Below are positions 1 through 64,000 of a stretch of 64,000 nucleotides of DNA, one piece after another. Below the pieces are notes generated by a model. It did not search any database. It had not been told where the DNA came from and saw nothing but the letters and a program-made list of their open reading frames with translations. Both the position numbers and the translations under genes were made by a program. This DNA is from Macrostomum lignano (Eukaryota). How positions within the stretch are numbered: the stretch's first letter is position 1; each line of letters starts with the position of its first letter. The DNA is taken from assembly GCA_002269645.1 (NCBI GenBank), contig NIVC01000010.1:1302001-1366000 (forward strand), in the 5' to 3' direction.

Positions 1-87
1 ATATCAATTTGTATAGCCATTCACTCTTGGCCTAGTTTTGTTATTATCAATACTAATCTCTATACTTAAAAACAACTCACCCCAAAG

Positions 88-253
88 GCTGAAGCGAGCA
101 GCCAGACGGTCCAAGCGCTACGGCCTGGTGGACGCTGACAAGCTGGAGATGCAGCGGCTTGGCGACGAGGACGATGATGATGACGAAGACATCACCGTGT
201 TCGATGTGAATGGGTCGCAGCAGGCCAGGGATAGGGGCTCTGCTGGTCGATAG
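88..253 (+). CDS. Last coding exon of a FAM174/TMEM157-like membrane protein (gene starts upstream of the window)
   Basis: AG acceptor at 86-87, then RLKRAARRSKRYGLVDADKLEMQRLGDEDDDDDEDITVFDV. This matches my recollection of the FAM174 cytoplasmic tail pattern (R/K-R-K-Y, EM, acidic run, TxFD). Confidence 0.6.
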
Positions 254-480
254 TTCACGCTTTGTTTATCAATCATTTGTTGGCAGTACTGTAGTCATTG
301 TGTATTGAGCGTTTGTTTGGCTGTTGCTGTTTAAGACTGTAAGTTTTGTCTGTTTAAATATAGCTATTGTGCTTGAACTCTGTTTATTTGTTTCCAATCC
401 AATCCGTATTGGATAGTTTTTTGGTTAGAGGTTAGCAATCCAGCTACCTGCTTGCCGCTCCACTTTTCACTGCATTCGCA

Positions 481-1460
481 CCCTTCAGGTTGCTCGTCTG
501 ATACTCCAGACCTGGCAAAACCTTCAGGTTGCTCGTCTAATACCCCAGACCTGGCAAAACCTTTAGGAGTCTGCTACCCCAGACCTGGGAAAACCTTCAG
601 GAGTCTGCTACCCCAGACCTGGGAAAACCTTCAGGAGTCTGCTGCCCCAGACCTGGGAAAACCTTCAGGAGTCTGCTACCCCAGACCTGGGAAAACCTTC
701 AGGAGTCTGCTACCCCAGCCCTGGCAAAACCTTCAGGAGTCTGCTACCCCAGATCTGGCAAAATCCTTTGGGGTCTGCTACCCAGCCCTGGCAAAACCTT
801 CAGGAGTCTGCTACCCCAGCCCTGGCAAAACCTTCAGGAGTCTGCTACCCAGCCCTGGCAAAACCTTCAGGAGTCTGCTACCCCAGCCCTGGCAAAACCT
901 TCAGGAGTCTGCTACCCCAGACCTGGCAAAATCCTTTGGGGTCTGCTACCCCAGATCTGGCAAAACCTTCAGGAGTCTGCTACCCAGCCCTGGCAAAACC
1001 TTCAGGAGTCTGCTACCCCAGACCTGGCAAAATCCTTTGGGGTCTGCTACCCCAGATCTGGCAAAACCTTCAGGAGTCTGCTACCCCAGCCCTGGCAAAA
1101 CCTTCAGGAGTCTGCTACCCCAGACCTGGCAAAATCCTTTGGGGTCTGCTACCCCAGATCTGGCAAAACCTTCAGGAGTCTGCTACCCCAGCCCTGGCAA
1201 AACCTTCAGGAGTCTGCTACCCCAGCCCTGGCAAAACCTTCAGGAGTCTGCTACCCCAGATCTGGCAAAACCTTCAGCAGTCTGCTACCCAGCCCTGGCA
1301 AAACCTTCAGGAGTCTGCTACCCCAGCCCTGGCAAAACCTTCAGGAGTCTGCTACCCCAGCCCTGGCAAAACCTTCAGGAGTCTGCTACCCCAGCCCTGG
1401 CAAAACCTTCAGGAGTCTGCTACCCCAGATCTGGCAAAATCCTTTGGGGTCTGCTACCCC
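481..1460 (+). repeat. 34-bp minisatellite (CCCCAGACCTGGCAAAACCTTCAGGAGTCTGCTA)
   Basis: Tandem units read directly. The ORFs at 452..1600 and 768..1463 are translations of the repeat. Confidence 0.95.
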
Positions 1461-1982
1461 TAAGTTGTTTATTTAAATGCTTCCATTTAAGGTCACCAGC
1501 CAAATTCTACATTCAAGCTTCCATTGCTGTGCAAGTGTCTTTTTATTGTTTTTTTAACAATTGTAAACAAAGGTGGTGGTCATTGTTGTTTAATTTCTGA
1601 GCAGTCGAGTTTTATGAGATTCTTGGTTTAGGACTTTGCGATTTCATTTATTATTTATGTTTTGTTAGTGTGCGTACGAGGATATTATTAACATTATATA
1701 TAAAATGTTTTATATATTCCGGCCCTATAACGACCGTTCGTTTTCGTCTTCCATGTCATTTTCAGTTTGCCTTTTTTGACAGCCACTATCCCGTGATGTA
1801 CCATTGTGAACATGGATGTTTTTTCACAGCCATTTTGCTTGATCTTTGTGTTGTCAGCATCTAGGGAACATTATGAAGTCACGAATTTTTCTTGACACTG
1901 AATTATTATTGGATCTTTTTTGTTTGTGCTGTTTTTCATTTTATTATTTATACCTGTCTAATTCTATCATTGTGTTTAGTGA

Positions 1983-3262
1983 TAGACATGGGAATAGAGA
2001 TGGATGACATGGGAATAGAGATGGAAGACATGGGAATAGAGATGAAAGACATGGGAATAGAGATGGATGACATGGGAATAGAGATGGATGACATGGGAAT
2101 AGAGATGGAAGACATGGGAATAGAGATGGAAGACATGGGAATAGAGATGGATGACATGGGAATAGAGATGGATGACATGGGAATAGAGATGGAAGACATG
2201 GGAATAGAGATGAAATACATTGGAATAGAGATGGAAGACATTAGAATAGAGATAAAAGACATGAAAATAGAGATAAAAGACATGGGAATAGAGATGAATG
2301 ACATTGGAATAGAGATGGATGACATGGGAATAGAGATGAAATACATTAGAGTAGAGATAATAGACATGGGAATAGAGACAATAGACATGGGAATAGAGAT
2401 GAAAGACATTGGAATTGAGATAAAAGACATGGGAATAGAGATGAAAGACATTGGAATAGAGATAAAAGACATGGGAATAGAGATGGAAGACATGGGAATA
2501 GAGATAAAAGACATGGGAATAGAGATGGAAGACATGGGAATAGAGATGGAATACATGGGAAAAGAGATAAACTACATGGGAATAGAGATAAAAGACATGG
2601 GAATAGAGATAAAAGACATGGGAATAGAGATGGAAGACATGGGAATAGAGATGGAAGACATGGGAATAGAGATGGAAGACATGGGAATAGAGATGGATGA
2701 CATGGGAATAGAGATGGATGACATGGGAATAGAGATGGAAGACATGGGAATAGAGATGAAATACATTGGAATAGAGATGGAAGACATTAGAATAGAGATA
2801 AAAGACATGAAAATAGAGATAAAAGACATGAAAATAGAGATAAAAGACATGGGAATAGAGATGAATGACATTGGAATAGAGATGGATGACATGGGAATAG
2901 AGATGAAATACATTAGAGTAGAGATAATAGACATGGGAATAGAGACAATAGACATGGGAATAGAGATGAAAGACATTGGAATTGAGATAAAAGACATGGG
3001 AATAGAGATGAAAGACATTGGAATAGAGATAAAAGACATGGGAATAGAGATGGAAGACATGGGAATAGAGATAAAAGACATGGGAATAGAGATGGAAGAC
3101 ATGGGAATAGAGATGGAATACATGGGAAAAGAGATAAACTACATGGGAATAGAGATAAAAGACATGGAAATAGAGATAAAAGACATGAGAATAGAGATGG
3201 AAGACATGGGAATAGAGATGGATGACATGGTAAGAGAGATGGATGACATGTGAATAGAAATT
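1983..3262 (+). repeat. 21-bp minisatellite (GACATGGGAATAGAGATGGAA) with a 546-bp higher-order duplication
   Basis: Tandem units. The variant block TGAAATACATTGG recurs at 2211 and 2757 (546 = 26 x 21). Confidence 0.95.
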
Positions 3263-3364
3263 GATGACATTAAGACAGAGGGATAAAGAGAGGCCTAAGT
3301 CAGGACGATAGAGACACATACAGATGAGTATGGGCCGGACTATTGCACAAAGCCAAATGCATGC

Positions 3365-5760
3365 ATGGCAGTCGCAGTACCGGACTCGGACGAACCAGTG
3401 GCGACCAGCCGACTGGATGAGTTGAGCAGCCCGCCTCCTCTGCCGCTGCATTCGCCACCGGCTAAACAGCAGCTGCAGCAGCAATCCAGCAATAACAGTT
3501 GCTGCTCAGAAGATGAGCACGATCGCGTAGAAGCATCCGTGGTGTTCTCTCCGCCGCTCTATATTCAGCGCTACTCAACCGTTTGCAATTTATTATCAAA
3601 CAGTTTAAAACATTTCGCAGCGAATTCCGGTAGTAGTGCTACTACTATGAGTAGCTCCGGCATTAAAGTAGTAGATTTTGGCGCCGCCGAATGTAAAATG
3701 TTTCGACGCTGGATTAAGCCGTTGGACTTTGTGACGCAATACATTGCTGTTGATCTGGCCGCTTCTCATGCCGCATTGGCCGAGTCAGCCAGGCACAATT
3801 TGAAGCCGGAGCTGTCTGACTACCTGGCTAAGAGGCGCCTGCCTCTGCACGCCAGGCTCATGTGCGGCAGCGTGTGCGAGCCGGATCCACGGCTGGTTGG
3901 AGCTCACGCTGCCCTGCTTGTTGAACTCATTGAGCACCTGCATCCTAGGGATTTGGATCGGCTACCGGAGCAGGTAATTGTAAAGCTCTGCTGTCTTAGA
4001 AAATCTTCAAATAAACTTTGATTCTTTCTTTTCATCATTCTACTGAAGTCGTCCTTGGGGAGTAAATAAATGTCAGAGAAGTTTCAATGCTATTTATGCG
4101 CAGCAAGTTAAGCAGAGATTGGCCGCGGTTAGTTACGCAACTTACTAATCAATATAGTGTCAGTGAGCGAGTTGAAAATTAAACTGAGCTAGGTTTGGGG
4201 CTGCGAACTCGGCTGCACCGAAGTTTTACTCGTTTTATTTCAAGGGCCAGATAGAGAGAGTCCGACTGCGGGCCAGAAGAGGGTAGAGAGAAGAGGGGAA
4301 TAAAGAAGAGATGGGAGAAAGGGGGGAGACGAAGGAACAGAGGAGATGAGAGAAGGGAGACAAGAAAAGAGAAAAGAAGGGAGAGGAGAGGAGAGAAGGG
4401 AGAGGAGAGAAGGGAGACAAGAAAAGAAGGGAGAGAAGAGGAGAGAGGACAGAAGGGAGAGGAGAGGAGAGAAGGGAGAGGAGAGGAGAGAAGGGAGACA
4501 AGAAAAGAGAAAAGAAGGGAGAGGAGAGGAGAGAAGGGAGACAAGAAAAGAGAAAAGAAGGGAGAGGAGAGGAGAGAAGGGAGACAAGAAAAGAGAAAAG
4601 AAGGGAGAGGAGAGGAGAGAAGGGAGAGGAGAGAAGGGAGACAAGAAAAGAAGGGAGAGAAGAGGAGAGAGGACAGAAGGGAGAGGAGAGGAGAGAAGGA
4701 AGAGGAGAGGAGAGAAGGGAGAGGAGAGGAGAGAAGGGAGAGGAGAGAAGGGAGAGGAGAGGAGAGAAGGGAGAGGAGAGGAGAGAAGGGAGACAAGAAA
4801 AGAGAAAAGAAGGGAGAGGAGGGGAGAAGAGAAGACACAAGCCTTGAGCCGTAGACATAGATTGCTATTGTGAGTTTTAAAGCACCTGAAGGCAGGATAG
4901 AGGCTTTGCAGGCCCCGGAGTTTTTGCCGACCCCTGGTGTACAGCGACCCTGCCGGGCATGTACACTCTCTGTCCCTTCATGGCCATAAATCGCCCGACA
5001 ACTCTTGAGCCATTTTTTGCACAAGCCCGAAAAGAATGTGACTGCGTTTACTTGTTTAAATTCATTTCTTTATCATCAGGTATTCGGCTGTTTGAAGCCG
5101 CGCATAGTGATTGTAACCACGCCAAATGCCGACTTCAATGTTTGCTTCGGCCCGAACTTTGCCGGCTTCCGACATTGGGATCACAAATTCGAATGGAGTC
5201 GTGCGGAGTTCGAGGCCTGGGCAAAGCCGCTGGCTAGTCAGTACTCGTACTCGGTTGAGTTTATTGGCATTGGCTCGCCTCCGGCTGGCATGGAGTCTGT
5301 TGGGCACTGCACTCAGGCCGCGGTGTTCCGCCTGCTGGAGTCGTCCGGCTCCGCCAGCTGCGATGGGGTGGCCAAGGATTGGCCAGAACGGTACACGGTT
5401 GTGTACGAGATTCACTACCCCTACCAGCCGCAGGCGGATGTGCCCAGGTGAGCTATTTTATTTTATATCCGTATTTCACCTTTCATTCATGAATGCTAGA
5501 TACTCGTAAGGGGCTAAGGTCTGACTATTCTTCTACCATAGCTCGCAAAAGTATAAAATTTATTTGGCTAGAAAACACAAAAATTCTACTACTACTACTA
5601 CTTTTACTACTACTACTACTAACACCAATAATACTAATACTACTAATACTAATAGTACTACTAATACTACTTACTGCTACTACTACTAACACCACTAATA
5701 CTAACAGTAATACTAATACAACTACTACTACTACTGCTACTACTGCTACTACTACTACTA

Positions 5761-5793
<33 letters not shown>

Positions 5794-5826
5794 GTACTAC
5801 TACAACTAATACTACTACTACTACTA

Positions 5827-5868
<42 letters not shown>

Positions 5869-5986
5869 TTACTACTACTACTACTACTACTACTACTAAT
5901 ACTACTAATACTAATACTACTACTACTACAACTACTAATACTACTACTACTGCTACTACTACTACTACTACGACTACTACTACTAC

Positions 5987-6031
<45 letters not shown>

Positions 6032-6454
6032 AACTAATAATACTAATACTACTACTACTACTACTACAACTACTAATACTACTACTACTGCTACTACTAC
6101 TACAACTAATAATACTAATACTACTACTACTACTACTAATACTACTACTACTACTACACTACTACTACTTGCAGGGAGCAGCGCCTGGCCGAGGAGGCGG
6201 CCTACTGCGCCCGCAGTCTGCTGGCCTACGAGCGTCGCCGTCGTCGCGCCTCGGCTGCCGCGGCCGGCGAGGACAACGCCGTGTCGGCCGACGCGGCTGC
6301 AGATTGTCGGGTGCAGCTGCAGTCGGTGGTGCGGCACCCGTGCATCGCGCCATTCGAGGCCAGCGCAGTTGAACTGGCCAAGCTGCTGAGCAGCGCCGGA
6401 TTTCTAGTTGACGAGAATTTCGAATGGGTTCGCGAATCAGTTGAGAAAGCCTGA
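3365..6454 (+). CDS. HENMT1: Small RNA 2'-O-methyltransferase HEN1; exons 3365-3973, 5080-5447, 6175-6454 (~418 aa)
   Basis: Motifs KVVDFG (SAM motif I), ELIEHL, IVTTPNADFN and FRHWDHKFEWSRAEF (HEN1 signature). Both introns are GT-AG with matching phases (0 and 2). Stop TGA at 6452-6454. Confidence 0.93.
4262..4838 (+). repeat. Purine-only (GA-rich) low-complexity repeat in HEN1 intron 1
   Basis: GGAGAGAAGGGAGAGGAGA-type units, almost no pyrimidines on the + strand. Confidence 0.9.
5584..6168 (+). repeat. (ACT/AAT)n microsatellite in HEN1 intron 2
   Basis: Trinucleotide run reaching to within a few nt of the 6173-6174 acceptor. Confidence 0.95.
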
Positions 6455-6727
6455 GCTGTCAGTTGAAGAAAATCAAAATGTTCTGTTCGTGTGCGTCTAC
6501 TCTGATGTTGTCTTTTCGCGGCTCTGTCACAGAGGGGCGACAATCTGTTAAATATTGTAAATATTTTTGATATTATCAGTATGCATTGTTTGTTGCTATG
6601 TAATTTTTTTTGTCATTATTTATGTAGCAGAGTTGTCCTCGTTTTGCAATGGTTGAAGAATTTACATTTAAATGAATAATATATCGGCGCCTTTCAACAA
6701 TTTCCCTAAATTGCAGTTTTCCCCAGC

Positions 6728-7460
6728 TAATACCCCAGATATGACATTCAAAGAATAGCCTAAATACCCCAGATATGACATTCAAAGAATAGCCTAAATA
6801 CCCCAAATATGGCATTCAAAGAATAGCCTAAATACCCCAGATATGACATTCAAAGAATAGCCTAAATAGCCCAAATATGATATTCAAAGAATAGCCTAAA
6901 TACCCCAGATATGACATTCAAAGAATAGCCTAAATAGCCCAAATATGATATTCAAAGAATAGCCTAAATACCCCAGATATGACATTCAAAGAATAGCCTA
7001 AATAGCCCAAATATGGCATTCAAAGAATAGCCTAAATACCCCAAATATGGCATTCAAAGAATAGCCTAAATACCCCAGATATGACATTCAAAGAATAGCC
7101 TAAATACCCCAAATATGACATTCAAAGAATAGCCTAAATACCCCAGATATGACATTCAAAGAATAGCCTAAATAGCCCAAATATGGCATTCAAAGAATAG
7201 CCTAAATACCCCAAATATGGCATTCAAAGAATAGCCTAAATACCCCAGATATGACATTCAAAGAATAGCCTAAATACCCCAAATATACCACTCTCAGAGT
7301 CGCTTTAATACCCCAAATATACCACTCTCAGAGTCGCTTTAATACCCCAAATATACCTCTAAGAGTCGCCTAAATACCCCAAATATACCACTCTAAAAAT
7401 ACCCTAAATACCCCAAATATACCACTCTCAGAATAGCCTAAATACCCTAAATACGAGTAT
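6728..7460 (+). repeat. 34-bp minisatellite (TACCCCAGATATGACATTCAAAGAATAGCCTAAA) grading into a related variant after ~7290
   Basis: Tandem units read directly. Confidence 0.92.
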
Positions 7461-7989
7461 ACCTCTAAGAACTGTGCCTAATTAAAACAACGCCCAGATT
7501 AAAAAGGCAGACTAAGAATCGCCCGTCTCGAAAAATCGCCCTAAGTCAGTTGTCTTGACTGGCCTGCAATCCATCAATAGATTTATTTGTCCACCATTTT
7601 ATTTCGACCCCTGTGTTTAAGTCTCCCAACACTGGCATTTTTATGCTCCGTATTATCAGTTTTTTTTCTTGTCTGTCAATTTTAAAAAGCTAAATATTAG
7701 TCGCCATTTTTTTATTTTTGGAGTTACAGTCAGAAAAGTTTCTTTGCTTTATTTTTTTGCTAAAAATATTTTGTCAGTACAAGTTTTCGGCCTTGCTAGC
7801 TAGATTAGGGACGGCGTTGTGGAGGAGAGAGAGGCGGAATGAGACAAGAGAGGCAATGAGAGAAACAAGCGGATATGGACACCGAAGAGCGAGAGGGGTG
7901 GAGAGTCGGGGAGAAAGTGATCATGGAAAGATAGGGGGAGAGAGGTGGCTAGACTCAGGGAGAATCCAGGGAGTCAGGGAGAGAAGCGG

Positions 7990-9270
7990 AGTGTCAGGTA
8001 AAGAGGAGAGGCGGAGAAGAGAGGCGGAGAGAGGTGGAGAAGAGAGGCGGAGATAGGTGGAGAAGAGAGGCGGAGAGCGGTGGAGAAGAGAGGCGGAGAG
8101 AGGTGGAGAAGAGAGGCGGAGAGAGGTGGAGAAGAGAGGCGGAGAGCGGTGGAGAAGAGAGGCGGAGAGAGGTGGAGAAGAGAGGCGGAGAGAGGTGGAG
8201 AAGAGAGGCGGAGAGAGGTGGAGAAGAGAGGCGGAGAGAGGTGGAGAAGAGAGGCGGAGAGCGGTGGAGAAGAGAGGCGGAGAGCGGTGGAGAAGAGAGG
8301 CGGAGAGAGGTGGAGAAGAGAGGCGGAGAGAGGTGGAGAAGAGAGGCGGAGAGAGGTGGAGAAGAGAGGCGGAGAGAGGTGGAGAAGAGAGGCGGAGAGC
8401 GGTGGAGAAGAGAGGCGGAGAGCGGTGGAGAAGAGAGGCGGAGAGCGGTGGAGAAGAGAGGCGGAGAGAGGTGGAGAAGAGAGGCGGAGAGAGGTGGAGA
8501 AGAGAGGCGGAGAGAGGTGGAGAAGAGAGGCGGAGAGAGGTGGAGAAGAGAGGCGGAGAGAGGTGGAGAAGAGAGGCGGAGAGAGGTGGAGAAGAGAGGC
8601 GGAGAGCGGTGGAGAAGAGAGGCGGAGAGCGGTGGAGAAGAGAGGCGGAGAGAGGTGGAGAAGAGAGGTGGAGAAGAGAGGCGGAGAGCGGTGGAGAAGA
8701 GAGGCGGAGAGCGGTGGAGAAGAGAGGCGGAGAGAGGTGGAGAAGAAAGGCGGAGAGAGGTGGAGAAGAGAGGCGGAGAGAGGTGGAGAAGAGAGGCGGA
8801 GAGCGGTGGAGAAGAGAGGCGGAGAGCGGTGGAGAAGAGAGGCGGAGAGAGGTGGAGAAGAGAGGCGGAGAGAGGTGGAGAAGAGAGGCGGAGAGCGGTG
8901 GAGAAGAGAGGCGGAGAGCGGTGGAGAAGAGAGGCGGAGAGAGGTGGAGAAGAGAGGCGGAGAGAGGTGGAGAAGAGAGGCGGAGAGAGGTGGAGAAGAG
9001 AGGCGGAGAGAGGTGGAGAAGAGAGGCGGAGAGCGGTGGAGAAGAGAGGCGGAGAGCGGTGGAGAAGAGAGGCGGAGAGAGGTGGAGAAGAGAGGCGGAG
9101 AGAGGTGGAGAAGAGAGGCGGAGAGCGGTGGAGAAGAGAGGCGGAGAGAGGTGGAGAAGAGAGGCGGAGAGAGGTGGAGAAGAGAGGCGGAGAGCGGTGG
9201 AGAAGAGAGGCGGAGAGAGGTGGAGAAGAGAGGCGGAGAGCGGTGGAGAAGAGAGGCGGAGAGCATCAGA
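7990..9270 (+). repeat. 23-bp purine-rich minisatellite (GGAGAAGAGAGGCGGAGAG[A/C]GGT)
   Basis: Tandem units. All long ORFs here are repeat translations. Confidence 0.95.
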
Positions 9271-10137
9271 TATAGAGGAGAGTTGGAGACAGCTACAGAG
9301 GCGGAGAGAGTCAGGTAGAGGTGGAGAGCTTCGGGTAGAGAGAAGAGGTTGAGAGAGTCAGGAAGAGAGGTGGAGAGCCAGGGGGGGGAGAGGGAGGCAT
9401 AGGAAAAGTCAGAGAAATGCAGAACAAGGATGGACAAGCACTGCATGAATGTGTGCATGATGTTATGCTGCCCTAAGTCCCTTAAAACGCGGAACTATGC
9501 TACTGTACATCTGTCCATTGACAGGCAGGTATTATATTATATTGCTCACATTGATGCCCCAGTCTTTTATTGTATGTGGAGATGGTGTAACTTCCAATTA
9601 ATAAGCAGGAAATCCTGGGGTTAGCTTTGATTTAGAAATTGTCTTTTTACATACTCGTACAGATATGATAATCTGAAATTCATATTTTTGTGTCCCAATT
9701 TTTACCTTGGTCTGTTTTACACATTTCGTCTCTTTCTCTGCTTCTGTGTCTTAAATATTATTATTAGACTCAATTTTGTGACTTCAAATTCTGCATTATA
9801 GAAGTCTTAATCTAAAATGTTCTGAACATTTTACTAAAAGTAGGTTTAGCGTAATTTTTATCTTCTGCTTCTTGTTTGGTGTATTTTCAGAGAGATATAA
9901 AAAATTAGCACCTGCACATAGCTTGAATTTGATTTCGCTTATGAAATATATTTCTATCAAGCTTATATTGCAATATAATAAACCCCCAGTTCATGCACAC
10001 CTTCTGTGTTTAACAGATGCAAGCTTTTGTTTTGTCCCCTCAAATTGTGTTATAAAATATAGTCGGGAGCGAAAGCAACTGTTGTTTTGTTTATTTGCTT
10101 ATTTTGCTGTCTCTGGTTTTATTTTTTGAATTGCGCT

Positions 10138-10570
10138 GGCACCCACTGAAGGATCAGGGGGAATAGCAAGTAGCACCCGCTGAAGGATCAGGGGGGAACA
10201 GCAAGGAGCACACGCTGAAGGATCAGGGGGAATAGCAAGTAGCACCCACTGAAGGATTAGGGGAATAGCAAGTAGCACCCACTGAAGGATCAGGGGGAAT
10301 AGCAAGTAGCACCCACTGAAGGATCAGGGGGAATAGCAAGTAGCACCCACTGAAGGATCAGGGGGAATAGCAAGTAGCACCCACTGAAGGATCAGGGGGA
10401 ATAGCAAGTAGCACCCGCTGAAGGATCAGGGGGAATATCAAGTAGCACCCGCTGAAGGATCAGGGGAACAGCAAGGAGCACACGCTGAAGGATCAGGGGA
10501 ACAGCAAGGAGCACACGCTGAAGGATCAGGGGGAATAGCAAGTAGCACCCACTGAAGGATCAGGGGGAAT
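10138..10570 (+). repeat. 34-bp minisatellite (AGCAAGTAGCACCCACTGAAGGATCAGGGGGAAT) ending ~60 bp before the NSFL1C ATG
   Basis: Tandem units read directly. Confidence 0.93.
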
Positions 10571-10629
10571 GACAAATAATCACTAATCGATCAACCCAAT
10601 TATCATTCGCTGCTTTGCACTGATACGCC

Positions 10630-13174
10630 ATGGACTCCGAGAAGATTTCCACATTCATGTCGGTGACATCGGCGGACGCAGAGCGCGCCCGCGCCTACTT
10701 GGAGGCCGCCCAGGGCGATCTGGACGCCGCCGTTGCGATGTTCTTCGCCGCAGGCGAGGAATCCGCCGAAGGTCAGCAGCCGCCGCCGATGAACACTTCG
10801 GCAAAAGCCACGGCGGTGGGAGCTGCCGAGGATCCGAGGAACCCGGCCTCCAGACCGCAAGAGAGGCAGCAGACAGCGGCTAGCGGCGGTCGTTTTGTCA
10901 CCATGGACGCGCTGAGGTCACGAAAAGGTCACGGCGGCGGCGGCGGCAGCGACGCTGAAGATCCTGACAGCGACGAAGATGATGGAGCTCAAGCGTTCTA
11001 CGTTGGTGGCTCTGAGAAAGGCGGCGGACAGCAGGTATTGACCCAGCTAGCGATGACCCAGCTGTTGACCCATCTAGCGATGAGCCATGTGTTGATCCAG
11101 CTAGCTGTTGACCCAGGTGTAGACCCAGCTAGCGATGACCCAGCTGTTGACCCATCTAGCGATATGCCACGTGTTGATCCAGCTAGCTGTTGACCCAGGT
11201 GTAGACCCAGCTAGCGATGACCCAGGTGTAGACCCAGCTAGCGATGACCCAGGTGTAGACCCAGCTAGCGATGACCCAGGTGTAGACCCAGCTAGCGATG
11301 ACCCAGGTGTAGACCCAGCTAGCGATGAACCATGTGTTGATCCAGCTAGCTACTGACCTAGCTGTTGACCCAGGTGTAGACCCAGCTAGCGATGAGCCAG
11401 GTGTTGACCCAGCTAGCAATGAGCCAGGTGTTGACCCAGCTAGCGATGACCCAGCTGTTGACCCAGCTAGCGATGACCCAGTTGTTGACCCAGGTTGCGA
11501 TAGCCCAGGTGTTGACCCATCTGTCAGTGGTCATACATTAATACAAACCGAGCACAAAGTTGACCCAATCACCATGCTGATCTAAGTATCATGCTGACCC
11601 AAGCACCATGCTGATCTAAGTATCATGCTGACCCAAGCATCATGCTGACCAAGCATCATGCTGACCCAAGCATCATGCTGACCCAAGCACCATGCTGATC
11701 TAAGTATCATGCTGACCCAAGTATCATGCTGACCCAATCACGATGCTGACCCAAGTATCATGCGGACCCAAGCATCATGCTGACCCAAGCACCATGCTGA
11801 CCCAAGCATCATGCTGACCCAAGCACCATGCTGATCTAAGTATCATGCTGACCCAAGTATCATGCTGACCCAATCACGATGCTGACCCAAGTATCATGCT
11901 GACCCAAGCATCATGCTGACCCAAGCACCATGCTGACCCAAGTATCATGCTGACCCAAGCACCATGCTGATCTAAGTATCATGCTGACCCAAGTATCATG
12001 CTGACCCAATCACGATGCTGACCCAAGCATCATGCTGACCCAAGCACCATGCTGACCCAAGCACCATGCTGACCCAAGCATCATGCTGACCCAAGCACCA
12101 TGCTGACCCAAGCATCATGCTGACCCAAGCACCATGCTGACCCAAGTATCATGCTGACCCAAGCATCATGCTGACCCAAGCATCATGCTGACCCAATCAC
12201 GATGCTGACCCAAGTATCATGCTGACCCAAGCACCATGCTGACCCAAGCATCATGCTGACCCAAGCATCATGCTGACCCAAGCTGCACCGAGCCGCCAAT
12301 CCTCACCCGCTCCGCACAGGTGCTCGGCCCTCCCGGTTCCCGTCGCGCCGACGCCGGTCGCATAGCAACCAGCCTGTTCGCCTCGGCCCGTCGTCACGGC
12401 GCCACTGAAGTCGGCTCGGCCGACGATCCCGGCCACGGAGCCGCAGGCGGGTTCGCCGCTTTCGCCGGCCTCGGCCTCCGACTGGACGCTGAGCAGCCGG
12501 CTGAGACCGCCGCCGCTGCTTCATCCGCAGCCTCTGCCAGTCAGCAGCAGCCGCAGCAACCGCAGCAGCAGCCGGTCTGTCGAGTGCTGAAGCTGTGGTC
12601 AAACGGCGTCTCCATCGACGCCGGTCCATTGCGCTCGTTCGAGGAGCCGGCCACCAGGGAGCTGCTGCAGGCGGTGGCGCAGGGCCGCGTGCCTGCCGAG
12701 CTGCGCAGCGAGGCGCGCGGCGCTCGCGTGGACCTGCAGCTCGAGGACCACCGGGGCACCGAATATCAAGCCGGAAGCGGCGGCAGCAGCAAGTTCAAAG
12801 CGTTCGCTGGCTCCGGTCAGGTGCTTGGAAGCCCCGCGCCAGCCGCTTCAGTACAGGCTGCCCCCACCGCCGCTGCTGCCGACGCTGGCACAGGCAGTGG
12901 CGGGGCAGCGGCTGTGCCTGTGGACCCCAGCCAGCCCACCACCAACTTGAATGTCCGCCTGCCATCCGGCGGCCGGCCGATGACCGTGACGCTGAACCAG
13001 GCCAGGCACACGGTTGCGGATCTGCGCAGGTTCGTGTCCGCCGAGAGGCCCGAGCTGGCGGACCGGACCTTCGTGTTCCTCACCACCTTCCCCACAGCGG
13101 AGATCGCCAACGAGGAGCAGACGCTGGAAGCTGCTGGTCTGGTGAATGCCGCTGTGGTTGTGAGGATTAAGTGA
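10630..13174 (+). CDS. NSFL1C: p47/NSFL1C (Shp1/UBXN2 family) p97 cofactor; exons 10630-11034 and 12320-13174 (~419 aa)
   Basis: N-terminal UBA-like region (ARAYLEAAQGDLDAAVAMFF). FYVGGSEKGGGQQ|VLGPP spans a phase-0 GT-AG intron. Also SEP domain (LKLWSNG..GPLRSF), SHP box (AFAGSGQVLGS) and C-terminal UBX (PTTNLNVRLPSG..FPT). Confidence 0.93.
11040..11520 (+). repeat. 27-bp (12+15) GACCCAG-based minisatellite in the NSFL1C intron
   Basis: Starts 5 nt after the GT donor. Confidence 0.92.
11560..12282 (+). repeat. 17-bp minisatellite (GACCCAAGCATCATGCT) in the NSFL1C intron
   Basis: Tandem units ending ~35 nt before the acceptor. Confidence 0.93.
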
Positions 13175-13208
13175 TTATCATTTGCCTTGGGACCTGGACT
13201 TGAAAATC

Positions 13209-13392
13209 CCCATGATCCCGTGAATGTAGATGTGTGATACTGTTCACACAACTCCCCATGATCCCGTGAATATATCAGTGTGATACTGTTCACACAACTC
13301 CCCATGATCCCGTGAATATATCCTGTGTTACTGTTCACACAACTCCACATGATCCCGTGAGTATCAGTGTGATACTGCTCACACAACCTCCT
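13209..13392 (+). repeat. ~46-bp tandem repeat (about 4 copies) just 3' of the NSFL1C stop
   Basis: CCCCATGATCCCGTGAAT..GTGTGATACTGTTCACACAACT repeated. Confidence 0.8.
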
Positions 13393-14492
13393 ATGAAGCT
13401 GCCAGCTAAATAATGGCATGCATAAAAGCTCATATATTTGTTTATTTAACTACGAGTCTAAACTGTCTTCAAAGCGCCTTAATGCTTTGATTTCTTGAAA
13501 AAAATATTGACATAATAATTTCTGCAGTACCTCCCTACTATATGTGTGAAAGGTATATAAATATTCAGTCATGGCATTTTTGTGCTGTCCTGCAAGTCGG
13601 TTAACCCGAGACTTAGCGTAATAATCTTTCTAACCTCTTGTACTTTTCTCTTTGTTACAATTATTCAGTTCGCTAGGCACTTTAAAACAATTCTTTTCTG
13701 TCACTATTTGTCAAGGTTTTTGGAGACCGCTGGTATTCAGTTGTATGAACATCAAATAAACAAATTAATTCGTCAGATTTAAACAAAACTGAACTATTCC
13801 TAAACAAAATTGTCAAAGGAATTTGTGATGTTTATTATTTTTATTGATTGTTTATAACCTGAGGCTAGATATACCGCATTGAGTTACAGAAGTCAGAGTA
13901 TGTATTAAGCTATTGATGCACTTGATGCGGTGACTTACAAAAACACGATGTTCAAAACAGATTCAAAAGTAACAAAAAGTACTCGTAAAACACGCTTGTA
14001 AATTACAAAGTAGAATACCCGAAGCTCTCAACCAATAATACAGATTAAACTAACAGATAAACAATTATTGCTTACACAAACATGATTAGATCCATTTGAG
14101 ACAAGCAGCCATTTTGTCAAGCACATTTTGTCAAGACTAGTTGAGACTTGTTCTAGTTGAAATGCCTTGAACTAATTAATGCCCAAATATCTTGCTTCAC
14201 TTTGGTTCGAAATTCATTTTGGCGCAACGCATTCGGTGACATTGTCTTACAGCCACTATTCTGCCTATTTCGCTGAATCCAGGGCATACTTAAAACCCCA
14301 AACAAATGTGACCAAGAACGGAATCAAGGGTGCTTATCTACTCAGGGGTAACTGATATTTAACTATTTAATACCACTGCTTCAGTGTAGAAACACAAAAC
14401 CAAGTCGCTATCATTTGCATAATAAATAGAAAACAACTGAGTGGTCATCATTGGTACAGCAAAGGATAATCATCAAAAAGCCACTTCCCCAT

Positions 14493-16340
14493 TCAGTCCC
14501 GCAGAAAAAGTACACCTCGAATGAAGGCCCTGCAGATGGGGCAGGTCTTCAGCGACTTGGCGCACACTGAGCAGCAGGCCACGTGACCACAGTCCAGCAG
14601 CATGATGTTCACCTCCTTGTCCATGCACACCTTGCACGTCTTCCAGTCGACCTGCTCACGAAATTTGGGCTGCGTATGATAATTGCCCAACTTCCGTTGA
14701 CAATGCTCATAAGGGTCCTGCGACTGCTTGCGCATGAGGCAGCTCTCGGTGAGCATGAAGTCGAGGAACAACTCCGATGTGGCAAAGTCATCGCCTCGCT
14801 GTCTAAGATGCAGTTCTGTAAACAGTCTCACTTGCAGAGCGGAGAATCCGAGCTGAGTGAGCAGTCTCACAACGGGCAGGTCGGCTCTCGCCTTGATGTC
14901 TCTGGCCTCGACTCTGAACTCGACTCCAGGAGTGACTGCGAGAGCCTCGTTTGCATGACGGTGGCGATACAAGTTACTTAGTTCAATTGTGCTCATTTGA
15001 CTGAGTGCAGCTGTCTGTTGCTGCACGGGAGGCGACAGTCGGTGCACTGCCTGTACAAAGTCGCTGCCTCGCTCCAACAACACGTGAGGACACCGAGGTG
15101 ACCACCTGGCGTGCTCAACCCACACATCATCGTCGCAGCTCCACTCGCTCATGCGAAGTCCGCAGCTGAAGCAGCAGGTCGCTCTCTCGGCTTCCGAGTA
15201 GAAGAAGCCCGCCTTTGCAAGCAAGTACACTGGCTGCTGAACGAGAGCCGAGTGCAGAGACTGCGACCGCGCTTGGTAGGTCTCGAACTGTGCGTGTTTG
15301 GCAGTCACACTCGATGGATCACTCTCGACACTGTGCTGCAGAGCGGACAGGTTCGTGAGCGCTCTCTCGGAGCACGCAGATCTCGCTACTTCGCTCGACA
15401 CTGGAAGCTGAGGACGCTTCATCATGTCGAAAGCGACCAGCTCGTCGTCCACAACGCGTCGTGCATTCGTTCCACGAGTTTCGCGTGTCGCCAGCGCCCA
15501 CTCTTTCAGTCCAGCGAACTCCATCGGTGGTAGCTCAGCGACCAGCTTCATGCTCCAGTCTCCGTTCACCATCAGTGCTGCATCATCTGCAGTCTGATCA
15601 CTGCACTGCACTGCCTCTACCAGCTTTGCTGACCTCGAGGCTCCTTCTAGCTCTCTGTGTTCTCGAGGCACGTTGCCGACCTCGACGAACAGCACGAACG
15701 GACAGGTGGAGAAGTGGCGTCTGTGAGCCTCTCGGACCTGCTCGCCCGCCTCCCAGTCCTTGAGCACACCCTTGCAGAATGCACACTTTACTCTGTCCGA
15801 CTCCTGCAGGTAGAAGAATCCGTCAGCAGCCAGATCCGTCACTGACACCAGGTGAGCCGCTGTGAAGCTGGCATCTGGCAGGTGGAAGGACTGCCACCTG
15901 TTCTCCTCTCGTCTCATGTCCCACAGGTGTTGTGGAATCGAGGCCGGCATTCCACTCGTGTCCCATCGCTGATTGCGGAAGTCCAGAGTCTGCGGCACGG
16001 ATGACGCTCTGCCACCAGGTGTGCTGTTGTTGTAGTACCGCAGTACCTTGCTCTTGCCTGTCTGTGACGCATTCTCGGTTCCGTCAGTTCGCGCGATTGC
16101 ATGATTAGCCGGCTCAGTTCGTGAAGTGCCTCTTTGAAGGTTTTGCAGAAACATCTTCACGCTTTCTTGATCCTCCACCGGCTCAGTTGGATCTTGACTT
16201 GCATCTTTGCTTAGCTGTAGATCGACTTTATCGAATGTTGCCCTACGAACAGATTTCTGCTGCACGGCTTGATGCTTTAAGTAGTTGCTCAGACATTGAA
16301 TTTGCAAAATTTGGTCATTTGGGTGATTGCGGCTGCTCAT
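14493..16340 (-). CDS. Inhibitor of apoptosis, paralog 1 (BIR-BIR-UBA-like-RING), single coding exon, ~615 aa
   Basis: Two BIRs (LAADGFFY..VKCAFC..W..H..C and LAKAGFFY..CFSC..W..EHARWSPRC), a UBA-like segment (LTQLGFS) and a C-terminal RING (CKVCMD..CGH..C..C..CPICR). The preferred ATG at 16340 follows a CAG acceptor at 16349-16351, although the ORF extends to 16436. Confidence 0.9.
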   Translation of the reverse strand: MSSRNHPNDQILQIQCLSNYLKHQAVQQKSVRRATFDKVDLQLSKDASQDPTEPVEDQESVKMFLQNLQRGTSRTEPANHAIARTDGTENASQTGKSKVLRYYNNSTPGGRASSVPQTLDFRNQRWDTSGMPASIPQHLWDMRREENRWQSFHLPDASFTAAHLVSVTDLAADGFFYLQESDRVKCAFCKGVLKDWEAGEQVREAHRRHFSTCPFVLFVEVGNVPREHRELEGASRSAKLVEAVQCSDQTADDAALMVNGDWSMKLVAELPPMEFAGLKEWALATRETRGTNARRVVDDELVAFDMMKRPQLPVSSEVARSACSERALTNLSALQHSVESDPSSVTAKHAQFETYQARSQSLHSALVQQPVYLLAKAGFFYSEAERATCCFSCGLRMSEWSCDDDVWVEHARWSPRCPHVLLERGSDFVQAVHRLSPPVQQQTAALSQMSTIELSNLYRHRHANEALAVTPGVEFRVEARDIKARADLPVVRLLTQLGFSALQVRLFTELHLRQRGDDFATSELFLDFMLTESCLMRKQSQDPYEHCQRKLGNYHTQPKFREQVDWKTCKVCMDKEVNIMLLDCGHVACCSVCAKSLKTCPICRAFIRGVLFLRD

Positions 16341-17364
16341 GACGCTGCCTGAATTTGCTGAAAACAATTTAATTTGCATAATTAAATTGATGGACAAAGT
16401 GAAGCTATTGATTTTGCAATAGTTAGTTGTAGCCACCTAATCTTGTATATATAATATCAAAATATTTTAATATTATGATTTACTTAGCTAGTATACTTTT
16501 ATGAATTTTGATTGGATGAACCTACTAAAGTAACAGTCAACTAATAAGTAACAAAGAAGTGGTCATAAAAAATGAATAAAGTCAAATGAAAATAAAAAAA
16601 CTCTAGTTCGCAACTGTAACTCTTTAAGCACGTGAAACTATTCACTTTTATATTTTGACTTAGTTCCAAAACCTTATTGCTATCTTTGCAGACACGTAAT
16701 ATACGTATGAGTACCTAATTAATACTAAATGGTAATGGCCGGGGTAGCAATACGAGCTATTTTAATCGATTGTTTTCATGTTTTGAATATGCAGAGAAAA
16801 TGTATTTATTCTGAATTTATTTTGAATACTTTCTCAGCAAAATTGAAGACACACCGCTCCTATCTGTAAAAATGTTAATACATATCGATTTCTTTAGGCC
16901 ATATTTATGTAAAAGGCTTTGTTTAACTTATTAATTGTCGTTAATTGCTTACCACCAATTTTGAAACTGTTACCGTATGATTCGACGTAGTGCAGCTAAT
17001 TGAAATTATGATTTTTTTAAGTCTTCATTAGATAGAAGCAGTTGTCAGTAATAACAACACTGTATGTTTTATTCTCTGTTTTATAGCGTAACATACTTTT
17101 AGATGGTGTGCATGTGTATTCAGCTTGGAAAGTATGCGAAAACTAATGTACACACTCGTACATTGGTAGCAAGTTCCCTTTCTGATGAATTAAAACGTAC
17201 ACTAATCTCTAATGCAGGCCAAGGTTTGTTGGTTGTCTATTAATAAACTGCTCAGCAGTGTGTTTGCCTGTGCGCGTACCGCGCTAAACATTGATATTGT
17301 TTGCTGCCCGCACTGAAGTTAATAAAGTTGATGCCCCAGCCCAGCTGTACAAATGCACACTGAG

Positions 17365-17500
17365 GGCGAGCGTTGTTGTTCCAGGCGGTGGTCGAGACCG
17401 CGTCCTGCTGTACAGGGCGAGACCTGGCTACTGACGGACTCGCTCAAAATAGGATCGATCGACACGGCGAACACTGGCCTGCTGAGCGCCGCCATGAAGA
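17365..17500 (+). mobile_element. Short decayed LINE fragment (post-RT region), related to the LINE at 17945
   Basis: Across frameshifts it reads LFQAVVET.VLLY..ETWLLT..GLL.AA, homologous to the 19905-20010 segment. Confidence 0.65.
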
Positions 17501-17944
17501 TTGGCGACTCCAGCTCCAACTCCACCGTACAAGTACATCAGGATTATGACGTTGTAGCTTTTATGCGTGTATACGATGAATTTGTACTTAAATCGTTCTG
17601 GATGCGGATGGATTATGAGGATGGCTTATCCTAGAGCTTAATTTGATTAAGTCTTAAGTCTACCAATCCATGCTTTTTTGACATGTTTAACTGAATGTGC
17701 TTACAGATGTCAATTGTTTAACCTGCTCTGCTGTCTGTCCTGAAATGGTTAATTATATTTTTTCACTACAGTTTTGCCTCCGAGTTCGAACGTAAAAAAA
17801 CCACACAAGATATATTAACCAAGCACATCAGAAATGCACAGATAATTTTTAATAGACAGTGGATGGCGCCTCTGATATTAAAAACTTGTTTGCGCTCACA
17901 GCTCACAGGCTGAGTGCCTGACAGACTAACTGAGCTGTGGTTAA

Positions 17945-20896
17945 TAGCAGCGTTCATCATTGGAGCTCCTTAAAACTGCAAGCGCCTCCAGCCATGGAGA
18001 GAATCACGCGAAAACAACAATACTAAATGCTCAAGTAGATTTCATGGACCACCACGACCTGGTCTCAGCAAACACGCTGTTCAGGAAGCTGCTTCACAGA
18101 TTGGCAACATTTGCTGGCTTTAAACGGCCACTTCTAGAAGAGACTCGCACAGCTCGACCAAGTTGCTGCTTTGCCAGCGAGAACGACGACGAGTGACTAC
18201 CTGCGATACGGTGGTTCCGCTGGCTGTGCGGTCAGACCATAGACTGCTCTACTGCGACCTGCACTTGAAGGACCCGCTATAAAAAACAGCCAAAACGCTT
18301 CTTCCGCGCCCTACGCGACCCGGTTTCAAGTGGCCGCTTCTGTCTGGCATTTGCCGAGGCGCTGGAAGAACGGCCAGATACAACAACCCCAGCCGAGTAT
18401 CCGGACATCAGTGCCGCCATTCAAGCCGCCGCTACCAATACTCTACCGCTGGTGAAGCCAGCAGAAAGGAGTCGGCCAGTGTGGCAGAACGACGAAGTGC
18501 TGCGGCAGGCCCGGCTGACAGTGGAGAGACTGCAGAGGAGCGGACAGCCCGCGGAGAAGGAAGAGGAGACTCTAGCGGAGACATTTGAAGCCCGGCAACG
18601 CACCGCGGTAGAGACCGCTATTCAAGAGATCGGCGTGAGAACGGCACTATTCAAGAGAACGGCACCGCGTGCCGTCTGGTCGGTCGTCAATCAGCTGACA
18701 GGCCGCAAGAGACGCAACGCTCTGAACCTGGCGGGTGACACGCCCGAAGAGAGGCGAAACGAGCTGCGGACCTTCTTCTCTGGTATCGTCAACGCGCCCC
18801 CTCCGCGGCAAAGGGACGACGTGTCATTGCCCACAGAGGTTGAGCTGCCAGAGGAGAGCTCCTTTAACACCAGCCCCATCACCATCGACGAGGTGCTCCA
18901 ACTTGCAAAGAAGACGCCAGGCAACAAGGCTACTGGACCAGACAACGTGCCTGTCGAGGTGCTGCGCCTCCCGCAGGTCGCGCTGGAAGTCACGCCCTGC
19001 TGAGTGGCAGACTGCGCATATCGTCAGGATCCAAAGAAACCAGGTTCCGTCAAGGTCGAAGAACATCGCGGGATTTCGCTAATGTCCTGCACAGCTGAAG
19101 CAATTTAACAGAGTTCTGCTGTCGCGGCTGCAGCCAGTGCTGGACCCGTTCCTCCGGCGCGAGCAAAATGGATTCCGGCCAGGCAGAGGCACCGTGACGC
19201 AAATTCTCGCTCTTGCGTCGAATTCTAGAAGAGGCCTGCATCCACCAGTCGACCATCGTCTGCATCTTCGTAGACTTCCTGAAGGCCTTTGACTCGGTAT
19301 CACGTATTCGAGCAGCTGGTGACGGCTGTGTTAGCTCTGTACCAGGAAACTAGGGCGGCAGTTGTGACACCGGATGGCCTTTCCGACTTCTTCGACACGT
19401 CTTCCGGCATCCTCCAAGGGGACACCTTGGCTCCTTTTCTGTTCGTCCTGGTCCTTGACTGGGTACTGCACACTGGCCTCCCTGACGACTCCAAAGGATT
19501 CTTGCTCTGCCGCAGAACAAGCAGGCGGCACCCCGAGAAGCGACTCTCCGTCCTAGCGCACGCGGACGATCTAGCGCTGCTGCCTAGCACAGCTGAAGGA
19601 GCTCAACTCCTGCTAGACCAGCTGACGGCGGCGGCCGCTGCGATCGGACTGTCCGTGAATACCAAAAAGACGATGGTGCTGACCGTGCCGACGGACCTGC
19701 CAGCTGAGATCTGCCGCTGCACGAACGGGCAGGTGGCGTTGCTGCCCCGCTGCAAAGAGTTCGTCTACCTCGGTGGTCTGGTGCCAAGCATCACGGAGGA
19801 CATGCACGGCGCAGGGCGCTTGCCTGGGGCGCATTCCGCACCATGCGGACTGTCCTCAGAGCCCCGCGCGCTGCCGGATCGGCTGAGAGGGCAGCTGTTC
19901 CAGGCCGTCATTGAAACCGTACTTTAAAACGCTGAAACTTGGACACTGAATGGCCCGCAGGAGCGGCAACTCGACGCCGCTCACGCTGGACTCCTGAGAG
20001 CCGCCTTCGGTGTCCACTACTCGCCGACCGCCACCACCAACACCAGCAATGACGAGTTATACCGACGGCCCAGCTCTCCCGACCCAGCCAGCTGCTGCGC
20101 ATCCGGCGCCTACAGCTGGCCGGCCAGGTCATCCGGGCAGAGCAGTACTGCCCTGAGCCGCTTCAAGACGTGCTGCTGCTATCCCTTCAAGGGGACGCTT
20201 TCATAAGACCTAAATTTCACAACGCCTAAAACCACCACCCTTCACAACGCCTAAATTTCATATCGCCTAAAATATTTGCACGCTCTTTCACATCGCCTAA
20301 ATTTCATAACGCCTAAATTTCATAACGCCTAAATTTCATAACGCCTAAATTTCATAACGCCTAAATTTCATAACGCCTAAATTTCATAACGCCTAAATTT
20401 CATAACGCCTAAATTTCATAACGCCTAAATTTCATAACGCCTAAATTTCACAACGCCTACGACGTAAAATCTTTGTTTCTCTCCTTCACATTCAGTTTTA
20501 AGTGTTGTGAAATTTAGGCGATATGAAGTTTAGGCGATATTAAAGAGCATGCAAATTTTTAGGCGTTGTGAAATTTAGGCGATGTGAAGGAGGCTGCATA
20601 TATTTTAGGCGTTGTGAAATTTAGGCGTTATGAAATTTAGGTGATGTGAAGTCATGTGCTTTAGGCGTTGTGAAATTTAGGTCTTATGAAGCGCCCCCCC
20701 CCCTTCAAGGGCTGCGGCGGCTTGGTCAGGCGAGAAGCCTGCGTTTTGTCGACCTGCTTTTAAGAGACGCTGAAATCTCCGACCCCCGCGGACTCGCTAT
20801 TCTGCGCAAATCTGCGCTTGCGCGCGCATTTTGACAGCAACCCAACTTAATTGGCTTGCCCAGGGTTGCTGTAGTTTGTTGTTTGTTGTTGTTGTT
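17945..20896 (+). mobile_element. 5'-truncated, frameshifted non-LTR retrotransposon (APE endonuclease + RT, RTE-like), interrupted by a foldback element at 20192-20700
   Basis: APE remnants (DLVSANTLFRK, SDHRLL) and RT motifs (RGISLMS, EQNGFRPGR, FVDFLKAFDS, GILQGDTLAPFLF, HADD instead of YADD). The C-terminus continues after the insertion to TGA 20832-20834, followed by a 3' hairpin and a (TTG)n tail. Confidence 0.88.
20192..20700. mobile_element. Foldback/MULE-like non-autonomous element, ~38-bp TIRs, internal 16-bp repeats, 9-bp TSD CCCTTCAAG
   Basis: Left end GGGACGCTTTCATAAGACCTAAATTTCACAACGCCTAAA is nearly the reverse complement of the right end. TSD at 20183-20191 and 20701-20709. 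Removing the element restores the LINE frame LLLSLQGLRRLGQ. Confidence 0.88.
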
Positions 20897-23724
20897 ATGC
20901 AGCAAATTGTCATACAGTAAAATCATTTCATACAGAGTCGGTTCATAGGATGTAAAAACAAGCAGTTACAGCATGCCAGCAGGCAGTGGAGCGAGCACTT
21001 TGGCATGGCAGTCTGGAACAGCGGCTGCAACTCAGGCTGCCGGCAGCAACCTGTGTTAATCATGCCAACAGCCGCACTTGAGTCGGAGTAGACCACGACC
21101 GAACTGTCATTTAAAAAGGCACTCCAGCGAACCATAGCCAGTAGCGGTACAATACTCGTAGCTTCTTTGTACGTGATATGCTTGTCTTTAAACTTTCCTC
21201 CAGCATCCAGATCCCATGAATTTACATATAGCCAGTCCACCATTCCGCTACCATTGCGCAAAATGGCTCCGCCACCAGCACTGCTCGCATCGGTTTCGAT
21301 GATCCAGCCGTTTGTGCGACTTCTACAAAGCTCAAAATCAGGCAGCTTCAGAGGGCACTTCGCCACCAGAGTAATATACGCACAGTGTCAGCGGACACTC
21401 GCACTTTGTGATGTGGCTTTTCCAGGGCATTAAGCAGGTCGAACAGGGGCCTTAGGAAGTAACTCCCAGCGTGCACTACCTGGACGACCAAGCTGAGCTT
21501 GCCACAAAGCGACGAAAGCTGGCGTTTTGAGAGACGCCTGCGCTGCGAAAAGTTAAGCAGTGTGGTGCGCATTTCCTCACACTTTTCCGCCGGCACACTA
21601 AGAACTCCACGGACAGTATCAATCTTCACACCGAGATACACCAAGCATTGCGTAGGTTCAACCACTTTGTTCCAATTGACACCAAAACCTAACTGGCGAA
21701 CCAGCTTAATCAGCTCTTTCAGAGCTTCCATACACTCTTCCTCGCTCTCGGCCGAAACCAGAAAATCATCTTGGTAAACCGAAATATTGGCCACGCCGCG
21801 TCGCACCATCATCCTCTTGACCACTTGAGTAAGCCGGTAGAAAATCTCGACCGAGGCGTAGCTACCAAAGGGTAGCCGGGTGTCGACAAGCCATGTCAGA
21901 TCACAGTTGCCTTTAAAGCGCCAACCAATGCCGATCGCCTGGTAATCATCCGGATGAATCGCTACGCTTCTGTAAGCTTGCGACAAGTCAAGCTTCGCCA
22001 TGAACCAGCCCTTGCCGATAGAGGCTGCAACCTTCTTGACGGACTCAAACCTGGGGCTCAGCTTCTTCGTATAATGGTCATTTACCGAGTAGCCCGGAGG
22101 CGTGCTGCAGTCATGATTCATGAATAAGCCGAACCTTCCCGTTATCCTTGGGAATAGCTCCCAGAGGGCTGACCATCGTAGGCTTCTTAGGCACAACCAA
22201 ATACCTGCCATTCTCAATCTCTTCCTTAATTTGCAGCTCAACAGCACGATGAAAAGCAGAAGTAGACACGTAATTGGCATTAAAAGTCTCACAAAGCCCT
22301 TTGCCATCAGTAATGCGAAAACCATTTGCGATGCCGTCTAGGATAAAATTCCGATCAGGGTCATTCTCAAGCTCAAAATCCCACGAACAAAGACGCAGGC
22401 GACCCCCTGCTCTACCAACGACAGGATTGTTAAAATTTAAAGCAGGCTGAGCATTAGGCAAAAAGTTTCGGATTAAAACAGAGCATCGCAGACTTCAGTT
22501 TTTTGTCGAATGGTTGGCCTCAGAATGGGTCTCGAAACAGATGCGGCAGACGTGCCGGAATTTGCAGCTCGACCGGAAGCACCCCCGGCGATTAAAGTGC
22601 AAGCAGATCTCTTCTCCGTCTGGCGTTCTGAGGCTCTTGGGATCTATTGGTTTTTAAAAAAGCTGCTGTCGTGGCTGGGGCAATGACTTGCTGACCCCAT
22701 GGTTTGCTGGAGTTCCAGTTCTAATTAAGTGCTTAGCAACGAGTTGGAAAGACTCCTTGCCCCATCGCATGCCAGTTTCAGCTTGCCTAGTGCGGTAGTT
22801 CTCGTCAAAACGGTTCACCTGCGCAAGACCGAAGCCCGCGTCAAACAGCTCGCCAATCTGTATTGAGTAGCGTAGGTAATTCATCAAATCAGTCGTGTCG
22901 GCAGTTCCATTTCTACTAGTCACCAGGGCACCATCCTTGATCATCTGCATCATCAGCCTGCAATTGCCTACCAAATACTGCGCTGCCGTGATGCTATCTG
23001 GATTAGGTTTTCTGCTCTTGTAAGTGATTCGGCCATCAGAACCATTAGCTAGCACCTCTTCCTGCTCAAAGCCGTCGAGGAAATCACGAACCAGTAGAGC
23101 CTTACATCTACCAGAACACTCATTCCGTTCATTGGCCCTGTTCTGTGACAACAATCTATCAAGCAGCTCATTGCCATTATCTTCCTGGTCTAATCCAGCA
23201 TCATCGCACCCATCAGGAAAGTAACTGGGGCCAGCAGGCTTGGCACACTCACCGCGATTCATAGGACGCGTGGACGGACACTCGCGCTGCAAATCTCCGA
23301 TCTCTCTCTTGAGTTGAGTGGCTTCCTTGCGTAGCTGCAACAGTCTGATCTCCTCCGCCTTCGCGATGTCCTCGTCCAGGCCCGCCGCCGACTCCCGAGC
23401 CGCCTCCGTACTGATGTTGTCGTCTGCTTCGGCTTCTTGCTCGGATTGCTTTATGTTCTGCAACAGAGAATCTGTCCACGACTGGTCTGGGGCTGCGAGC
23501 AAGGCTCTGACAAGGTCGGCCTTGTTGCCCCGACTACTTATGTTAGCGTGGGCAAAAAAATCAATACGCACTTGGCGGGTCAGCAACAGCCCGCATTGCA
23601 TTAAATAAACGCCACCCCAGCCGCGGGCACGTGACCAAGGCCCGGCCCACCCCATCCCCCGCACCAACGCACAAGAGCCACGCTCCACTGGTTTAACACC
23701 CAACCAAGCTACGCCCTTTCGGAC
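20897..23724 (-). mobile_element. DIRS/Ngaro-type tyrosine-recombinase retrotransposon remnant: gag-like (22654-23727), RT (21348-22461), RNase H (20923-21366); no YR visible
   Basis: Motifs VSPLGAIPK..KVRLIH/DCS, KLDLSQAYRSV, LPFG, YQDDF, YLGVKIDT, TDAS, HITYKE and YSDS are typical of DIRS-group RT/RH. Frameshifted. Termini approximate. Confidence 0.85.
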
Positions 23725-24081
23725 CATTCATTTACAGTAAGAAGGTCCGCGAGATACGAGTACGCTCGTAAAAGTGCACTTGAGACGTAGTCAAATAAAG
23801 AACATATCTAACATAACGTCTATTCGTGGGCTGTACGTATACGTGGATATGGTAAAATTACCAGTACGAGTACTGTAAATTGAGTTTACGAAACAATGAC
23901 AATATACTCGTATGTTGCTTTAATTGGCAACGAGTCATTGTTGACACACGTGATGCAATAAAACATGATACTAAGGCAGCTGGTACTGAACATATAGATT
24001 CTGTTTGTGTCCCGGTCGAGATACCATATTTACTATCCGAACGGCGAGACTAAATAGATCGAGTTAAGAACTTTAGAGTCA

Positions 24082-24325
24082 ACCAATCAGCGGCTGAGGG
24101 CGAGGGCAAACAGAGAGGCCCGTCAACCAATCAGTGGCTGAAGGGTGAGGCAAACAGAGAGAGAGGCCCGTCAGCCAATCAGCGGCTGAGGGTGAGGCAA
24201 ACAGAGAGGCCCGTGAGCCAATCAGCGGTGCTGAGGTTGAGGCAAACAGAGAGAGAGGCCCGTCAGCCAATCAGCGGCTGAGGGTGAGGCAAACAGAGAG
24301 GCCCGTCAGCCAATCAACGGCTATA
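24082..24325 (+). repeat. ~42-49-bp tandem repeat with six CCAATCA boxes
   Basis: (A/G)CCAATCAGCGGCTGAGGG(T/C)GAGGCAAACAGAGAGGCCCGTCA repeated about six times. Confidence 0.85.
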
Positions 24326-25400
24326 GAGGGCGAGGGGTCGTTGCAGCGTGGACCGAAATCGGTCTAAAAAGAATTAGAGAAAAGTAGGTTTCTTAGGCGG
24401 TTTTAGTGAGTATAGTGGGTTTCGCCACTCACAGCTCAACTTTAATTTGAACAATGTTAACTTTAAAAAATTAAAACACAACTCACAAAAAACCGAGTAA
24501 ATTGTACTTTAGTACATATTACTTCAATACATAGTTTAGAGATTTGCGTTAAAGTTGCAACACAGCAGAACATAAAATGTTTAATGTGCCTGAATAAATA
24601 AGTGAATAGTCAAGAGCTCCATCTTGATCGTATGCGCTCGCCGTTATAAAATAAAATAAAAAATTGGCGAGTTGCTACTCGTAGGTCTCTGTGATCAGCT
24701 ATACAGAATAGAATAGAATTTCTAACAATTAGATAAGGGAGCTTGGCCGTCTCAGTTTGTCTTTATTATTACTTTATTGGAATCTGTTAGCCAATATCCA
24801 GCACACCAAAACACGGTGTGAGGACTCGGCCTCATGCCAACCGTTGATGGTGACAGCGGCTGGGCCTAAGAGTGACCGCGAGGCGACCGAGACCCGCCAT
24901 ACGACGCATCCTGGATTCCTGGCATCTGATATCGGGCATCACATTATTTTTCTCAATTGCTTCTTTTTTATTGCTGTCCTCCTCACTTCCCAAAAACTAA
25001 TGCAACGTATAACTCTCATTCCGAATGTTTAAAGGCCAAAATTAAAGTGCTTTTTACAAGCGTACATTGCAGTTTCAAAGCGGAAATTTCTTTAAACAAA
25101 GGACTACTTAAGAGTAAAGGAAGAATAAAGGGGTTACACTTATAACAGTGGCAAAATTCTGAAAGTATCTCTGAACCAGCCGCCGAGACACCGAGCATAG
25201 ACTACAAAGTAGACAAGAGTAAACAGAAAATCAACGAGATACCAGCATCAGGGGTTTTAAAACTGAAGGCTACATGAGCGAACAAACATTGTACATAAAG
25301 ATTGTACATAGTGCACTCTACATGCATAGTAAATAGAAAACAACTATTGTGCAAAGGGCCATTGGTAATACAGGAATAACATCAAAAAACACTTTTTCAT

Positions 25401-27374
25401 TCAGTCCCGCAGAAAAAGTACACCCCGAATGAAGGCCCTGCAGATGGGGCACGTCTTCAGCGACTTGGCGCACACTGAGCAGCAGGCCACGTGACCACAG
25501 TCCAGAAGCATGATGTTCACCTCCTTATCCATGCACACCTTGCACGTCTTCCAGTCGGTTGTGTCTCGGGGTCTCGGCTGTTGGTTCAGAGACTCTCGAA
25601 TCTGAGACATCCTGCTCTCGAAGAATGCCTCCGGGTCCTGCGACTGCTTGCGCATGCGGCGACTCTCGGTGAGCATGAAGTCGAGGAACAGCTCCGATGA
25701 GGCAAAGTCATCGCCTCGCTGTCTGAGATGCAGCTCTGTGAACAGTCTCACTTGCAGAGCGGAGAATCCGAGCTGAGTGAGCAGTCTCACAACGGGCAGG
25801 TCGGCTCTCGCCTTGATGTCTCTGGCCTCGACTCTGAACTCGACTCCAGGTGTGACTGCGAGAGCCTCGTCTGCGCGACTGCTGCGGACTGCGGACCCGT
25901 CGACAGTCGCAGCACCAGCTGATGCAGTTGAGTCCGTCTGTACCAATGCAGTGTGACGCTGAGCAGAGGCGCCACAAGTCGGGTGCTGCACGGGAGGCGA
26001 CAGTCGATGCACAGCCTGTACAAATTCGCTACCTCGCTCCAACAACACGTGAGGACACCGAGGTGACCACCTGGCGTGCTCAACCCACACATCATCGTCG
26101 CAGCTCCACTCGCTCATGCGAAGTCCGCAGCTGAAGCAGCAGGTCGCTCTCTCGGCTTCCGAGTAGAAGAAGCCCGCCTTTGCAAGCAAGTACACTGGCT
26201 GCTGAACGAGAGCCGAGTGCAGAGACTGCGACCTCGCTTGGTAGGTCTCGAACTGTACGTGTTTGGCAGTCACACTCGATGGATCACTCTCGAGACTGTG
26301 CTGCAGAGCGGACAGGTTCGTGAGAGCTCTCTCGGAGCACGCAGATCTCGCTACCTCGCTCGACACTGGAAGCTGAGGACGCTTCATCATGTCGAAAGCG
26401 ACCAGCTTATCGTCCATAACGCGTTCTGCATTCGTTCCAAAAGTTGCGCGTGTCGCCAGCGCCCACTCGTTCAGTCCAGCGAACTCCATCGGTGGTAGCT
26501 CAGCGACCATCTTCATGCTCCAGTCTCCGTTCACCATCACTGCTGCATCATCTGCAGTCTGATCACTGCATTGCACTGCCTCTACCAGCTTTGCTGAACT
26601 CAATACTCTTTCCGGCTCTCTGTGATCTCGAGGCACGTTGCCGACTTCGACGAACAGCACGAACGGACAGGTGGAGAAGTGGCGTCTGTGAGCCTCTCGG
26701 ACCTGCTCGCCCGCCTCCCAGTCCTTGAGCACACCCTTGCAGAATGCACACTTTACTCTGTCCGACTCCTGCAGGTAGAAGAATCCGTCAGCAGCCAGAT
26801 CCGTCACTGACACCAGGTGAGCCGCTGTGAAGCTGGCATCCGGCAGGTGGAAGGACTGCCACCTGTTCTCCTCTCGTCTCATGTCCCACAGGTGTTGTGG
26901 AATCGAGGCCGGCATTCCACTCGTGTCCCATCGCTGATTGCGGAAGTCCAGAGTCTGCGGCACGGAGGACGCTCTGCCACCAGGTGTGCTGTTGTTGTAG
27001 TACCGCAGTACCTTGCTTTTACCTGTCTGATTCACTGAGTTAGCCGGATTTTGTTCCCTTCGCCTCAGCTGGCTGGCGATTTCGATCCTTTTTTTCGAGA
27101 ACCCGTGTTCCGAAGCCTGGAGTAGATTTGGCAGCAACCCGAAAGTTCGTGAATCCTTTAGAAGAGTGAGAATTTCTCCTTTGCTGGTGCCGTCTGTAGA
27201 AATTTTTAGACCTGTGAGCTCTTCGCAGTTTGCCCTGTTTCTCTCTGCCCCATTCTCCTTTTTTACAGATCTTTCACCAGACTTCAGCCAAGTTTTAGTA
27301 TCCTGGAGATAATATTTCGTTCTTCTGGGGTTTGTTGTTTGCAGCCTTGAGCCTTGGTATTGAAGTTGAGCCAT
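25401..27374 (-). CDS. Inhibitor of apoptosis, paralog 2 (BIR-BIR-UBA-like-RING), 657 aa
   Basis: Same domains as paralog 1 with near-identical BIR and RING sequence. A TAG acceptor lies 3 nt upstream of the ATG. Confidence 0.92.
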   Translation of the reverse strand: MAQLQYQGSRLQTTNPRRTKYYLQDTKTWLKSGERSVKKENGAERNRANCEELTGLKISTDGTSKGEILTLLKDSRTFGLLPNLLQASEHGFSKKRIEIASQLRRREQNPANSVNQTGKSKVLRYYNNSTPGGRASSVPQTLDFRNQRWDTSGMPASIPQHLWDMRREENRWQSFHLPDASFTAAHLVSVTDLAADGFFYLQESDRVKCAFCKGVLKDWEAGEQVREAHRRHFSTCPFVLFVEVGNVPRDHREPERVLSSAKLVEAVQCSDQTADDAAVMVNGDWSMKMVAELPPMEFAGLNEWALATRATFGTNAERVMDDKLVAFDMMKRPQLPVSSEVARSACSERALTNLSALQHSLESDPSSVTAKHVQFETYQARSQSLHSALVQQPVYLLAKAGFFYSEAERATCCFSCGLRMSEWSCDDDVWVEHARWSPRCPHVLLERGSEFVQAVHRLSPPVQHPTCGASAQRHTALVQTDSTASAGAATVDGSAVRSSRADEALAVTPGVEFRVEARDIKARADLPVVRLLTQLGFSALQVRLFTELHLRQRGDDFASSELFLDFMLTESRRMRKQSQDPEAFFESRMSQIRESLNQQPRPRDTTDWKTCKVCMDKEVNIMLLDCGHVACCSVCAKSLKTCPICRAFIRGVLFLRD

Positions 27375-27920
27375 TTGCTACAATGTCTAGCCAGCTGTGT
27401 CCGCCGTGTCTTGGAGTTTTATGATGCACAGGGCTTTCCAAAGACGGATAAATTTGTCGTATTCTTTTCCTGAGTTCTTGAAGAGTACAAACTTTTCTGA
27501 AGTTTTTCTGACTCGGTTTGACCTGGATTGGTTGAGGCGCCGTTGTGGCTGTGACCTGAAATTTTACAAATTTAACTGGTTAAATTAATTAATTAAATTA
27601 TTTAGTTAAATTTACATAATCATACGAAGTAATCAATTGTACTCAGTCCAATCCTCAGTCTAATTGTGATCAAGTCAAAATTCTGACCCCCTGCAGCCAT
27701 TGACCTATCCAAGTGATCCGAAAAACTTTCCCAAACAGGATTTGAAGTAGCGGATTAATTAATTACCTGATTGACTGCAGTCAAATCTTGAGCGGCTTGT
27801 TGCGCGCAGTCTGTATCGACTAGATCCTCTGGATCCGAACTAAAATTCAAAGGAAAATTTGATAGAAAGCAATTGTAGAAATCACTTAAACTAAAAAAAC
27901 AAGCCATATTTTACATGTAG

Positions 27921-28422
27921 GGTGGGGGGGCATCACAAACCCGAAAAATCACAACTCCGAAATATCATAACTCCGAAATTGCTAGCAACGCTTATCATAA
28001 ACCCGATAAATCACAAACCCGAAATATCATAACTCCGAAAGTTTTAGCAATGTCCAACACTATTTTGGTTTTCGGAGTTATGATATTTCGGGTTTGTGAT
28101 ATTTCGGGTTTATGATGGGCAATGCTATTTTGGTTTTCGGAGTTGTGATTTTTCGGGTTTATGATGGGAAGTGCTTTCGGAGTTGTGATTTTTCGGGTTT
28201 ATGATGGGAAGTGCTTTCGGAGTTGTGATTTTTCGGGTTTATGATGGGCAATGCTATTTTGGTTTTCGGAGTTGTGATTTTTCGGGTTTATGATGGGAAG
28301 TGCTTTCGGAGTTGTGATTTTTCGGGTTTATGATGGGAAGTGCTTTCGGAGTTGTGATTTTTCGGGTTTATGATGGGAAGTGCTTTCGGAGTTGTGATTT
28401 TTCGGGTTTATGATGGCGACCC
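27921..28422. mobile_element. Foldback-like non-autonomous element with repeat-built inverted arms, 7-8-bp TSD ACATGTA(G)
   Basis: Left arm CATCACAAACCCGAAAAATCACAACTCCGAAA; the right arm is a tandemly amplified reverse complement. ACATGTAG occurs at 27913-27920 and 28423-28430. Confidence 0.8.
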
Positions 28423-30280
28423 ACATGTAGATGTAGCTCGCAGTTTTAAAGGAAAAATATTGGTCAATAATAATTGGATAATTTATTTACCAAGGTAAAA
28501 ATTGTCACTTTAATTTTTCAATTTGCACATAATCCCTATTTTCAGACATCATATACAATCTTTCATATTAGCTAATTTCAGACGAAAAACTCGTGCTGTT
28601 CATTTCATTAACATTCATACATGATTTAATTACCATTATTCAACCGTTTTGTCCAATACATGTAATTTCGTTCGTAAGGAACCACAAAAATTAATTTAAA
28701 AGGCTCTCATTTCGCTAAATCAATCTAGCTACAGTTTTAATTTAAAATTTGACATACGCCTCGTGACTTTAAACTTTACTGTTCTCTCAAATTACTATTA
28801 GTAGTTAACTTTTAAACCACATCTCCATTTTTAAGCGAGAACTAAAAAATATTAAGCAGAATAACACTATTATCCACTGCAACATTACAGTTACTACCTT
28901 CAGTAATATCAAATCACTATATGCTGTCGAAGGCAGATTGGTGACACAAATAGGAGCGCAGAAAATTGATTACCATGATTTGTTTGCAAGGAATAAAAGC
29001 AGATCTGAGCAAGTATCCTGTTTTACTGTCAAGTACCCTTTTTCTATAGTTAGTTAGCAAGCTATGGAATTAAGCGGAAATAAACCTGGCAAGCAAATCA
29101 AATGGAACCTAACGATACGAAGTAGTACATTTGTGCGAAGATTGGCCCTCATTTACACTTCATCCTCGAACCTCTAGAAATTTCAAAACTTCTCACGCTC
29201 ATAAACTCGTGTAGCGGAGTGGGGTGGGGTGGGTGAGTGTCCCTTCCGTTCCTGGGGCGCGCAGCGAACGTGCTGCCCCTGGCGATGGCTATACCATTTT
29301 AGAGAGAAAGTGGTTCTAAAAATAGCTACATGAATTAGCAATTCCGCGGAAATGCCACGGGCAGTCCATGGAACAGCCGAAAAATTTAGTTCCATGTTCA
29401 ACTTTATGGATTCTCCAAATGATAGACAACTTAGAAATGTTTCAATGCAATTTTGTGATCCGATAAGGGAATTCAGCTCGAACTAATTTTAATTTTACTT
29501 GTTTTGATTTAACAGCAAATGTAGAGAGTGTGATTTATATACATGTACATTTGCTTGCACATTATGCTGTCCATCCATCGTTGGGGGAAGGATAACTGAG
29601 CTATATATTTTATTGAGTACAAACTGTTTTTAAGTAGTTTATTCGTTTGACTTACCTTGGCTGCGAAAAGCGGAAATGTAATATCGAAAATAATGCTACA
29701 ACAACGGTTATAATGCAAATAAAACAGCTTTCGAAAACTATGCTTGCTAAAAGTTCAAAATTTTGTGTCAAAATTGAAATTGACATTTCAAAATCGGGAA
29801 ATCATTCTACCAAGATCGGTAGAATGTACTCAACGTGGAGGAATGTTGAGTTACGCTGAGCCGTAAATCGACAAAACTTTTAACTATTCCGAAACGTCTG
29901 ATGTATTTCTGCTACAGTATAGAATCACTATATAACTTGTATAAAAATGCTATAATAATACAGCCAATGGCAATACTCGTAGATCTGCATACGACAGCTA
30001 GCCAATAGAAAACCGCCAGCTATGCTTTGCACTGTGCTTTTAGACTGGAACTCTTGTAAAAAAATTGTCACGATTTCAAAGCACAGTGAACGGAAAACCT
30101 ACTCAAAGCTTCTTGTTGACGCTGCACCATATTAAACAGTTTGCACAACTAATGCACAGCTGATGTGTATGTTGAACCAGCAAAATAAGTTTAATTTCTG
30201 ACTATTTCTGTGTTTTAGTCATTTTAGTTTATCAGTAAAACTGTACTTGCTCAATTGTTTGAATACTATCCAATCAGAAA

Positions 30281-32405
30281 CTGACTGCGGTGCCAAAATG
30301 AGTGATTGACTGCGGCGCCAAAATGAGTGGCTGACTGCGGCGCCAAAATGAGTGGTTGACTGCGGCGCCAAAATGAGTGGTTGACTGCGGCGCCAAAATG
30401 AGTGGTTGACTGCGGCGCCAAAATGAGTGGTTGACTGCGGCGCCTAAATGAGTGATTGACTGCGGCGCCAAAATGAGTGGTTGACTGCGGCGCCAAAATG
30501 AGTGATTGACTGCGGCGCCAAAATGAGTGGTTGACTGCGGCGCCAAAATGAGTGGTTGACTGCGGCGCCAAAATGAGTGATTGACTGCGGCGCCAAAATG
30601 CTATACAAATTAAACAGTTAAACAGCACCATATTAAACAGTTTGCACAACTAATGCACAGCTGATGTGTATGTTGAACCAGCAAAATAAGTTTAATTTCT
30701 GACTATTTCTGTGTTTTAGTCATTTTAGTTTATCAGTAAAACTGTACTTGCTCAATTGTTTGAATACTATCCAATCAGAAACTGACTGCGGTGCCAAAAT
30801 GAGTGATTGACTGCGGCGCCAAAATGAGTGGCTGACTGCGGCGCCAAAATGAGTGGTTGACTGCGGCGCCAAAATGAGTGGTTGACTGCGGCGCCAAAAT
30901 GAGTGGCTGACTGCGGCGCCAAAATGAGTGGTTGACTGCGGCGCCTAAATGAGTGCCTGACTGCGGCGCCTAAATGAGTGCCTGACTGCGGCGCCTAAAT
31001 GAGTGCCTGACTACGGCGCCTAAATGAGTGATTGACTGCGGCGCCTAAATGAGTGCCTGACTGCGGCGCCTAAATGAGTGCCTAACTACGGCGTCAAAAT
31101 GAGTGATTGACTGCGGCGCCAAAAATGAGTGGTTGACTGCGGCGCCAAAATGAGTGATTGACTGCGGCGCCAAAATGAGTGATTGACTGCGGCGCCAAAA
31201 TGAGTGGTTGACTGCGGCGCCAAAATGAGTGGTTGACTGCGGCGCCAAAATGAGTGCCTGACTGCGGCGCCAAAATGAGTGATTGACTGCGGCGCCAAAA
31301 TGAGTGGTTGACTGCGGCGCCAAAATGAGTGGTTGACTGCGGCGCCAAAATGAGTGGCTGACTGCGGCGCCAAAATGAGTGGTTGACTGCGGCGCCAAAA
31401 TGAGTGGTTGACTGCGGCGCCAAAATGAGTGGTTGACTGCGGCGCCTAAATGAGTGGTTGACTGCGGCGCCAAAATGAGTGCCTGACTACGGCGCCTAAA
31501 TGAGTGATTGACTGCGGCGCCAAAATGAGTGGTTGACTGCGGCGCCAAAATGAGTGGTTGACTGCGGCGCCTAAATGAGTGATTGACTGCGGCGCCAAAA
31601 TGAGTGGTTGACTGCGGCGCCAAAATGAGTGATTGACTGCGGCGCCAAAATGAGTGGTTGACTGCGGCGCCAAAATGAGTGCTTGACTGCGGCGCCAAAA
31701 TGAGTGATTGACTGCGGCGCCAAAATGAGTGGCTGACTGCGGCGCCAAAATGAGTGATTGACTGCGGCGCCAAAATGAGTGATTGACTGCGGCGCCAAAA
31801 TGAGTGATTGACTGCGGCGCCAAAATGAGTGATTGACTGCGGCGCCAAAATGAGTGCCTGACTGCGGCGCCTAAATGAGTGCCTGACTGCGGCGCCAAAA
31901 TGAGTGGTTGACTGCGGCGCCAAAATGAGTGATTGACTGCGGCGCCAAAATGAGTGGTTGACTGCGGCGCCAAAATGAGTGATTGACTGCGGCGCCAAAA
32001 TGAATGATTGACTGCGGCGTCAAAATGAGTGATTGACTGCGGCGCCAAAAATGAGTGGTTGACTGCGGCGCCAAAATGAGTGATTGACTGCGGCGCCAAA
32101 ATGAGTGATTGACTGCGGCGCCAAAATGAGTGGTTGACTGCGGCGCCAAAATGAGTGGTTGACTGCGGCGCCAAAATGAGTGCCTGACTGCGGCGCCAAA
32201 ATGAGTGATTGACTGCGGCGCCAAAATGAGTGGTTGACTGCGGCGCCAAAATGAGTGGTTGACTGCGGCGCCAAAATGAGTGGCTGACTGCGGCGCCAAA
32301 ATGAGTGGTTGACTGCGGCGCCAAAATGAGTGGTTGACTGCGGCGCCAAAATGAGTGGTTGACTGCGGCGCCAAAATGAGTGGTTGACTGCGGCGCCAAA
32401 ATGAG
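30281..32405 (+). repeat. 25-bp CpG-rich minisatellite (GACTGCGGCGCCAAAATGAGTGGTT) in two blocks, with a 501-bp segmental duplication and a 925-bp higher-order repeat
   Basis: Unique flank GCACCATATTAAACAG... at 30124 and 30625. The rare 5-A variant occurs at 31121 and 32046, each followed by the same variant order. Confidence 0.95.
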
Positions 32406-32465
32406 TATTGTTGTTTTTGCTAACGTATGTCTGTTTGATGTAAACACGTTTTGTTCGTGGGATCA

Positions 32466-33428
32466 TGTGGGGAATTTTTTCGAAATATCCCAGATCCCTG
32501 TTGGCCTACTGGGAACCCCTTTTTCACACCTAGCCTGCCTCCCCATTTCTCATACGCCCCACCCCATTTATCATGCATTTCTCGTGTTTGCCATCTTTTT
32601 ATCATGTTTTATCGATTTTCTTGCGCTGTCCCCTCCTCGTCCCGTGCCTACTTAGAGTATCGCTTGTGCTCACCGTCACCCTTCTGACCCTCTCCGTTTA
32701 GAATCCCAAATGGTGCCGCAAGGCTCCTGACCCATCCCTCACCCGGATGACTCATCATGCACCCTCCTCTTGCGCAACCTTTCTCATGCTATTGTTCTCT
32801 TCCCAGGATTTCTCGTGTGACACCCACCCCTCCTCCGCCTCTATTGTTCTCGTTTTTTATTATTTTGTTCTCCTCTTCGCACCCAATTAGCAATTTTTTT
32901 TCTCAATGTTTGCTCTCCCCACTCTCCCCAATTATCCCCGGTTTCCATTTTCTTTTGTTCTCGATCTGGATCCCTTGTTCTCAATGTTTGTTTGCGCAAC
33001 ACTTTTTCGACCCTCCGCTGTGCTCATTTCCCCCCACTCCTCCTCCGGATTGCGCAATTCTCCCGTTTCTCATGTTGCTATGTCGGTCTCATATTTCTCA
33101 TGATGACTCATTCTGACGTCATCTTCCTGGCGGCCAATCAGAGAGAGGGAGTCATGGAAACGACCTTGGGGTGAGGACCATTTAAGGAAGTGATTTTCGG
33201 CATGAGAATATCCAACTTTGGCCTTTGCCTTTCGACCTTCGGTCTTCCGGTCCTACCTTTGGACTTGCCGTCAGACGCCGATCTGACCTTTATTAGTCTA
33301 TAAGACGAAGCTCTGCCGGCCCGCGGTCCGATACCTCCCAGCATCCTCAGCATCACCTGAGCTTCATTAGCGCCTCGTCGCTTCACCACCTGCCTGTCCG
33401 CAGTCTACGGCCGCCTACGGTCACTCCA

Positions 33429-33503
<75 letters not shown>

Positions 33504-33848
33504 AGCTGCCGGTGAGTTCCTGTACTGATTTGTGCTCTAGTTGCCTTTGCTTATCTGGCTTTTGCTTATTTCCCATTGCTTGATTAGAGAGCTGAGTCAA
33601 TTGTGTACCGTACCTTGCTGTATTTTACTCAATAGTGAAGCCGCCAAATGGCCTGTTTAATTCGCCCAAGGGCCTAATTATTAACAATTAATAAACACCT
33701 CATTTTTCACACCTTTCACCATTATTTCATTCATGGCTTGCTGAGCCTTTCTCCCTGGGTGGCAAAGCATAGTAAGCTAATGGCCTTCCCCCGTGCAAAG
33801 CCCGCCTGTGTGTGCGTGCAGTAGAGGGAATTAGCGGGTCATGCCACA
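32466..33848 (+). mobile_element. Possible LTR (Gypsy-like) or a promoter plus first exon
   Basis: TGTGG...CCACA ends, CRE at ~33114, CCAAT at ~33133, TATA-like at ~33299, (CT)n, AATAAA at ~33691, then GAA-TGGCAGCAG (PBS-like). No TSD and no gag/pol found. Confidence 0.4.
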
Positions 33849-35947
33849 GAATGGCAGCAGAAGGTTGCAACCCCATGCTTACGCGTCCCTTCGCCCTGAG
33901 CAATCTAAACTATAGCTAGTACATGTTCGCCCCACACTACTCCTTGTAATTGAAGCCGCAAGTCCGCCTCATTCACAGCCACAAAGGATCCCCTGCTGAG
34001 AAATCCTCCAGAGTGATCCCAGAGTTCCCGAATGTTCCCAAAGCAGAGTCCCTGTACTCGGCTGCATGCATCTCCCCTGTTAGTCTAAATTCCCTGGTAA
34101 CCAATTCAGGCGGGGCTCTAGCCTCGAAAGGTCTGGTCATAGATCCAGGTGCGCCAGGTCACATAGAGTGGTGGCAGCCGCTCGGTCACGCTGTGACTGA
34201 GTGACCAATATTCGCACCTTGGCTACAGGTGGGGTCCATGTGGGTCCTTGGCCCTCTGGTCACGAAAGCGCAACCAAAGCTATCAGTCATGTGGGCGGGA
34301 CAGTCTGGTGCTGGATCCGTCAGGTCATTGCCCGGCCATAGGCAGCCTACGGTCATTGCCCCCTATGCTCATACGCTCTCTCCGCGGAGCAGACGGTCAT
34401 CAAGGGCGGTTACATCATGTTCAATAATTCAAGTTCAACTATCAAATAAACCTTCGAAAAGAAAGCAGAATGTAGCAAACGCTACTTCCATACATTAAGT
34501 TAGTAGTATAAACCAAAATCATTAGAGTGGTTTGTTTAACAGAACAAAATCTCGACAGGAAAGCTACGCACTTGCCTTTGCAGTTTCAATTTTTAGTTCC
34601 ATGTTTTTATGCCTCGACTGCTTTGATATGCTAGCTGTCTTCTATGATATGATATGCTTTAGTATGAGTGTTCCAAGTGCATGGTTTTGATTTACATGTA
34701 ATAAAAATAACACTAGCAAAAGTAATACTCGTACGACACTCTATTTGCTACATAATTTCGTTCGTTACTTACCAAAAATCCGTGATGAATAACAAATGTA
34801 AACAACCAATAATTCGTAGAATGATATGAGTAATCAAAGCAAACATGGTTGAAACATTTTAGTGTACAGCTTTTGATTATTAAAGTACTATAAATAAGCT
34901 TTGAGATAGCAATAGTACCATGCAGAGCTTTATGTAAAACCTTTCGCCAATCGGAAATGCGGGATAAAAAGTTGAATCGCTATGTCCAATGTCACAAACT
35001 ATTTTTACTGTTTCCGGTAAGCAAATCGCAATTAATGCTCAGATCTGTTTTGAGTAGGCCTAATTCTAATTCTTAGACTTGGACTATAGCGAGTTCAGCT
35101 CTTCCCGTCCCGATGAGGCGCGTTTGACAAAAATGCTGTCAGGCATAAACTACATGCTACTGTGGTATATATATGTATATATATACAGATTATATCTGCA
35201 CGTTTATAATATAATCTATTTGTCAGTTCTATAAATAGAAATTTAGCTCCTACCCAGGCTGCGATCTATACGAAGGTTCGTTATGATAAGGTACTGTATG
35301 AAGTCGCATTGCCTCAAAAATGAGTAATGCGGTTGTATCGCATCCCGTTGTACAGACCAAAGCTCTTATGACAGCAACTCGATATTAACTGCCGTACATG
35401 TTAGACGTAAGTACAGAATTACTTGATGCACAGAACGTACTGAGTGGTTTGGATAGTATATTTGATCAACGATTATAAACTTTGTGTCATCAGCTTTACT
35501 AAAAAGGAAATGCAGAAAAAGTGAACTTCGACTTCGACTTTGAGCATGTTACAAGTACATGCAGTGTCCAATTGCTAGGAGGACAAGTAAACGAAGACGG
35601 AACACTTATAGAACAGGCTACGAGTAAATTAGCAACAGAGGCTATGTTAAAAGAAGAACTAAACCTTTTTTTGTGCGCCACACAAGCGGAGAGGCCTAAC
35701 TTATCGATAGTGCAACTATTTGTGAAAATGTTCTAAATACACAAACACAAGGACACAAGATAAAACGGCCCAATATGGGCCACCACACGCAAAAATACAC
35801 TGACGTTAAGAAAACCTTCTTTTAGATGTCGCTAAAAGCCTTCCTGCAAATATTTTTCCATGTATTAAAAAGCTATTTTTCCCACCTCAACCTTTTCCCG
35901 TTAAAACCGTCTAGTCGAATCTTCAAAAAATAAACACTGGCTTCGTC

Positions 35948-36782
35948 GCTCAGGTGTCTGCGTGCTCAGGTGTCTGTGTGTGCTCAGGTGTCTGTGTGTG
36001 CTCAGGTGTCTGTGTGTGCTCAGGTGTCTGTGTGCTCAGGTGTCTGTGTGTGCTCAGGTGTCTGTGTGTGCTCAGGTGTCTGTGTGTGCTCAGCTGTCTG
36101 TGAGTGCTCAGGTGTCTGTGTGTGCTCAGCTGTCTGTGAGTGCTCAGGTGTCTGTGTGTGCTCAGGTGTCTGTGTGTGCTCAGGTGTCTGTGTGCTCAGG
36201 TGTCTGTGTGTGCTCAGGTGTCTGTGTGTGCTCAGGTGTCTGTGTGCTCAGGTGTCTGTGTGCTCAGGTGTCTATGTGCCCGTACAACAATCCGACGTCG
36301 CACCGACCTCTGAACCGACGTCGTACGACGTCTATGTAACATTACGTGTTTCCTATTGGTCGGACGTCGGGCCGACGTCGAAGTCGTAGTCCAAAAATTT
36401 ATTTCGCGCTGCTTTAACATTTATTTTCGCGGGTGAACTGGCAAGCAATACTGTTATGCTTAATTTAATTATTTAAGGCGAATAACGTGAATTAAGGCGA
36501 ATTTAATTTTTCGACTACGACTTCGACGTCAGCCCGACGTCCGACCAATAGGAAACACGTAATGTTACATAGACGTCGTACGACGTCGGTCAGATACGTC
36601 GGATTGTTGTACGGGGTGTGCTCAGGTGTCTGTGTGTACTCAGGTGTCTGTGTGTGCTCAGGTGTCTGTGTGTGCTCAGGTGTCTGTGTGTGCTCAGGTG
36701 TCTGTGTGTGCTCAGGTGTCTGTGAGTGCTCAGGTGTCTGTGAGTGCTCAGGTGTCTGTGAGTGCTCAGGTGTCTGTGAGTC
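35948..36782 (+). repeat. 16/18-bp minisatellite (CTCAGGTGTCTGTGTGTG) split by a MITE
   Basis: Tandem units on both sides of 36279-36615. Confidence 0.93.
36279..36615. mobile_element. MITE with ~120-bp TIRs (CCCGTACAACAATCCGACGT...), likely 3-bp TSD GTG, CMC-like termini
   Basis: The two arms are reverse complements over about 120 bp. GTG at 36276-36278 and 36616-36618. Confidence 0.85.
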
Positions 36783-38826
36783 CGAACAGCGATCATCAGA
36801 ACGAAGCAAGGACCACCATAAAGTAACGCTGGTAAGAATTATTTTGCGAGATTCGTATCAATAAAATTTAAATGCGATTCAAATGTCCAAATGCGATTCA
36901 AAGGTCATTGAGAAATAATAGCGGTAGTAAATTTATCTCAAATATCGAAAACCGAAATTTTTCTAGAAAAGAATTCGGAAAATGTCATTTATAAAAATAG
37001 AGATAATTTTGCAGTCTAAAAATAATAATTACCCTAGAAGTTCTTTGAATAGACTATTTTTAGAATTGACGTAAATGCTTATAATATAAGTAACCCGCAC
37101 TTACTTGGCACTTACTTAACACTTGCGAGACCCAGTAAGACTTTAGCACAGGAGATTTCTTCAGTAGCCCCACTCCCCCAGGAATTTTTCTTCCCAGCAG
37201 ACCCTGCTCTGAAGAATAATCCCCTACTTTATCGCACAATGACTGGAAAGTTGTTTTTTCATTTTCCAAAACAACAAAGGCAAAAGAAGAATCTCTGTAC
37301 ATCTATGATTTTTTAGATTTAAAGTTTTCGACACACAAAACCATATCAGTTATTCACTGTTCGATTATTCGATATGATCGCAGCCGTAAAGCTCATAGAA
37401 AATTTCCTTACTTCGCCACTGTCAGTAGGCATATACGGGTGAAATAAATGAAACAATTAACTACTAACTCACTCTCTTCTTTTTTGTTAGTTGGTCATCA
37501 ATTGGCAAGCAGTGAGAATAGTAGGTGAGGTCTCGAATCCCGGGGTAAACAAGTCATTGGTAGCAACGAGCCTAGAAGTGATCTTCAGTTGACGTATTTG
37601 ACTTAGCTGCAGGGGGTTCCGGGCATCCCGATACAGCGGGGAGGCGCCCATTCCGCTGATCACCCTGGCGACCACGGGCTGCAGTAACAGAATACTCCAT
37701 GAGTCGCTGGAAAGCAACTGGGGACTAGGGGTGAGAGACAGGATGTACAGTAGTTAGTAGAGACAATTACATTTACGTCAAGCAAAATCTTGGACACTAA
37801 TCACGTGAGCTATTGTATTCTGTATACTGTAAATAAGCCAAGTTCCTTTAAAACTTTTTGATACGAGCGCACTGTACATCCTAACGCATCTTGAAGCCAC
37901 ATCGACGCATAAGCGTATATACTCTGAAGCGCAAAGTTAGAACTACACAGTACTTTCCACTTCAGGAGACTAGATTTTCCTTTGGAAAAGATTAAACTCA
38001 ATAAAATAAAGAGTGGCCGTGAGGGTAGAACATTCAAGTTGCTTCGTTTGTGCCAGACAGACCATACTTTAAAAGCACTGGCCATCGTTTTTCATTCGCG
38101 GCGCTCAATCCCTCACTTTTTCGTTCGTTAATTACTCTTAGCAGGTTACTGAGCAGGGCCATTTGGCCGATATTTGATATGCAATGCTCAAATTCAGTTT
38201 AATTCATTGCATTTTTGATGAGAAACCTCTGTCCTGAGAACACGCGCAAATGCTTGGTGCAAATGTCTACTACAAGATAGAGATGCATGAATGCCACACA
38301 CTGCTCGTGGGGTTGATGCCAGTATAACGCATCTCTTCTTCTTAGAATGGAGAAAGCCTTTTGACAAGCAAAACTGGTTTGGAGCCGGTAGTAGGTTATA
38401 GCATTTGTCTGATAAAAACACACACAAAAGACTGCTATAGCAGCTATCCAGTCGAAGTCCAATGCAGCTACGGCACTTACCGATGCGCAAATGGAGGGTT
38501 AAAAAGTGTGGACCGGAATTAATGGTCTCAGAAGATGTTTGAGCCCCCCTCCCCCCAACCCTCAAACCAAGTTTTTATTCGCTTGATATTTGCAGAAACT
38601 GCACCGAATGCAGATTGAGGGGTTTGAGAAACGTCGCCATGGCTGTAGTCTCTGTGTAGCAGCCTCCACTCTCTGCTCACTGGCCTACCCTTTTCTCGCC
38701 GTCTTATCTACATCTACTCTCGCTCTGAACCTGTTTAAATAGCTTAGTTGCCTAGCGCACTGCCATTATTCTTCTGCTTCTTCTGCAGCGCGCGTCTCTT
38801 CTGCCTCTAACTCGGCTTTGATCGCC

Positions 38827-39494
38827 ATGTCTAGCAGCCTTAAGCGCAGCTCATCGCTGGGCCGTCTGGCTGGCACGGAAGACCCGCTTGACGACTATCG
38901 CTACAAAATGGCTATAGAGAAACTGCGCTGCGATCTAGTTGGCTTCCCTTACTGCTGCAACCGGCACTACAGCACCTACAGGCGCCCGCCGTATTACACC
39001 GACCTGGATTATCCGTACTATCGGTTAGTTTTCATAGTTACTATTATCGTCCAGAAGAATAGAGCAGCACAAATCAAATCAAAACCATTTCATTTTCTAG
39101 GTGGTACGATCGAACCTACTGGCCTGATTGGCCTTACTACGGCCGTCGGCCTTGGTGGTACTACGACGACGGCTATTACCGCGACTACATTCGCGGCTAC
39201 GAGGAGGGCCTGAAGAAATACGACAGCAAGCTGCGCCGTTCCACATCATCGGCTGATCTGGCCGCTCCGGACAAGTTCGAGTCGTCCTCTCGGGCTGCAG
39301 CTGCCGAGGACAGCGCCGCCGCCAGCAGTGCTCGGCCGCTGACGAGTCGCACCCAGACGCCTCCTCCGCCGCCGTCGCCGCCGCTACCGTCGTACTACTA
39401 CGACCGGTACTACTACCCGCCGTATTGGAGCAGCTACTACTACTATCGGCCACCCTACTACTGGCGTCGTTACCTGGACAGCCGAGCCTACTGA
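38827..39494 (+). CDS. Uncharacterized Tyr/Trp/Pro/Arg-rich protein; exons 38827-39023 and 39101-39494 (~196 aa)
   Basis: 77-nt GT-AG phase-2 intron. Splicing gives a continuous frame with GC-rich codons: ...DLDYPYYR|WYDRTYWPDWPYYGRRPWWYYDDGYYRDY...YYWRRYLDSRAY*. Confidence 0.82.
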
Positions 39495-40367
39495 CAGTAG
39501 CCAGTGTGAGACTTACCGAATGGACAAGAATTGCATATGCAGTCGTTCTGCACAAGCTTTCGGCATGTCTAAACTTTAATTCCTGATTATTTTAACCAGT
39601 AGTTTCTATGAATGGTGTTACCTGAATGTTTAAATTTAGCTATAAAGGTAAATTGTAATAATTGTTTAGCTATTAGCAATCTATAACCCACCCGATTAAA
39701 CTGAAGCTGTACAATTGTGTACAATGATGTACATGTATCCGTGCTGTTTGGTGTTTGTTTAGTTTTAATAAGGAACCTGCCGTGCAGTTCGAATTTGCAC
39801 CCCTCCCTGGTTGCTAGCCAGAGTCAATTGTTAACAAAGTGCTGTCTGAATTGAATTTGCTTTTTGGCATCTATTCATTCCACACTTTTCTGACAAATCT
39901 TATGCTTATTTCAGCGTCAGTTTTGGATCACTGATCACTAATACCATCTTCACGCTGTAACTTTGATATTCTGAATCCATTGTGACATCGACGAGAGTGA
40001 TTCACCGTGAACTGACATACTGTATTCTTATTGTAGTTAATACTGTCATATTTTAGTATTCAATGAAAAATATTTTTTTAAACATTCTCTCATGTAGAAA
40101 TTTATTTTTTGCAAGAAATATATTGAATACTATAGCCTTAATATTTTTAAAACATAAAGTAGCTTTAAAATTGAAAAAAGTAAATATAGAATATAAATAT
40201 AGATATATCACACTGCTGTACACTGTCAAATAGACTTTATGTTTGCTTCATCATTGAAACTACGAATCTCTTGAAGAGTAATTTATATAACACACTAGCT
40301 TTAGTCTTCCTTGGAGAGGCAAAATGACTTCAATTCAAAGACAAACGTACTTGTACTTGTAAACACA

Positions 40368-41062
40368 TGATCTGACTCCCTATGATCTGACTCCCTATGA
40401 TCTGACTCCCTATGATCTGAGACTCCCTATGATCTGAGACTCCCTATGAACTGACTCCTTATGATCTGACTCCCTATGATCTGAGACTCCCTATGATCTG
40501 ACTCCCTATGATCTGACTCCCTATGATCTGAGACTCCCTATGATCTGACTCCCTATGATCTGAGACTCCCTATGATCTGAGACTCCCTATGATCTGACTC
40601 CTTATGATCTGACTCCCTATGATCTGAGACTCCCTATGATCTGACTCCCTATGATCTGACTCCCTATGATCTGAGACTCCCTATGATCTGACTCCCTATG
40701 ATCTGAGACTCCCTATGATCTGAGACTCCCTATGATCTGATTCCCTATGATCTGAGACTCCCTATGATCTGAGACTCCCTTTGATCTGAGACTCCCTATG
40801 ATCTGATTCCCTTTGATCTGAGACTCCCTATGATCTGAGACTCCCTATGATCTGAGACTCCCTTTGATCTGAGACTCCCTATGATCTGATTCCCTTTGAT
40901 CTGAGACTCCCTATGATCTGAGACTCCCTATGATCTGAGACTCCCTATGATCTGAGACTCCCTATGATCTGAGACTCCCTATGATCTGACTCCCTATGAT
41001 CTGAGACTCCCTATGATCTGAGACTCCCTATGATCTGATTCTCTATGATCTGAGACTCCCTA
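40368..41062 (+). repeat. 15/17-bp minisatellite (TATGATCTGA[GA]CTCCC)
   Basis: Tandem units read directly. Confidence 0.95.
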
Positions 41063-41329
41063 GTTCCTTAAGAGTCAAGAGCGTTTTATAGATGGGCCCC
41101 AGACTCACTCTAACCGATGGATTCATCACTCATGATTAACTATCGCTAATGGATTCACCGCATTAATTGTATGCTGTTAATTACTATGCAAAAAACTGAG
41201 ACTCAAGGCTGTTAGCCGCTGCTTACAACGCCACAGGTTTGCAGGCTGACCTATAATAGGACCTTAAGTATATTTTCTTTTTAATTGGCTGTCATTACGA
41301 CATCCGCTGATTAGAATTCAAGGACGAGT

Positions 41330-41629
41330 TCAAGGGCAGTGGCAGCAGTAGCAGCGGCCGCCAAGCAGGCTGTGGCTGTAGGACCAGCGCCTGGACCAGC
41401 AGGCGCTCAGCCTTTTGCACATGAGGTCGCGCTTTTCCCAGTTGTTGTGCCAGCAGCCGGCGCCCCTGACGCCGTCGTATTTCGCGCAGGAGAACATCGT
41501 GTCCAGCTTGTTCAGGCCGTAGTTGATGATCTTCGTGATGTCCACCGAAATGCCCCAGTTGACCTTCTGCTCCGACGGCTGCACCAAGAGGGCTGCCAGT
41601 CCCACGAGAATCAGGAAGACGCACTTCAT
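41330..41629 (-). CDS. Secreted 8-cysteine peptide, defensin/CS-alpha-beta-like candidate (99 aa)
   Basis: TTTCAG acceptor just before the ATG, signal peptide MKCVFLILVGLAALLVQPSEQ, GC-rich codons, and a cationic Trp-rich Cys domain ending GGRCYCCHCP. Confidence 0.8.
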   Translation of the reverse strand: MKCVFLILVGLAALLVQPSEQKVNWGISVDITKIINYGLNKLDTMFSCAKYDGVRGAGCWHNNWEKRDLMCKRLSACWSRRWSYSHSLLGGRCYCCHCP

Positions 41630-42413
41630 TCTGAAAGGATTGATACCAGGCATTTGCTTGCGGGAGAAGCCGTAATTAGTCGTCAATGCATCTGCTCGCT
41701 TGGGAATCCTTAAATATAAATATAATGGATTGTTTCGTAAAATATTGCGCAACCTAATAGTTAAAAGTGAAATCCAAAATTGCCTTAAGAAAAGCAGACA
41801 TACAGAGGGACAAAAGAAGGGTAAGAGGGAGATGCAGACAACAGACGGACTCAGAGAGAGAGAGAAAAAAGAAATGACGATCTAGCTCTTTTAGGGACTG
41901 CTAATTACCTACTTGTCTATTTGTTGCTGTCGTAGATTGATTGAAAATAATGCTTGGCTTGTTTAGTTCTCTGTTAAATGTTGGGCATGATACAGTTATT
42001 GTATTTATAGAAAATCTTCTGGCAGCAACCGGATGACATGTTCACTCATCAAATCCATGTTGCAGTCCGGCCACAGTGACAGGTTGATAAGGGGAGGGGT
42101 AGTTTCCTACCGCTGCTTGCCTACTATTTGATATCGCACCAAAGTGATTGAAATACCGTCGATAATTGTGCCTCGATCTTGTTGTACTCAAATTGACACT
42201 TGTACACAGAATTATACACGAGATATTGTACGATCGCTATATTATCTAGTTGCTTGTCGTCTCGACCCTTTCGATCGCGAACCTAAACAAAAGAAAGCAA
42301 CGCGTTGGTGCAGCGCTTTCTTCCAGTTTTCCGTTGTCTCTCTGTCGTACTTGGCTTGCAATCAACGCATCTTGACTTGAATTTGCCGTAGCTCTCCCTA
42401 CCGGAGGGAGACA

Positions 42414-44752
42414 GATCGGCTGGGGGAAGGGAGAGCTGGGGGGAGGGAGAGCTGGGGGAAGGGAGAGCTGGGGAAGGGAGAGCTGGGGGAAGGGAGAGCT
42501 GGGGGAAGGGAGAGCTGGGGGAAGGGAGAGCTGGGGGAAGGGAGAGCTGGGGGAAGGGATTGAGCTGGGGGAAGGGAGAGCTGGGGGAATTGAGCTGGGG
42601 GAAGGGAGAGCTGGGGGAAGGGAGAGCTGGGGGAAGGGATTGAGCTGGGGGAAGGGAGAGCTGGGGGAATTGAGCTGGGGGAAGGGAGAGCTGGGGGAAG
42701 GGAGAGCTGGGGGAATTGAGCTGGGGGAAGGGAGAGCTGGGGGAAGGGAGAGCTGGGGAAGGGAGAGCTGGGGGAAGGGAGAGCTGGGGGAAGGGAGAGC
42801 TGGGGGAAGGGAGAGCTGGGGGAATTGAGTTGGGGGAAGGGAGAGCTGGGGGAAGGGAGAGCTGGGGGAAGGGAGAGCTGGGGAAGGGATTGAGCTGGGG
42901 GAAGGGAGAGCTGGGGGAATTGAGCTGGGGGAAGGGAGAGCTGGGGGAAGGGAGAGCTGGGGGAATTGAGCTGGGGGAATTGAGCTGGGGGAAGGGAGAG
43001 CTGGGGGAAGGGAGAGCTGGGGGAAGGGAGAGCTGGGGGAAGGGAGAGCTGGGGAAAGGGAGAGCTGGGGGAAGGGAGAGCTGGGGGAAGGGAGAGCTGG
43101 GGGAAGGGAGAGCTGGGGGAATTGAGCTGGGGGAAGGGAGAGCTGGGGGAAGGGAGAGCTGGGGGAATTGAGCTGGGGGAAGGGAGAGCTGGGGGAAGGG
43201 AGAGCTGGGGGAATTGAGCTGGGGGAAGGGAGAGCTGGGGGAAGGGAGAGCTGGGGGAATTGAGCTGGGGGAAGGGAGAGCTGGGGGAAGGGAGAGCTGG
43301 GGGAAGGGAGAGCTGGGGAAGGGAGAGCTGGGGGAAGGGAGAGCTGGGGGAAGGGAGAGCTGGGGGAAGGGAGAGCTGGGGGAAGGGAGAGCTGGGGGAT
43401 GGAGAGCTGGGGGAAGGGAGAGCTGGGGAAGGGAGAGCTGGGGGAAGGGAGAGCTGGGGGAAGGGAGAGCTGGGGGAAGGGAGAGCTGGGGGAAGGGAGA
43501 GCTGGGGGAAGGGATTGAGCTGGGGGAAGGGAGAGCTGGGGGAATTGAGCTGGGGGAAGGGAGAGCTGGGGGAAGGGAGAGCTGGGGGAATTGAGCTGGG
43601 GGAAGGGAGAGCTGGGGGAAGGGAGAGCTGGGGGAAGGGAGAGCTGGGGGAAGGGAGAGCTGGGGGAAGGGAGAGCTGGGGGAAGGGAGAGCTGGGGAAG
43701 GGAGAGCTGGGGAAGGGAGAGCTGGGGGAAGGGAGAGCTGGGGGAAGGGAGAGCTGGGGGAAGGGAGAGCTGGGGAAGGGAGAGCTGGGGGAAGGGAGAG
43801 CTGGGGGAATTGAGCTGGGGGAAGGGAGAGCTGGGGAAGGGAGAGCTGGGGGAAGGGAGAGCTGGGGGAAGGGAGAGCTGGGGGAAGGGAGAGCTGGGGG
43901 AAGGGAGAGCTGGGGGAAGGGAGAGCTGGGGGAAGGGAGAGCTGGGGGAAGGGAGAGCTGGGGGAAGGGAGAGCTGGGGAAGGGAGAGCTGGAGGAAGGG
44001 AGAGCTGGGGGAAGGGAGAGCTGGGGAAGGGAGAGCTGGGGGAATTGAGCTGGGGGAAGGGAGAGCTGGGGAAGGGAGAGCTGGGGGAAGGGAGAGCTGG
44101 GGGAAGGGAGAGCTGGGGGAAGGGAGAGCTGGGGGAAGGGAGAGCTGGGGGAAGGGAGAGCTGGGGAAGGGAGAGCTGGGGGAAGGGAGAGCTGGGGAAT
44201 TGAGCTGGGGGAAGGGAGAGCTGGGGGAAGGGAGAGCTGGGGAAGGGAGAGCTGGGGGAAGGGAGAGCTGGGGGAAGGGAGAGCTGGGGGAAGGGAGAGC
44301 TGGGGGAAGGGAGAGCTGGGGGAAGGGAGAGCTGGGGGAAGGGAGAGCTGGGGGAAGGGAGAGCTGGGGGAAGGGAGAGCTGGGGAATTGAGCTGGGGGA
44401 AGGGAGAGCTGGGGGAAGGGAGAGCTGGGGGAAGGGAGAGCTGGGGGAAGGGAGAGCTGGGGGAAGGGAGAGCTGGGGGAAGGGAGAGCTGGGGGAAGGG
44501 AGAGCTGGGGGAAGGGAGAGCTGGGGGAAGGGAGAGCTGGGGAAGGGAGAGCTGGGGAAGGGAGAGCTGGGGGAAGGGAGAGCTGGGGGAAGGGAGAGCT
44601 GGGGAAGGGAGAGCTGGGGGAAGGGAGAGCTGGGGAATTGAGCTGGGGGGAGGGAGAGCTGGGGGAATTGAGCTGGGGGAAGGGAGAGCTGGGGGAATTG
44701 AGCTGGGGGAGGGAGAGCTGGGGGAAGGGAGAGCTGGGGGGGGGGGGGGGAA
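42414..44752 (+). repeat. 2.3-kb G-rich 16-bp minisatellite (GAGCTGGGGGAAGGGA)
   Basis: Tandem units with G3-G5 tracts. The long Pro/Ser ORFs on the - strand are repeat translations. Confidence 0.96.
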
Positions 44753-45763
44753 AGCTGGCTGTATTGACCGAAGTACTGACGGTGCCCGCACTATATCTGC
44801 TGATTTGGCGATCGAGATTCTGCTTAAAGGATACTAGCACTGATGGCCATGAGCCGCTCCCGAGATTCCATCGGATACATCTATCTTGGCAGGCCTCGGG
44901 CGTGATGGGCGCCCGGGCGACATCGACCTCGCCAGACGCGAGAAGCGGGTCGGAGGCTGCTGCCTTTCGATTTGTGCGGTCAGTGCTGCCATCACACGGA
45001 GGCTCTGACTGTAGCGGTTATTTTTTTGGTATCACTGCCTTCTGTCTACGAAAGCAAAGGATGGCACACGAAAACCAATTTCAATGCTCAGGCTACATTT
45101 TTCCGTAGCCACAAGCCTACTGCCGAGCTCAGGTCCGTAGTGTAAAGATCGGTGGGGGAGTCTCTCGGACCGATGTGCGAGTTTATTTAACTTTACGGGG
45201 GGAGAAAGTTTTTAGCTCCCTCCTCAATTTTATTTTCCTCGCCTTCTAGGCACACGTCACGGGCTGCAGGGGGTGGCAGGGGCGCGGTTCGATCGCCCGT
45301 GCCAAAGCCGCCACGCGCAGCAGCCCGTATGCCGCACTTTAACGCGCGACCCTACTCTCCTTGCATGGATAAATCATGGATGAAGCATCCATGATGCCAT
45401 GTATGGATCATACCTGAACATGTATGGAGCCATACCTGATCATACATGGTTCCACGTAAACTTCATCCATGGTTACTTTCCATCCATGTACATTGATGTA
45501 TGATTTTAAATATAATTTTCCTTACTACACTACTGTTAGTAGAACGCAATGTTTGCGTAGGTTCATTTTAAAGCTGAAATTTTCTAAACAAATTCGGCAG
45601 CATCTTTAGTGCTGCTGAGAAATATGTTTCCATTCCCTTATAAATCACTTTCAAAACAAAAAAGTATCAGAACAAATACTTATGCAATTAAATGTAGAAG
45701 TAATTGAAAACTCGTATGATGACCATTTCGAGACTTATATTATTAATGATAATTAGGCATAAT

Positions 45764-46240
45764 TCATTTCAAAGTACTGTAAGAAAAAATAAGACAGCTC
45801 AGTCTCAGAGAGCTTTAAAATACAGAATGGACAGAATTTGACGCATTTCAAGGTACTGTAAGAAAAAATAAGACAGCTCAGAGAGCTTTAAAATACAGAA
45901 TAGACAGAATTTGACGCATTTCAAGGTACTGTAAGAAAAAATAAAACAGCTCAGAGAGCTTTAAAATACAGAATAGACAGAATTTGACGCATTTCAAGGT
46001 ACTGTAAGAAAAAATAAAACAGCTCAGAGAGCTTTAAAATACAGAATAGACAGAATTTGACGCATTTCAAGGTACTGTAAGAAAAATAAAACAGCTCAGA
46101 GAGCTTTAAGATACAGAATAGACAGAATTTGACGCATTTCAAGGTACTGTAAGAAAAAATAAAACAGCTCAGAGAGCTTTAAGATACAGAATAGACAGAA
46201 TTTGACGCATTTCAAGGTACTGTAAGAAAAAATAAAACAG
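45764..46240 (+). repeat. 73-bp tandem repeat (~6 copies) inside the transposon, downstream of the transposase
   Basis: CATTTCAAGGTACTGTAAG.. recurs at 45844, 45917 and onward. Confidence 0.92.
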
Positions 46241-46569
46241 TAAATTTTACTGAACAGTCAATAAATAGAATTAGCCGAATTCGGTACGCATTAAGGGCAA
46301 GGGCCGACTAATCCTTTACGAAACGAAGTTAATGCTGCATTAGTCAATTATTTGCGCACAGAAACTTGGAGATTTTGAATATGGAGAGATCGGACAAAGA
46401 GAGGTAACGGTGGGAGTCTGAGAGGGAGGAAGTTGGGCATCTGGAAAGTTATTCTGATTCCCTGATGGTTTTATCTTGGTCATGGAGCATAATTTTATTT
46501 TCTGCCAGACTTTGCAGCATTAATAATAAAATAATCGGATCTAAGGTACGGACACATACTCGTACCTTT

Positions 46570-48870
46570 TTAATCATGTTCAAACTCTTTGAACAATGGC
46601 ACAGCGCAATAACAGTCTTTGCTGAACGATTCTACTGGAACAGCGATGCAGGGTCGATCGACCTCTGAAAAATTAACTATACGTTCGCGTCTGGCCGATC
46701 TGGGCGCATTAGACAGGGATATCAATACAAAATTGAATGTCGAAGACTTTTTGAACATGGATTCCAGCAATGCTTTCCAATTAAGTAAATCGATGGGGAA
46801 AGTTGCTGCTGGTACTCGTAAAACAAAATCAAACAGCGAACCAATGGGATCCAAAATTTGCACTCGAATAGTATTAGGCTCGAGGAACTCTGCAATAGTG
46901 CAGATTTCGCCGGACTTCAATTGGCAAAGATGGTTAGAATTTTTCGACGCACAAGCTGAGCTTGTCGAGAAAAAATGTCCATTAAAATAAGCAAGTGAGT
47001 TTCGAAGAATACCATGTGGCCTGGATGGCTCTAAAGATATAGAGTTAACTGCATCCACTACAATAGAGTCCTTAACACAAGAAAAGTAGTGATGTAGCAA
47101 CTTTTGAAACAAAAACTTGCGAACAAGCTGTGGGCCAAATGACACAGTTCCGCATAAGAACTTTTTGAACATGCCAATGGAGCTCTCAAATGCGAACATA
47201 GAATAATTAAATACAGGTCCGTACAATTCGTACTGTTCAGCCATATGCAAAAGCAGGTGGAAATTAAGGCGGAGTACTTTCGGTCCGAATATTTGCTGAG
47301 CATTGGAGATAAAAGCTTTGCATAGCTTTTCGATATCAGTCTTATTTGATTGGGGGCTATACAACATGTGATAAATAAGAACTAAATTAGTTAACAGCAG
47401 TTTCAATGGAAAATGCGAAATTCTCTGCAAAAACGTAGGAAGAAGAAAGTATAGCGCAAAGTTTTTAAAATGCTTTGCTTTCCAATCTGAAAAGCCTTTA
47501 AAATTTGTGTTGATTGTGATGCTAGAAGGAGTTATAGATTGACGAATACAATTAGATATGAAATCCATGCAATTAGCTGAGCAAAAATACAACTCGCGCC
47601 TGTTTGCAGGTAATGACAGCTCTTCTAGTAGATACTTGGTGTGGCCTTCGAAAAAGCAGTGTAAACTGTCAATAGGATTGCAGCTGGGAAACGGAACATA
47701 GTCTAACAAGCAACTGCGCATCTTTACGCCAAAAACAGGCCGATTTCGAATTTGTGCGAGCCGACAGTGTTCAAGATGGGAAGATGGGTTTCTCAAAGGA
47801 AACAAGTAGCCTTCACCATAGCGGAAGATCCAGTTTTTACCTTTCTCGGATACTTTAAAGCTCTCACCTGGGTGCAAGCACCTAGGACAGCTAAACGCAC
47901 CATTGTACTGGTGAATGCAGAAGAGCTTAGCAAGAGCGGGCAAGTCACAAACAAAGAGTGTGTAATGGACATGAACGGTGTATTCCGAGAATATAAACTG
48001 TTTTGGCAAATTGTTCATAATTTCAGACAGAAAAGACTGGAAATGCGGGACTGCCTTCGATGAAACAAGAGCAATTAGAATTAAATTTGCAAAGCGTTGA
48101 CGGATGTAAACAGGAAGGTTTAGAAGTTGAGCCTGAAATGGCCAAAAGCTACTCTGAACAGATTCAAAAAAATTGGCGCCATCAGCTGAGATTAGAAGAT
48201 GCAAGTGAAGCGACTTGCCAGAAGATAGGCTTAAGCCTTGTTCTTTAACTATTTTGGAATTCAAAACGTCTGTGTTTTTATCCTTTTGCAATTCTTGCTC
48301 ATACTGCAGAATAGTTGAAGTGTGGCTGCTTAAGATAGTCCGCAGCTGTGGAACAATATTGAGCTGTGTCACAGCAACCTTTGACTTTGGGGAATGAACC
48401 TGACACTGGCTTTTGCATTCTGGGCAAAAGCCAAATTCAGACACGTCACTATCATCAAGAGGGCAAGTATCTTGAATCAATGATTTGAGCAACTTGACGC
48501 TATTTGGAAGAGCTAGAGAATCTCTACTAAAAATAGAAAGTAGCTTCAGGAGTCTATCAAGAGCAGCCTCTGAAACTCCGGAAGTAATTGCCCACTGAAA
48601 AATCAGAGCCGCCTGCACACTGGGATCTGAGATGGAAGCCAAATTCGCTAAGCTATCTGAACTCTCCTCAAGCACAGGCACAGCATTGTTTTCACCAATA
48701 AAAGTTTCCACAGCGTCAGGACAGCTGTGCGAGTGCGTTACACCGGCTTCGCTTGAAATTGAACTCCTATTACTTGTAGAAAAACTATTTGAGGGAGAAG
48801 AAATCGCCTGACAAGAGTAGGCTGAGTAATTAGTAGAAAGAGAGTGCTCAGATTCTGATTTACTAGACAT
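46570..48870 (-). CDS. EnSpm/CACTA-family DDE transposase, 766 aa, intronless
   Basis: Motifs SADGA..SFWP, DLPA.AKL..HQYNG.F.C..C, DSLH..EG..K, W.AKHFKNF, NFHLLLH and YGP..YS.FAFES. Confidence 0.9.
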   Translation of the reverse strand: MSSKSESEHSLSTNYSAYSCQAISSPSNSFSTSNRSSISSEAGVTHSHSCPDAVETFIGENNAVPVLEESSDSLANLASISDPSVQAALIFQWAITSGVSEAALDRLLKLLSIFSRDSLALPNSVKLLKSLIQDTCPLDDSDVSEFGFCPECKSQCQVHSPKSKVAVTQLNIVPQLRTILSSHTSTILQYEQELQKDKNTDVLNSKIVKEQGLSLSSGKSLHLHLLISADGANFFESVQSSFWPFQAQLLNLPVYIRQRFANLILIALVSSKAVPHFQSFLSEIMNNLPKQFIFSEYTVHVHYTLFVCDLPALAKLFCIHQYNGAFSCPRCLHPGESFKVSEKGKNWIFRYGEGYLFPLRNPSSHLEHCRLAQIRNRPVFGVKMRSCLLDYVPFPSCNPIDSLHCFFEGHTKYLLEELSLPANRRELYFCSANCMDFISNCIRQSITPSSITINTNFKGFSDWKAKHFKNFALYFLLPTFLQRISHFPLKLLLTNLVLIYHMLYSPQSNKTDIEKLCKAFISNAQQIFGPKVLRLNFHLLLHMAEQYELYGPVFNYSMFAFESSIGMFKKFLCGTVSFGPQLVRKFLFQKLLHHYFSCVKDSIVVDAVNSISLEPSRPHGILRNSLAYFNGHFFSTSSACASKNSNHLCQLKSGEICTIAEFLEPNTIRVQILDPIGSLFDFVLRVPAATFPIDLLNWKALLESMFKKSSTFNFVLISLSNAPRSARRERIVNFSEVDRPCIAVPVESFSKDCYCAVPLFKEFEHD

Positions 48871-48919
48871 AAAAATAGCAATTCAAATATTCAAAAGTTA
48901 CTAGAATTTTTTCCGCAAT

Positions 48920-50869
48920 TCACGGTCCCATTCGCCTTGAGCGGGAAATGGAATCCCCTGACTCGGGTCCAGAAGCAGCAGTTGAAGTTCGCTTTCTCGC
49001 CCGTGTCTCCTCCCTGGCCAGCTGATTGAGATGGTCTCGTACAGACTTCCAGATTTCGTGGAAGTCGTAGCCAGATGTTCGATAGCACAATTGAAGCAAA
49101 CCTGAAAATTCACGAGTATAGTAAAATATTTTTACAATAGACATTGTGTACTGTGTTTATAGTAGAAATAGGCTAAATTTAAAAGGAAGTTGATTTATGA
49201 TGCTAATCATTAAATAGGTCAATGGGATGTATTGAACTTTAGAACTATTTTTCCTCAATTTCTTTTATCTCAGACCTAAATGTGTTTTTTAGAAAATATC
49301 CCAAGTATTGGATTCAGATCATTTAGCATTAATTAGCCTAAATTGCTTTATAATAAAAAAATTGCACAAAACTGTGAAAAAATTATATATATATATTTAC
49401 GTTGAAACTCTGTCACATGCTCAGATGGAGCAGGCCTTCGGGAACTGCGAGCACCACAGGATGAATCGATTATATGCTCAAGCAAGTAGCCTTCGCCAAA
49501 TCGCAGCTTGATATACCTTCGGAGGAACACCTTAGGATCGTTGCAAAGAATTGAAGACAGCTCAGCTAGGGAACCATCAATGCACCTAAATTCCTAAAAA
49601 ATGTTATTATATAGTAGAACTTTTATACTACAGACGTGATGCTGCTGATGCTAAGAAAAAACTGACATACCTCATTTTGGTATTCTTTAATTGTTAGCAT
49701 TCCACCAAAGTTGTCATCCTTTTTTAAAAGTCGGCATATCCTTGCAGCAAGACGCTTCTCAAGAGAAAGCAACTCGGATTGAATGAACAGTTTTAGATCT
49801 AGAGTAAGATATATGCTCATATATAAAAATATGGTGATTTTGATTTTTAATAATGTGATTGTATCATATTAAAAAAATAAAATTATACCTTTCATTGTTG
49901 CATCCGATTCACTGTTTACTATCTGTACCCCTCGGAGGGGTTGCACTTCTTGAATTGCACCTAGTGATAAAAAAGGCTTATTGCTACAAAAATATTGACT
50001 CATTTGGTATTTGGTTTTCAATTAGGTGTAATAGAATATACAAACTTGATTCCAAGAGGCCTGTGGCACGAGCTTGCTCATTTTCAACCAAAGATGCCTC
50101 TCTCTCAAATGCAGAAATGGCTTTTTCTAAAAAATAATAATTAATCAAATAATACAACAAAAAAAACAAATTGCAAACAATTAATAGTTCATATATATTG
50201 CAGTTTTACCCATTGATTGAGTAGCTGGTATCGCCAAATTTGGTTCGCCACTTTCACTATCCACTTCATAAAGCTCGTCAAGTAGTCCATGCTGATGACA
50301 ACTAGAACTTGAAGCAACCTGCTTTGAACTAGATGACCTTATTGTCCTTACATTTGCAATGCCAGCTTGGGGATCTTTCATTGCAAAAAGCTCAATAGCT
50401 TGGCTAATCAATGAATCAGTATTTTCAGCCTCACTAACCAAGTTGGAAAGTTGGTTCATAGTTGAAGCCATTTGCCTTTCACTACCTTTTGCCACAAGTG
50501 TAGCAGAAAATAGTTTGCCATACATGCGTAAAAAGACTTTAGTCCCCTAAAATATAATTTAATAAAGTAATATTACATTTGTAGTTGGAATAATTTGTTT
50601 TAGAAACCATGTACTCAATAACAAAATATTATGCATATAAATCCAACTTAAAATCTTACTTGTGCAAGTTCCAACTTTTCATCATTAGTTATTGTACTTG
50701 GCCAATAGGGAGACCCAAATGCAATGGTCACATATTGCTCATCATGGCCAACATTGTGAAGAATAAAGCAGAAAAACAATGCTGAATTGTCATTTCCAAA
50801 TTTAGAAGTACTTTTTGTCTGCTTTCGAAGAGGCCTAGAATTAGATGCACTTAATCCAATATCATCCAT
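48920..50869 (-). CDS. 7-exon transposon accessory gene, ~400 aa, C-terminal BEN-like domain; exons 50869-50660, 50546-50210, 50126-50046, 49960-49889, 49798-49671, 49593-49401, 49101-48920
   Basis: Six GT-AG introns with mutually consistent phases (0,1,1,1,0,1) give 1203 nt with no internal stop. C-terminus FLRRYIKLRFGEGYLLEH..SCGARSSRRP..VTEFQRLLQL..EIWKSVRDHLNQLAR resembles the BEN fold (inference). Confidence 0.82.
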
Positions 50870-52743
50870 AACAATTTGTTCTGAAAAAGTTTCACAAGGA
50901 GATAAGGTTTGAAGAATCAATCAAGAGGCCAATGACAAACCAATTAGAATTGTATATAAAAAAAATTTAATGTAGGGACCCTAGGCCCCTATGATTTTAA
51001 ATAAAAATTATAATATAAGGCCTAGGCCCTATATATAGGCCTATAATTATAAAGTTGTGCCATTGTGGATTTTCTGATACAAAGTAGACAATATTAGGCC
51101 TAATTGGGCCTAGTCTAGTCTAGTTTTGATTATAGACTGTATATTAGATACAAAGGACATGAAAGGTCTCGAAATTAAGTACCAATTACCATAATATACT
51201 ATTATTTTTTATTATTTTGAAACTGTCAGCCTACCATGTGATTTTTATCATTAGGCTATGGCCTAGGTCTAGGATGCCACTTTAGACTAGGCCTTTGGCT
51301 TTGGTTAGGCCAACCTATCATTATAAAAATGCAGCAAAATATCATTCAAAAATATACATCTAACCCCTATAGGTTATCTTTGCATCCCAAATATAATATA
51401 TAATAGGGTTTCTATTTTCTAATATATCTACAAATACAATTTTCACTGAAGGAGTGAAGATCAAAATTAGCATGTCAAAAAACCTTACAAGCCACCGAAT
51501 TTTAAAACTAGCTACCAAAAGTGGAACTGGAAGTATATAGCTAAGAAAAAACATAAACATAAACATAGCACATAGTGACACATAATGAAATGATGACAAC
51601 ATGCAAGAGTGACAGAGTCCTCTTAGAAAGGAAAAATAGGCCTAGTAATTTATGTTTATGGGAAGTTAAGTCCGTAATTATCTAAACCGAAACAAAATGG
51701 CCAACAAAATTGCTGGTAATATATTCAAAGCAATTTGTAGGTGAAGATTTTAACAAATTTATTAAACTATTTTTTGTATTTACAATTTCGCTTTTATTAA
51801 ATATATTTAAAACTTTATTAGATATACATAAAATAGCCTGAAATTTTTTATAAGCTTAGTTATTTATTTTCCCGTATGAACTCCCTGACATGGATGATTT
51901 TACCATGGAAAGTTTTAAAAATCCATGCATGAAAATACCATGAACATGCATGATTTATCAATGGATCATGGATCATAGATGATTTATCCATGATAAGAGA
52001 GTAGGGGATCTACACAATCATTCGTGTGGGTTGATCAGCATTTAAACGCTGATACTGACTGAATGCACTAGGCTGAAAATCTTCCAGACGATCGTAGAGA
52101 TCGCCTTGCTGTATAAACACCAAGACCTGAACGCATTGCTGACCGAGCCTCTCAAGAAGGAGCTTGACGGGACACACGGTATGCCCATTCAAAAATTCAC
52201 TAAAGGAGTAGTAAATACACAAAATTTTAAAAAAATTTAATGATTACTAATAAACATTTAATCTATATGAAGAATCACTTAAATTAGTTAAAATAAATCG
52301 TACTCTTTGTTTTACTTATTTTTATAAGTTTCAACTGTCGTGTCTTCTATGAAATTATGCAAGCTTAACACGTGTTGACGGTGACTCGGTGAGCTCTCGA
52401 GCAGATCAAGCAAATAAGCTTATTATTATTCCATCACATGTACGTTGCTTTCCGTGGTATCCTAAAAAGCAGTGCAACCTCATGTACTAAGTTTTATATT
52501 AAAAACATGATCGAGCATACTTCTTTGTAGTATTCTATAGAGGCAGGCTTACAGGCTAGTAAGCCTAATTCATAGGCCTATTTCCGAGTATTCTAATAAG
52601 AACGTGAGTTGTCACTAACTGACAAGTTGTCAGTTGAGAAGTCAAGTTGCTGTTGTTACGGAGCCTGCCGAAGTCCTACGAATCTGCCAATCGTCAATGA
52701 TTCATTGAAAGCGTCAGCGTGCGAGCATTGTGTAGGCCTACAG

Positions 52744-52857
52744 GGGTATCTTCAAGTTTCGTTCGTTTAATTCCAACACCCACCCCCCCCCACCACCCTT
52801 GAATAGAGGGCGAAATAATTCCGGAAATAATTAAACGAACGAAACTTGAAGATTGCC
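52744..52857. mobile_element. 114-bp MITE, ~30-bp TIR, 8-bp TSD GCCTACAG (hAT/P-like)
   Basis: TCTTCAAGTTTCGTTCGTTTAATT and its perfect reverse complement. TSD at 52736-52743 and 52858-52865. Confidence 0.8.
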
Positions 52858-54822
52858 GCCTACAGATACATGCCTGCCCTTGTTACCTATACTTTGAGAA
52901 GTAGGGCTTAACTCAATCAGTCTTAACTGTCTTAATGCATTTAATTTTTCAGCAGGACAGGTTTTTTCCTATTTTTTAGTATAGCAGTAGTACATTTTGT
53001 ACAGATTGCAGTTTCCTGCAATAATGTTTAGGCCTATATAAACTTAAAAGCCATTGTTGTATATGTATTAGGGCCTTTATTGTACATCCATTAGTATTTC
53101 CTATTTAAAATTATAGCTTGCAATGGTCTTTGCACCAAAGATAGAAGATGAAGATTGGTATGAACTGATGTATATTATTATATCAACTCATCAATTTTAT
53201 CAATTTATTATTATTAGTTATTATTCTATCATTTATCAGTTTATAATACATCCATTATATGAATTGTATATATTCTTAATTAAAAAAATTTTAGGTTCTC
53301 TTAAAAATGCTTCTTCTAATGTATAGTTCAGTTGCTATATTGAAACTAAATAATCATTTTATACAATGACATCTAGCTTTGCTATAAAAACATGTTGCTA
53401 CTGATTAACACTTGCCTGTCTAATGTTTTATTAAATGAGACTTTATTCTATATTGATAGTTTAGATACTATACTTCAGTAGCTCATATTGAGTGTATGCC
53501 ATAATACACAACAAGGAAATTTTTGTTTACACACTAACTGCATGCTGTGCTTGCCAATTGCATATCAAAACCCATAGTCTCCCCGATATGCCATGCACCT
53601 GGGAACATTTTTGGGCTCCTAAATAGCTGCATGCCACACGTGGGAGGATGTTAACCTTTGAATAGCAAGAGAAAGTATATTTTGAAACTGAGTGATAATT
53701 CTATGAAATGCAACCTGGGTTTTTTTTGTCCATAACTTGGTTGCAATTCTGCACCCTGTGCTAGATTTCAGGGTGTGATTTTCAAGACCAAGATACGCTG
53801 CACATCCATATTCCATAACACTAAATTGTGAAATCCGCATTGCATCCTTGCAAAAAGTTCTGGTGCGCTTTTTGTACCCTGAGTCAAATTTCAGGGTGCA
53901 TTTTTTAAGACCAGGATGCTATTTGCACCCATTCGCACAAAAAACCCAGTATGCAACAATCAAAACAAAAAGTCAAATATAGTATGAACTTTTTAATTTA
54001 CTGACTCAAATTCATAGTTATAACTTCATATTATATTTATAAAAAAACTAAAATGTTAAGCTTCTAAATTTTGCAAAAAAAGGTTCGTCACTTCTTTAAA
54101 ATTTGCAAAATCATTGCAAAAAAATTATGCATTTACACTTTGCTTAGTCTAAATTTGCTTAGTCTTCTTGTCTTGTACGCCGTGCACAACGCACACTGGA
54201 CACTAAAGACTCTTGCATGCTGGAATTTTCCATGGAAAGTGGCCTCCAGGAGACTATAGACAAAAACAAATTTGTAATTTTTAGTAGATGTAATACCCTA
54301 ACTGAAATGAAAATCAAAAGCTTCTTTTAAAACTTAGAATGATTTTCATTTCATTGCACTTTTGATTATATAATTTGTATTTGTATTTGTGATACAAACA
54401 AGAATCAAGTTAAAATAAGTAGACAATGTAGGCAATACAATGTAATTATTAAAAATTTGCAAAAAATATACAACATATAATATAGTCCATGTCCCTACAT
54501 CTCACATATGCCATTCTATGCCATGTCACCTACTACCATGGTATGCATTGCCAAAATTGATGCCAATATATGCCAGGTTTTTTTCTGGTAGGGCATTTAG
54601 TTTACTTATAGTAATTGATATCCCTATAGGAAAAAGTTGTAAAACTGCGGACGGTGTCCGGCGCACTTTTGAAATGTTTCTAAAGTGCAGCGCGCGCACA
54701 GGCGCATCGCCTGCGCGCGCGCTGCCCTTTCTTACTGGCTGCTGCTCTAGCAAATACATATACATGGAAATGGGTATAATACCTCTGTTGAAGGGGCTTA
54801 TACACTCGTAATTTATTAAGCT

Positions 54823-55134
54823 TAGAGATGTTCCGAAAATTCAATTTCAATTTTCCAAAATTTGAAATTTTTTAGAGCGAATTTCAATTTCGAAAAAAAT
54901 TAAAAAAGTGAAAATTTTGGTAGTGTCTAAAAAGTCGCTAAAAATAAACTACTTTCTACTACATATACATGTATTACTTCTTGCTTAAGCAGTAAATTGA
55001 AAGTAGAAAAGTGAGTGTTGATCATACTAAACTTTGTTTTTCTAAATTATGATTTCAGGAAATTTCAATTTTGATTTTGGAAAGTTAGCGAATTTTGATT
55101 TCGACGAAACTGCAGATCTTTTGGAACATCTCTA
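54823..55134. mobile_element. Old hAT-like MITE (TAGAGATGTTCC TIR)
   Basis: 12-bp perfect TIR. The 8-bp flanks match at only 5/8 positions. Confidence 0.5.
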
Positions 55135-55417
55135 ATAATCCTAAAGCGCGGTAAAATAGTTTGACTCTTTTCTAAAGCGCGCGTCCGCGGGTTCTTAACA
55201 TTTATTCCAATAGGGATTGATATATGCTATTTTTGCAATTAGATAAGAAATAAATTTATACTGGTTAGGATCAACATTTTTATCTTCAATATTATTTACT
55301 TTATGTGATGCTGATGCAAAGTATTAAATTGTATTTTTAGCAACATATTTTACCATAAAAATCATTCAATTTCAGATAATTTGCACTTTGATTCTTGCCT
55401 TTAAAATCATAAATAAA

Positions 55418-57173
55418 ATGGACACTAGCAGCAAGAGCAATGCAGCAAACTTTTCGATTCGAAGTCAAGAAGATCTCATTGGCCTGATGTCTATGGCAAA
55501 GATCTCTACCTCGGAGGTACAGCCAGTTGTGCAAAGCGTTCACTTTGCCAATGAACTGCTTGATGATCAAGTGATGCTGCTAGAACTTGATGAAGCTCTG
55601 CTAGCTAAACTGATCAATGGAGAAGATCGATTGGAGGTTAAGGGTTCCATTGACCAGGAGGCTGTGCTGTGCACCAGCGAATGCACTTATGAAGTGCGCG
55701 AAGTTGAAACTTCTAATAGTTTGATGTTGTCAACTGACACTCTGATGCCACCAGCCACTGCCTCCGCCGAGGGAATCGATGGAGGAGGCATTCAGGTTAG
55801 AGAGTTGGACTTTGTTGTTTTTAATTGCTTCAAGTTTGCTTTTAACCAGCAAGTTTGTTTTCATATTGTTCCAATACTGTACTCAGCCAGATTGCATGGC
55901 TGATTGCAGTTTTGGCGCCATACATGAGCAACACCTGGTCAACCCGGCCGTCTGGCGAGGGGCCTAGCCAAAATAAGTCTGAAAATGCCCAGCCCAAAAT
56001 GTAAACGTAGTACTAATTAGATGACGAAGCATCTAGCCTTGCTTCGGCTGCGGCAAGCAAGCTCGAAAGAGCTCGCTTCGCTCGCTCTTTCTCGCTATCT
56101 ACCATCTATTGCCAGGACCTGCACCGGAGCGGTTACGAAAATTAGATTTCTCGGTAGTTGCTCGCACTCTTTTGCACTACTTGAGTAGTCTGATTTTCGT
56201 TCGGCATGGCTGGTTCCAGCAGGTAGTTCCTCTGGATAAAAGCGCTTACCGCGCCCATTGGCTTTCCAGCTGCCTTAATCGTTTCCGGTGATCTTGTGTG
56301 CGTGCATTCAGCTTAATTGGCTGCGGCAAGCAAGCTCGAAAGAGCTCGCTTCGCTCGCTCTTTCTCGCTATCTACCCTTTATAATAAAGTCATAGTTACC
56401 CCTGCCGTTTACCCAAAATTGCGTTAATTTGCTTAGGTTCAGTTCATAGGTTAGTCGCATTTTTTGTTACAAAGTGAGTCGCAAAGCCGGTGTTAATCAG
56501 GTGGTTTACGCATGTATGATTGGCGCGCTTGCATATGCTCACTGCTCAGGATTCATTCAGCGGAATGGGCAGATGGAAAATACATGAACTCACCTGTCGC
56601 TCAGGTGCGCCGCAGCTCAATAGCCGCAGTGAAGCACAGCTACGCCGAGCTCAGACGATTGAAACCCGGGCCAGCCTCTCTGCGCTGCCTGCTGCCACAG
56701 TCTGCCAGCTATCGCGGCCTAGTTGAAGAGCAGGAGGCGGATGCCGATGCTGCAGCTGCCATAGCCGCCGAGTCGCCTACAATGGAACAGCTGAGAACTA
56801 CTGCTCAGGTATAAAGTTTATATAGCCAGGCGTTCTTAAGCTATTTGGTATGCTATCAGTAGCGTAGTACTGCACTTTTAGCCACATCTATAGGGTGGTG
56901 AAACTGCAAAATAATTCGACATGCTGTTCAAAACGTATAACATTTTTTTACATTGTAAACATTGTTTTACAAATAAAAGGAATTTTGTACCCAGAAAGTT
57001 TCTTAATATGGACAGCAGAAGGCTTCAGTATCAACTAATGTGTATCAGCCTGGATGCATCAGCGAGTAGCAAAGTTCAGGGCAGACCTCGAAATAAAAAT
57101 TACCTTTAGGTGAGCAGGACAGGACAGACGGACACGAAGACAGACAGACAGACACCAAGACAGACAGACACTA

Positions 57174-57210
<37 letters not shown>

Positions 57211-57225
57211 CTACTTAAGACGCTA

Positions 57226-57262
<37 letters not shown>

Positions 57263-57367
57263 CTAAGCAAGACAGACAGACAGACAGACACTGCTTAAGA
57301 CACTAAGACAGACATACAGACAGACAGGCAGACAGACAGACAGACAGACACTAAGACAGACAGACAA

Positions 57368-57414
<47 letters not shown>

Positions 57415-57461
57415 CTACTTAAGACGCTAAGACAGACAGACAGACAGACAGACAGAGACTA

Positions 57462-57492
<31 letters not shown>

Positions 57493-57505
57493 GACTAAGA
57501 CAGGC

Positions 57506-57536
<31 letters not shown>

Positions 57537-57549
57537 GACTAAGACAGGC

Positions 57550-57580
<31 letters not shown>

Positions 57581-60287
57581 GACTAAGACAGGCAGACAGA
57601 CAGACAGACAGACCCCTGGTTCGATTCCGTGCAGGGCCACCTTCATTTGGGACTTCTGCACGAAAATTGCCGATAGGGTTGTGCGATTCACACCACGAGT
57701 GTACCTGCAGAATTTCTCTGCAAATATTGATTTTTATCTTTTTGCCCGAAGATGAGCGACTCCGAGCTCTCCAGACTGCTGGACTCTGTCAACGCCATCG
57801 AGCTGGATGGCAGGGTTCGCCTGCTGCACGAGGATCTGCCACAGCAGGTGCTGTCGGCCCTGATGTCTGCAGCAGTTGAGAATGATTGGACTCTGGCCGC
57901 CCTGCCAGTTGAAGACGCCTGCGCCTCTCTGGCGGACCTGTACGACCCGAGGGTGACGCGGCGGGTCATTCAGCTGCACTCAGTACAGTCTGGCGTCCTT
58001 GGAGACTGCGTTGAGTTGGACTCCAAGCTGGTGAGGAGAAGCTTCTGATTGTGTGGTGTGTTTTGGTATTTCATTCATTCCTGCTTGTGCCAGTGCTGGC
58101 CCTACGGGTTTTACTGGAACTCGGGGAGGGAGCACTGATTGCCTCTGCCTTTTCTCTCTCTTCATTTCACTCCCTTCTCTCTCAATCCCCCTCCCTATGT
58201 CACTCCTCTCAATCCCCCTCCCTCTGTCACTCCTCTCAATCCCCCTCCCTCTGTCACTTCTCTCAATCCCCCTCCCTCTGTCACTTCTCTCAATCCCCCT
58301 CCCTCTGTCACTCCTCTCAATCCCCCTCCCTCTGTCACTCCTCTCAATCCCCCTCCCTCTGTCACTCCTCTCAATCCCCCTCCCTCTGTCACTTCTCTCA
58401 ATCCCCCTCCCTCTGTCACTCCTCTCAATCCCCCTCCCTCTGTCACTTCTCTCAATCCCCCTCCCTCTGTCACTCCTCTCAATCCCCCTCCCTCTGTCAC
58501 TCCTCTCAATCCCCCTCCCTCTGTCACTTCTCTCAATCCCCCTCCCTCTGTCACTCCTCTCAATCCCCCTCCCTCTGTCACTCCTCTCAATCCCCTCCCT
58601 CTGTCACTTCTCTCAATCCCCCTCCCTCTGTCACTTCTCTCAATCCCCCTCCCTCTGTCACTCCTCTCAATCCCCCTCCCTCTGTCACTCCTCTCAATCC
58701 CCCTCCCTCTGTCACTTCTCTCAATCCCCCTCCCTCTGTCACTTCTCTCAATCCCCCTCCCTCTGTCACTTCTCTCAATCCCCCTCCCTCTGTCACTCCT
58801 CTCAATCCCCCTCCCTCTGTCACTCCTCTCAATCCCCCTCCCTCTGTCACTTCTCTCAATCCCCCTCCCTCTGTCACTTCTCTCAATCCCCCTCCCTCTG
58901 TCACTCCTCTCAATCCCCCTCCCTCTGTCTCACTCCTAGACCTAATCGGCATATGTGGCCTGGAATAGTCCAAATTTATCATTAAATCTCCATAACGCTC
59001 ATTACCAGATCAGTCGCACATTTGGGCACTTCCTGCTTCGGCTCGGATCAGCCTACGATCTGTCAGTGTTCCTGCCGCTGTGGCAGGAGGCGGTCTCGGA
59101 CGCTGCCACTGTCAGCTTGGATCATCTAGCTGGCCTCTGTTTAACATCTTCCAGCCCAGGAGACTGCAGCGAGTCTGCAGACTCCATTACTGTCCGATAT
59201 TTCCCAGCTGATCTGCTGCCTGACAACCATGCTGCTAGGTTTGCCGAGCTGTTCAAGGTAAGCATCTCTGCCTAGCTACTTCTGAGTCTACCCCTAGCTA
59301 CTTCTGAGTCTACCCCTAGCTACTTCTGAGTCTACCCCTAGCTACTTCTGAGTCTACCCCTAGCTACTTCTCAGTCTACCCCTAGCTACTTCTGAGTCTA
59401 CCCCTAGCTACTTCTGAGTCTACCCCTAGCTACTTCTCAGTCTACCCCTAGATACCTCTCAGTCTACTCCTAGCTACTACTCAGTCTACCCATAGCTACT
59501 TCTCAGTCTACTCCTAGCTACTACTCAGTCCTCCCATAGCTACTTCTCAGTCTACCCCTAGCTACTTCTGAGTCTACCCCTAGCTACTTCTTAGTCTACC
59601 CCTAGCTACTTCTCAGTCTACCCCTAGATACCTCTCAGTCTACTCCTAGCTACTACTCAGTCTACCCATAGCTACTTCTCAGTCTACTCCTAGCTACTAC
59701 TCAGTCCTCCCATAGCTACTTCTCAGTCTACCCCTAGCTACTTTGAGTCTATCCCTAGCTACTTCTGAGTCTACCCCTCTAGCTACCTAACTTGCTACCT
59801 CAATCTATTAGTCTACCCTATTTACCTCTCCCAGTCTAGCCACCTGTCAGTCTCACTCTCTTTACTATCTACCTCTCAGTATGCTACTTAGCTACATCTC
59901 AAACTACTTCCATCTCCTTGTCTCCTCCCAGACTACTCGACCTCTCATTCTACGTCTTAGCCTACCTCCTAACTACATCTCGATATAATCTAGCTTTCTC
60001 TTAGTCTACCTTAGCTGCCTCCTTAGTTTCTACCTGCCTACTTCCCAATTACCTTGGCTACTTTAAACTCTATGGGTGTGTTATGTAGGTAAGCCGTTAA
60101 TTCATGTCTCACTACACTACTGAAATGTGCCAAATTAACTTCGCAGGCCAGGGCCAAGTGGACATTGGAGGAGTTGCAGCCCTATCTAGAGTCGGTCTGT
60201 TACGGCAAGGTAACGCCCGGCTCGTTGCTGGCTCGATACGCCCGAGTGTCCAACGCCAACGGTAGAAAGTATTACTCGGCTAGGTGA
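55418..60287 (+). CDS. DSCC1: Sister chromatid cohesion protein DCC1; exons 55418-55795, 56605-56808, 57752-58030, 59009-59257, 60147-60287 (~416 aa)
   Basis: Motifs LLELD..L..G..DQEAVLCT..TYEVREVETSNSLML, YAELRRLKP and KWTLEELQPYL..LLARYAR..NGRKYY. Four phase-0 GT-AG introns. Confidence 0.92.
56045..56377 (+). repeat. Two direct copies (~60 bp) of a hairpin-rich motif in DSCC1 intron 1, possibly a Helitron-type terminus
   Basis: GGCTGCGGCAAGCAAGCTCGAAAGAGCTCGCTTCGCTCGCTCTTTCTCGCTATCTACC at ~56047 and ~56319. Confidence 0.6.
57120..57612 (+). repeat. (GACA)n microsatellite with CTAA variants, DSCC1 intron 2
   Basis: Read directly. Confidence 0.95.
58177..58930 (+). repeat. 27-bp pyrimidine-rich minisatellite (CTCTCAATCCCCCTCCCTCTGTCACT[C/T]), DSCC1 intron 3
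   Basis: Read directly. Confidence 0.95.
59272..59780 (+). repeat. 22-bp minisatellite (TAGCTACTTCTGAGTCTACCCC), DSCC1 intron 4, decaying toward ~60050
   Basis: Starts ~15 nt after the donor. Confidence 0.92.
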
Positions 60288-60725
60288 AGCTGATGCATTT
60301 CAATTCTATTTGACGGCCTTATTTAGAACTGGGGCATATAACCCCCGTGTGTACTTCCTCAAAAAGCGAGAGATCTCCTTGCTGCTATCCTTGCTTTTTT
60401 CTTGACGTGAACGATTTTGTCAATTCCAAGTGGCATTTTTGTGATTTTCTACTGCTGCCTGTGCTATCAGGGCTAGCAACAAGTTTAACGCTTTTAAATT
60501 CTACATTTAATAATTGCATTTTAATATTGTTGCAATGCTATTCATAATTAATATAACAGCTAAAAATTAATAGACTTTATCTGTTGCTGTTTCTTTGCTA
60601 CCTGGTTTTGTCATTCCTCATTTGGTGTCAAAAAGTTTTTTGGGTGTATTTCATTCTCCTGTAATCTCCATTTTTATTTAATACTTTTGCAACAGATTCT
60701 TTATTAGTATCTTCATCTCTACCAA

Positions 60726-61365
60726 AGAAACTCGATAATCGCTACCAGAGAACCTGGATAGTCTCCAATAAAGAACCTCGATAATCTCTATGAAGGTACC
60801 TCGATAATTCCCACCAAAGTACCTCGATAATCACATCGAAGTACCTCCAAAGTCCACACCAAAGTACCTCGATAATCCACACCGAAGTACCTCGATAATC
60901 ACATCGAAGTACCTCCAAAGTCCACACCAAAGTACCTCGATAATCCACACCAATTTTTTTTTATTAGAGGCAGGGGGGTTGTGTGCACCCTGGCGCACTT
61001 TAAGCGACGTAGGCACACAACCGGCGAGAGGCATTACTGCCCATTCCGCCGACTCCCCTGAGCAGGCACACAAGCGCGCGGATACGTACGCAGGCACACA
61101 CACACAGGAGTGTACAGCGGCCCTAACTTTATTTTATCGTTAGGCATGTACACTTCACTGCGCCTTGGGGGGTTGGCTCTCAAGGCCGTTAATTGCACGA
61201 GCAGAGCCAAGCCGAGATTCCAATTCAGCCCCAAATTAATGTGACTGCACTTGGAATCGAGCCTGGGTCGCTGGCACACCAGAGCCTGCGCTAGACCGCT
61301 GGGCTACGGCCCCCTTTAATCCACACCAAAGTACCTCGATAATCCCATCATAGTACCTCTATAGT
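60726..61365 (+). repeat. ~22-23-bp minisatellite (GTACCTCGATAATCCACACCAAA) interrupted by a SINE
   Basis: Units occur on both sides of 60954-61316. Confidence 0.85.
60954..61316 (-). mobile_element. tRNA-derived SINE, 363 bp, poly(A) tail, 13-bp TSD TAATCCACACCAA
   Basis: The minus strand begins GGGGGCCGTAGCCCAGCGGTCTAG (A box) ... GGCTCGATTCC (B box) and ends TAATAAAAAAAAA. TSD at 60941-60953 and 61317-61329. Confidence 0.87.
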
Positions 61366-61455
61366 TGCACAACCTACCCTAAATCTATCTAAAAAACAGA
61401 TACCTGAGAATGGAAAACTCAACTACCTTTTATTACAGTCCTAGCAACCGCGGTT

Positions 61456-63933
61456 ATGCAGCGCCATCAACACCAGCAGGCGGAATCGCCCAGTCTCAAT
61501 CGAACCTTTGCTCTGATTTGCTGCGCCACTGCTGCCTGTTTGGTTGCCGTGTGCGCAGCTGCGGCCGTCGCTTCCGGCGTATTGCCTTCCTTTCGAGTGG
61601 AATTGTCCACCTGCTCATTGGAAGAGACTACTAGCAGTAGTCTAAAGGACCGATTGAGCATTCAGCAGCAGTTGCAGAACGTTCGGCGCGACTTGACGAA
61701 AGGCCTGTCCAGCTGCGCTGCGGAAGCTTCCGCTGGTAGCGGGGAGACCGGAGCCCAGTTGGAGTCGGTTCGGTTTGCATTGATTGAATTGCGTCACAGG
61801 CTGGACCGGCTGTCTTCGGATGTGGCCGAATTGACAGTTGCTATGCGAAGGCAGCAATCGGTGGCGACACCGGAAGTTAAGCCGAAAGAAAAGCCAGCAC
61901 CAATCAGGCCCCTGCCAGAGTCTAATGCGGCTGTTACTCAGTCTAAAATAGCTGCTACAGAGAAACCGGAAGTAGCTAAGACTAAACCAGAAGTGTCTAA
62001 AGATAAACTGGAAGTAGCTAAAGTTAAACCGGAAGTAGTTAAAACTAAACCAGAAGCAGGTAAAGCTAAACCGGAAGTAAAAACCGCCGATGCATCTGCA
62101 TCGAAAGCGCCTCCGGCGCCGCAAAGAATCCAGCCAAATGCTGGCGGTGGAGCGACCCCGCCGATTCGGGTTATGTCGCAGGCCGACATGCGCCAAGCGG
62201 AACTCGACAAGCAGCCGATGGTGCGAGCTGGCAGCGGCGAACTGCTTGGTCGACAGGTGCTGCACGGCATTAAGCCGAAGAAGATCTTTCAAGATGGCAG
62301 GCGAATTCCGCCGGTGAAGTTGGAGAGAATCATTCCTGCGCCTGGCAGCTCTGTGCAGGTAAAGCTGAGACAGACTGGCAAACAGGCAAAGAGACAGAAA
62401 GACAGACAGACACAGAATACTATGACGGACGCGAATGCGGCACGAATACGAAATCTCAACAAATTTCATGCCGCATGCAGTTGAAGTGATCTACACCCAG
62501 AAACATGTTAAAGTTTCCACCACGTAACCAGTGGTCAACTTTTCTTTATGGGTGATGAAACTTGTTAAAAACAGGGCTGGGCGAGTGTTGGTTCAGTCAC
62601 TTTTGAGTACCGAAGCAGCCTGAAGCAGTGACGAAGTTGAAAGCGGAGAGTTAAAGAGCCAGAGTTGGATTAAAGCTGCCACTATCAGTTCTCAGTAGTT
62701 CTCAAAGTCTACCAAATGTCAACTGCCGAGCGATGGTGTAGGCTCGTGCGTGCTATTGGCATGCGTTTATCCGGGGCATTTGGTCGATCGCACACAATTG
62801 AGGCTGGGATTTGAGAAAATTTGACCATTGTTTAACATGTTGCTGAGTGTATTTTTAGTCCTACAAGTTACTGATTAAAATGCACGAACAAGCAAAATCT
62901 GAGGATGCGACTCCAGTCACAGTCAGTACGAGCAAACCCAAAATAATCGGGAGCTTCTTAATTTAAGTTCTCCCTCCTGTGTTGCGTCGAACTATAAGTA
63001 AACAACCTTTGTGATTGCACCAATCAGACTTTATCATAAAACTTACTACCAACTCCAATAACCCTTCTTCTCACCTGTCAGGTATACATGTTCGACGAGT
63101 TGTTATCGGATGTGGAATCAGACAGCTTGGCTGCTGTTCATTTCAAACGGTTGGAGGCTCTGTCTAGCAGAAAGCCCATTGTCTGTTTTGATTCGGAAGC
63201 TACAATGCAACGGCTCGTAGCTGATGAGGCCGGAGTTGTACGCAGAGGGGTGAGCTATTGTGGTTTGGTTTGGTTTTTGCTTCCATAGCTAGCAGGTTGA
63301 CATTTCTGCATTGATCAGTCATGCTCTTGGTTCTCAATCTGGCCCTTGAGGTAAAAAAGTGTGTCGACCCCTTATTTATACAGAATTTTTATTATTCAAA
63401 TTAGAAGCTTCCCATTAAGAAGCAGAGCTACAATTCAGGGAATGAGGCAGGTACTATTTTATCTATCTATCTTAACCAACCCGAAACAGCTCTCGTCAGC
63501 TGATTTCACCGCCGGCACGCGTTGCCTGAACGCGAGTCTGTCCGCAAAAGCTTCTAGTTGGCTTCGCTTTAATTGGACCCGATCGACTGTGTTCTACCCT
63601 GGCGAGAGCCGGTTCACCGCCGGCCCACTGGCTGACAGATTCCTCAAATCCATGGGCTTGCCAGCTAGTCATGCCGGACGCTTGGACGTCACCAGCCATC
63701 CTCTTGGCCAGGGATTCTCTGAACAACTCGATTGTAAAGCTAAAAATGGTGCCAGCGGTGCAATTTTTGCCACCGTTCGGGTGTTTCTGGACACAGTGAC
63801 GCGTGGTGGAGAATTTCACCTGCCCAAGCTGGGTATTTGGCTGCGACCGAGGAAGTCTCGGGCGCTGCTTGTGACGCAACTGGCACCAGATACCGGAGCT
63901 TGCGAGCCAGCTGCTGCCTACAATTCTAGCTGG
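61456..63933 (+). CDS. Type-II membrane prolyl-4-hydroxylase-like (2OG-Fe(II) fold) protein, 3'-incomplete; exons 61456-62358, 63082-63249, 63490-63933
   Basis: N-terminal TM segment, coiled coil and KPEV heptad repeats, then VYMFDELLSDVE and ATVRVFLDTVTRGGEFHLPKLGIWLRPRKSRALL, matching the P4H catalytic-domain pattern. Phase-0 GT-AG junctions, with a donor at 63934. Confidence 0.8.
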
Positions 63934-64000
63934 GTGAGTTGCTATGAACTCGTATAAAATTTTTGGCTGTCTGACCGTTTTCACGCACTTAAATAAACAC

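What the first reader, a model, noticed from the sequence alone, without database searches (positions are those of the whole stretch)
14493..27374. Tandem IAP paralogs: near-identical BIR/RING domains but wholly replaced linkers and almost purely non-synonymous differences
BIR1, BIR2 and RING are identical in protein, with very few silent changes (about one seen across BIR1). Two linkers are non-homologous but in frame: QQTAALSQMSTIELSNLYRHRHAN versus HPTCGASAQRH...VRSSRAD, and YEHCQRKLGNYHTQPKFREQV versus EAFFESRMSQIRESLNQQPRPRDTT. In the inter-BIR patch every difference I read changes the amino acid, several by 2-nt changes (E/K, V/M, R/E, R/F, E/A, K/N). The 3' flanks are much more diverged than the domains. 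This fits gene conversion of domains plus diversifying selection on linkers, as in immune arms races, for example against pathogen proteases or caspase-cleavage sites.
Basis: partly seen in the sequence, partly recalled or inferred. Interest (0 to 1): 0.72.

Follow-up and report, generated by a model that had tools for sequence, protein, structure and literature searches.

The report
Flatworm IAP gene pair, patchy gene conversion
Two neighbouring intronless apoptosis-inhibitor (IAP) genes of the flatworm Macrostomum are kept about 97% alike in their folded domains by copying between family members, while one copy keeps two short, stable, different linker segments; this is ordinary gene-family evolution, not a shown arms race.

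Summary
Two intronless minus-strand ORFs (14493-16436 and 25401-27374) encode BIR-BIR-UBA-like-RING proteins. Three DNA blocks are about 97% identical. They are interrupted by two in-frame, unalignable linkers and flanked by unalignable N-terminal coding regions and 3' flanks.

The claim of "almost purely non-synonymous" differences fails. The inter-BIR patch has 17 non-synonymous and 6 synonymous differences (dN/dS 0.85). The domain blocks have 20 synonymous and 5 non-synonymous differences. dN/dS over the BIR1-to-BIR2 block is 0.37.

The window is Macrostomum lignano or a very close relative. At least 12 family members were seen, and all but copy A's lineage carry the B-type linkers. A syntenic M. 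lignano locus has the same A+B pair with the same A-type linkers (1 nt difference each). So the linkers are two conserved states, not hypervariable.

Gene conversion is well supported:
- 186 of 351 informative site pairs fail the four-gamete test.
- The two A copies have different mosaic boundaries.
- Two M. lignano homeologs differ by a clustered 0.9 kb tract (P = 6e-13).

Verdict: concerted evolution of a flatworm IAP family, with copy A keeping or having acquired two distinct linkers. Diversifying selection is not supported. Interest is low to moderate.

The parts
14493..16340 (-). IAP_A coding sequence. It is 615 aa from the ATG conserved with the L001 copy. The frame stays open upstream to 16436.
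   Evidence: ORF list. Pfam BIR x2 and RING. Start Met conserved in A_L1.
25401..27374 (-). IAP_B coding sequence, 657 aa, ATG start.
   Evidence: Pfam. Same length and start as M. lignano P0002 and P0067.
16065..16340 (-). A-specific N-terminal coding region, unalignable to B. The B counterpart is 27030-27374.
   Evidence: The frame is open for 124 codons while the other five frames have 6-10 stops. GC 0.43. Predicted disordered.
15021..16064 (-). Shared block 1: pre-BIR1, BIR1 (about 15687-15914), inter-BIR spacer and BIR2 (about 15072-15299). It is 96.6% identical to B 25986-27029.
15441..15662 (-). Inter-BIR variable patch (A residues 259-332; B 26406-26627), where most A/B amino-acid differences cluster.
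   Evidence: 17 non-synonymous and 6 synonymous differences, dN/dS 0.85. Variant states are shared among paralogs, e.g. GASRS vs RVLSS. pLDDT below 50.
14949..15020 (-). A-type linker 1 (QQTAALSQMSTIELSNLYRHRHAN), between BIR2 and the UBA-like block. The B-type counterpart is 25869-25985.
   Evidence: It differs by 1 nt from L001 19321-19392. GC 0.44 vs 0.63 in B. pLDDT below 50.
14712..14948 (-). Shared block 2: a helical UBA-like domain. The B counterpart is 25632-25868.
   Evidence: 10 of 237 nt differ. pLDDT 72-92, helical bundle. It aligns with the PF21290 UBA_BIRC2-3 region of other IAPs. There is no direct Pfam hit.
14649..14711 (-). A-type linker 2 (YEHCQRKLGNYHTQPKFREQV), between the UBA-like block and the RING. 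The B-type counterpart is 25557-25631.
   Evidence: It differs by 1 nt from L001 19630-19692. A faint motif is shared with B-type and with P0008.
14496..14648 (-). Shared block 3: RING finger and C-terminal tail. The B counterpart is 25404-25556.
   Evidence: Pfam PF13920. 4 synonymous and 0 non-synonymous differences. Aligns with the cIAP1 RING of 3t6p.
14416..14492 (-). 3' flank with residual A/B homology. Beyond it there is none. The B counterpart is 25323-25400.
18452..19927 (+). Reverse-transcriptase ORF fragments (LINE-like) inserted between the two IAP copies.
   Evidence: Pfam RVT_1. No match to this stretch was found in the syntenic locus L001.
20923..23727 (-). Retroelement between the copies, with gag-like, RT and RNase H ORFs. 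Calling it DIRS-like is my reading from memory.
   Evidence: Pfam RVT_1 and RT_RNaseH. The same element follows a B-like gene in the M. lignano model P0006.
12320..13174 (+). Last exon of a SEP/UBX-domain gene, tail-to-tail with IAP_A. It serves as the synteny anchor.
   Evidence: Pfam SEP and UBX. The same neighbour occurs in L001.

Best explanation
IAP_A and IAP_B are two real, head-to-tail, intronless members of a Macrostomum family of at least 12 BIR-BIR-UBA-like-RING genes. The family evolves in concert. Ectopic gene conversion repeatedly copies stretches of the roughly 1.6 kb gene body between members, both within and between loci. This keeps the folded-domain blocks 96-98% identical. 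The disordered N-terminal regions and the flanks are not exchanged and drift apart.

Copy A belongs to a separate lineage that is also present at the syntenic M. lignano locus. Its two short disordered linkers are of a different type. Conversion tracts between A and the B-type members stop at these linkers, or products that cross them are not retained. So the linkers persist as islands between converted blocks.

Shown:
- the mosaic structure;
- the reticulate history of the core;
- conservation of each linker type;
- dN/dS below 1.

Inferred:
- the A-type linkers are old, diverged homologues rather than fresh non-homologous replacements;
- the high GC content of the body reflects biased gene conversion;
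- both genes are expressed E3-ligase IAPs.
For: 1. The mosaic has sharp edges. Three blocks are about 96-97% identical and are separated by unalignable in-frame segments.
2. Both A and B occur in the same order, next to the same UBX gene, in M. lignano contig NIVC01000199.1. That A copy has an intact 654-codon ORF and the same A-type linkers.
3. The two A copies differ in mosaic boundary. The proximal 55 N-terminal codons of A_L1 are B-type (15 of 138 nt differ from B_L1), whereas in A_w they are unique.
4. In the UBA block A_L1 is closer to its neighbour B_L1 (3 differences) than to A_w (7).
5. In the core all six copies are 2.1-4.5% apart with no tree structure. 186 of 351 informative site pairs fail the four-gamete test, against a mean of 6 and a maximum of 47 in 500 no-recombination simulations.
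6. B_L1 and B_L4 have 99.3% identical flanks, yet 46 of their 49 coding differences lie in nt 690-1587 (P = 6e-13). Most variant states are shared with other paralogs.
7. Every other family member seen, including the divergent D copy (core dS 0.25-0.29), carries the B-type linkers.
8. GC is 0.54-0.60 in the shared blocks (0.49 in the D copy's RING; GC3 0.54-0.84). It is 0.43-0.46 in the N-termini and A-type linkers, and 0.36-0.42 in intergenic DNA.
9. N-termini of different members keep a faint common motif, and the B and D proximal N-termini are clearly homologous. This fits old paralogs with homogenised bodies.
10. A-type linker 2 shares N..QPK..E..DW-type residues with the distant paralog P0008.
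Against: - A GENECONV-style longest-tract permutation test within the core gave no significant single tract (best p = 0.08).
- Residual homology between A-type and B-type linkers is not significant (p = 0.15 and 0.05). So "old diverged islands" cannot be told apart from "replaced segments".
- Mosaic patterns among roughly 97% identical paralogs can be produced by long-read assembly or consensus errors. 36% of Mlig_3_7 by length is reported to lie in chimeric scaffolds (PMC10733133).
- No transcript evidence for copy A was found. The A-type copy is not annotated in GCA_002269645.1, and no A-type protein exists in the protein collection searched.
- High GC3 could reflect codon usage rather than biased conversion.
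Confidence: 0.72

Rival explanations
1. Copy A arose recently by duplication of a B-type gene. Its linkers, proximal N-terminus and 3' flank were then replaced by unrelated sequence, for example by small deletion plus filler-DNA insertion or by exonised non-coding DNA. No long-term gene conversion is needed to explain the A/B pattern.
For: - The A-type linkers and N-termini have background-like GC (0.43-0.46 vs 0.36-0.42 intergenic).
- No significant similarity to B-type linkers was found.
- B-type linkers are ancestral for the family.
- Core A/B dS (0.065) is about the same as the divergence between the window and L001 (UBX dS 0.073).
Against: - It needs at least four independent in-frame, stop-free replacements in the short interval before the two loci split.
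- No donor sequence was found in the window or in the fetched loci L001-L005.
- The linkers are not a frameshift or inversion of the B-type linker.
- It does not explain the different 5' boundary in A_L1, the reticulate core or the B_L1/B_L4 tract.
- A-type linker 2 keeps family-like residues shared with P0008.
Confidence: 0.15
2. One reading: the linkers and the inter-BIR patch are targets of diversifying (positive) selection in an arms race, for example to escape pathogen proteases or caspase cleavage, while the domains are homogenised.
For: - Amino-acid differences cluster in the inter-BIR patch (17 of the 19 core replacements).
- One pair (A_w/C1) has dN/dS 1.36, from 13 non-synonymous and 3 synonymous differences.
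- The A-type linkers contain no Asp, against three Asp in B-type linker 1 and one in B-type linker 2 (sequence). That would remove Asp-dependent cleavage sites.
Against: - dN/dS in the inter-BIR region is 0.28-0.87 for 12 of the 13 pairs and 0.85 for A/B. That cannot be distinguished from relaxed constraint in a region predicted to be disordered.
- Variant states are old haplotypes shared among paralogs and with the outgroup, not new changes.
- Linkers exist in only two states, and each is conserved: 1 nt per linker between the A copies, and 94-100% among B-type copies apart from the divergent D copy's linker 1 (85-96%).
- B-type linker 2 has dN/dS 0.16 against the D copy.
Confidence: 0.08
3. 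Artefact: the two copies or their mosaic structure result from mis-assembly of alleles or homeologs, or copy A is a decaying pseudogene kept looking intact only by conversion.
For: - M. lignano is a neopolyploid with three subgenomes, and its reference assembly is highly chimeric (PMC10733133).
- Copy A is not annotated in the public assembly.
Against: - The same A+B arrangement and the same A-type linkers occur in an independent assembly at 96.5% identity.
- The A-specific parts cannot be repaired by conversion from B. They are still open in both copies, and the net length difference between them is a multiple of three.
Confidence: 0.05

Closest known systems
XIAP / cIAP1-2 / DIAP2-type IAPs (BIR repeats, UBA, C-terminal RING E3 ligases)
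   Same: - Two BIR domains with the zinc-binding Cys/His pattern.
- A C3HC4 RING that aligns with the cIAP1 RING (3t6p).
- A helical block in the UBA position that aligns with PF21290-bearing IAPs.

   Different: - Two rather than three BIRs, and no CARD.
- The UBA-like block does not reach any Pfam threshold.
- There is a 115-146-residue, copy-specific, fast-evolving N-terminal extension.
- The genes are intronless.
- No function was tested.
Lineage-specific IAP expansions with tandem and intronless copies (oysters, PMC8917759; metazoan survey, PMC13159474)
   Same: Many recent paralogs, tandem intronless copies, and variable inter-domain regions.
   Different: - The host is a flatworm. The 2026 survey reports RING-containing IAPs as lost in Platyhelminthes and did not include Macrostomum.
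- Neither 'gene conversion' (count) nor 'concerted' occurs in the 2026 survey. 'Gene conversion' is also absent from the oyster paper.
Concerted evolution of multigene families by ectopic gene conversion restricted to conserved coding blocks. The classic examples (globin, Hsp70, histone and mouse Naip/Birc1 clusters) are cited from memory.
   Same: - Paralogs are near-identical inside a tract with sharp edges and diverged outside it.
- Site patterns are reticulate.
- The homogenised tract is GC-enriched.
- Tract ends differ between copies.
   Different: Two short internal islands in one lineage escape homogenisation while the blocks on both sides are exchanged. The direction and rate of conversion were not measured.

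Membership tests
IAP (BIR-containing) proteins | At least one BIR domain with the CX2CX16HX6C zinc-binding signature | tested here: met
   PF00653, E = 5e-27, two stretches in each protein. The Cys/His columns are invariant or nearly so in a 28-sequence alignment. PDB BIR hits reach 1e-12.
RING-type IAP E3 ligases (XIAP/cIAP/DIAP-like) | C-terminal C3HC4 RING finger | tested here: met
   PF13920, E = 3.5e-13. Alignment to the cIAP1 RING of 3t6p.
RING-type IAP E3 ligases (XIAP/cIAP/DIAP-like) | UBA domain between the last BIR and the RING | tested here: inconclusive
   No Pfam hit even at E = 10. However, the block aligns with the PF21290 UBA region of Lingula and Lamellibrachia IAPs. AlphaFold2 predicts a helical bundle with pLDDT 72-92.
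RING-type IAP E3 ligases (XIAP/cIAP/DIAP-like) | Caspase or IBM binding, ubiquitin-ligase activity, anti-apoptotic effect | not testable with these tools
   This needs biochemistry or RNAi.
Gene family under concerted evolution by gene conversion | Paralogs far more similar inside a tract than in adjacent sequence, with abrupt boundaries | tested here: met
   Blocks are about 96-97% identical against unalignable linkers, N-termini and flanks.
Gene family under concerted evolution by gene conversion | Phylogenetic incongruence or four-gamete violations within the tract beyond what homoplasy gives | tested here: met
   186 of 351 incompatible pairs, against a mean of 6 and a maximum of 47 in 500 tree simulations.
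Gene family under concerted evolution by gene conversion | Copy-specific tract ends, or clustered differences between otherwise near-identical orthologous copies | tested here: met
   The A_L1 and A_w 5' boundaries differ. For B_L1 vs B_L4, 46 of 49 differences fall in 898 of 1971 nt, P = 6e-13, with flanks 99.3% identical.
Gene family under concerted evolution by gene conversion | Significantly long shared fragments in a GENECONV-type permutation test | tested here: not met
   My own Sawyer-style test on the 1038-nt core gave a best pair p = 0.08. Many short exchanges would weaken this test.
Genes under diversifying selection (arms-race type) | dN/dS above 1 in the variable segment | tested here: not met
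   Inter-BIR dN/dS is 0.85 for A/B and 0.28-0.87 for 12 of 13 pairs. The BIR1-to-BIR2 block gives 0.37. The linkers are saturated and cannot be estimated between types.
Genes under diversifying selection (arms-race type) | Variable segment differs among many paralogs or haplotypes | tested here: not met
   Only two linker states were seen among at least 12 copies. The two A copies differ by 1 nt per linker. B-type copies are 94-100% identical, apart from the divergent D copy's linker 1 at 85-96%.
Processed retrogene | Intronless copy ending in a poly(A) remnant, flanked by target-site duplications | tested here: not met
   The genes are intronless. By eye, no A-run follows the end of 3' homology in either copy. 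Target-site duplications were not searched for.

The most novel reading that the evidence does not exclude
Copy A may be a functionally distinct, regulation-resistant IAP. Both of its disordered linkers are conserved between loci and contain no aspartate, whereas the family-standard linkers contain four. A-type proteins could therefore escape Asp-directed (caspase-type) cleavage between BIR2, UBA and RING. Selection would then keep these two islands from being overwritten by the otherwise pervasive gene conversion. More broadly, the copy-specific N-terminal extensions (open in all 7 copies, fast-evolving, without frameshifting indels) could act as specificity modules of an expanded flatworm IAP repertoire. 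RING-IAPs have been reported as lost from this phylum.
Probability: 0.1. Interest if true: 0.6.

Novelty: new member of a known kind. Interest (0 to 1): 0.3.

Why it matters
For the finding as stated, it matters little. The pattern is the expected footprint of concerted evolution acting on constrained domains next to disordered, poorly constrained spacers. There is no evidence of an arms race.

Two side points have some value:
- A free-living flatworm carries an expanded, actively homogenising family of BIR-BIR-UBA-like-RING genes. A 2026 survey of 312 species concluded that RING-containing IAPs were lost in Platyhelminthes and did not sample Macrostomum. The loss is therefore not phylum-wide.
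- The locus is a compact natural example of conversion tracts that repeatedly stop at two short internal islands. In a neopolyploid with three subgenomes it could be used to measure conversion within and between subgenomes.

It is also a warning for annotation. Copy A is unannotated in the public assembly, and one public protein model (P0006) fuses a B-type gene to the downstream retroelement.

Tried and rejected
1. Frameshift or inversion origin of the A-type linkers. I translated the B-type linkers in all six frames and ran local DNA alignments on both strands with shuffles. Nothing resembled the A-type linkers.
2. A donor for the A-type linkers or N-terminus. A blastn-short search of the window and of loci L001-L005 found only the A copies themselves.
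3. The linkers as introns. All 7 aligned copies stay in frame without stops, and length differences are multiples of three. The public M. lignano protein models P0002, P0003, P0005 and P0067 read straight through the linkers. Copy A lacks an AG at the position where B's linker 1 ends in CAG.
4. The shared 5' homology boundary (codon Q of QTGKSK) as a splice or trans-splice acceptor. Three copies have CAA instead of CAG there, and the upstream frame is open in all copies.
5. Retrogene origin. No poly(A) remnant was seen.
6. Exact-protein look-ups of IAP_A and IAP_B in public assemblies found nothing on record. No transcript evidence could be obtained.
7. Pfam on the UBA-like block and the N-termini at E = 10 gave no hits.
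8. A GENECONV-style longest-tract test was not significant.
9. A PHI-like test of the spatial clustering of incompatibilities was not significant (p = 0.18). Incompatibilities are spread everywhere.
10. A literature search for Macrostomum IAPs found nothing relevant.
11. Whether the window and L001 are homeologs, older segmental duplicates or sister-species orthologs could not be settled. The window shares a 99.9% identical transposon with M. lignano. Yet it is 5-18% diverged from L001, more than the 1.9-2.4% reported between subgenomes (PMC10733133).

Full report
**What is there.** The region holds two long minus-strand ORFs without introns. IAP_A is 14493-16436 and IAP_B is 25401-27374. Each has two BIR matches (PF00653, E about 5e-27) and a C-terminal C3HC4 RING (PF13920, E about 3.5e-13). 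Searches against solved structures hit the BIR and RING domains of cIAP1, XIAP, NAIP and livin.

An AlphaFold2 model was built on a 28-sequence alignment. It gives confident BIR1, BIR2 and RING domains, plus a confident helical bundle between BIR2 and the RING. pLDDT falls below 50 in the N-terminal approximately 130 residues, the inter-BIR spacer and both "linkers". The helical bundle gets no Pfam hit. It does align with the PF21290 "BIRC2/3-like UBA" region of brachiopod and annelid IAPs. The architecture is therefore BIR-BIR-UBA-like-RING.

The two genes lie head to tail, about 9 kb apart. Between them are LINE-like reverse-transcriptase fragments (18452-19927) and a retroelement with gag-like, RT and RNase H ORFs (20923-23727). 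IAP_A lies tail to tail with a SEP/UBX gene (12320-13174).

**Checking the observation.** DNA homology between the copies is confined to two stretches. The first is 15013-16064 vs 25978-27029 (96.6%, 36 mismatches, no gaps). The second is 14416-14954 vs 25323-25874 (86.8%, gapped). A base-level alignment shows three blocks of about 96-97% identity:
- pre-BIR1 to BIR2;
- the UBA-like block;
- the RING.

Two in-frame segments with no detectable similarity separate them. Linker 1 is 72 nt in A and 117 nt in B. Linker 2 is 63 nt in A and 75 nt in B. The first 115-124 codons and the DNA beyond about 80 nt past the stop codon are also unalignable.

The substitution claims are not correct. Nei-Gojobori counts for A vs B are:

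| Block | Synonymous | Non-synonymous | dN/dS |
|---|---|---|---|
| pre-BIR1 + BIR1 | 5 | 0 | 0 |
| inter-BIR | 6 | 17 | 0.85 |
| BIR2 | 4 | 2 | 0.14 |
| UBA-like | 7 | 3 | 0.13 |
| RING | 4 | 0 | 0 |
| whole core (BIR1 to BIR2) | 15 | 19 | 0.37 |

The domains therefore show ordinary purifying selection. Silent changes there are plentiful (dS 0.056-0.13). The inter-BIR spacer shows the 1:3 silent-to-replacement ratio expected for unconstrained sequence. It is not an excess of replacements.

[quoted passage not shown] A 5.5 kb DUF1258 element in the window (45349-50870) is 99.8-99.96% identical to the three copies compared in the M. lignano assembly GCA_002269645.1. Its exact 766-aa protein is on record on 8 contigs. 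The UniRef model P0006 is a B-like gene followed by the same retroelement as in the window. The window is thus M. lignano or an extremely close relative. The exact A and B proteins are not on record.

**The family.** At least 12 members were seen as proteins or loci. Every one except the A lineage carries the B-type linkers. This includes the divergent D copy (P0005/L003), whose core dS to the others is 0.25-0.29. The more distant paralog P0008 (36% identity) has a B-like "FFE" in linker 2. The B-type linkers are therefore ancestral and conserved.

Locus L001 (NIVC01000199.1) is syntenic with the window, in the order UBX gene, A-like copy, B-like copy. Its A-like copy is not annotated. It is nevertheless an intact 654-codon ORF with the same A-type linkers, differing by 1 nt in each. 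In the same comparison the N-terminal coding regions are only 80-85% identical and intergenic DNA 82-90%. The linkers are therefore two discrete, conserved states. They are not hypervariable, and this removes the basis for "diversifying selection on linkers".

**Evidence for gene conversion.**
- In the 1038-nt core the six copies are 2.1-4.5% apart, with paralogs no more distant than orthologous pairs. Of 27 informative sites, 186 of 351 pairs fail the four-gamete test. Simulations on a tree without recombination gave a mean of 6 and a maximum of 47 in 500 runs.
For example, GASRS occurs in A_w, A_L1 and the outgroup D, while B_w and C2 carry RVLSS and B_L1 carries RVLIS.
- The two A copies have different mosaics. 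In A_L1 the proximal 55 N-terminal codons are B-type (15 of 138 nt differ from B_L1). In A_w that stretch is unique. In the UBA block A_L1 is closer to its neighbour B_L1 (3 differences) than to A_w (7).
- The two M. lignano homeologous B genes (L001 and L004) have upstream flanks that are 99.3% identical and N-termini differing at 2 of 345 nt. Yet 46 of their 49 coding differences fall in nt 690-1587 (binomial P = 6e-13). Most variant states are shared with other paralogs. This is a recent tract of about 0.9 kb imported from another family member.
- The exchanged body is GC-rich (GC 0.54-0.60 in most blocks, GC3 0.54-0.84). The non-exchanged N-termini and A-type linkers sit near background (0.43-0.46; intergenic 0.36-0.42). 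This fits GC-biased conversion, although codon usage is an alternative.
- A GENECONV-style longest-tract test within the core was not significant (best p = 0.08). I attribute this to many short exchanges, and it is recorded as a failed test.

**Origin of the A-type linkers.** They are not frameshifted or inverted B-type sequence. No donor was found in the window or the fetched loci L001-L005. Similarity to the B-type linkers is not significant (p = 0.15 and 0.05). A-type linker 2 does share a few positions with both the B-type linker and P0008. The N-termini of different members also retain a faint common motif.

I therefore favour an old, diverged A lineage whose conserved blocks have been overwritten by conversion. 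The islands would be left where homology was too low to carry a tract, or where selection keeps them. The rival is a recent duplicate with several non-homologous in-frame replacements. It needs at least four independent stop-free replacements in a short time and does not explain the other mosaics. I give it about 0.15.

**Other refutation conditions.**
- Introns are unlikely. All 7 aligned copies stay in frame, indels are multiples of three, and the public M. lignano protein models P0002, P0003, P0005 and P0067 read straight through the linkers.
- Mis-assembly of alleles is excluded, because the A+B pair occurs in an independent assembly.
- Expression of copy A is untested.

**Context and novelty.** Tandem and intronless IAP expansions are documented in oysters and other invertebrates (PMC8917759, PMC13159474). 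Concerted evolution limited to conserved coding blocks is a textbook pattern. I found no report on Macrostomum IAPs. The 2026 metazoan survey states that RING-containing IAPs were lost in Platyhelminthes, and Macrostomum is not in its data. This locus is a new member of a known kind. It adds a modest corrective to that statement and gives a clean small example of internal islands that escape homogenisation.

**Caveats.**
- The sample is 7-10 copies, and the counts per block are small.
- The reference M. lignano assembly is reported to be partly chimeric (PMC10733133), so some mosaics could be assembly artefacts.
- The evolutionary relation between the window and L001 (homeolog, older duplicate or sister species) is unresolved. 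UBX dS is 0.073 and non-coding identity 82-90%. Both exceed the 1.9-2.4% reported between subgenomes.

Noticed in passing
window 16065-16436 and 27030-27374; L001, L002, L003, L005: All 7 copies examined keep 116-146 open codons upstream of the shared QTGKSK boundary, while the other five frames carry 1-14 stops. Additional copies in L005 and the protein models P0063 and P0070 have yet other N-termini. These N-termini are mutually almost unalignable and are predicted to be disordered. They look like translated, copy-specific, very fast-evolving extensions.
   Followed up: partly
window 27030-27509 vs L001 9870-10345: The N-terminal coding region of B is only 84.9% identical between the window and L001 (52 mismatches, no indels). 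The 135 nt immediately upstream are 97.7% identical and the gene body 96.6%. The local dS (0.33-0.44) is four to five times that of the body and of the UBX neighbour. This is unexplained. Possible causes are conversion from an unseen diverged B-like N-terminus or local hypermutability.
   Followed up: partly
whole IAP family (window 14493-16436, 25401-27374; P0001-P0008, P0063-P0071): A free-living flatworm has at least 12 BIR-BIR-UBA-like-RING genes. A 2026 survey of 312 species (PMC13159474) reports RING-containing IAPs as lost in Platyhelminthes and did not include Macrostomum.
   Followed up: partly
L001 10001-11974 vs L004 10001-11974: Two M. lignano homeologous B genes have 99.3% identical flanks, yet 46 of their 49 differences lie in coding nt 690-1587. 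Many B_L1 states are unique, which suggests a donor paralog that was not sampled.
   Followed up: yes
L001 17884-19848: The A-type copy in the public M. lignano assembly is an intact 654-codon ORF, but no gene is called there. No A-type protein exists in the protein collection searched.
   Followed up: partly
window 15644-15664 (A codons 263-269) vs 26609-26629: Eight substitutions fall within about 20 nt and define two haplotypes, GASRS and RVLSS. The haplotypes are shared across paralogs, and GASRS also occurs in the outgroup copy. It looks like a clustered multi-nucleotide change, or a micro-conversion, that has since been shuffled among copies.
   Followed up: partly
window 45349-50870: This 5.5 kb element encodes a 766-aa DUF1258/DUF4218 protein. 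It is 99.8-99.96% identical to the three copies compared in M. lignano GCA_002269645.1, and the exact protein is on record on 8 contigs. It looks like a recently active transposon.
   Followed up: partly
window 18452-19927 and 20923-23727: Two retroelement insertions lie between the IAP copies, and no match to them was found in the syntenic locus L001. The UniRef model P0006 (1094 aa) is a chimeric prediction that reads from a B-type IAP into the same downstream element.
   Followed up: partly
window 496-1460, 1980-3258, 6729-7453, 8006-9263, 10139-10570, 11032-12283, 30282-32406, 40367-41062, 42419-44740, 58179-58929, 59271-59778: The window has an unusually dense set of minisatellite arrays (periods 16-46 nt, 12-150 copies each) that together make up a sizeable share of it. 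The GA-rich arrays create long spurious ORFs.
   Followed up: no
L002 (NIVC01003532.1) and L005 (NIVC01000010.1): Further family clusters exist. L002 has two B-type copies head to head about 8 kb apart, and the annotated P0063 lies on the same contig. L005 has two tandem B-type copies. C-terminal tails after CRAFIRG also vary between copies (VLFLRD, SVFIKM, SLFFRE, TVLIKI).
   Followed up: no
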